This document shows positions 1 to 32,000 of a stretch of DNA of 32,000 nucleotides, piece after piece (position 1 is the first letter of the stretch; each line of letters starts with the position of its first letter). The stretch lies in contig NZ_BCZP01000001.1 of assembly GCF_001598795.1 (NCBI RefSeq), positions 150,001 through 182,000 on the forward strand, in the 5' to 3' direction. The notes under the pieces were generated by a model. It ran no database searches, was not told where the DNA came from, and saw only the letters and a list, made by a program, of their open reading frames with translations. The DNA is from Delftia acidovorans NBRC 14950. GTDB taxonomy: Bacteria; Pseudomonadota; Gammaproteobacteria; Burkholderiales; Burkholderiaceae_C. The position numbers and the translations under genes were made by a program.

Positions 1-31
1 CGGCCCGGCAGCGGCCGCAAGCCCTGCGGGC

Positions 32-2695
32 ATGCGCCATACCCTGGCGCTGATGCTGGTGCTGCTGACGGTGGCCCTGGCGGCCGCCATGGTCTGGCTG
101 CTCAGCGGCATGCGGACCACGGCGCAGGAAGAAGCTTCGCTGCGCCTGGTGCGCTTTGTGCTGGGCACCGAGGCGGCCATCAGCCGCAGCCTGGAATCCC
201 TGGATGCCCTGGCGCTGGGCGTGGACGAACTGCTGGGTTCGCGCAACCCCGCATCGGCATCGCAGCCGCAACTGCAGGAAATGCTGCACACCATGGTGCG
301 GCAGAACACGCTGGCGCAGCGCGCCTCGGTGCACGATATCCAGGGCCGGGAACTGGCCGCTTCGGGCGATGGCCCGGTCATCGATCTGCCTGCGCAGGCC
401 TGGGAGCGCCTGGCGGGCCAAAGCCGCTCCGAATTGCTGGCAAGTCCACCCTCCGTCGCGCCGCAGGTGCCGGGTGGCGAGCGCATGCTGTACCTTGTGC
501 GGCCCCTGAGCCGGGCAGAGCAGGGCGGCTATGTGCTGATGCAGGTGCCGGCTGCGGCGCTGGGCGCCGTGCTGGCCCAGGGCGGTGTGCTGGACGGCCT
601 GGAGGTCACGCTGGAACAGGGCAGCGGCGAGCTGCTGCTGTCCATGCCCCAGTATGGCGATGTCGCCGCTGTGCGGCTGCTGCCGACGACGTCGCAGCTG
701 CCGTCCAGCGGCGTCATGCACATGGCCGCACGCCTGAGCCGCGTGCCCGCCCTGGTGGCTGCGCATCCGCTGCCCAAGGGACATCTGTGGGTCACGGCCA
801 GCCTGCCCATGTCCTCCGTGCTGGCAGGCTGGCGCGTGGCTGCCTGGCTGATGGTGCTGGCCGTGATGATCTTCGGCGTGCTGCTGGCCGTGCTGGGCTG
901 GACCGTGCACCGCTACATGGACCGCCTGAATGCCGCGCGGCGCCAGGCCCAGCGGTCCGAGCAGTGGCTGGACCAGGCGCTGGACAGCATGGTCAGCGGC
1001 TTTCTGCTGCTGGATTCGCAGCAGCGCGTGCTGCGCTGGAACCGCTGCTACGAGGAAATGTTCCCCTGGCACGCGGACCAGCTGGAGCCTGGGCGGCCCC
1101 TGCAATCGCTGCTCGATTCCTGCCCCAGCGCCGTGGGTCTGGCGGCGGCGCCGGCGCAGGCCGACGAGGCCAAGGACCTGCACCGCCAACTGGTGCTGCG
1201 GCCTGGCGTGCCCTTTGAGCAGCAACTGCCCAGCGGCCGCTTTGTCCAGATGACGGCACGGCTGGCCGCCGAGGACGGCGTGGTCATCACCTACAACGAT
1301 GTCACCGATATCCGGCTGGCAACGGCCGAGATCGAGAGCCTGGCCTTCTACGATCCGCTGACCAGCCTGCCCAATCGCCGCCTGCTGCTGGACCGCCTGG
1401 CCCAGGCCACGGTGCTGGCCGCACGCGAAGGCTGGACCGGGGCGCTGCTGTTCCTGGACCTGGACCAGTTCAAGATGCTCAACGACACGCTGGGCCACGA
1501 AGTGGGCGACCAGTTGCTGCAGCAGGTGGCGCACCGCCTGCGCAGCGCCGTGCGATCTTCGGACACGGTGGCGCGCCTTGGGGGGGATGAGTTCGTGGTC
1601 ATGCTCTGCGAGCTGTCGCACGAGCCTGCCGAGGCGGCCACGCTGGCCCAGCGCATTGGCGAGAAGATCCTGGCGCGGCTCAACCAGTCCTATGTGCTGG
1701 GCGCCCACCTGCACCGCAGCGCCTGCAGCATTGGCGCCACGCTGTTCGGCCGCCAGCCGCAGTCGGCGGCCGAGCTGCTCAAGCAGGCCGACATCGCCAT
1801 GTACCAGATCAAGGCGCGCAACGGCAGCGGCCTGTGCTTCTTCGATCCGCAGATGCAGGTGGAAATCCACCAGCGCGTGCGCATGGAAGGCGACCTGCGC
1901 CAGGCCCTGGCGCAGTCCCAGTTCGAGCTGCACTACCAGCCCCAGTTCACGCTGGCCGGCGAGGTCATAGGTGCCGAAGCCCTGCTGCGCTGGCGCCACC
2001 CCGAACGCGGCCTGGTGCCGCCCGGCATGTTCATTGCCGTGGCCGAGGAAAGCGAGATCATCGTGCCGCTGGGCATGTGGGTGATCCGCACGGCCTGCGA
2101 GCAACTGGCGATCTGGCAAAAGGATGCGCGGCTGCGCCATCTGCAGGTGGCCGTGAATGTCAGTGCCCGCCAGTTCCGGCACCAGGACTTTGCCTCCCAG
2201 GTCATCGAGCAGGTGCGCAATGCCGGCATTGCGCCCCATCTGCTCAAGCTGGAGCTGACCGAGTCGCTGGTGATCGAGAATGTGCAGGAGTCCATCGACA
2301 AGATGAAGCAGCTGCGCAGCCATGGCGTGTGCTTTTCCATGGACGACTTCGGCACCGGTCACTCCTCGCTGACCTATCTCACCCAGCTGCCGCTGAACCA
2401 GCTCAAGATCGACCAGTCCTTCGTGCGCCACCTGGGCTTGCGCCATACCGATGACGTGATCGTGCAGACCATCATCGGCATGGCGCGCAACCTGAACCTG
2501 GATGTGATCGCCGAAGGCGTGGAGACCCTGGAGCAGCGCGCCCTGCTCGCGCATTACGGCTGCGAATACTTCCAGGGCTACCTGTTCAGCCCGCCCGTGC
2601 CCATACGCGCGTTCGAGCAGCTGCTGGCCAAGGTGCCCGTGCGCACCGTGGCGCATGGCCTGCCAAAGGCTACGCCCGGCGCGAAGACACCATGA
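32..2695 (+). CDS. Membrane-bound sensor diguanylate cyclase/phosphodiesterase (periplasmic sensor domain - PAS - GGDEF - EAL)
   Basis: 887-aa ORF starting at ATG 32. It has an N-terminal TM helix (LALMLVLLTVALAAAMVWLL) and a second TM near WRVAAWLMVLAVMIFGVLLAVLGW. A PAS-like segment follows (SEQWLDQALDSMVSGFLLLD). The GGDEF motif is intact (RLGGDEFVVM), and EAL-domain motifs are present (GAEALLRW, DDFGTGHSSL, KIDQSF, EGVE). Confidence 0.9.
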   Translation: MRHTLALMLVLLTVALAAAMVWLLSGMRTTAQEEASLRLVRFVLGTEAAISRSLESLDALALGVDELLGSRNPASASQPQLQEMLHTMVRQNTLAQRASVHDIQGRELAASGDGPVIDLPAQAWERLAGQSRSELLASPPSVAPQVPGGERMLYLVRPLSRAEQGGYVLMQVPAAALGAVLAQGGVLDGLEVTLEQGSGELLLSMPQYGDVAAVRLLPTTSQLPSSGVMHMAARLSRVPALVAAHPLPKGHLWVTASLPMSSVLAGWRVAAWLMVLAVMIFGVLLAVLGWTVHRYMDRLNAARRQAQRSEQWLDQALDSMVSGFLLLDSQQRVLRWNRCYEEMFPWHADQLEPGRPLQSLLDSCPSAVGLAAAPAQADEAKDLHRQLVLRPGVPFEQQLPSGRFVQMTARLAAEDGVVITYNDVTDIRLATAEIESLAFYDPLTSLPNRRLLLDRLAQATVLAAREGWTGALLFLDLDQFKMLNDTLGHEVGDQLLQQVAHRLRSAVRSSDTVARLGGDEFVVMLCELSHEPAEAATLAQRIGEKILARLNQSYVLGAHLHRSACSIGATLFGRQPQSAAELLKQADIAMYQIKARNGSGLCFFDPQMQVEIHQRVRMEGDLRQALAQSQFELHYQPQFTLAGEVIGAEALLRWRHPERGLVPPGMFIAVAEESEIIVPLGMWVIRTACEQLAIWQKDARLRHLQVAVNVSARQFRHQDFASQVIEQVRNAGIAPHLLKLELTESLVIENVQESIDKMKQLRSHGVCFSMDDFGTGHSSLTYLTQLPLNQLKIDQSFVRHLGLRHTDDVIVQTIIGMARNLNLDVIAEGVETLEQRALLAHYGCEYFQGYLFSPPVPIRAFEQLLAKVPVRTVAHGLPKATPGAKTP

Positions 2696-3581
2696 TGCCG
2701 CCCACGATGAGCGCGAAGGCCAGCCCGTGGTACAGCTGCGGCGTCTGGCCCAGCAGCGGAATGGACAGCAGGGCGGTGAACAGGGGCATCAGATTGCCGA
2801 AGAAGCCCGCCACCGCAGGGCTGCTGCGCTGCACGCCCAGGCCCCAGAAGCGATAGGCCAGGATGGCCGGCCCGACGGCGATGAACAGCAGGGCGCCCAG
2901 CAGCGGCCACCCTGCCTGAAGGTGAAACCGTCCCGATGCAGCCTCCAGTCCCGTGAACAGGCCGGACCACATCACGCCGAAGACCATCTGTGCCAGCAGA
3001 AAGCCCGACCAGTCCGCGCGCAGCTGTCCTGACACGCTGGTCCTGGACAGCAGCCACGTATAGAAGGCCCACAGGATCGTGGCCAGCACCATGAACAGGT
3101 CGCCCGGCACCAGCTGCAGCTGGCGCAGCACCTGCGGATCGCCGCGCGACAGCACCACGGCCACGCCCAGCACCGACAGCGCGGCCCCCAGCAACTGGCG
3201 GCGGCTCACGGCAATGCCCCAGCAGATGCGGCCCACGGCCAGCATCCACACCGGCATGCTGGAGCCGACCAGGGTGGCATTCAGCGGCGTCGATGTTTTC
3301 AGCGCCAGGTACAGCAGGGCGTTGTAGCAGCCGATGCCCAGCAATCCCAGCAGCGCGAACTGGCGCCACTGCGGCCAGACGGCGCTGTCCCGGCGCAGCA
3401 CCCATCCGGCCAGCGGCAGCAGCAGCATGAAGGCAATGGCCCAGCGCAGGAAATTCAGCGCGAAGGGCGAGATCAGGTCATGGACCATGCGGCCCACGAT
3501 GGCATTGCCGGCCCACAGCAGCGGCGGCAGCGTCAGGATGGCGGCGGTGGAGGGCTTCAGCGGCTGGCTCATCGGGATCAT
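2670..3581 (-). CDS. EamA/DMT-superfamily permease
   Basis: Highly hydrophobic ~10-TM protein with two EamA-like halves (PLLWAGNAIVGR..., ILWAFYTWLL...). The track ORF (to 3893) carries a non-hydrophobic Arg/Pro-rich 5' extension. I trimmed it to ATG 3581 (MIPMSQPLK); ATG 3572 is an alternative. The 3' end overlaps the GGDEF-EAL gene by 26 bp (convergent). Confidence 0.8.
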   Translation of the reverse strand: MIPMSQPLKPSTAAILTLPPLLWAGNAIVGRMVHDLISPFALNFLRWAIAFMLLLPLAGWVLRRDSAVWPQWRQFALLGLLGIGCYNALLYLALKTSTPLNATLVGSSMPVWMLAVGRICWGIAVSRRQLLGAALSVLGVAVVLSRGDPQVLRQLQLVPGDLFMVLATILWAFYTWLLSRTSVSGQLRADWSGFLLAQMVFGVMWSGLFTGLEAASGRFHLQAGWPLLGALLFIAVGPAILAYRFWGLGVQRSSPAVAGFFGNLMPLFTALLSIPLLGQTPQLYHGLAFALIVGGIMVSSRRA

Positions 3582-3708
3582 CCGGCTTTCGGGCTCGCCA
3601 CTATAGGCGTTGCGCGCTCTTTGCGCCGACCATGCGTTGCCGTCTTCCGCGAGGCGGGCCGAAACATGGCACGATGCCGCTCTTGTCGCTTTTTGCAGGA
3701 GTGCTCCC

Positions 3709-4689
3709 ATGGGTATTGCAGTGCAGATCCGCCACAACGGCGGCCCCGAAGTCCTGGAGCTGGTGCAGGTCGCCGTGGGCGAGCCCGGGCCAGGCGAGGT
3801 ACGCATACGCCACCATGCGGTGGGCCTGAACTTCATCGATGTGTACCAGCGCTCCGGCCTGTACTCGCTGCCCATGCCCTTGAGCCTGGGCATGGAAGGC
3901 GCAGGCGTGGTTGAAGCCGTGGGGGCCGGCGTGGAGCATCTGGGCGTGGGCGATCGCGTGGCCTATGCGAGCAATCCGCCGGGCAGCTACAGCGAAGTGC
4001 GCGTCATGCCCGCCATGTGCGTGTGCCGCCTGCCCGATGCCATTGCGTTCGAGACGGCCGCCGCCATGATGCTCAAGGGCCTGACCGCGCAGTACCTGCT
4101 CAAGAAATGCATTCCGGTCGAGGGCCTGGCACCGGGTGATGCCGTGCTGTTCCATGCGGCGGCCGGTGGCGTGGGCCTGATCGCCTGCCAATGGGCCAGG
4201 GCCCTGGGCCTGCAGCTCATCGCCACTGCGGGCTCGGACGAGAAGTGCGCGCTGGCACTGGCCAACGGTGCAGCCCATGCCATCAACTACCGCAGCGAGA
4301 ACTTCGCCGAGCGCGTGCAGGAGATCACGGGCGGCCAGGGTGTGAAGGTGGTCTACGACAGCGTGGGCAAGGACACCTGGGAAGGCTCGCTGGCCTGCCT
4401 GCGGCGCTTCGGCCTGTTGGTGAGCTTCGGCAACGCCTCGGGCCCCGTGGCGCCTTTCGCTCCTGCCGTGCTGGCGGCCAAGTCGCTGTATGTGACGCGC
4501 CAGACCCTGTTCTCCCACATCACCAGCCGCGAGGCCACACAGGCGATGGCCGACGATTTGTTCGCCGTGGTGGAAAGCGGTGCCGTGAAGATCCATATCG
4601 ACCAGCGCTATCCGCTGGCCGAGGTTCGCCAGGCCCACCTGGACCTGGAGGCGCGCAAGACCACGGGCTCCACCATCCTGCTGCCATGA
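3709..4689 (+). CDS. qor: NADPH:quinone oxidoreductase (zeta-crystallin-like medium-chain dehydrogenase/reductase)
   Basis: MGIAVQIRHNGGPEVLELVQVAVGEPGPGEVRIRHHAVGLNFIDVY..., with the Rossmann motif HAAAGGVGL and a C-terminal HxDLEARKTTGSTILLP typical of Qor. AGGAG lies 7 nt upstream of ATG 3709. The upstream part of the track ORF (from 3610) is intergenic. Confidence 0.85.
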   Translation: MGIAVQIRHNGGPEVLELVQVAVGEPGPGEVRIRHHAVGLNFIDVYQRSGLYSLPMPLSLGMEGAGVVEAVGAGVEHLGVGDRVAYASNPPGSYSEVRVMPAMCVCRLPDAIAFETAAAMMLKGLTAQYLLKKCIPVEGLAPGDAVLFHAAAGGVGLIACQWARALGLQLIATAGSDEKCALALANGAAHAINYRSENFAERVQEITGGQGVKVVYDSVGKDTWEGSLACLRRFGLLVSFGNASGPVAPFAPAVLAAKSLYVTRQTLFSHITSREATQAMADDLFAVVESGAVKIHIDQRYPLAEVRQAHLDLEARKTTGSTILLP

Positions 4690-5519
4690 GTGTGCAAAAG
4701 CGCCTGACTGACCCGGCTGACCCGGCCGTGAAGGCCTGGCTGTGCCGCCTGCGCGCCGACACGCGCCAGCCCGCGCTGCAGCCGCGCCGGCCGTTGCTGG
4801 TGGCGGGGCAGGAAACAGGTTCGATGGAAGACGGCCTGGCCGCGCTGCTGCCGGACGATGTGATGCAAGCCCACGGCGTGGCACTGCGCCTGCAGGCCGG
4901 CCAATGGCATCTGCAAGGCCAGGGCGATGCCACGGTCCTGCTCAACGCCCTGGCCCGGGTGCTGCGTGCCACGGGCCACAGCGGCCCCTGGCGCGATGAG
5001 CAACTGGCCGTGTGCAACGTCCAGGGCCAGCGCATTGCCACCGTGGAGCGCGGCGCCGTGCGCCCGCTGGGCATTGCCACCCAGGCCGTGCATTTGGTGG
5101 GCGAGACAGCCGATGGCCGCATCTGGGTGCAGCAGCGCGCCGACAACAAGCCCACCAACCCCGGCATGTGGGACACGCTGATGGGCGGCATGGTGGCCGC
5201 GTGCGATACCGTGGCCGAGGCCGTGGAGCGTGAAACCTGGGAAGAGGCCGGCCTGCGCGTGGCCGAGCTGCAGGGCCTGCGCCATGGCGGCCATGTGCTG
5301 TTCGAGCGCCCCAGTGACGAGGCCGAGGGCCGGGGCTTCATGCGCGAGCGCATCGACTGGTTCAGCGCCACCGTGCCGCCGGCGCTGGAGCCCGGCAACC
5401 AGGATGGCGAGGTCCAGGCTTTTGCGCTGATCGAGCGCAACCAGCTCGTCGAATGGCTGCTGCAGGGCCGCTTCACGCCCGAGGCCGCCCAGGTGCTGGC
5501 GGCCTGGCTGGGCTGGTGA
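4686..5519 (+). CDS. NUDIX hydrolase with an N-terminal DUF4743-like extension
   Basis: Nudix box GGMVAACDTVAEAVERETWEEAGL (GX5EX7REUXEEXGU pattern). ATG 4686 overlaps the qor stop (ATGA), which implies translational coupling. The first 165 codons of the 442-aa track ORF overlap qor in another frame and are rejected. Confidence 0.8.
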   Translation: MSVQKRLTDPADPAVKAWLCRLRADTRQPALQPRRPLLVAGQETGSMEDGLAALLPDDVMQAHGVALRLQAGQWHLQGQGDATVLLNALARVLRATGHSGPWRDEQLAVCNVQGQRIATVERGAVRPLGIATQAVHLVGETADGRIWVQQRADNKPTNPGMWDTLMGGMVAACDTVAEAVERETWEEAGLRVAELQGLRHGGHVLFERPSDEAEGRGFMRERIDWFSATVPPALEPGNQDGEVQAFALIERNQLVEWLLQGRFTPEAAQVLAAWLGW

Positions 5520-5525
5520 AACGCT

Positions 5526-7190
5526 TCAGCGCGCCGTCTTGTTCAGTGCCGATTCCTTGAGCCGGCTGGGCGCCAGGGCGCCGGCCGATTCGAGGATGGG
5601 GTAGGCCACCGAGCACAGCAGCGAGTTGATGCGCTTGAGGTCGCTGATCAGGTCGATGTGCAGCGAGCTGGTCTCTATGCTGGAGACGGTGTTGTCGGAC
5701 AGGCGAGCCAGGTGGGTGGCCGAGTAGGCCAGCTCCAGGTCGCGGAAACGCGCCTTTTCCTCCAGCAGCTTCTGCGCCTCGCGCACATTGCCGTTGAGGA
5801 ACACGCTCATCGCCAGGCGCAGGTTGTCCAGCAGGTGGTGCAGCAGCTCGCGGATCTCCTGCGTGCCGGCCTCGGAGAACTGGCGGCCCTTTTTGATCTT
5901 CTTGTCCTCGATGTCCAGCAGCACGCGCTCGATGATGTCGCCGATCTGCTCCATGTTGATGGTGAAGCTGATGATTTCCGTCCAGCGCTGGCCCTCGCGC
6001 TCGTCCAGTTCGGCGCGCGAGATCTTGGTCATGTAGTACTTGATGGCCGAGTACAGATCGTCCACCGTGCCTTCAAGCTCGCGCAGCTCCTGGGACAGCT
6101 TGAGGTCGTCGGTCTCCAGTACCCGCTGCATGCCGATCAGCATGGACTCGACCATGTCGGCCTGGTGCAGGGCCTCGCGCGCGGCGCAGGAAATGGCCAG
6201 CGATGGCGTGCTCAGCGCCGACGGGTCCAGGTGGCGCGGGCGCAGCAGGCTGGTGGAGCTGGCCTCGGGCTTGGGCAGCAGGGCCGTCACCCAGCGCGCC
6301 ACGGTCTGCGTGAGGCCGATGAAGCACAGGCTGTTGAAGATATTGAAGGCCAGGTGGAACAGCACGATGTTCTGACCCTTGCCGTCGATCATCGGCATCA
6401 CGTAGGTGGCCCACAGCCCCAGGAAGGGCGCCACGATGGCCACCCCCATGATCTTGAACAGCATGTTGCCGATGGTGACCTGGCGCACTTCGGTGCTGGA
6501 CTTGGCCGTGGTCAGCACGGCCACCAGGCCGCTGCCGATATTGGCGCCCAGCGTCAGGCCCAGCGCCACTTCCATGGGAATCGCGCCCGAGCTGGCCATG
6601 GCCGCGATCAGCAGCACGATGGCCAGGCTGGAATAGGCCATCACGGCCAGCAGCGCACCCAGCAGCAACTCCATGAAGATATCGCTGGTGACCGAGCCCA
6701 GCAGGGTGCGCACGGCGGGGGCTTCCAGCAGCGGTTCGGTGGCCTCGACCACCAGGCGCAGGGCCAGCAGCATCACGCCCAGCCCGATCAGCACGCGGCC
6801 AATGCGCCCGGCCGTGGTGTCCTGGCGTGTGATGAACAGCACCACGCCCACGAAGATGAACAGCGGCGACAGCCAGGACAGGTCGGTGGAGAACAGCACG
6901 GCCATCAGCGCCGTGCCCACGTCGGCGCCGCGCATCACGGCCAGCGCGGCCGGCAGCGAGATCAGGCCCTGGCCCACGAAGGCCGAGGTCATCAGCGAGG
7001 TGGCCGTGCTCGACTGCACCAGCGCAGTCACACCCAAGCCCGACAGCGCAGCCGAGAAACGGTTGCTCATGCTGTGGGCGAGCAGGTCGCGCAGGTTGGC
7101 GCCGAACACCCGCAGCACGCCGGTGCGGACCATGTGCGTGCCCCAGACCAGCAGGGCGATGGCGGCCAGTAGATTGAGTAAGTGCTTCAT
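5526..7190 (-). CDS. Na+/phosphate cotransporter family protein with C-terminal PhoU-like domains (YjbB/NptA-like)
   Basis: The N-terminal half is polytopic membrane (MKHLLNLLAAIALLVWGTHMVRTGVLRVFG, duplicated Na_Pi_cotrans-like segments GANIGS/GADVGT). The C-terminal half is a soluble helical PhoU-like repeat (DDLYSAIKYYMTKI..., LDNLRLAMSVF...). Start set at ATG 7190; the track extension to 7340 runs through an AT-rich promoter region. Confidence 0.85.
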   Translation of the reverse strand: MKHLLNLLAAIALLVWGTHMVRTGVLRVFGANLRDLLAHSMSNRFSAALSGLGVTALVQSSTATSLMTSAFVGQGLISLPAALAVMRGADVGTALMAVLFSTDLSWLSPLFIFVGVVLFITRQDTTAGRIGRVLIGLGVMLLALRLVVEATEPLLEAPAVRTLLGSVTSDIFMELLLGALLAVMAYSSLAIVLLIAAMASSGAIPMEVALGLTLGANIGSGLVAVLTTAKSSTEVRQVTIGNMLFKIMGVAIVAPFLGLWATYVMPMIDGKGQNIVLFHLAFNIFNSLCFIGLTQTVARWVTALLPKPEASSTSLLRPRHLDPSALSTPSLAISCAAREALHQADMVESMLIGMQRVLETDDLKLSQELRELEGTVDDLYSAIKYYMTKISRAELDEREGQRWTEIISFTINMEQIGDIIERVLLDIEDKKIKKGRQFSEAGTQEIRELLHHLLDNLRLAMSVFLNGNVREAQKLLEEKARFRDLELAYSATHLARLSDNTVSSIETSSLHIDLISDLKRINSLLCSVAYPILESAGALAPSRLKESALNKTAR

Positions 7191-7340
7191 GTGCTGTGAG
7201 CGGAGAAGCGGACCAATATAACCCCGGTCCCGGCTTGCGCGCAGGAGAGTCGGCCGCATGAGCGCACAGTTTGGTGCGAAATAAAGAAAATTGTAGAAAT
7301 AAAACGAATCAAAAAGAATTTCGGTTGACCAAAAACGCAC
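7191..7340 (-). promoter_or_regulatory. AT-rich upstream/promoter region of the Na/Pi-PhoU gene
   Basis: About 80 bp of AT-rich sequence (aaataaagaaaattgtagaaataaaacgaatcaaaaagaatttcgg) in an otherwise 65-70% GC context, immediately 5' of the minus-strand gene. The minus strand carries a TACAAT -10-like hexamer. No clear Pho box was recognised. Confidence 0.35.
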
Positions 7341-7394
7341 TCAGGAAAACCCGAGGAGAAAGCCCGTCGGCACGCAGTTGGCGGCAGCCTCCAT

Positions 7395-7420
7395 GAAAAA
7401 GCCCCTCGTAGGAGGGGCTG
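7395..7420 (-). terminator. Rho-independent terminator downstream of lspA
   Basis: GC-rich hairpin gcccctc-gtag-gaggggc (7401-7418). On the minus strand it is followed by a T5 run (plus-strand aaaaa, 7396-7400). It lies 35 bp after the lspA stop. Confidence 0.75.
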
Positions 7421-7453
7421 GGCTGGCTGTCGTGGCTTGCGCCGCGGCGGGGA

Positions 7454-7969
7454 TCAGGTTCTTTTGGCCCGCCGTGCGCGCAGCACCTCGTCCAGGATCA
7501 GCAGGGCCGCGCCCACGCTGATGGCGATGTCGGCGGCATTGAAGGCCGGAAAGTGCGAACGGCCCCAGTAGAAGTCCAGGAAGTCCACCACGTAGCCGTG
7601 CTGCAGGCGGTCCACCACGTTGCCGATGGCGCCGCCCAGGATGCTGGCCAGCGAGAAGCAAAACAGCTTCTGCCCCGGATGCTTGCGCAACTGCCAGACG
7701 ATGAGCAGCGTGGCCGCCACGCCGATGCCCACGAACAGCCAGCGCTGCCAGCCGCCCGCTCCGGCCAGGAACGAGAAGGCAGCGCCCGTGTTGTGCGCCC
7801 GCACGATGTTGAAGAAGCCCGTGATCGGCGTCCAGTCGCCCAGCTGGTAGGCACCAAGGATCCACTGCTTGGTGAGCTGGTCAATGGCGATGATCGCCAG
7901 CGACCAGGCCAGCCAGGGCCAGATGCGGCTGTTGCGGGATTCGGGGACCGCAGCAAAGGTAGGGGTCAT
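7454..7969 (-). CDS. lspA: Lipoprotein signal peptidase (signal peptidase II)
   Basis: 171-aa, 4-TM protein with LspA motifs ([41 protein letters not shown]). Sits in the conserved position 20 bp downstream of ileS. Confidence 0.92.
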
Positions 7970-7989
7970 GGCAGCGCCTCAGGGGTTGA

Positions 7990-10845
7990 TTACGCCTTGT
8001 GGCGCTCTTCGCCAGCGCCGTGCAGGTTGCTGTCGCAACGGCCGCACAGGCTGGGGTGCTCGGGGTTGATGCCCACGTCGGCACGGTAGTGCCAGCAGCG
8101 GTCGCACTTGGCATGGCTGCTGGGTGTGACGGCGGCCTGCAGGGCCTCGCCTGCCAGGGCCTCGGCCGCCGAGGTGATGAAGACGAACTTCAGGTCGTCG
8201 CCCAGGCTTTGCAGCAGGGCCAGGTCTTCGGGCTGGGCCGAGACAGTGACTTCGGCCTGCAGCGAGGAGCCGACCCGGCCTTCGGTGCGCACGGCCTCGA
8301 TGTCCTTGTTCACCACGTCGCGGATCTCGCGCAGGCGCGCCCACTTGGCCAGCAGGGCCTCGTCACCGGCCGGCAGGTCGGTGTAGGTCTCCAGGAAGAT
8401 GGACTCGCTGTCGCCGAAGACCTTCCAGGCCTCCTCGGCCGTGAAGGACAGGAAGGGCGCCATCCAGCGCAGCATGGCATGCGTGATCTGGTGCAGGGCG
8501 GTCTGGGCGCTGCGGCGGGCCAGACTCTTGGGCGCGCTGGTGTACAGGCGGTCCTTGAGCACGTCCAGGTAGAAGCCGCCCAGGTCTTCCGAGCAGAACA
8601 GCTGCAGCTTGGCCACCACGGGGTGGAATTCATAGACCTTGTAGTGGGCCAGCAGCTCGGCCTGGAACTGGGCGGCGCGCGCCAGGGCCCAGCGGTCGAT
8701 CTCCAGCAGCTCTTCGGTGGGAACCGAGTCCTGCGCAGCATCGAAGTCGCTGACGTTGGCCAGCAGGAAGCGCAGCGTGTTGCGGATGCGGCGGTAGGCA
8801 TCCACCACGCGGGCCAGGATCTTGTCGTCGATGCCCAGGTCGCCCGAGTAGTCGGTCGAGGCCACCCACAGGCGGATGATCTCGGCGCCCATCTTGTTGC
8901 TCACGTCCTGCGGGGCGACGGTGTTGCCCAGCGACTTGGACATCTTCTTGCCCTGGCCGTCCACGGTGAATCCGTGCGTCAGCAGGCCGCGGTAGGGCGC
9001 GCGACCGAAGATGGCCGAGGCCAGCAGCAGCGACGAATGGAACCAGCCGCGGTGCTGGTCATGGCCCTCCAGGTAGAGGTCGGCCTCGGGGCCCTGGTCG
9101 TGGTGCATGTCGGCGTGCGTGCCGCGCATCACGTGCCAGAAGGTGGAGCCGGAGTCGAACCAGACTTCGAGGATGTCGGTGCTCTTGGTGTAGTGCACGG
9201 CCTCCTCTGCGCCCAGGATGTCCTCGGCCGTCACGCGGCTCCAGGCCTCGATGCCGCCCTGCTCGACCATGGTGGCCGCCTGGTCGATGATCTCCATGGT
9301 GCGCGGGTGCAGCTCGCCACTGTCCTTGTGCAGGAAGAAGGGCAGGGGCACGCCCCAGCTGCGCTGGCGCGAGATGCACCAGTCGGGGCGGCCGGCGATC
9401 ATGTCGCGCAGGCGGGTCTTGCCGTTCTCCGGGTAGAACTGGGTGTGCTCGATGGCTTCCAGTGCGATCTGGCGCAGCGTCTGCGCGGGCTTGTCGCCGG
9501 GCTTGGTGAACACGCCCTCGCCCTCGTCCATGCGGATGAACCACTGGGCTGCGGCGCGGTAGATCACGGGCGTCTTGTGGCGCCAGCAGTGCGGGTAGCT
9601 GTGGGTGATGGTCTTGGTGTCCATCAGGCGGCCGGCCAGCTTGAGCGCGTCGATGATGACGGGCGTGGCCTTCCAGATGTGCTGGCCACCGAACAGCGGC
9701 AGCTCGGGTGCGTAGACGCCGTTGCCCTGTACGGGGCTCAGGATGTCTTCGCGCGTCATGCCGTTGTTCATGCAGCTGTTGAAGTCGTCCACGCCATAGG
9801 CGGGGGCCGAGTGCACGATGCCGGTGCCGTCATCGGCCGTGGCGTAGTCGGCCAGGAACACGGGCGAGACGCGGTCGAAGCCCTTGTCCATATCGGCCAG
9901 CGGGTGCTTGAACTGCAGGTGGTCCAGCTTGCTGCCCACGGCGGTGGCGACGACCTGGCCTTCGAGCTTCCAGCGTGCCAGACACTTCTCGACCAGGGCC
10001 GAGGCCACGATCAGCAGGCCGCGCTCGGTGTCCACCAGGCTGTATTCCAGCTCGGGGTTGACGTTGAGCGCCTGGTTGGCGGGGATGGTCCAGGCCGTCG
10101 TCGTCCAGATGACGATGAAGGCTTGCTTGGCCAGCGAGGGCAGGCCGAAGGCGCAAGCCAGCTTCTCAGGCTCGGCCGTGGGGAACATCACGTCCAGCGT
10201 CTGGCTTTGCTTGTCGGCGTATTCGATCTCGAACTCGGCCAGCGAGGAGCCGCAGTCAAAGCACCAGTACACGGGCTTGAGGCCGCGGTAGACGAAGCCG
10301 CGCTCCATGACGCGCTTCAGGGCGCGCAGCTCGGCGGCCTCGTTGGCGTAGTTCATGGTCTTGTAGGGATGGTCCCAGTCGCCCAGCACGCCCAGGCGCT
10401 TGAAGTCCACCATCTGCTGGGCGATCTGCTCGGTGGCGAAGGCGCGGCTCTTGGCCTGCATCTCGTCGCGCGGCAGGTTGCGGCCATGCAGCTTTTCGAT
10501 GGCGTTCTCGATGGGCAGGCCGTGGCAGTCCCAGCCCGGCACGTACAGCGCGTCGAAGCCTTCGAGCTGGCGGCTCTTGACGATCATGTCCTTGAGCGCC
10601 TTGTTCACCGCGTGGCCGATGTGGATCTTGCCGTTGGCGTAGGGCGGGCCGTCATGCAGGATGAACTTGGGCGCACCGTGGCGCGCGTCGCGCAGCTTCT
10701 TGTAGAGCCCCTTGTCCTCCCATTCCTGGACCCAGCCCGGCTCGCGCTTGGGCAGGTCGCCGCGCATGGGGAAGGGCGTGTCGGGCATGTTCAGCGTGGC
10801 GCGATAGCCCGCATTGGCGTTGGGAGAGACTTTCGAATCAGACAT
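7990..10845 (-). CDS. ileS: Isoleucine--tRNA ligase
   Basis: Class I aaRS HIGH motif ([11 protein letters not shown]) and KMSKS motif (KKMSKSLGN). The C-terminal zinc-finger cysteines are present (CDRCWHY...CGRC). Length and N-terminus ([31 protein letters not shown]) are typical of IleS. Start set at ATG 10845. Confidence 0.97.
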
Positions 10846-10950
10846 GGAGAACCTTGAAAGCAGGCCAGAGCCCGGACCGTCTGGTCCAGGCACGGAAAAA
10901 GGGGAGGAAAGCCTGGTGCGCACCCGCGCCCGGGCAGGTGACGGAGAGCG

Positions 10951-12000
10951 TCAAATTCGGTCGCGCGTGGTCTGGCGACGGGTCTCGGTGTAGATGGGCG
11001 TGTGGATGGTGGCGAAGAACGCGCGCGCGTCATCGCAGTCCTTGGCGATGCCGGCGGTGAGGGCGTCGAGACTGTCGTACTTCAGCTCGTCGTGCAGTTT
11101 GTGCAGAAGTTCCACGCGGATGATTTTACCGTAGGCCTCTTCGCCTCCCGGCGCGCCGGGCCAATCGAGGCAATGCGTCTCCAGCAGGACGCGCCCGCCG
11201 TTGACATCCGTCGGGTCCAGGGAAGGGCGCACGCCGAGGTTGGCCACGCCGCGCAGCGGTCGTTCATTCAGGCCATGGACCAGCACGGCGAAGATGCCGC
11301 TGGCCGCAGGCTTCCAATGGTTGAAGCGCAGGTTCAGCGTGCGAAAGCCGTCGCCCGCGCCTTGGCGGCTCTCGGCCAGGCTGCGGCCCAGCTTGCGGCC
11401 GTGCACCACATGGCCGGAGATGGTGTAGGGATGGCCCAGCAGCCGCGCGGCGTCCTGCATGCGCCCCTCGGCCAGGGCTGCGCGCACATGGGTGCTGGAC
11501 ACGCGCAGGCCGTGCACCTCGTAGCTGTTCATGCGGGCCACGTCAAAGCCCTGGCGCTGGCCCGCCGCATCCAGCATGGCGTAGTCGCCCGCACGCTGGG
11601 CGCCGAAGCGGAAGTCGTCGCCAACCAGCACGTATTTCGCGCCTAGGCCCGCCACCAGCACTTCGTCGATGAAGGCCTGCGGCGACTGGCTGGCCAGCGT
11701 CTGGTTGAAGGGCAGCACCACGGTCTGGTCCACGCCGCAGCGCTCGAGCTCCGACAGCTTGTCGCGCAGCGTGCCTATGCGCGCCGGCGCGATTTCAGGC
11801 CGTCCCAGGGTCTGGGCGAAATAGTCGCGCGGATGGGGCTCGAAGGTCAGCACGCAGGTGGGCACGCCGCGCTGTGCAGCTTCGGCCGACAGCAGGGCCA
11901 GCATGGCCTGGTGGCCGCGATGGACACCATCGAAATTGCCGATGGTGACGGCACAGGCCGATTCCCGCCCTGGATGGTTGAAGCCTCGAAAAATCTTCAT
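10951..12000 (-). CDS. ribF: Bifunctional riboflavin kinase / FMN adenylyltransferase
   Basis: N-terminal FAD-synthetase motif (AVTIGNFDGVHRGHQ) and C-terminal riboflavin-kinase motifs (GRKLGRS..., NLGVRPS, LETHCLDW...YGK). The track start at 12018 is TTG; ATG 12000 (MKIFRGF) is preferred. Gene order ribF-ileS-lspA is conserved. Confidence 0.93.
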   Translation of the reverse strand: MKIFRGFNHPGRESACAVTIGNFDGVHRGHQAMLALLSAEAAQRGVPTCVLTFEPHPRDYFAQTLGRPEIAPARIGTLRDKLSELERCGVDQTVVLPFNQTLASQSPQAFIDEVLVAGLGAKYVLVGDDFRFGAQRAGDYAMLDAAGQRQGFDVARMNSYEVHGLRVSSTHVRAALAEGRMQDAARLLGHPYTISGHVVHGRKLGRSLAESRQGAGDGFRTLNLRFNHWKPAASGIFAVLVHGLNERPLRGVANLGVRPSLDPTDVNGGRVLLETHCLDWPGAPGGEEAYGKIIRVELLHKLHDELKYDSLDALTAGIAKDCDDARAFFATIHTPIYTETRRQTTRDRI

Positions 12001-12157
12001 GGGACGCTTTGTTTTCAATAGCGGCTGGCACGCGCGCAGCCAGCTCAGGCTGTCAATCCGACATGGAAACAGAGTATATTGCCTCGATAAGGCCTGCCTT
12101 GCAGGCCCTGTGCACTGGCTGCATTCCCGTTCACTTTGGTGTCAGAGGAGGCGTGTC

Positions 12158-12766
12158 GTGAAGGTCTTGAAGCTGTCGGCCCAAGGGCTGCCCCAATCCT
12201 GGATCACGCTGGAGCAGGCGGCGCTGCATTACGCGGCGGACGATGTGCGCTGGGAGTCCGGCGGAGAGGTCGCCTGTTTCCGCGGTGGTCACAATGCCGT
12301 CACGGGCTGCCAGTCGGTCATCCACATTAACAGCATCATCGGCACGCGCGGGGCACCTGCCATCAATCCGCACAGCCTGCAGCCCGGCCTGACCAACGGG
12401 AAGCTGTTCGCACGCGACCGCTGCATCTGCGCCTATTGCGGCCGGGTCTTTCATGAAAACGACCTCACGCGCGAGCACATCGTGCCCATCTCCGCAGGGG
12501 GAGGCCACCAGTGGATGAACCTGGTGACGGCCTGCCGCTCCTGCAATCACCGCAAGGGTGCCCGCACGCCAGAGCAGGCGCGCATGCCGCTGCTCTATAC
12601 GCCCTATGTACCCAGCCTCTGGGAAGACTTCATCCTGCGCAACCGGCGGATCCTGGCCGATCAGATGGAGTTTCTGCTGCTGCACGTGCCCCGGAGTTCG
12701 CGCTGGGCACGGGACGGCTTCGTCGAGGGCGGTGGCGCGCCCACGCACGAGGTGGCGTGGGCTTGA
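12158..12766 (+). CDS. HNH endonuclease family protein
   Basis: HNH/zinc-ribbon core CAYCG-x10-TREHIVPISAGG-x4-MNLVTACRSCNHRKG. GTG 12158 is preceded by GAGGAG with 7-nt spacing. The upstream 100 codons of the track ORF overlap ribF antisense and are rejected. Confidence 0.75.
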   Translation: MKVLKLSAQGLPQSWITLEQAALHYAADDVRWESGGEVACFRGGHNAVTGCQSVIHINSIIGTRGAPAINPHSLQPGLTNGKLFARDRCICAYCGRVFHENDLTREHIVPISAGGGHQWMNLVTACRSCNHRKGARTPEQARMPLLYTPYVPSLWEDFILRNRRILADQMEFLLLHVPRSSRWARDGFVEGGGAPTHEVAWA

Positions 12767-12776
12767 TGAAGGCCCG

Positions 12777-14093
12777 TCAGGCAGCGGTCTTGGTTGCCGT
12801 CACGACAAAGCCCTGAACCGGCTCGCCACCTTCCTGGCGCAGCACCAGTTCTTCCGTCGCCACACTGAAACCGGCTTGCTTGCACAGTGCCTCGATATGG
12901 CTGCGCTTGTGGGCATAGCGCTGGCTGGATTGGAGGACCAGGTCGGGGCCGTCTTCCGAGGCGGTTTCGCAGGAGAAGATAAGTTCGCCACCCGTCTTTA
13001 GAATGCGTGCGGCATTGGGGATGACCAATTGGGGGTCGCCAATGTAGATCAGCACATCGAGCAGGGTCAGTACATCGTATTCATTGGCCGGCGTGTTCTG
13101 AAGCGCACCCAACAGGTCCACATTGTGGAAACGGTCATAGACGCCGTGTTTGGCGGCTTCCTCAATCATCTTGAGCGAGCTGTCCACACCGATCAGATAG
13201 CCTTGCATCGGACCCAGGAACAGCCCCAGCAGGCCGGTACCGCAGCCCAGATCCAGCAGGTTGAAGTCCTTCTCCGGGTGGCGAGCAATCAATTGCCCTG
13301 CAACGATTTTCGGCAGTTGGTAGTTCAGGCCGAGAACCAGATGCCTGTCAAAGCGCTCGGCCATCTCGTCGAACATGGCTTGGTGCATTCCCACCGGAAT
13401 ATGTTGGGGAGTCTCGGCCCGTGCCAGTGCCGCGTAGTAAGCCAGTGTGGCGTCCTGTGGGAATTTTTCCTCAAGGGTACGGATATCGTCCAGGGCCGCT
13501 GCGGGTTCGCCGCGTGCGATTTGAACCTTGATGCGCCCCATTTTGTAGACAGGCTGTTCCGGGAATTCATCCACCAGGGCGTTCCAAATCTGAAGTGCCT
13601 CGGTGTGTTCTCCCAATTCGCCCAGGTCAGCGGCCAGATGCTGCCGCAGCATGGCATCGTTTGGAAAAAGCTCCAGTCCCCGGCGCAGGTGCAGGACAGC
13701 CATTTCATGATTTCCGGCACGGTGCGCGATGTCCACGACGCCCGCAAGCACCTGCGGATTGCGGGGCTCGATGCGCGCCACCTTTTCCGCCATTTCAATG
13801 GCGAGATCGAACTGATCGCGACGTGCGCGATAAAGGGCCGTTTCCAGGAGGCCCGGGCCCCACATCGGGGCGAGTTCAACGCAGCGATCGAAAGCCTCTT
13901 CGGCTTTGGCCGGGTTGCCGGCCTTTTCTGCCATCAGCCCGGCCAGCATGAAGACACGGGCATCGCCTGGCATCTTGCGATGGGCCTTGTTCAGAGTCAG
14001 TGCGGCCTTCTGTAGATCGCCGTTGGAGATCTGCTGGCGAGCCATTTCCAGGTGCTTGCGGTTGATGTCGGCGGGGATGGAAGTAGCGCTCAT
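12777..14093 (-). CDS. TPR-repeat protein fused to a class I SAM-dependent methyltransferase (COG4976-like architecture)
   Basis: The N-terminal ~230 aa are TPR-like helical repeats (GDLQKAALTLNKAHRKMPGDARVFMLAGLMAEKAGNPAKAEEAFDRCVELAP...). The C-terminal part is a Rossmann methyltransferase with SAM motif I LLDLGCGTGLLG and post-I/II motifs (GVDSS, YDVLTLLDVLIYIG, LKTGGELIF). No DPPY/NPPY or PC DNA-methyltransferase motif was seen. The start is uncertain: ATG 14093 (MSATS) or TTG 14117, and neither has a clear SD. Confidence 0.8.
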   Translation of the reverse strand: MSATSIPADINRKHLEMARQQISNGDLQKAALTLNKAHRKMPGDARVFMLAGLMAEKAGNPAKAEEAFDRCVELAPMWGPGLLETALYRARRDQFDLAIEMAEKVARIEPRNPQVLAGVVDIAHRAGNHEMAVLHLRRGLELFPNDAMLRQHLAADLGELGEHTEALQIWNALVDEFPEQPVYKMGRIKVQIARGEPAAALDDIRTLEEKFPQDATLAYYAALARAETPQHIPVGMHQAMFDEMAERFDRHLVLGLNYQLPKIVAGQLIARHPEKDFNLLDLGCGTGLLGLFLGPMQGYLIGVDSSLKMIEEAAKHGVYDRFHNVDLLGALQNTPANEYDVLTLLDVLIYIGDPQLVIPNAARILKTGGELIFSCETASEDGPDLVLQSSQRYAHKRSHIEALCKQAGFSVATEELVLRQEGGEPVQGFVVTATKTAA

Positions 14094-14206
14094 GGACAGG
14101 TGTGTGTTTATGGCCAAGGAGAGGCGGGCGTTGATTGCGGCATGTGCCGGCAGGCCACGCCAGTGGCGAACTTTTCATTATCGTGGATTCTTCGCCCGGC
14201 CATGTT

Positions 14207-16276
14207 TCAAGCTGATGCCTGCAAGGTCTTGGCCTGCGGTGCGGGCAAGGGGCGCGGTGGCAGCGTGAGCGTGAAGCTGGTGCCGCCCTGGGCTGATGGC
14301 GCTGCCTGTATGTCGCCGCCATGCAGGCGCGCAATGCGCCGTGCGACCCACAGGCCCAGGCCGAAGCCGCGGGCCTGGTCCGCGCGGTGGCCGCGCTCGA
14401 AGCGCTCGAAGATGCGTTGCGCCAGCTCGGGTGCAAGACCCGGGCCCTGGTCGCTGACAGTGAGTTCCAGCTGGCCGTGTTCGTCGGTGCGCGCGCGCAC
14501 GGCGATTTCTCCGGCCTTGGCGTATTTCACCGCGTTGTCCACGAGGTTGGACAGGGCGATGCGGGTGAGCGTGGAGTCGCACTCCCATGTGGCGGGCGCA
14601 CTGGCGCTGTCCAGGTTCAGGTGGTGGCGGCGTGACCAGTGCACAAGCTGCGCGGCATCATCGACCAGCTCCATGACGGGAGCGCGGTGCAATTGCAGCC
14701 GGAAGGCGGGAGCATCCAGGCGGTCGCTGATCAGGCAGTTGTCCACCAGGGCCGTCAGGCGCCTGCAGGCGCGGCGGATCTGTGCGGCGCGCTCCAGCTG
14801 GGAGTCGATGTCGGGCGAGGGAAAGGACAGCTGCTCGGTGGCCGCGCTGTCCACCACGGCCAGCGGCGTGCGGAATTCATGGTTGACCATGTTGAAGAAC
14901 TGGCGCTGCTCCAGCCGCAGCGTGCGTTCGCTGTGCAGTGCCGCTTGCAGTGCGTTCTGGGCGCGCAGCAGCTCGGCCGTGCGCAGGCGTACACGCTCTT
15001 CCAGCGCATGCTCGGACTTGGCAAGGGATTCGAGCAGCTGTGCCTGGCGTGCCATGGATTCCCGGAATTTCTGGATCAGGCCGGCGCCCACGGCCACGGT
15101 GATCACGATGTTGACCAGCAAGGTGTTGAGCTGCCAGAACACGCTGGTTTCTATGGTCGGCAGGCTGGTCAGGCCGACATAGGCCGCTGTCACATACAGG
15201 CCCATCAGCCCATACATGGTGCTGGGAACCACCATCAACACATGGACCAGATTGGCACGCTCGCGCAGCAGATTGCTCCATGCCACCACGGCGAACAGTG
15301 CGCTGATGGCCCAGGGCGCGCCAACCCCTATCCAGGCCCAGTCCTGGTAGCGGCCCAGCGGTATGCTGGGCAGGCACAGCAGCGGGATGATTCCCAGGGC
15401 GAGCAAGGCCCGATCCATGCGCCGCCAGCGTGTGTCGCGTGTCAGCAGCTCGCGCATCTGCCAGGCCAGGGCGGCGGGCAGCATCAAGGTGCCCAGGCTG
15501 ACGCAAAGATGGCCCCAGTGCGCGAGATGGTCGGGCAGCCAGATCTGCAGGTACCCCCGGTCGCTGGCGCCGTGGATCAGCACGGCCATGGCGGCCACGG
15601 CCATGGCGGCCAGATTGCGCAGGCGCAGGGCCAGGGCAGCGCCGATGATCAGCAGGGCCAGCATGAGGTTGATGCCCTGATGGATGCCAGAGGCCCATTC
15701 CACGGCCGAGAACTGTGTCATCAGGCCGCTGCTGCGCCAGAGCGTGGCGTCCAGCTGCATGGGGCTTGAGGTCTGCACGCGCAGGATGAAGGGCTGGCCC
15801 GAGTACAGCGGAAACACCAGCTGCCGAACATGCACGCGCGGTTCGTCGGTGGCCGTATCACCGCTGCTGCGCATGCGCCATGCGCCGTCCACGTGCTGGT
15901 AGAGCGCAACGCGGTCCAGATAACTGGGCAGGATTTCCAGCCACAGCGGATCGTGCTCGGGGTCTGCCTTGCCGGCGGCGATGTGAGGCGCCTGCACCTT
16001 GAGCCAATACACATCGCGCGTATAGCCCTTGTTCAGCGGTGTATCGAGCAGGGTGAAATCCGTGTCCGGCAGGGTGGCCACCTGGTCGATGGTGAAGCTG
16101 CCCTGTGCATCGACGAGCGCCAGCATGGGCAGGTCCGTGCCCAGCTGCAGGCGCTTTGCCGGCAGGGACTGCCAGGCCGGGCTGAGAATGAAGCAGACCA
16201 CCAGCACCAGAGAAAACACCAGCCAGCCCGGCAGCGCCAGCCGGTTCAGGATACGCAGCAGGTTCAGGATACGCAT
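14207..16276 (-). CDS. 7TMR-DISM sensor histidine kinase, paralogue 1 (DISMED2 extracellular domain - 7TM - HisKA - HATPase)
   Basis: 689 aa from ATG 16276 (MRILNLLRILNRLALPGWLVF...). Domain order is: extracellular domain with the YTRDVYWLKV / HVRQLVFPL pattern, seven hydrophobic helices, a coiled coil, H-box NHEFRTPLAVV, N-box LSNLVDNAVKYA, G1 DQGPG and G2 GFGLGLW. There is no receiver domain, so it is not a hybrid kinase. The 127-codon 5' extension in the track ORF is the out-of-frame 3' end of the upstream paralogue. Confidence 0.9.
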   Translation of the reverse strand: MRILNLLRILNRLALPGWLVFSLVLVVCFILSPAWQSLPAKRLQLGTDLPMLALVDAQGSFTIDQVATLPDTDFTLLDTPLNKGYTRDVYWLKVQAPHIAAGKADPEHDPLWLEILPSYLDRVALYQHVDGAWRMRSSGDTATDEPRVHVRQLVFPLYSGQPFILRVQTSSPMQLDATLWRSSGLMTQFSAVEWASGIHQGINLMLALLIIGAALALRLRNLAAMAVAAMAVLIHGASDRGYLQIWLPDHLAHWGHLCVSLGTLMLPAALAWQMRELLTRDTRWRRMDRALLALGIIPLLCLPSIPLGRYQDWAWIGVGAPWAISALFAVVAWSNLLRERANLVHVLMVVPSTMYGLMGLYVTAAYVGLTSLPTIETSVFWQLNTLLVNIVITVAVGAGLIQKFRESMARQAQLLESLAKSEHALEERVRLRTAELLRAQNALQAALHSERTLRLEQRQFFNMVNHEFRTPLAVVDSAATEQLSFPSPDIDSQLERAAQIRRACRRLTALVDNCLISDRLDAPAFRLQLHRAPVMELVDDAAQLVHWSRRHHLNLDSASAPATWECDSTLTRIALSNLVDNAVKYAKAGEIAVRARTDEHGQLELTVSDQGPGLAPELAQRIFERFERGHRADQARGFGLGLWVARRIARLHGGDIQAAPSAQGGTSFTLTLPPRPLPAPQAKTLQASA
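14832..14931 (-). repeat. 100-bp tract identical to 16907-17006 (H-box / DHp helix 1 coding region), copy 1
   Basis: Checked base by base: tgctcggtggccgcgctgtccaccacggccagcggcgtgcggaattcatggttgaccatgttgaagaactggcgctgctccagccgcagcgtgcgttcgc is present at both positions. It encodes ERTLRLEQRQFFNMVNHEFRTPLAVVDSAATEQ. Confidence 0.95.
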
Positions 16277-16278
16277 GG
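16243..16278 (-). repeat. 18-bp in-frame tandem duplication at the kinase-2 stop / kinase-1 start junction
   Basis: The plus strand reads ggttcaggatacgcagca then ggttcaggatacgcatgg (15 of 18 identical). On the coding strand this is ATG CGT ATC CTG AAC CTG / CTG CGT ATC CTG AAC CGG, translating as M-RILNL-L-RILNR. Confidence 0.9.
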
Positions 16279-18342
16279 CGAGGCGGGCTGTGTTGCAGCT
16301 GTGGCAAGGCCGCTGTCTTCGGGAATGCTGCTGGGCAGCGTCAGCGTGAAGCAGGTGCCGCCGCCCGGGGCTGGCGTGACCTGCACATCGCCGCCATGCA
16401 TCTGGGCCACGCGCCGGGCCACCCACAGCCCCAGGCCGAAGCCTCGGGTCTGGTCCGAACGCTCTCCGCGCTCGTGCAGCTCGAAGATGCGCTGCGCCAA
16501 CTCGGGCGCCAGGCCAGGGCCCTCGTCGCTGACGGTGAGTTCCAGCCTGCCCTGTCCGTCCTGGCGGGCGCATACGGCGATTTCTCCGGCCTGGGCGTAT
16601 TTCACGGCGTTGTCCACGAGGTTGGACAGGGCGATGCGCACCAGGGTGGGATCGCACTCCCAGGAGGCGGGGACGCCCTCAGTCTCCAGCTTCAGATGGT
16701 GGCGGCGCGACCAGTGCACGAGCTGCACGGCATCGTCGATCAGGTCCATCACGGGCACCCGGTCGAGCTGCAGCCGGAACGCAGGCGCGTCCAGTCGGTC
16801 GCTGACCAAGCAGTTGTCCACCAGGGCCGTGAGGCGCCTGCAGGCGCGGCGGATCTGGGCTGCGCGTTCCAGCTGGGAATCGATATCGGTGGACGGAAAA
16901 GTCAGTTGCTCGGTGGCCGCGCTGTCCACCACGGCCAGCGGCGTGCGGAATTCATGGTTGACCATGTTGAAGAACTGGCGCTGCTCCAGCCGCAGCGTGC
17001 GTTCGCCATGCAAGGCGGCCTGCAGCGCGTTTTGCGCATGCAGCAGCTCCGCCGTGCGTGTGCGCACCCGTCCTTCCAGCGCATGTTCCGACCGGGCCAG
17101 CGACTCCACCAGCTGCGCCTGCCTGCCCATGGAGTTTTGGAATTTCTCGACCAGGCTGGCGCCCACGGCAATGATGATGAGGATGTACAGCAGCAGCGAT
17201 TCCAGCTGCCAGTACATGCCTGCCTCAATGTCGGAAGACACCAGTCCCGTATAGGCCGCAGCCACGTGGATGCCCATGACCGTGTGCAGCGTGTAGGGAA
17301 TCAGCACCAGCAGGTTGACGATGCTGGGGCCCTGGCGGAACAGGTTCTGCCAGGCCACCAGCGCACTCAGCAGACTGGCCATCCAGGGCACGCTGACCCC
17401 CAGCCAGGCCCATTGCGTGTAGTGCCCCGTCGGTATGCTGAGTACGGCTAGCAGCGGTGCCACGGTCAGCAGCACCAGCATGCGATCGATGCGGCGCCAG
17501 GCCGTGCCGCGCGTCAAGGTCTCGCGTGCCTGCCAGGCAAAGGCGGCAGGCAGCAGGAAGACGCCCACGCTCACCCAGACATCCGCATGCGGCGCCCAGG
17601 GCTCGGGCAGCCACAGCTGGGCATAGCCGCGCACATTGGCGTTGTGGGTCAGCACCACGAAGGCCAGCAAGGTCATGGCCATCAGGCTGCGCATGCGCAG
17701 GGCCAGGGCCGCGCCCGCGATCAGCAGAGTCAGCACCAGGTTCACACCCTGATGCACACCCGATGCCCACTCGACGCTGGACAACCAGGCCATCAGCCCC
17801 GTGCTGCGCCAGACCGTGGCGTACAGCTGCATGGCGCTGCTGGTCTCGATGCGCAGCACAAAGGGCTGGCCAGCGCGCAGTGGAAACACCAGCTGGCGCA
17901 CATGGATGCGCTGAGCCATGGGCACGGTGTCACCGCTTTCCCTCGCCTGCCACAGGCCGTGCGCCTGCTGGTAGAGCGTGACCCTGTCCAGATAGGTGGG
18001 CGTGATCTCCAGCCACAGCGCATCGTTGTCGGCCAGCCCGCTTGTGGGCGCAAGCGCAGGCGTGGCAACCCTCACCCAGTAAGCATGGCGGGTATAGCCC
18101 TCGTTCAGAGGCGTGCGCCGGGTTTCGAAGGCATCATCGGGCAGGGCCGCGACCTGTTCAATGGTCATGCTGCGGCCCGCATCGGCAAGCACCTGCATGG
18201 GCAGGTCCTTGCCCAGACGCAGTCCCCCGTCAGGGGGAGGCATGGTTGCCGGGCTCAGCACGAAAAATGCGAGCAGCCCGAGCGAGACCATGATCCATGC
18301 AATAAATGTAAATTTTTGTGTGTTTCTCTGAACTGTGAGCAT
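16264..18342 (-). CDS. 7TMR-DISM sensor histidine kinase, paralogue 2
   Basis: Same architecture as paralogue 1, with the kinase core about 85% identical and the sensor plus 7TM part roughly 55-60% identical by eye. The stop TGA (16264-16266) lies inside codons 4-5 of paralogue 1, giving a 13-bp overlap. The start is uncertain: ATG 18342 (MLTVQRNTQKFTFIAW..., by analogy with paralogue 1), ATG 18360 or TTG 18399. Confidence 0.88.
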   Translation of the reverse strand: MLTVQRNTQKFTFIAWIMVSLGLLAFFVLSPATMPPPDGGLRLGKDLPMQVLADAGRSMTIEQVAALPDDAFETRRTPLNEGYTRHAYWVRVATPALAPTSGLADNDALWLEITPTYLDRVTLYQQAHGLWQARESGDTVPMAQRIHVRQLVFPLRAGQPFVLRIETSSAMQLYATVWRSTGLMAWLSSVEWASGVHQGVNLVLTLLIAGAALALRMRSLMAMTLLAFVVLTHNANVRGYAQLWLPEPWAPHADVWVSVGVFLLPAAFAWQARETLTRGTAWRRIDRMLVLLTVAPLLAVLSIPTGHYTQWAWLGVSVPWMASLLSALVAWQNLFRQGPSIVNLLVLIPYTLHTVMGIHVAAAYTGLVSSDIEAGMYWQLESLLLYILIIIAVGASLVEKFQNSMGRQAQLVESLARSEHALEGRVRTRTAELLHAQNALQAALHGERTLRLEQRQFFNMVNHEFRTPLAVVDSAATEQLTFPSTDIDSQLERAAQIRRACRRLTALVDNCLVSDRLDAPAFRLQLDRVPVMDLIDDAVQLVHWSRRHHLKLETEGVPASWECDPTLVRIALSNLVDNAVKYAQAGEIAVCARQDGQGRLELTVSDEGPGLAPELAQRIFELHERGERSDQTRGFGLGLWVARRVAQMHGGDVQVTPAPGGGTCFTLTLPSSIPEDSGLATAATQPASPCVS
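16907..17006 (-). repeat. 100-bp tract identical to 14832-14931, copy 2
   Basis: Same evidence as copy 1. Flanking sequence on both sides carries scattered mismatches. Confidence 0.95.
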
Positions 18343-18411
18343 TCGAGAGTGTTCGTGCATGGCGGCGGACGTTCGCCCCAATGAAAATCCGCGCACCAAT
18401 AGGCAAACATC
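18343..18411. promoter_or_regulatory. Divergent promoter region between kinase paralogue 2 and the response regulator
   Basis: Short intergenic region, at most 69 bp, flanked by locally AT-rich 5' gene ends (about 47-55% GC in 18300-18540). Specific -35/-10 elements were not confidently identified. Confidence 0.4.
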
Positions 18412-19113
18412 ATGCAGCAGACACTAGAGCCATCGATCGAGTTCACCGTCGCCGTCGTAGAGGACGACGAGGATATTCGTATCAATGTGTGTCGATTTTT
18501 AACAAAGTCTGGCTTGCATGCCTGGGGCACGGATTCTGCAGAAGACTTCTACATAAAGCTACTGCGTGAGAAGGCAGATCTGGTCGTCGTCGACCTGGGC
18601 CTGCCCGGCGAGGACGGCCTGAGCCTGGTCAAGCGCCTGGCCGAGCAGGAGATTCCCGTCGTGGTGCTCACGGCACGCGGCGATCTGGACAGCCGCATTG
18701 CCGGCCTCAATGCCGGCGCCCTGCAGTACTTCGTCAAGCCCACCGACATGAACGAGCTGGTGGCCGGCATCCGCTCCCAGCTGCGCCGCAACACGGGCCA
18801 GCCGGCCCGGGCGGCGGCACCTTTCCTGACTTGGCGCCTTGACCCCCTTTCGGCCTGCATGGTCGCGCCCAACCACCAGATCATCGCCCTGACCAGTCGC
18901 GAGCTGGAATTGCTCGGCTGCCTGATGGCAACCCCCGGAACCATGGTGGCCAAGCAGACCTTGATCGAGACCATGGGATACGCCGATGTGGATGACGGCT
19001 TCCACCGCATCGAATCGCAACTGACGCGGCTGCGCCGCAAGACCCTGGATATCTCCGGGCTGGCCCTGCCGGTGAGGGCAGTGTTCGGCCGAGGGCTGGT
19101 GTTCGTGCCTTAG
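18412..19113 (+). CDS. OmpR-family two-component response regulator (receiver + winged-helix DNA-binding domain)
   Basis: Receiver motifs are VAVVEDDEDI, the phospho-acceptor context LVVVDLGLPGEDG, VVVLTARGD and YFVKP. The C-terminal Trans_reg_C-like segment is LTSRELELLGCLMATPGTMVAKQTLIE...IESQLTRLRRK...VRAVFGRGLVFV. Confidence 0.92.
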   Translation: MQQTLEPSIEFTVAVVEDDEDIRINVCRFLTKSGLHAWGTDSAEDFYIKLLREKADLVVVDLGLPGEDGLSLVKRLAEQEIPVVVLTARGDLDSRIAGLNAGALQYFVKPTDMNELVAGIRSQLRRNTGQPARAAAPFLTWRLDPLSACMVAPNHQIIALTSRELELLGCLMATPGTMVAKQTLIETMGYADVDDGFHRIESQLTRLRRKTLDISGLALPVRAVFGRGLVFVP

Positions 19114-19310
19114 GCGCCTTTTTCTTCTCCATTTCAGCTTTTTGAACCGCAGCCGTCCGGGCATGCGGAAGGGATTCGTTCGCCCATTTTTTTGCTGCAG
19201 AAGCGCGTGCGCGTGCTTGGGCGGCTTGGTGCTGGCTGCGTGCGCAGGCGGACGGCGTGGGCCGTCGGAGTTTTCAACCGTGATCAAACACACATGAAGA
19301 GAGGAATGGT

Positions 19311-21776
19311 ATGGCGAGACAGAGTTTGCATATCCGGCCCGCAGGGCCGCGCATGAAGGCCTGGAGGCAGGCCAGAAGTCTGGTTGCAGCCGGCACCCTG
19401 GCAATGGTGGGTGCAGTTGCGCAGGCGGCATTTCTGAATGGGGACTTCGAGGCAGGGGACCTGACTGGCTGGACCCCCCAGGCCTGGACCAACAATGGCA
19501 CCCAGGCCAATCCGAAACGCTTGAGCGAGTTGCGCCTGCAGCCACCTGGCACCAAGTCCCATCTGGTCGAAATCGCCAGCGGCTCGGAAAGCGCCGCAGA
19601 CGAAGTCCTGTTCCGGGGTGACGCTGGCCAGTCCGCCCTCAAACTGACTTTGGCAGGCTCCCACTCTGCCCGTATCAACCTCAAGGCGAACAGCGCCACC
19701 CCAGCCAGCAACGTGATACCGCGGTCCAGCAAGGTCACGGGGGGACTCGCCGGCTGGACCCAGCAGGTCAATACGGCAAGTTCCATCACCCAGGAAGTGA
19801 CGCTGACTGCAGATGACATCGACCAGGACGGCAAGATCCACATCCGATTTGTCGCGGCGCCCGTGCTTGAGTACGCCAGCAATCACGGAGGCGAGGATCG
19901 CCCCTACTTTGCCATCTCGCTGGTCAAGACCTATGACGCCCAGACCTCCACGGATCTGACGGGCTCGCCCCAGGAGTTGTTCTTCAAGTACCACTACGGC
20001 GGCGAGCCGGGAGCACCCTGGAAGACCTTTACCGACAAGGGCGGTGCCATCCAGAACTACACCGACCCTCAGGCCTACGATGTCGCACCCGGCAATGCCT
20101 ACCTGCGGGTAGGCGACAAGGTCAGGCTGCAGGCCGTGGCCTCGGCCTGCAGTGCCGGTGGCCACGCAGGCCATCTGTACGTTGACAACTTCGGCACGAC
20201 CCTGCCCAAGACACTGTGGATCAGCGCGTCCGGGCCTGTCAGCGCGCCCAAGGCGGACGGCACGGAGATCACCTACACCTATACCTATACGAACAACGGC
20301 AGCACCCCGGTGAACAACGTGAAGGTCACGCCCGCGATGCCCGTGGGCACGGATGCGGGCATCAGTCCGACCACGTTCGTGTCACTGGCCGGCGATGGCG
20401 GCGCTTGCACGGCCCCGGCCGTGGGCAGTTCAGACCCTGCCCAGTGCGACTTTGGGACCCTGGCACCCGGGCAGTCGGGCACGTTCACGATGACCGTGAA
20501 GGTTCCTTTGGGCACGCCGTCAGACCAGATCAACAACGGCAACTACACCATCGGAGGCGACCTGACCTCGACCCTGCTCGGTGCCATGGTGCAGACCCAA
20601 TTGCTGGCTCCCGCGGCGAGCAGCGACATGGTGCCTGATGTCTCCGGACTCCCGCCCACCGCCGTGGTCGGCGTGCCCTACACCGGCAGCTTCTCCTGCA
20701 AGAACGATGGTGCAGCCAGCGCAGGCCAGGCCATCTGCGATGCCTCCGGTCTGCCCCCTGGCGTGACGGCAGGCCAATGCACGATAGACGGCGCGGCCTG
20801 GATGCAGCCCGGCGTGGTGCCTGCGGGCAAGACGGTGGTCTGCCAGGTCTCTGGTACACCGACGGGTCCAGGCGGCAGCTCGACGGTCACGGTGACCACG
20901 GGCGGCGACAACGACCTGACCCCGGGCAACAACACGACCACGTCGAACATCGCGGTCACCACAACGCCGGACATGCAGATCAATCTGAGCGGACTGCCCC
21001 CCACCTCGCCGCTGAACATTCCCTATAGCGGCAGCTTCACCTGCAGCAACCAGGGCCTGGCCAACGCCGTGAGCGGCACCTCCTGCGCCGTCACCGGCCT
21101 GCCGGCTGGCGTGACGCAAGGCGCATGCTCCATCAGCCCCGGCAATGCCGCGTGGGTGGCGGGCAATGCGGTGCCGGTGGGAGCCACGGTCACCTGTCAG
21201 GTGAGCGGTACGCCCACGGCCGCAGGTTCGTCCACGGTCACGGGCACCACGGGCGCAACGGATGATTCGAATGCGGCGAACAACACCGCGACCGTGAATG
21301 TGTCCACCGTTGCAGTGCCCGACATGGGCGTCGATCTGAGCGGCCTGCCGACCGCGTTCACGGCCGGCACGCCCTACAGCGGCAGTTTTGTCTGCAAGAA
21401 CCTGGGTTCGGTCGATGCATCGGCAGGCACCTCGTGCGCAGTCACGGGACTGCCCGCCGGTGTGAGCCAGGGAGCGTGCCGCATCAGCCCTGCCAATGCA
21501 GCCTGGTCGACAGGTGATGCCGTACCTGCGGGCGCCAGCGTGACCTGCACGGTCAGCGGAACGCCCAGCTCCGTGGGAGCCGTGACACTGACGGGCAGCA
21601 CCGGTGCGACCGGAGATGCCAACCCGGCCAACAACACGGCTTCCCGCGCAGCGGCAGGGGCCGTGTCGCCGGCCTCCATCCCCACGCTCTCCGAATGGGG
21701 CCTGATCCTGATGTCCGGCCTGATGGGCATCATGGGCTGGGGCATGGTGCGCCGCCGCCGCGCCAACCCGCTGTGA
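19311..21776 (+). CDS. Secreted multi-domain surface protein with a C-terminal IPTL-CTERM sorting signal
   Basis: GAGAGGA lies 6 nt upstream of ATG 19311. A signal peptide ends at AVAQA/AF. Domains in order:
- An N-terminal ~260-aa beta-rich domain opening NGDFEAGDLTGW (jelly-roll/CBM-like).
- A DUF11-type 'conserved repeat domain' (TEITYTYTYTNNGSTPVNNVKVT...GQSGTFTMTVKV).
- Three ~115-aa Cys4 repeats.
- The C-terminus IPTLSEWGLILMSGLMGIMGWGMVRRRR, made of motif, TM helix and basic cluster. Confidence 0.85.
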   Translation: MARQSLHIRPAGPRMKAWRQARSLVAAGTLAMVGAVAQAAFLNGDFEAGDLTGWTPQAWTNNGTQANPKRLSELRLQPPGTKSHLVEIASGSESAADEVLFRGDAGQSALKLTLAGSHSARINLKANSATPASNVIPRSSKVTGGLAGWTQQVNTASSITQEVTLTADDIDQDGKIHIRFVAAPVLEYASNHGGEDRPYFAISLVKTYDAQTSTDLTGSPQELFFKYHYGGEPGAPWKTFTDKGGAIQNYTDPQAYDVAPGNAYLRVGDKVRLQAVASACSAGGHAGHLYVDNFGTTLPKTLWISASGPVSAPKADGTEITYTYTYTNNGSTPVNNVKVTPAMPVGTDAGISPTTFVSLAGDGGACTAPAVGSSDPAQCDFGTLAPGQSGTFTMTVKVPLGTPSDQINNGNYTIGGDLTSTLLGAMVQTQLLAPAASSDMVPDVSGLPPTAVVGVPYTGSFSCKNDGAASAGQAICDASGLPPGVTAGQCTIDGAAWMQPGVVPAGKTVVCQVSGTPTGPGGSSTVTVTTGGDNDLTPGNNTTTSNIAVTTTPDMQINLSGLPPTSPLNIPYSGSFTCSNQGLANAVSGTSCAVTGLPAGVTQGACSISPGNAAWVAGNAVPVGATVTCQVSGTPTAAGSSTVTGTTGATDDSNAANNTATVNVSTVAVPDMGVDLSGLPTAFTAGTPYSGSFVCKNLGSVDASAGTSCAVTGLPAGVSQGACRISPANAAWSTGDAVPAGASVTCTVSGTPSSVGAVTLTGSTGATGDANPANNTASRAAAGAVSPASIPTLSEWGLILMSGLMGIMGWGMVRRRRANPL
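20625..21653 (+). repeat. Three tandem ~345-351-bp coding repeats (~115 aa each) inside the IPTL-CTERM protein
   Basis: Repeat starts are at residues D439, D554 and D671 (PDMxxxLSGLPxT). Each has the pattern PY(T/S)GSFxCxNxG...(A/T)xC(D/A)xxGLPxGVxxGxCxIxxxxAAW...VPxGxxVxCxVSGTP...NNT, with four conserved cysteines. Confidence 0.85.
21675..21773 (+). other. IPTL-CTERM tripartite sorting signal (coding segment)
   Basis: IPTLSEWG motif, a hydrophobic helix LILMSGLMGIMGWGMV and an RRRR basic cluster at the extreme C-terminus. Confidence 0.8.
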
Positions 21777-21798
21777 CCGGCAGTCGGTCGTGACACAG

Positions 21799-21823
21799 GG
21801 CGCCCTTCGGGGCGCCTTTTTTT
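21799..21823 (+). terminator. Rho-independent terminator after the IPTL-CTERM gene
   Basis: ggcgccc-ttcg-gggcgcc perfect 7-bp GC stem followed by T7 (21817-21823), 23 bp after the stop codon. Confidence 0.85.
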
Positions 21824-21898
21824 CATCTGGGCGCGGCCGCAGCCAATTGACTTGCTCAATGTGTGATCGAATAAGGGTTTATACCTAGCGATATCCCC

Positions 21899-22846
21899 AT
21901 GATCGTCCGTGATCGCCCCGCCGGCCTCAGGCTGTTTCTGATTTTGCGGGGCTCGGTGCTCCAGCGTATCCAGGTCACGCTGCTCGTGAACATCGTGTTC
22001 GCCGCCATCATCACTCTGGTGCATGGCAACCTGTTCGACGTCAAGATCACGGTGACGCCCATCCCTTTCACGCTGATCGGCCTGCCGCTGGCCATCTTCC
22101 TGGGCTTTCGCAACAACACCGCCTATGACCGCTACTGGGAAGGCCGCAAGCTCTGGGGTGAGATGGTGATCTGCGCGCGCACGCTGGCGCGCCAGTGCCA
22201 GAGCCTGATCGTCATCGACGGGGATCCGGACCCGGCCCGGCGCAGCAGCGATGTGCGCGTGCGCATGGTGCACCGGGCGATCGCCTTTGCGCATCTGCTG
22301 CGGACGCAGTTGCGCGGGCTGCACGAGGATGTGGCCGCAGGCCGCTGGCTGGTGGACAAGGAATGGCGCCAGCTCCAGGGTATGCCGCTGGAGCAGCGCT
22401 GCGACGCACTGATGATGTCCATGGGCCGCGATCTGGCGCAGTGCGTGCGCCGGGGCGAGATGGACCCCTGCCTGGCCGCGTCCATGGACAAGACCTTCAC
22501 GCGCATGACGGCGGCAGCCGCCTCGTGCGAGCGCATTCGCAACACGCCCATGCCGTTCTCCTATGCGCTGCTGCTGCACCGCACGGCCTATATGTACTGC
22601 TTTCTGCTGCCGTTCGGCCTAGTGGACACGACCGGGTTCATGACGCCCTTTGTCGTGGCCATCGTGGCCTACACCTTCTATGGGCTCGACGCCCTTGGCG
22701 ATGAACTCGAAGAGCCCTTTGGCCTGGAGAGCAACGACCTGCCGCTGGACACCATCTGTCGCTCCATCGAGATCAGCCTGGGATGCACGCTGGGCGAGAC
22801 GGATCTGCCGGCACCGCTCAGGCCGGAGGGCTACCGGCTGACCTGA
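21899..22846 (+). CDS. Bestrophin-family (UPF0187/YneE-like) ion channel
   Basis: MIVRDRP...LRGSVL...PFTLIGLPLAIFLGFRNNTAYDRYWEGRKLWG is the characteristic bestrophin N-terminal signature, and the length is ~315 aa. No obvious SD precedes ATG 21899. A TTGACT hexamer at 21847-21852 could be a -35 element (weak). Confidence 0.85.
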   Translation: MIVRDRPAGLRLFLILRGSVLQRIQVTLLVNIVFAAIITLVHGNLFDVKITVTPIPFTLIGLPLAIFLGFRNNTAYDRYWEGRKLWGEMVICARTLARQCQSLIVIDGDPDPARRSSDVRVRMVHRAIAFAHLLRTQLRGLHEDVAAGRWLVDKEWRQLQGMPLEQRCDALMMSMGRDLAQCVRRGEMDPCLAASMDKTFTRMTAAAASCERIRNTPMPFSYALLLHRTAYMYCFLLPFGLVDTTGFMTPFVVAIVAYTFYGLDALGDELEEPFGLESNDLPLDTICRSIEISLGCTLGETDLPAPLRPEGYRLT

Positions 22847-22877
22847 GACGGCGGGCAGACATGGGCAAAGGCCCATG

Positions 22878-22904
22878 AAAAAGCCCCGCAGTTTTCTGCG
22901 GGGC
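22878..22904 (-). terminator. Rho-independent terminator downstream of the acyl-CoA dehydrogenase pair (possibly bidirectional)
   Basis: gccccgcag-tttt-ctgcggggc 9-bp stem (22883-22904). On the minus strand it is followed by T5 (plus-strand aaaaa 22878-22882). A second small hairpin, atgggc-aaag-gcccat, sits at 22861-22876. Confidence 0.75.
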
Positions 22905-22940
22905 CTGGTGTGGTGCGGTGCGGCGCGGTGAGGTCAGACC

Positions 22941-24056
22941 TCAGGCAAACACGCCGGCCGTGTCCTGCATCTTCGCGGAGACGATGCCCAGGTGATGCAG
23001 GGTGTCACCGCCCGTCATCTCCATCTGCGTCAGGCGCTTGAAGTAGTGGCTGCCCGCGTACTCGTCGGTCACGCCGATGCCGCCGTGCAGCTGGACCGAC
23101 TGCTGGCCGACAAAACGCAGCGACTGGCCCAGCTGGACCTTGGCGCGCGCGATGGCCACGTGGCGCTCGGCATCGGCCGCGCTCATCTTGAGGCTGGCGT
23201 AATAGCTCATGGAGCGGGCCAGCTCCAGCTGCATCTTCATGTCGGCCACGCGGTGGCGCAGGGCCTGGAAGCTGGCGATCACCGTGTTGAACTGCTTGCG
23301 CTGGTTCATGTACTCGGTGGTCAGCTTCAGCGTCTGCTCCATGGCGCCCACGCCTTCGGCGCACAGCGCGGCGTTGGCGGCGTCCTGGGCCAGCGTGAGG
23401 GCGGCCAGGCCATCGGCCGTCACCAGCGTGGCGGGGGCCGCCTGGCAGCGTAGTTCGGCCGCGCGGCTGCCGTCCTGGGTGCGGTAGCCCTGGGTGCTGA
23501 CGCCGCTGGCGCCGCGCTCCACCAGGAAGAGGGCGATCTTGCCATCCAGCTGGGCTGGCACCAGAAAGGCGTCGGCCGCGTCGCCTGCGGGCACCACGCT
23601 CTTGGTGGCATCCACCGTGTAGCCGCTGCCGCTTTTGCTGGCCTTGGCGGCACAGACATCGAGGCGGTAGCGGGCCTGGCGCTCCTGGTGTGCCAGCACG
23701 ACCAGGGCCTCGCCGCTGGCCACGCGCGGCAGCCACTGGCCGGCCAGGGTGGCGTCGGCATGTTTGCCGAGCACGCCGGCTGCCACAAAGGCCTGCGCCA
23801 GCGGCTCCATCACCAGGCCGCGGCCCAACTCCTCCATCACCACCATCACGTCGGTGGCGCCCAGGCCCAGGCCGCCGTGCTCCTCGGGCACGGTCAAGGC
23901 CGTCAGGCCCAGTTCGGCGAGCTCGCCCCAGACCTCGCGCGAAAAACCGCCCGCCTCGACGATGGAGCGGCGGCGCTCGAAGGTATAGCCCTTGTCCACC
24001 CAGCGGCGCACGGCGTCGCGCAGTTGCTGCTGGTCATCCGAAAAATCAAAGTCCAT
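22941..24056 (-). CDS. Acyl-CoA dehydrogenase family protein (second gene of a pair; appears to lack a catalytic Glu)
   Basis: 371 aa with the ACAD fold pattern (MDFDFSDDQQQLRDAVRRW..., ...HGGIGVTDEYAGSHYFKRL). GGGAGA SD lies upstream of ATG 24056. The C-terminal motif reads EMTGGDTL instead of IYEGT. Confidence 0.88.
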   Translation of the reverse strand: MDFDFSDDQQQLRDAVRRWVDKGYTFERRRSIVEAGGFSREVWGELAELGLTALTVPEEHGGLGLGATDVMVVMEELGRGLVMEPLAQAFVAAGVLGKHADATLAGQWLPRVASGEALVVLAHQERQARYRLDVCAAKASKSGSGYTVDATKSVVPAGDAADAFLVPAQLDGKIALFLVERGASGVSTQGYRTQDGSRAAELRCQAAPATLVTADGLAALTLAQDAANAALCAEGVGAMEQTLKLTTEYMNQRKQFNTVIASFQALRHRVADMKMQLELARSMSYYASLKMSAADAERHVAIARAKVQLGQSLRFVGQQSVQLHGGIGVTDEYAGSHYFKRLTQMEMTGGDTLHHLGIVSAKMQDTAGVFA

Positions 24057-24125
24057 TTTCTGTCTCCCGAAGCTGATCGAAGCGCGTCCGGCGCACTTCC
24101 GGGTTCAGCGAAACTCCAGCCAAAA

Positions 24126-25307
24126 TCAGCCCAGCACCGTCTGCGCGACGATGTTTCTTTGCACCTCGTTGGAGCCGCCGTAGATCGTCGTCTTGCGCAT
24201 GTTGAAGTACGTCGATGCCAGCGGCGCGTTGTCCACCACGCCGCCGGGGAAGTCGCCCTGCCAGCCGGCTTCCATGGCCTCTTCGATGAAGGGCAGGCTG
24301 AAGGGGCCGGCGGCCTGCATCATCAACTCGGAGTAGCGCTGCTGAATCTCGCTGCCCTTGATCTTGAGCAGGCCTGCGATGTCCAGCGGGTTCTTGCCCG
24401 ATTTCTCGGCCGACAGCACACGCAGCACCAGCATTTCCAGCGCGACCACATCGACTTCGAGCTTGGCGATCTCATCGCGGAAACGCTGGTCCTCGTAGAC
24501 GCCTTCGGCCTTGGCGATGCGCTTGAGGCGCTCCAGCTCGCGCTTGGCGCGGTTCACGTCGGCGATGTTGGTGCGCTCGTGGCTCAACAGGTGCTTGGCG
24601 TAGGTCCAGCCCTTGTTTTCCTCGCCGATCAGGTTCTCGGCCGGCACCTCGACGTTGTCGAAGAAGACCTCGTTGACCTCGCACTCGCCATCGAGCAGCT
24701 TGATGGGGCGCACGGTCACGCCGGGGCTCTTCATGTCCACCAGCAGGAAGCTGATGCCGGTCTGGGGCTTGCCCTCATTGCTGGTGCGCACCAGGCAGAA
24801 GATCCACTCGCCGTACTGGCCCAGCGTGGTCCAGGTCTTCTGGCCGTTGACGATGTACTTGTCGCCCACGCGCTCGGCACGGGTCTTGAGGCTGGCCAGG
24901 TCCGATCCCGAGCCCGGCTCCGAGTAGCCCTGGCTCCACCAGACCTCGCCGCTGGCAATGCCGGGCAGAAAGCGCTGCTGCTGCTCGGGCGAGCCGTAGG
25001 CCATGATCACGGGCGCCACCATCACGGGGCCGAAGGGAATGATGCGCGGGGCGCAGGCCAGGGCGCATTCCTCCTCGAACAGATGCTTTTGCACGGCCGT
25101 CCAGCCGGGGCCGCCGAACTGCTTGGGCCAGCCGTAGCCCAGCCAGCCTTTCTTGCCAAGAATCTTGGCCCAGTTCTGCAGGTCGTCGCGCGTCAGGCGC
25201 AGCGAATGGCGCACCTTGTGCGCGATGTCCTGGGGCAGGTTGGCCCGCACCCAGGCGCGGACTTCCTCGCGAAAGGACTGTTCTTCAGGGGTAAATGCCA
25301 GGTCCAT
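24126..25307 (-). CDS. Acyl-CoA dehydrogenase (first gene of a pair)
   Basis: MDLAFTPEEQSFREEVRAWV..., WWSQGYSEPGSGSDLASL, KTWTT, ...TIYGGSNEVQRNIVA. AAGGAGA SD lies 7 nt upstream of ATG 25307. The track start at 25343 is an extension. Confidence 0.92.
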   Translation of the reverse strand: MDLAFTPEEQSFREEVRAWVRANLPQDIAHKVRHSLRLTRDDLQNWAKILGKKGWLGYGWPKQFGGPGWTAVQKHLFEEECALACAPRIIPFGPVMVAPVIMAYGSPEQQQRFLPGIASGEVWWSQGYSEPGSGSDLASLKTRAERVGDKYIVNGQKTWTTLGQYGEWIFCLVRTSNEGKPQTGISFLLVDMKSPGVTVRPIKLLDGECEVNEVFFDNVEVPAENLIGEENKGWTYAKHLLSHERTNIADVNRAKRELERLKRIAKAEGVYEDQRFRDEIAKLEVDVVALEMLVLRVLSAEKSGKNPLDIAGLLKIKGSEIQQRYSELMMQAAGPFSLPFIEEAMEAGWQGDFPGGVVDNAPLASTYFNMRKTTIYGGSNEVQRNIVAQTVLG

Positions 25308-25396
25308 GGACTGTGTCTCCTTCAATCCCGGCTTTTGTAGCACGCACGTTCTTTTTTGGACTGTCCAGGGCGTGACAACCTATGGCAATCCCTGAT

Positions 25397-25437
25397 GCAA
25401 CAAGCCCCGGGCGGCGGGGCCGTCCGGGGCTTGTTGC
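25397..25437. other. Long perfect inverted repeat (14-bp arms) just downstream of yceH
   Basis: gcaacaagccccgg (25397-25410) and ccggggcttgttgc (25424-25437) are separated by a 13-nt GC-rich loop. There is no flanking T-tract on either strand. Confidence 0.6.
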
Positions 25438-25460
25438 TGGGGCCGCCTGAGCGCAGGCGA

Positions 25461-26141
25461 TCAGCTGGATTGGCCGGGCTCCTCCAGCCCCAACTGTGCA
25501 TAGACATGCGCAAGACGTGCCTGCAATTGCTGTACTTGGGCTTCGAGATCGACCACGCGCTGGGCCAGGGCATCGCCGCGTGCGCCTGCTGCAGCGGGGG
25601 GCTGGGCCATGGCGTTCGCGTCCACGGGGCCGCACAGCAGATGGGCCCAGCGCTGCTCGCGTGCGCCAGGCGCGCGTGGCAGCAGCACGACCAGCGGGCC
25701 GCCTTTTTCCTCGCTGCGTTCGCGCAGCTCTTCCAGGAACGCTTCGACCGATGAGATGTCGGCGAAGCGGTGCCAGCGCTCGGAGTTGATGCGCAGCTCG
25801 CCCGCCGTCTGCGGGCCGCGCAGCATCAACAGGGACAGCAGCACGGCGCTCTGGTCGGGCACCCCCACGCCGCGCGGGAAGTTGTGCTCCCAGCGCGTGG
25901 CGCGCGCGCTGCTGATCTGTACGGACATGGTGCGCAGGCGCAGGCTGTCCAGCGCTTCCTGGGCCTCGCCTTCGCTGACTTCCATCACCGGATCACGGCT
26001 GCTTTTCTGGTTGCAGCCCGTGACCAGTGCGTTGAGCGTGAGCGGATAGCTGTCGGGCACGGTGCGCGCCTTCTCCATCAGGGTGGCCAGCACGCGGGCT
26101 TCGACAGCGGTCAGGGGGGTGGAGCGGGGATCGAATGGCAT
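25461..26141 (-). CDS. yceH: DUF480 (YceH) family protein
   Basis: [44 protein letters not shown]...[14 protein letters not shown] matches the YceH/DUF480 winged-helix-repeat signature. Start set at ATG 26141 (MPFDPRS). Confidence 0.82.
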
Positions 26142-26239
26142 GGGGGTCTGGACGGAAGAGGTGACAAGGCCCGGCAGGGCCATGGGCCTTGCCGGGGCTG
26201 GCGCAGGCCGCGCGGCCTGCGGTGCGACAATCGCCGCCC

Positions 26240-26818
26240 ATGAAAAATATCGTGATCCTGATCTCGGGCGGCGGCTCGAACATGGCTGCCATTGTGCGTG
26301 CTTCGCAGCAACAGGACTGGGCGCGGCGTTACGGCGCCCGCGTGGCCGCCGTGGTCAGCAACAAGGCCGAGGCCTCGGGCCTTGTTTTCGCGCGCGAGCA
26401 AGGCATTGCCACCGAGGTGCTGGACCACCGCCCGTTTCCCAGCCGCGAGGCGTTTGACGCCGAGCTGGCCCAGGTGATCGACCGCCACGCGCCTTCGCTG
26501 ATCGTGCTGGCCGGCTTCATGCGCATCCTCACGCCGGGCTTCGTGGCGCATTACGAGGGGCGCATGATCAACATCCACCCCTCGCTGCTGCCCGCCTTCA
26601 CGGGTCTGCACACGCACCAGCGGGCGATCGATGCAGGCTGCCGCTTTGCCGGCTGCACCGTGCACCGCGTTACGGCCGAGCTGGATGTGGGCCCCATCCT
26701 GGAGCAGGCCGTGGTGCCCGTGCTGCCCGGCGACACGGCCCAGGCGCTGGCCGCGCGCGTGCTTGTGCAGGAGCACCTCATCTACCCGCGCGCGGTGGCG
26801 CAGTTGATGCGGGGCTAG
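26240..26818 (+). CDS. purN: Phosphoribosylglycinamide formyltransferase
   Basis: [64 protein letters not shown]. These are canonical PurN motifs, including the N-H-D catalytic context. Confidence 0.93.
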
Positions 26819-26825
26819 GGTCTGC

Positions 26826-27098
26826 TCACAGGCCCTCGCTCTGAAAGGCCTGCTGCTCCACTTCGGGGCAGCGTGCAAAGCGGGGCTGCTCCACGCCGTC
26901 GATGACCACGGTTTCATTGAACATGGCGGCAGGCCGCACCCACAGGCCGCGCTCGCCGTAGAGCGCGCGATACAGCGTCATGGACTCGCGCGTTTCGCTG
27001 TGGCGCACGGTGGCGAGCACTTCGTAGAGTGCGCCCTTGTAGTGGCGGTACAGGCCCGGGGGAGTGGGGATCAGGGGAGGCAGGTCGTCATCGGTCAT
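26826..27098 (-). CDS. DUF1653 domain protein
   Basis: 90 aa from ATG 27098. The core GLYRHYKGALYEVLATVRHSETRESMTLYRALYGERGLWVRPAAMFNE matches the DUF1653 pattern (YRHYKG..Y.V......SET.E..V.Y). Convergent with purN across a 7-bp gap. Confidence 0.7.
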   Translation of the reverse strand: MTDDDLPPLIPTPPGLYRHYKGALYEVLATVRHSETRESMTLYRALYGERGLWVRPAAMFNETVVIDGVEQPRFARCPEVEQQAFQSEGL

Positions 27099-27190
27099 GG
27101 GGCGCCATGGTAGCTGCGCCAGCCCGGCGTTGCTGCGGGTTCCGACCTGTGGCCCTCTCGGATTTGCAAGGCGGTGGGACAATTGCGCCC

Positions 27191-28519
27191 ATGCATCCCA
27201 AACAGCTTCTCGACGCCTGCGCCGAACTGGTCAAGCGCACCCTGACTTTCGAACACCCGGCCGACGCCGTGGTGTCACGCTTTTTCCGTGAAAACCGCAA
27301 CCTGGGCCCGCGCGAGCGTGCCGCGCTGGCCGAAACCGCCTACACCGTGCTGCGCAAGAAGCTGCTTTTTGAGAGCCTGGCACGTTCTGGCAGCGGCTCG
27401 CGCGAGCGCAGGCTGGCCATCCTGGGCTTTGCCCATAGCCAGGAAGCCCTGGCCCGCGTGGCCGGCAAGTCCGAGCAGGGTGTCAAGGAGGCGCTCGGCT
27501 TTGCGCGCGCAGCGCTGTCCCCCCAGGAACTGCAATGGCTGGACGCCTGCGATGCCGTGCGCCCCGATGAGCTGATGGAGCCGCACCGCCACAATCTGCC
27601 CGAGTGGCTGGTCGCACCGCTCAAGCAGCAGCTGGGCGAAGATTTCTGGGCCTTTGCCCAGAGCATGGAGCAGGCCGCACCGCTGGATCTGCGCGTCAAT
27701 GCGCTCAATGCCAAGCGCGCCGATGTGCAAAAGGAACTGGCCGATGCCGGCATCGCCGCCGAAGCCACGCCGTACTCGCCCTGGGGCCTGCGCGTGCAGG
27801 GCAAGCCTGCGCTGGCCCGGCTGGACGCCTTCACGCGCGGCGCCATCGAGGTGCAAGATGAAGGCTCCCAGCTGCTGGCGCTGATGCTGGACGCCAAGCG
27901 CGGCGAAATGGTGGTCGATTTCTGCGCCGGCGCAGGCGGCAAGACCCTGGCCATTGGCGCCTCCATGCGCAGCACGGGGCGCCTGTACGCCTTCGATGTG
28001 TCCGGCCACCGGCTCGAAGCCCTGAAGCCGCGCCTGGCGCGCTCGGGCCTGTCGAATGTGCACCCCGCGGCCATCGCCCATGAGCGCGACGACCGCGTCA
28101 AGCGCCTGGCCGGAAAGATCGACCGCGTGCTGGTCGATGCGCCCTGCTCGGGCCTGGGCACGCTGCGCCGCAATCCCGACCTCAAGTGGCGCCAGTCGGC
28201 CAAGGCCATCGAGGAGCTCACGCAAAAGCAGGCGGCCATCCTGGCCAGTGCAGCGCGCCTGGTCAAGCCGGGTGGGCGCCTGGTGTATGCCACCTGTTCG
28301 GTCCTGCCCCAGGAAAACGAAGCCATTGCCGAAGCCTTTGCAGCGGAGCACTCTGACTTCGTGGCCATGAATGCCGGCGAACTGCTGGCCCAGCTCAAGG
28401 TGGAGCACGGCGATGCGCTGTGCAGCGGCGGCGAGACCGGCACGCAGTACCTGCGCCTGTGGCCGCAGCGCCATGAGACGGATGGTTTTTTTGCCGCCGT
28501 TTGGACCCGGAAGCCGTAA
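27191..28519 (+). CDS. RsmB/NOP-family SAM-dependent RNA (cytosine-C5) methyltransferase with a NusB-like N-terminal domain
   Basis: N-terminal antitermination-like helices (RFFRENRNLGPRERAALAETAYTVLRKK). SAM motif I is VVDFCAGAGGKT, motif IV is VDAPCSGLGTLRRNPDLKW and motif VI is LVYATCSVLPQENE. Both catalytic cysteines are present. Orthology to 16S rRNA m5C967 RsmB specifically is not established. Confidence 0.88.
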   Translation: MHPKQLLDACAELVKRTLTFEHPADAVVSRFFRENRNLGPRERAALAETAYTVLRKKLLFESLARSGSGSRERRLAILGFAHSQEALARVAGKSEQGVKEALGFARAALSPQELQWLDACDAVRPDELMEPHRHNLPEWLVAPLKQQLGEDFWAFAQSMEQAAPLDLRVNALNAKRADVQKELADAGIAAEATPYSPWGLRVQGKPALARLDAFTRGAIEVQDEGSQLLALMLDAKRGEMVVDFCAGAGGKTLAIGASMRSTGRLYAFDVSGHRLEALKPRLARSGLSNVHPAAIAHERDDRVKRLAGKIDRVLVDAPCSGLGTLRRNPDLKWRQSAKAIEELTQKQAAILASAARLVKPGGRLVYATCSVLPQENEAIAEAFAAEHSDFVAMNAGELLAQLKVEHGDALCSGGETGTQYLRLWPQRHETDGFFAAVWTRKP

Positions 28520-28634
28520 CTTGCAGACGCAATAAGCTGTAAATCGCAGGAGATTGCCGAATGCCTTGGTAGGCGCATCGCCTAAAATTGAGGCATCGGT
28601 GCCACTGGGCGCCGCCTTGCCAAAGGCTTCGGTT

Positions 28635-29858
28635 ATGTCGCTGGATTTCGGATCGGTTTGGAACCTCGCCGTGGATTGGATGGCCCATGGCCTGTGGCAG
28701 CTGTCGTGGTGGCAGCTGCTGCTGTACGCCCTGGTCACCACCCACATCACCATTGCGGGCGTCACCATTTTCCTGCACCGCTGCCAGGCCCACCGCTCGC
28801 TGGACCTGGGGCCGGTTCCTTCGCACTTCTTCCGTTTCTGGCTGTGGCTGGGCACGGGCATGGTCACCAGGGAGTGGGTGGCCATCCACCGCAAACACCA
28901 CGCCAAGTGCGAAACCGAGGACGACCCCCACAGCCCGCAGACACGCGGCCTGGACACCGTGATGCGCCAGGGTGCGGAGCTGTACCGCGAAGAGGCGGCG
29001 AACGCCGAGACACTCAGGAAGTTCGGCCACGGCACGCCCGACGACTGGATCGAGCGCCATCTCTACAGCCGGCATTCGATCTGGGGCCCTTCGCTGATGC
29101 TGATCATCAATGTGCTGCTGTTTGGCGCCATCGGGCTGACGATCTGGGCCGTGCAGATGGTCTGGATTCCGTTCTGGGCTGCCGGCGTGGTCAACGGTCT
29201 GGGCCATTTCTGGGGCTACCGCAACTTCGAGGCCCAGGATGCCAGCACCAACCTCGTGCCCTGGGGCCTGATCATTGGCGGCGAGGAACTGCACAACAAC
29301 CACCATACCTACCCGACCTCGGCGAAGTTCTCGGTCAAGCGCTATGAGTTCGACGTGGGCTGGGTCTACATCAGCGCCATGCAGAAGCTGGGCTGGGCCA
29401 AGGTCAAGAAGACGGCGCCGCGGCTGATCATGGGCGCCGTCAAGCCCGTGGCCGACGAAAAGACGCTGGAGGCCGTGATCGCCAACCGCTACGAGGTCAT
29501 GGCCCGCTATGCGCGCGGCGTGCGCGCCGCCGTGCAGATCGAGCTCGATGCGCTCAAGCAGCGCAAGGCCCGGCAGGCCGACCTGTCCCTGCTCAAGACG
29601 GCGCGCCGCTGGCTGCACCGCGATGCCGACAAGGTGCCCGCCCAGGCGCAGGGGCAACTGGCCCAGGCGCGCGCAGCCCACCCCGTGCTCGACCAGATGC
29701 TGGTCATGCGCGAGGAGTTGCGTCAGCTGTGGCTGAACACCTCGCTGTCGCGCGAGCAACTGACGGCACATCTGCAGGCCTGGTGCCATCGCGCCGAGGC
29801 CAGCGGCATTGCCGCGCTCAAGGAGTTTTCCGTCAAGCTGCGCGCTGCCCACGCCTGA
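28635..29858 (+). CDS. Membrane fatty-acid (acyl-lipid/acyl-CoA) desaturase, Pseudomonas DesA-like
   Basis: Three histidine boxes are present: HRCQAH, HRKHH and HNNHH. The N-terminus has TM helices (WWQLLLYALVTTHITIAGVTIFL) and there is a helical C-terminal extension. Start set at ATG 28635; the track start at 28554 is TTG. Confidence 0.86.
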   Translation: MSLDFGSVWNLAVDWMAHGLWQLSWWQLLLYALVTTHITIAGVTIFLHRCQAHRSLDLGPVPSHFFRFWLWLGTGMVTREWVAIHRKHHAKCETEDDPHSPQTRGLDTVMRQGAELYREEAANAETLRKFGHGTPDDWIERHLYSRHSIWGPSLMLIINVLLFGAIGLTIWAVQMVWIPFWAAGVVNGLGHFWGYRNFEAQDASTNLVPWGLIIGGEELHNNHHTYPTSAKFSVKRYEFDVGWVYISAMQKLGWAKVKKTAPRLIMGAVKPVADEKTLEAVIANRYEVMARYARGVRAAVQIELDALKQRKARQADLSLLKTARRWLHRDADKVPAQAQGQLAQARAAHPVLDQMLVMREELRQLWLNTSLSREQLTAHLQAWCHRAEASGIAALKEFSVKLRAAHA

Positions 29859-30201
29859 GGCCGCGAAGCCAGCCGGCAACCGACCATGCCCGGGGCCGCA
29901 TCCCCTCTTCGGAGGCGATGCGGCTTTTTGCTGTGGGGCTCTGCCGCAGTTCCAGGCTTGCCATGGCCTGGGACAAGGAGCGGACCCGTATCTGCAGATC
30001 GGCGCCCGCACGCCAGCCCTGGCCCGGCTGCAGCCTGAGGGCCGGCGCGGGCACCCCATCCGCCCAGGCCTGTTGCGGGGCGGTGATTTCCAGCGGGCCG
30101 TGGCGGCAGAACAGTTCACTGCCCTCCAGCACATGCAGGTGAAGATCGTTGCCGGGGGCAAGATGGCGCAGTTCGAAGGAGCGGGTGTCGGCGTTGTGCA
30201 T
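29833..30201 (-). CDS. DUF2917-like small protein (hypothetical)
   Basis: From ATG 30201: MHNADTRSFELRHLAPGNDLHLHVLEGSELFCRHGPLEITAP...ALRLQPGQGWRAGADLQIRVRSL resembles the DUF2917 pattern as I recall it. The 3' ~100 nt read through the desaturase terminator hairpin and overlap the desaturase gene by 26 bp, so the C-terminal tail is doubtful. Confidence 0.45.
   Translation of the reverse strand: MHNADTRSFELRHLAPGNDLHLHVLEGSELFCRHGPLEITAPQQAWADGVPAPALRLQPGQGWRAGADLQIRVRSLSQAMASLELRQSPTAKSRIASEEGMRPRAWSVAGWLRGLRRGQRAA
29895..29929 (+). terminator. Rho-independent terminator after the desaturase gene
   Basis: Long interrupted hairpin gccgcatc-c-cctc-ttcg-gagg-c-gatgcggc (29895-29924) followed by T5 (29925-29929). 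Confidence 0.8.
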
Positions 30202-30413
30202 GGTCTGTGTCCTGTGATTCCAGGCCCTCAAGCGTAGGCATGCGGCCTTCATCGGCACAGGCACAGCCCGCGGCTTGTTGCATCGCAGCAGTGCAGATGG
30301 CGGTGGATCTGTTCTGCTTTGTGGTCGATGGATCTGTATCTGTTGCGTAACAGCGCCTTGCGGCAAGATCCCGGGCAAGTCCTCTCGTCCCCGATTCGTT
30401 GTCGATCTGTTCC
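30202..30413. promoter_or_regulatory. Divergent intergenic region with GATCTGT direct repeats (candidate MocR operator)
   Basis: GGATCTGT occurs at 30305 and 30330 (25-bp spacing), TCTGTT at 30339, and GATCTGTT at 30404 abutting the regulator start. An 11-bp palindrome, cttgc-g-gcaag, lies at 30356-30366. Confidence 0.35.
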
Positions 30414-31898
30414 ATGACCCTTGCTAGCGCCTCTCCGACCCTGTACCGCCGCCTGGCGGCCGACTACAGCCTGGCCATGGAACTGGGCACGCTAAAGGCG
30501 GGCGAGCGCATGCCTTCCGTGCGCGAGCTGATGCGCCGCCATGAGGTCAGCCTTTCCACGGCGCTGCAGACGCTGCGGCATCTGGAGGACCTGGGCCAGC
30601 TCGAAGCCCGCCCGCGCGTGGGCTACTTCGTGCGCGATGCCCGGCCTGCAGGCCTGGCCCCGGCCAGCGAGCCCGACCTGAGTCAGCCGGTGCAACCGCT
30701 GCCGCAGCCACACTTCGCAGGCATCAATGAACACATTTCCCTGATGCTGGAGCGCGGCCGCCAGGCCGACGTGCGCGTGGACCTGGGCGGTGCCACGCCG
30801 CCGCCCGAACTGTTCGATCGCGGCTACCTGAACCAGACCGCCGCCCGGCTGCTGCGCGAGCAGCCGGACCTGCTGGTGCTGGGGCGCTCCATGATGGGCA
30901 GCCACCCCGATTTCCAGCGCGCCATGGCGCGGCGCGCGCTGGCGGCGGGCATCCATGTCGCACCGGCCGATGTGCTGGCGACCACGGGCAATTCCGAGGC
31001 CGTGAGCCTGGCGCTGGCCGCCGTGGCCTCGCCCGGCGACGTGGTGGCCGTGGAGTCGCCGACCTACTACGGCCTGCTGCAGGTGGTGGAGTCCTTGCAG
31101 ATGCAGGCGCTGGAGATTCCCTGCAGCCCGAGCACCGGCCTGTCCATCGAGGCGCTGGAGCTGGCCCTGCAGACCCAGCCGCGCCTGAAGGCCGTGGTGG
31201 TCGTGCCCGAGCTGCAGATGCCGCTGGGTACGCGCATTCCCGATGAGCACAAGGCCAGGCTGGTCGATCTGTGCGGCGCCCACGGCGTGGCATTGATCGA
31301 GGACGACTCCTATGGACTGTTCGTGGAAAGCGGCCAGCCCGTGCGTCCCATCAAGGCCTGGGATCGCCTGCCGGGCCATGTCATCTATTGCGAGGCCTTC
31401 AACAAGAGCGTGGCGCCGGGCCTGCGCCAGGGCTGGATGAACGCTGGTCAGTGGCATGGCCGGGTGCAGATGCTCAAGTTCGCGCGCAGCCGGGGCACCC
31501 AGACCCTGGCCCAGTTGCTGGCGGCCGCCTGCGTGGGCTCGCCCGCGCATCTGCGCAATCTGCAGCGCCTCAAGCAGCAGTTGCGGCGCCAGCGTGAAGG
31601 CATGGCGCAGCTGGTGGCGCGGTTTTTCCCGCTGGGCACGCGGCTGAGCCTGCCGCCCGGCGGGCTCAGCCTGTGGCTGGAGTTTCCGGCTGGCGTGTCC
31701 ACGTCCGCGCTGTTCACGCAGGCGCTGGCGCGCGGCATCCGCACGGCGCCGGGCAGCATGTTCTCGAACTCGGGGCGCTACGAGCACTGCATGCGCCTGG
31801 GCTGCACCCTGCCGGTGGATGCCGTGATCGAGCAGGCCTGCCGCGAGCTGGGTGCCATGGCCTGTGCGCAGCTGGGTCAGCCGGCGCGCAGTGGGTGA
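30414..31898 (+). CDS. MocR/GabR-type transcriptional regulator (GntR wHTH fused to a PLP-dependent aminotransferase-like domain)
   Basis: N-terminal GntR wHTH (LKAGERMPSVRELMRRHEVSLSTALQTLRHLEDLGQLEARPRVGYFV), a linker, then a fold-type I aminotransferase-like domain (VAVESPTYYGLLQ, IEDDSYG, FNKSVAPGLRQGW with the putative PLP lysine). The track start at 30399 is TTG; ATG 30414 is preferred. Confidence 0.9.
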   Translation: MTLASASPTLYRRLAADYSLAMELGTLKAGERMPSVRELMRRHEVSLSTALQTLRHLEDLGQLEARPRVGYFVRDARPAGLAPASEPDLSQPVQPLPQPHFAGINEHISLMLERGRQADVRVDLGGATPPPELFDRGYLNQTAARLLREQPDLLVLGRSMMGSHPDFQRAMARRALAAGIHVAPADVLATTGNSEAVSLALAAVASPGDVVAVESPTYYGLLQVVESLQMQALEIPCSPSTGLSIEALELALQTQPRLKAVVVVPELQMPLGTRIPDEHKARLVDLCGAHGVALIEDDSYGLFVESGQPVRPIKAWDRLPGHVIYCEAFNKSVAPGLRQGWMNAGQWHGRVQMLKFARSRGTQTLAQLLAAACVGSPAHLRNLQRLKQQLRRQREGMAQLVARFFPLGTRLSLPPGGLSLWLEFPAGVSTSALFTQALARGIRTAPGSMFSNSGRYEHCMRLGCTLPVDAVIEQACRELGAMACAQLGQPARSG

Positions 31899-31920
31899 CA
31901 GGCGAAAAACAGACGCAAAG

Positions 31921-31964
31921 CGGGCACAAAGCGGATGCAAAACGGGCACAAAGCGGACGCAAAA
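31921..31964. repeat. 22-bp tandem direct repeat (2 full copies plus a partial copy upstream from about 31912)
   Basis: cgggcacaaagcggatgcaaaa followed by cgggcacaaagcggacgcaaaa (21 of 22 identical), preceded by gacgcaaag. Confidence 0.85.
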
Positions 31965-31995
31965 AAACCGCCGGGCTTGCGCCGGGCGGTTTTTT
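31961..31995. terminator. Probable bidirectional rho-independent terminator
   Basis: A7 - ccgccgggc-ttgc-gccgggcgg (one mismatch) - T6, located 63 bp after the MocR-type gene stop, near the window edge. Confidence 0.7.
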
Positions 31996-32000
31996 GTCGG

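Follow-up and report, generated by a model that had tools for sequence, protein, structure and literature searches.

Two sensor kinases, one response regulator and a gene for an IPTL-tailed surface protein lie side by side in Delftia acidovorans NBRC 14950, and the question that this locus raises is whether the regulator controls the surface protein gene next to it or whether the two have simply been inherited together. We analysed a 32,000-nucleotide stretch of contig NZ_BCZP01000001.1 (positions 150,001 to 182,000), hereafter the window. A first-pass annotation had proposed a self-contained circuit, in which two sensor inputs converge on one regulator of an adjacent envelope protein (the cargo). 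We find that kinase, regulator (RR) and IPTL-tailed gene are a real, uncharacterised unit that recurs in relatives, whilst control of the cargo by RR in this window is plausible but unproven.

Layout of the locus

All four genes of the proposed circuit were borne out at the coordinates originally given (Table 1), together with their domains, the overlap of the kinase genes and the terminator behind the cargo. K1 and RR diverge from a gap of only 51 bp, and the gap between RR and cargo is indeed 197 bp. As to the contents of the module, kinases, RR and IPTL gene stand, but a conserved TPR/methyltransferase gene had been omitted.

Table 1. Features of the locus; positions count from the first nucleotide of the window.
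Feature	Position	Strand	Length	Description or basis
TPR + class-I SAM methyltransferase	12777-14096	-		Pfam domains
K2	14207-16276	-	689 aa	Downstream-paralog orthodox 7TMR-DISM histidine kinase
K1	16264-18360	-	698 aa	Upstream-paralog orthodox 7TMR-DISM histidine kinase
Predicted RR box	18335-18362	+		Three direct repeats, 10-bp period; 13-locus alignment
-10-like hexamer GAAAAT	18383-18388	+		13-locus alignment
RR	18412-19113	+	233 aa	OmpR/PhoB-type response regulator
Weak terminator-like features	19105-19194	+		Two hairpin/T-run features in the RR-cargo spacer
Cargo-associated cis element	19171-19189	+		GGGATTCGTTCGCCCATTT; common to L081 and L096
Cargo	19311-21776	+	821 aa	IPTL-tailed surface protein
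Intrinsic terminator	21797-21828	+		Ends the cargo transcript; stem then T-run

Related loci

A full-length kinase profile searched against genome contigs was dominated by generic HisKA/HATPase patterns, with L001-L004 the only close relatives, and a metagenome scan with a narrower sensor-domain alignment yielded six loci, two of them informative. The neighbourhood survey covered 15 related loci with enough flanking sequence. RR is followed directly by an IPTL-type gene in 13 of the 15, so that the adjacency of the kinase/RR locus and an IPTL gene extends to relatives. Twelve of these 13 keep a kinase; the other, L097, has lost it, with RR and cargo still together. Eleven are syntenic, occupying the same ribF/acyl-CoA-dehydrogenase slot (L081, L001-L004, L086, L088, L089, L092, L093 and L097), and two, from Ottowia (L085, L087), have a different genomic context. 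As most of the supporting loci are syntenic, they are not independent observations. Outside the 13, L084 has RR and kinase without cargo, and L082 is a lone kinase.

The cargo passenger has been swapped repeatedly among these loci, ranging from 580 to ~1900 aa and including CLIPPER, Flg_new_2, DUF7933 with SdrD_B, and RCC1/GEVED/Big_9 types; the IPTL-type tail and the position are retained. In Ottowia the tail is a divergent IPTL-like variant (PVPTLGELA...), which Pfam matches weakly in L085 and not at all in L087. No second IPTL-type ORF was found in the flanks of the related loci.

The methyltransferase gene lies ~113 bp downstream of K2. Its product carries TPR and Methyltransf_11/12/25/31 domains (Pfam), has no specific NCBIfam match and no signal peptide, and is a cytoplasmic protein, probably encoded by the last gene of the kinase operon. 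The gene follows the kinase in L081, L001, L003, L004, L086, L088, L089, L092 and L093. At L089 a TRAP transporter has been inserted beyond the methyltransferase, which still adjoins the kinase, and at L097 the methyltransferase is still beside the regulator despite loss of the kinase. It is absent in L002 and Ottowia.

A tandem kinase pair in Delftia

The two kinases are paralogs (65% identical), as had been supposed, and the 13-bp stop/start overlap can be read directly (K1 stop TGA at 16266-16264, K2 ATG at 16276-16274). The 7TMR-DISMED2 domain (PF07696) is above cutoff in both (Pfam; E 4e-19 and 2e-22; 69.4 bits in K2 and 80.0 in K1, cutoff 22). Matches to 7TMR-DISM_7TM (PF07695) reach 24.6 and 24.8 bits, under the 29-bit gathering cutoff; that of K1 spans profile positions 5-203 of 205, and in a crude hydropathy scan the stretch from residue 200 to 404 contains several hydrophobic segments. 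Both proteins contain HisKA and HATPase_c (Pfam), and alignment shows the H, N, G1 and G2 boxes to be intact (HEFRTPL, DNAVKY, D(Q/E)GPGL, GFGLGL). Neither has a Response_reg match in Pfam, in agreement with their description as non-hybrid.

Divergence between K1 and K2 is unevenly distributed. The dimerisation/phosphotransfer (DHp) domains share 0.87 nucleotide and 0.91 amino acid identity, whereas the sensors share 0.66-0.69 at the nucleotide and ~55% at the amino acid level, a divergence as large as that between genera. K2 is 88% identical to its ortholog in D. tsuruhatensis, and homologs of K1 were found in Comamonadaceae only. Sequence comparison identifies the pair as a Delftia-specific tandem duplication and the single kinase, present in all non-Delftia loci, as the ancestral state. 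Since those loci have one kinase each, the module functions without the second. The idea of two diverged inputs to one regulator holds in part, in that diverged sensors joined to nearly identical DHp domains would fit it. The region upstream of K1 yielded no convincing promoter or Shine-Dalgarno sequence, and Met1, Met7 and Met24 are candidate starts.

The regulator and its predicted box

RR consists of Response_reg (PF00072, E 6e-22) and Trans_reg_C (PF00486, 30.4 bits against a cutoff of 26.2) domains (Pfam); the OmpR and PhoB models of NCBIfam align over their full length, yet score under their equivalog cutoffs. The phospho-acceptor is D61, and T88 and K109 lie in canonical contexts. The recognition helix (FHRIESqLTRLRRK) and wing (LPVRAVFGkGLVF) hardly vary among 14 orthologs.

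Ungapped alignment of 13 loci reveals three direct repeats 5′ of RR, GTGAGcattc, GAGAGtgttc and GTGCATGG in the window, with a unit consensus of GTGAGTnnTT and centres at ~-58, -48 and -38 relative to the RR promoter. We predict that this triple 10-bp repeat is a new regulator-binding site. The -10-like hexamer reads GACAAT or CACAAT in relatives, and the 23 nt between box and hexamer vary in sequence, with zero indels across the 13 loci. A position weight matrix of the box finds one site per locus at 34-47 bits, always 5′ of the regulator gene. The strict pattern occurs once each in 16 kinase-family loci and in none of the other 81 loci; in the window there is 1 match against 0.05 expected. 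Moreover, the nearly invariant recognition helix and wing of RR match an invariant box, which we count in favour of the box as the site of RR.

Read on the opposite strand, the third repeat includes the start codon of K1, and the box encodes K1 codons 1-9. Because the box contains this start codon, we speculate that its occupancy by RR may also alter kinase transcription.

The spacer between RR and cargo

An RR site had been suggested within 19114-19310, the spacer itself. No copy of the box lies there, the predicted site being 5′ of RR instead, and three- and two-repeat matrices, applied to the window and to 10 further syntenic loci that retain a kinase, detected no box between RR and cargo. 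A second box copy directly 5′ of the cargo is present in Ottowia only; the two-repeat matrix gives these copies 25.9 and 15.8 bits, and they are placed in the same way relative to a hexamer, here TAGATT. It is only in this genus that direct control of the cargo by RR is indicated.

The description of this spacer as having no clear terminator proved partly right, as what it contains is two weak hairpin-plus-T-run features (19105-19126 and ~19158-19194). The second hairpin, at -11.4 kcal/mol for the 36 nt 5′ of the T-run, is positionally conserved in D. tsuruhatensis, and the terminator-like features are stronger in L002 and L088. Compared with shuffled sequence the spacer shows no excess structure (z = -0.28), and Rfam gave no match in the window.

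Besides the window, the cargo-associated element of this spacer occurs in the D. tsuruhatensis ortholog (L081) and 5′ of an unlinked cargo paralog (L096); zero chance matches are expected in the window. No two-component system adjoins the unlinked paralog, which also lacks the box. Since the element is shared with a paralog that lacks a two-component system, the cargo may be driven from its own promoter. We do not claim the element as a third-repeat-like RR site, as the resemblance was one seen by eye and fell under the scan thresholds.

The surface protein

The cargo is composed of a signal peptide, a ~270-aa N-terminal beta-sandwich, a CLIPPER/DUF11 Ig domain (aa 311-409), three ~116-aa Cys-containing Ig-like repeats (aa 439-787) and an IPTLxxWG C-terminal sorting tail (aa 788-817). 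The signal peptide was judged by inspection of the N-terminus (MARQSLHIRPAGPRMKAWRQARSLVAAGTLAMVGAVAQA/AF). DUF11, now called CLIPPER (PF01345), matches over 2 stretches (Pfam, E 2.5e-15), and the IPTL-CTERM assignment was confirmed by both PF18203 (E 5e-13) and TIGR04174 (E 5e-12). The tail is tripartite, with motif, hydrophobic stretch and basic cluster (IPTLSEWG-LILMSGLMGIMGWGMV-RRRR). A 9-bp stem with 7 G-C pairs (21797-21818), followed by TTTTTCATCT, forms the strong terminator already ascribed to the cargo.

A structure model of the cargo (pLDDT 79.5) predicts a beta-sandwich followed by Ig domains. Foldseek against the PDB returned for the N-terminal model only generic MAM/Ig/transglutaminase beta-sandwich matches (TM-score 0.2-0.26), the best being MAM-Ig-FN, itself at a low TM-score; therefore, no specific function was assigned to this domain. 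Its family is small, with 22 clusters found. The N-terminal part of the cargo is 57% identical to its D. tsuruhatensis ortholog, compared with 97% for RR and 94% for bestrophin.

NCBI names one family 'exosortase H, IPTLxxWG-CTERM-specific'. The cargo tail matches the NCBIfam 'midcut-by-XrtH' family at sub-threshold level only, a literature search on XrtH/exosortase H turned up nothing relevant, and no exosortase was found among the window ORFs or in the flanks of related loci, nor any exosortase or EPS gene near the locus.

Proposed mechanism and alternatives

We favour, at a probability of roughly 0.6, a Comamonadaceae-wide module with kinase(s) and methyltransferase on one side and a divergent RR with an exchangeable IPTLxxWG cargo on the other, in which RR is autoregulated and the cargo is expressed by RR. 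The periplasmic DISMED2 domains would sense an envelope or extracellular cue, and K1 and K2 would both phosphorylate the same RR, given that their DHp domains are nearly identical. Phosphorylated RR would then activate its own promoter by binding to the three 10-bp repeats at ~-38 to -58; we infer both the binding and the sign of its effect. In the window the cargo would be expressed by read-through past the two weak hairpins from the autoregulated RR promoter, and in Ottowia from the second box copy directly 5′ of the cargo. Export would be by Sec; presumably an exosortase whose gene lies elsewhere in the genome would then process the protein and anchor it by its IPTL-type tail. More tentatively, and with more doubt than belief, we suggest that kinase, RR and the GTGAGTnnTT x3 operator are the dedicated sensory arm of an IPTLxxWG (exosortase-H-type) pathway in Comamonadaceae, in which the kinase senses glycans or the envelope and turns on an exchangeable, rapidly diversifying adhesin, the cytoplasmic TPR-methyltransferase is an obligatory partner, the overlap of operator and kinase start codon would provide feedback and the Delftia duplication adds a second input.

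Against the favoured module count the spacers without a box, the hairpins in the gap, the cargo element found without a two-component system, the L084 and L082 loci and the divergent Ottowia tail. Several of these would fit inherited synteny only, with a two-component system that autoregulates and controls other targets (the kinase/methyltransferase operon, distant genes) and an IPTL gene that sits in a recombination-prone slot under its own promoter. That reading gains from the box-free spacers of the window and the other syntenic loci, from hairpin/T-run features that separate RR from cargo, from the upstream element shared with the unlinked paralog, from RR and kinase persisting without cargo in L084 and from the single slot that houses 11 of the 13 loci. 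However, the Ottowia trio lies in another context and has a second box directly 5′ of its cargo, RR and cargo remain paired after deletion of the kinase (L097), and passengers have been replaced repeatedly, always by a protein with the same tail. On balance we consider synteny alone unlikely, if still a serious contender.

An antagonistic arrangement in the manner of RetS and LadS, with K1 and K2 as kinase and phosphatase or as inhibitory heterodimers, is improbable. DHp domains 91% identical in amino acids, against ~55% in the sensors, could allow heterodimers, tandem overlapping genes suggest matched stoichiometry, and RetS is reported to block GacS by direct interaction (PMC4866733). Yet both K1 and K2 keep all catalytic motifs and lack receivers, whereas RetS and LadS are hybrid (PMC4866733); moreover, all non-Delftia loci have one kinase, and the sequences bear no sign of opposing outputs. 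We regard it as very improbable indeed that the 28-nt motif is conserved as coding sequence for the kinase N-terminus (MHEHSRxLT) and not as a DNA operator. At 9 of the 13 loci it shares the reading frame of the kinase ORF and provides the ATG, but a period of 10 bp is not divisible by three, and the spacing to the hexamer is unchanged where the kinase start is 285-460 bp away (L085, L087, L093). The box is likewise kept, with that spacing, in L084, where RR and kinase are on the same strand and the box has no divergent kinase start beside it, and in the kinase-less L097; the second copy, in the Ottowia RR-cargo spacer, lies where no kinase is encoded.

Implications and comparison with known systems

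Beyond the Gac network of Pseudomonas, we know of no output for the many orthodox 7TMR-DISM kinases, and we know of no regulator for any IPTL-CTERM surface protein. It had been remarked that no characterised example links 7TMR-DISM signalling to an IPTL-CTERM protein, and our literature search likewise turned up none. The locus is still a two-component system with a neighbouring target gene and is thus not a new principle. What it does offer is a compact and conserved pairing that lends itself to experiment, with a concrete prediction of the operator (18335-18362). Moreover, the contrast between the single kinase of most genera and the two of Delftia, together with the kinase-lost and cargo-lost loci, amounts to a natural experiment. 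The system could help to find what DISMED2 domains sense and show how Delftia and Acidovorax, which are relevant to water treatment and opportunistic infection, deploy exosortase-type cargo.

At PhoB/pho-box and other OmpR-type class II promoters, a winged-helix regulator binds tandem direct repeats of ~10-11 bp that replace the -35 and abut the -10, and the regulator gene is positively autoregulated. The predicted RR box resembles these in its tandem repeats near the -35 position and abutting a -10-like hexamer; it would differ in its GTGAGTnnTT unit, its three units and the use of the proximal unit as the start codon of a divergent kinase.

The parallel with RetS and LadS drawn in the first-pass annotation is weak. 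These Pseudomonas aeruginosa proteins are hybrid kinases that work on, or by way of, GacS-GacA and the Rsm small RNAs (PMC4866733). Shared features are a periplasmic 7TMR-DISMED2 sensor with a 7TM region, and multiple sensors acting on one output that governs surface or biofilm programmes (PMC4866733). In contrast, K1 and K2 are orthodox with a single ancestral kinase, and they are recent tandem paralogs, whereas the retS and ladS genes are unlinked and are not known to adjoin an OmpR-type regulator gene, their products working through GacS (PMC4866733). The similarity of K1 and K2 to RetS is confined to the generic kinase core, and the window contains no gacS or gacA gene.

PrsK/PrsR, the two-component system of the PEP-CTERM/exosortase A system (Haft 2006, PMC1569441; Aquincola study, PMC9850573), is likewise a dedicated pair genomically tied to genes for proteins with exosortase-type tails (PMC1569441, PMC9850573), with a conserved upstream box predicted for the cargo genes and proteins implicated in surface, floc or matrix biology. 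However, PrsR is a sigma-54 activator of the Fis/NtrC type and PrsK does not belong to the 7TMR-DISM kinases, whereas here an OmpR-type regulator would act through direct repeats at a sigma-70-like promoter. The tail is PEP-CTERM there and IPTLxxWG here, and PrsK/PrsR lie in exopolysaccharide/exosortase clusters, neither gene type being near this locus.

Lastly, the cargo itself has described counterparts. The IPTL-CTERM protein mela_00855 is the S-layer protein of Methylomirabilis lanthanidiphila (PMC8671808), and DUF11/CLIPPER domains are stalk modules in surface adhesins (PMC12617251). The cargo shares with these proteins a signal peptide, beta-sandwich/Ig passenger domains and an IPTL-type tail, and its modelled Ig domain(s), placed between N-terminal beta-sandwich and anchor, suggest a likeness to CLIPPER/DUF11 fibrillar adhesins.

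Gene content of the locus

ORF listing, translation, Pfam and NCBIfam reproduced the gene coordinates, domains and 13-bp overlap between the stop codon of K1 and the start codon (ATG) of K2 given in the first-pass annotation, together with its strong terminator 3′ of the cargo gene. By Pfam, both tandem kinases (K1 and K2) carry 7TMR-DISMED2, HisKA and HATPase_c and lack a receiver domain. The expected domains were all found except the 7TM domain, which scored 24.6 and 24.8 bits in the two kinases, just under the 29-bit cutoff, with the K1 match spanning profile positions 5-203 of 205. A TIGR04174 match (NCBIfam) agrees with the Pfam call on the cargo, and NCBIfam named an equivalog for none of K1, K2, the regulator (RR) or the cargo. 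The only correction concerns the spacer between RR and the cargo, described as having no clear terminator: two weak hairpin/T-run features are present, and the whole spacer folds no better than shuffled sequence.

Features of the locus and of the surrounding window
Feature	Coordinates	Strand	Basis or remark
PAS-GGDEF-EAL protein	32-2695	+	887 aa; 11 kb from module
HNH endonuclease gene	about 12160-12766	+	stand-alone, about 200 aa; between ribF and module
TPR + SAM-methyltransferase gene	12777-14096	-	immediately 3′ of K2
K2	14207-16276	-	ORF listing + translation
K1	16264-18360	-	ORF listing + translation
Degenerate AT-rich repeats	18308-18334		just upstream of main box
Box (predicted regulator-binding site)	18335-18362		three direct repeats
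-10-like hexamer	18383-18388		GAAAAT
RR, OmpR-type regulator	18412-19113	+	ORF listing + translation; Response_reg + Trans_reg_C (Pfam)
Weak hairpin/T-run	19105-19126		
RR-cargo spacer	19114-19310		
Weak hairpin/T-run	about 19158-19194		
19-nt element	19171-19189		GGGATTCGTTCGCCCATTT
Cargo, 821-aa secreted protein	19311-21776	+	ORF listing + translation; DUF11 + IPTL-CTERM (Pfam)
Strong terminator	21797-21818		3′ of cargo
DesA-family fatty-acid desaturase	28554-29858	+	C-terminal tail resembles ISL3 transposase

The flanking genes are housekeeping: lspA, ileS, ribF, a small HNH gene and then the TPR-methyltransferase gene on one side, and bestrophin, two acyl-CoA dehydrogenases, DUF480 and purN on the other. 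No exosortase gene lies within the window. The TPR-methyltransferase is a fifth gene of the module; its G+C is lower (0.59 vs about 0.67) and it evolves faster than its neighbours (75% amino acid identity to D. tsuruhatensis vs 95% for ribF). The HNH gene is kept at the same position in all syntenic Comamonadaceae loci and matches IscB and Cas9d models in their HNH domain only; the ORF as listed (302 aa) overlaps ribF and is probably over-extended. A fusion artefact was rejected for the desaturase with its ISL3-like tail, a recognised NCBIfam architecture (NF049918/NF049919).

Conservation of the module

The nearest kinase homologs are from Delftia (90% identity to D. tsuruhatensis), and the homolog search found the kinase family only in Comamonadaceae, namely Acidovorax, Ottowia, Diaphorobacter, Pulveribacter and Pseudorhodoferax. 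We searched for an IPTL-tailed gene next to the regulator, divergent from the kinase, with a TPR-methyltransferase after the kinase. This arrangement occupies the same ribF/acyl-CoA-dehydrogenase slot in D. tsuruhatensis (L081), in Acidovorax and Verminephrobacter (L001-L004) and at loci L086, L088, L089, L092 and L093, L002 being without the methyltransferase. The single kinase of L002 (10001-12026, Acidovorax sp. SDU_ACID1) aligns as three pieces in different frames and is either a pseudogene or a product of assembly errors. In Ottowia thiooxydans (L085, L087) kinase, regulator and a 1531-1533-aa cargo occur in a different genomic context, with an ankyrin-repeat gene in place of the methyltransferase; the cargo there ends in an IPTL-like but divergent tail, which Pfam matches weakly in L085 and not at all in L087. 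Most loci are syntenic and therefore not independent observations; the informative cases are Ottowia and the repeated replacement of the cargo passenger. The neighbourhood survey bears out the recurrence of kinase, regulator and IPTL-tailed gene as a real, conserved module. Three loci are natural partial deletions: in L082 a lone kinase adjoins an RND efflux pump and keeps a box remnant scoring 28.6 bits, L084 lacks the cargo and encodes its regulator and kinase on one strand, and L097 retains methyltransferase, regulator and cargo, the kinase being deleted.

Cargo proteins of the various loci are between 580 and about 1900 aa long and the passenger domains are wholly different between them (CLIPPER alone; CLIPPER + Flg_new_2; DUF7933 + SdrD_B; RCC1/GEVED/Big_9), yet the IPTL-type tail and gene position are kept in every cargo-bearing locus. 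The cargo thus behaves as a swappable cassette. Between the window and D. tsuruhatensis, identity is 57% in the N-terminal part of the cargo, 97% in the regulator, 94% in bestrophin, 95% in ribF and 88-89% in the kinases. In the window cargo, a signal peptide is followed by an N-terminal domain of about 270 aa, which begins FLNGDFEAGDLTGW, a single CLIPPER/DUF11 Ig domain, three Ig-like repeats that contain Cys and measure about 116 aa each (residues 439-787), and an IPTLSEWG tail; the D. tsuruhatensis cargo carries one of these repeats, which fits its length of 580 aa. Residues 39-433 are all-beta in the AlphaFold model (pLDDT 79.5); in the PDB the model resembles MAM-Ig-FN and other generic beta-sandwich arrays most closely, at low TM-score. 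In fibrillar adhesins, DUF11/CLIPPER domains build stalks stabilised by isopeptide bonds (PMC12617251), and the S-layer protein of Methylomirabilis lanthanidiphila is an IPTL-CTERM protein (PMC8671808). The predicted product is reasonably read as an adhesin with an anchor or a surface-layer protein.

Two kinases occur only in Delftia-like loci (the window, L081 and L090), with one in all others examined. Nucleotide identity between K1 and K2 is 0.66-0.69 in the sensor (DISMED2 and 7TM), where K1 and the kinases of other genera share 0.56-0.72, and 0.87 (amino acid 0.91) in the dimerisation/phosphotransfer domain (DHp), where the corresponding range is 0.67-0.78. The DHp value is about equal to that of the K1 ortholog pair from the window and D. 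tsuruhatensis (0.88). Third-position identity between K1 and K2 is about 0.55 in the sensor and 0.82 in DHp, and the catalytic boxes are kept in both. The kinase pair is a duplication specific to Delftia, with a domain mosaic that could have arisen by gene conversion of the DHp region or by accelerated sensor divergence; either history would leave two inputs with one shared output specificity.

A predicted operator upstream of the regulator

Ungapped alignment of the 5′ flanks of the regulator gene at 13 loci revealed three directly repeated units spaced at 10 bp, (T)GTGAGtnnTT G(T/A)GAGtnnTT GTGCATGG, followed by a variable-sequence stretch of constant length, a -10-like (G/C)ACAAT hexamer and a 5′ UTR of varying length. 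From the position of the box in the window, the repeats are centred near -58, -48 and -38. A weight matrix gives one site of 34-47 bits per locus, and the strict pattern matches once in each of 16 kinase-family loci and in none of the other 81 fetched loci (in the window, one match observed vs 0.05 expected). Promoters activated by PhoB/OmpR have a standard architecture in which tandem direct repeats adjoin the -35 position. Because of this architecture and the near-invariant recognition helix and wing of RR (14 orthologs), we read this conserved operator-like element, overlooked in the first-pass annotation, as the regulator's own predicted operator, through which it would control its own gene. 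The degenerate repeats just upstream (GTAAAtttttGTGTGtttctCTGAA, 2-3 copies) score 15.8 bits with the three-repeat matrix, lie 7 bp out of phase and turned up only in Delftia loci.

Read on the opposite strand, the box also codes for the N-terminus of K1 (MHEHSRMLT) and might therefore have been conserved as coding sequence. However, it stays with the regulator promoter where the kinase start is 285-460 bp distant (L085, L087, L093), where no divergent kinase start adjoins (L084) and where the kinase is deleted (L097). Moreover, codon structure cannot yield a 10-bp period, and Ottowia has a further copy in non-coding DNA. Conservation for the protein is therefore excluded. The K1 start codon and first nine codons (18335-18360) are encoded by the reverse complement of the box (GTGCAT = ATGCAC); candidate K1 starts are Met1, Met7 and Met24, and in the 51-bp divergent gap neither a promoter nor a Shine-Dalgarno sequence that would convincingly serve K1 was identified.

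Possible control of the cargo gene by the regulator

The additional Ottowia box sits immediately 5′ of the cargo (GTGAGtgcttGTGAGtaactGAATGTGG, 25.9 bits; L087 copy, 15.8 bits; two-repeat matrix) and is followed by a TAGATT hexamer in the same geometry, direct in-silico evidence placing the IPTL-like-tailed gene in the regulator's predicted regulon in Ottowia. This predicted promoter (L085 about 8570-8600 (-), and its L087 equivalent) runs directly into a GGCG...CGCC hairpin and U-run, some 70 nt short of the cargo ATG. This structure would fall inside the 5′ leader and, being terminator-like, could act as an attenuator. Similar hairpins lie about 40 nt before the cargo ATG in L002 and L088.

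The box is absent from the RR-cargo spacer of the window and of 10 other syntenic kinase-bearing loci scanned, and therefore the cargo could depend on the regulator there only via read-through from the autoregulated promoter, or indirectly. The circuit originally proposed, two kinases and a regulator acting on an IPTL-CTERM gene, is thus supported in part: the genes form a real and conserved module, with a gene added, but the regulatory site was misplaced in the spacer; in the window the box lies upstream of RR. The cargo may be served by a promoter of its own, alone or in addition, given the weak hairpin/T-runs in the spacer and the 19-nt element, kept in the D. tsuruhatensis ortholog and found upstream of the unlinked cargo paralog L096, which has no adjoining two-component system and no box. 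All three observations count against read-through. The element, GG(G/A)ATTCG(T/C)T(C/T)G(C/T)C(C/T)(A/T)TTT, precedes the cargo ATG by about 110-140 nt (L081 9059-9077; L096, also D. tsuruhatensis, 7890-7908) and could serve as a promoter or be bound by a different regulator. We put the probability of regulator-dependent expression of the window cargo at roughly 55-60%.

Comparison with known systems

The literature library searched contains no paper linking 7TMR-DISM to IPTL-CTERM, and the first-pass annotation likewise knew of no characterised example. Its analogy with RetS and LadS is loose: the DISMED2/7TM sensor is the only likeness, and K1 and K2 fall outside that type because they have no receiver domain, whereas RetS and LadS are hybrid kinases that work through GacS (PMC4866733). 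In function the closest analogue is PrsK/PrsR, a two-component system linked to cargo of the PEP-CTERM/exosortase type (PMC1569441, PMC9850573); unlike RR, its regulator is a sigma-54 enhancer-binding protein, and it is located in exopolysaccharide/exosortase clusters. The locus belongs to a known kind, in which a two-component system adjoins the gene of its putative surface-protein target, and adds to it a concrete, testable predicted operator.
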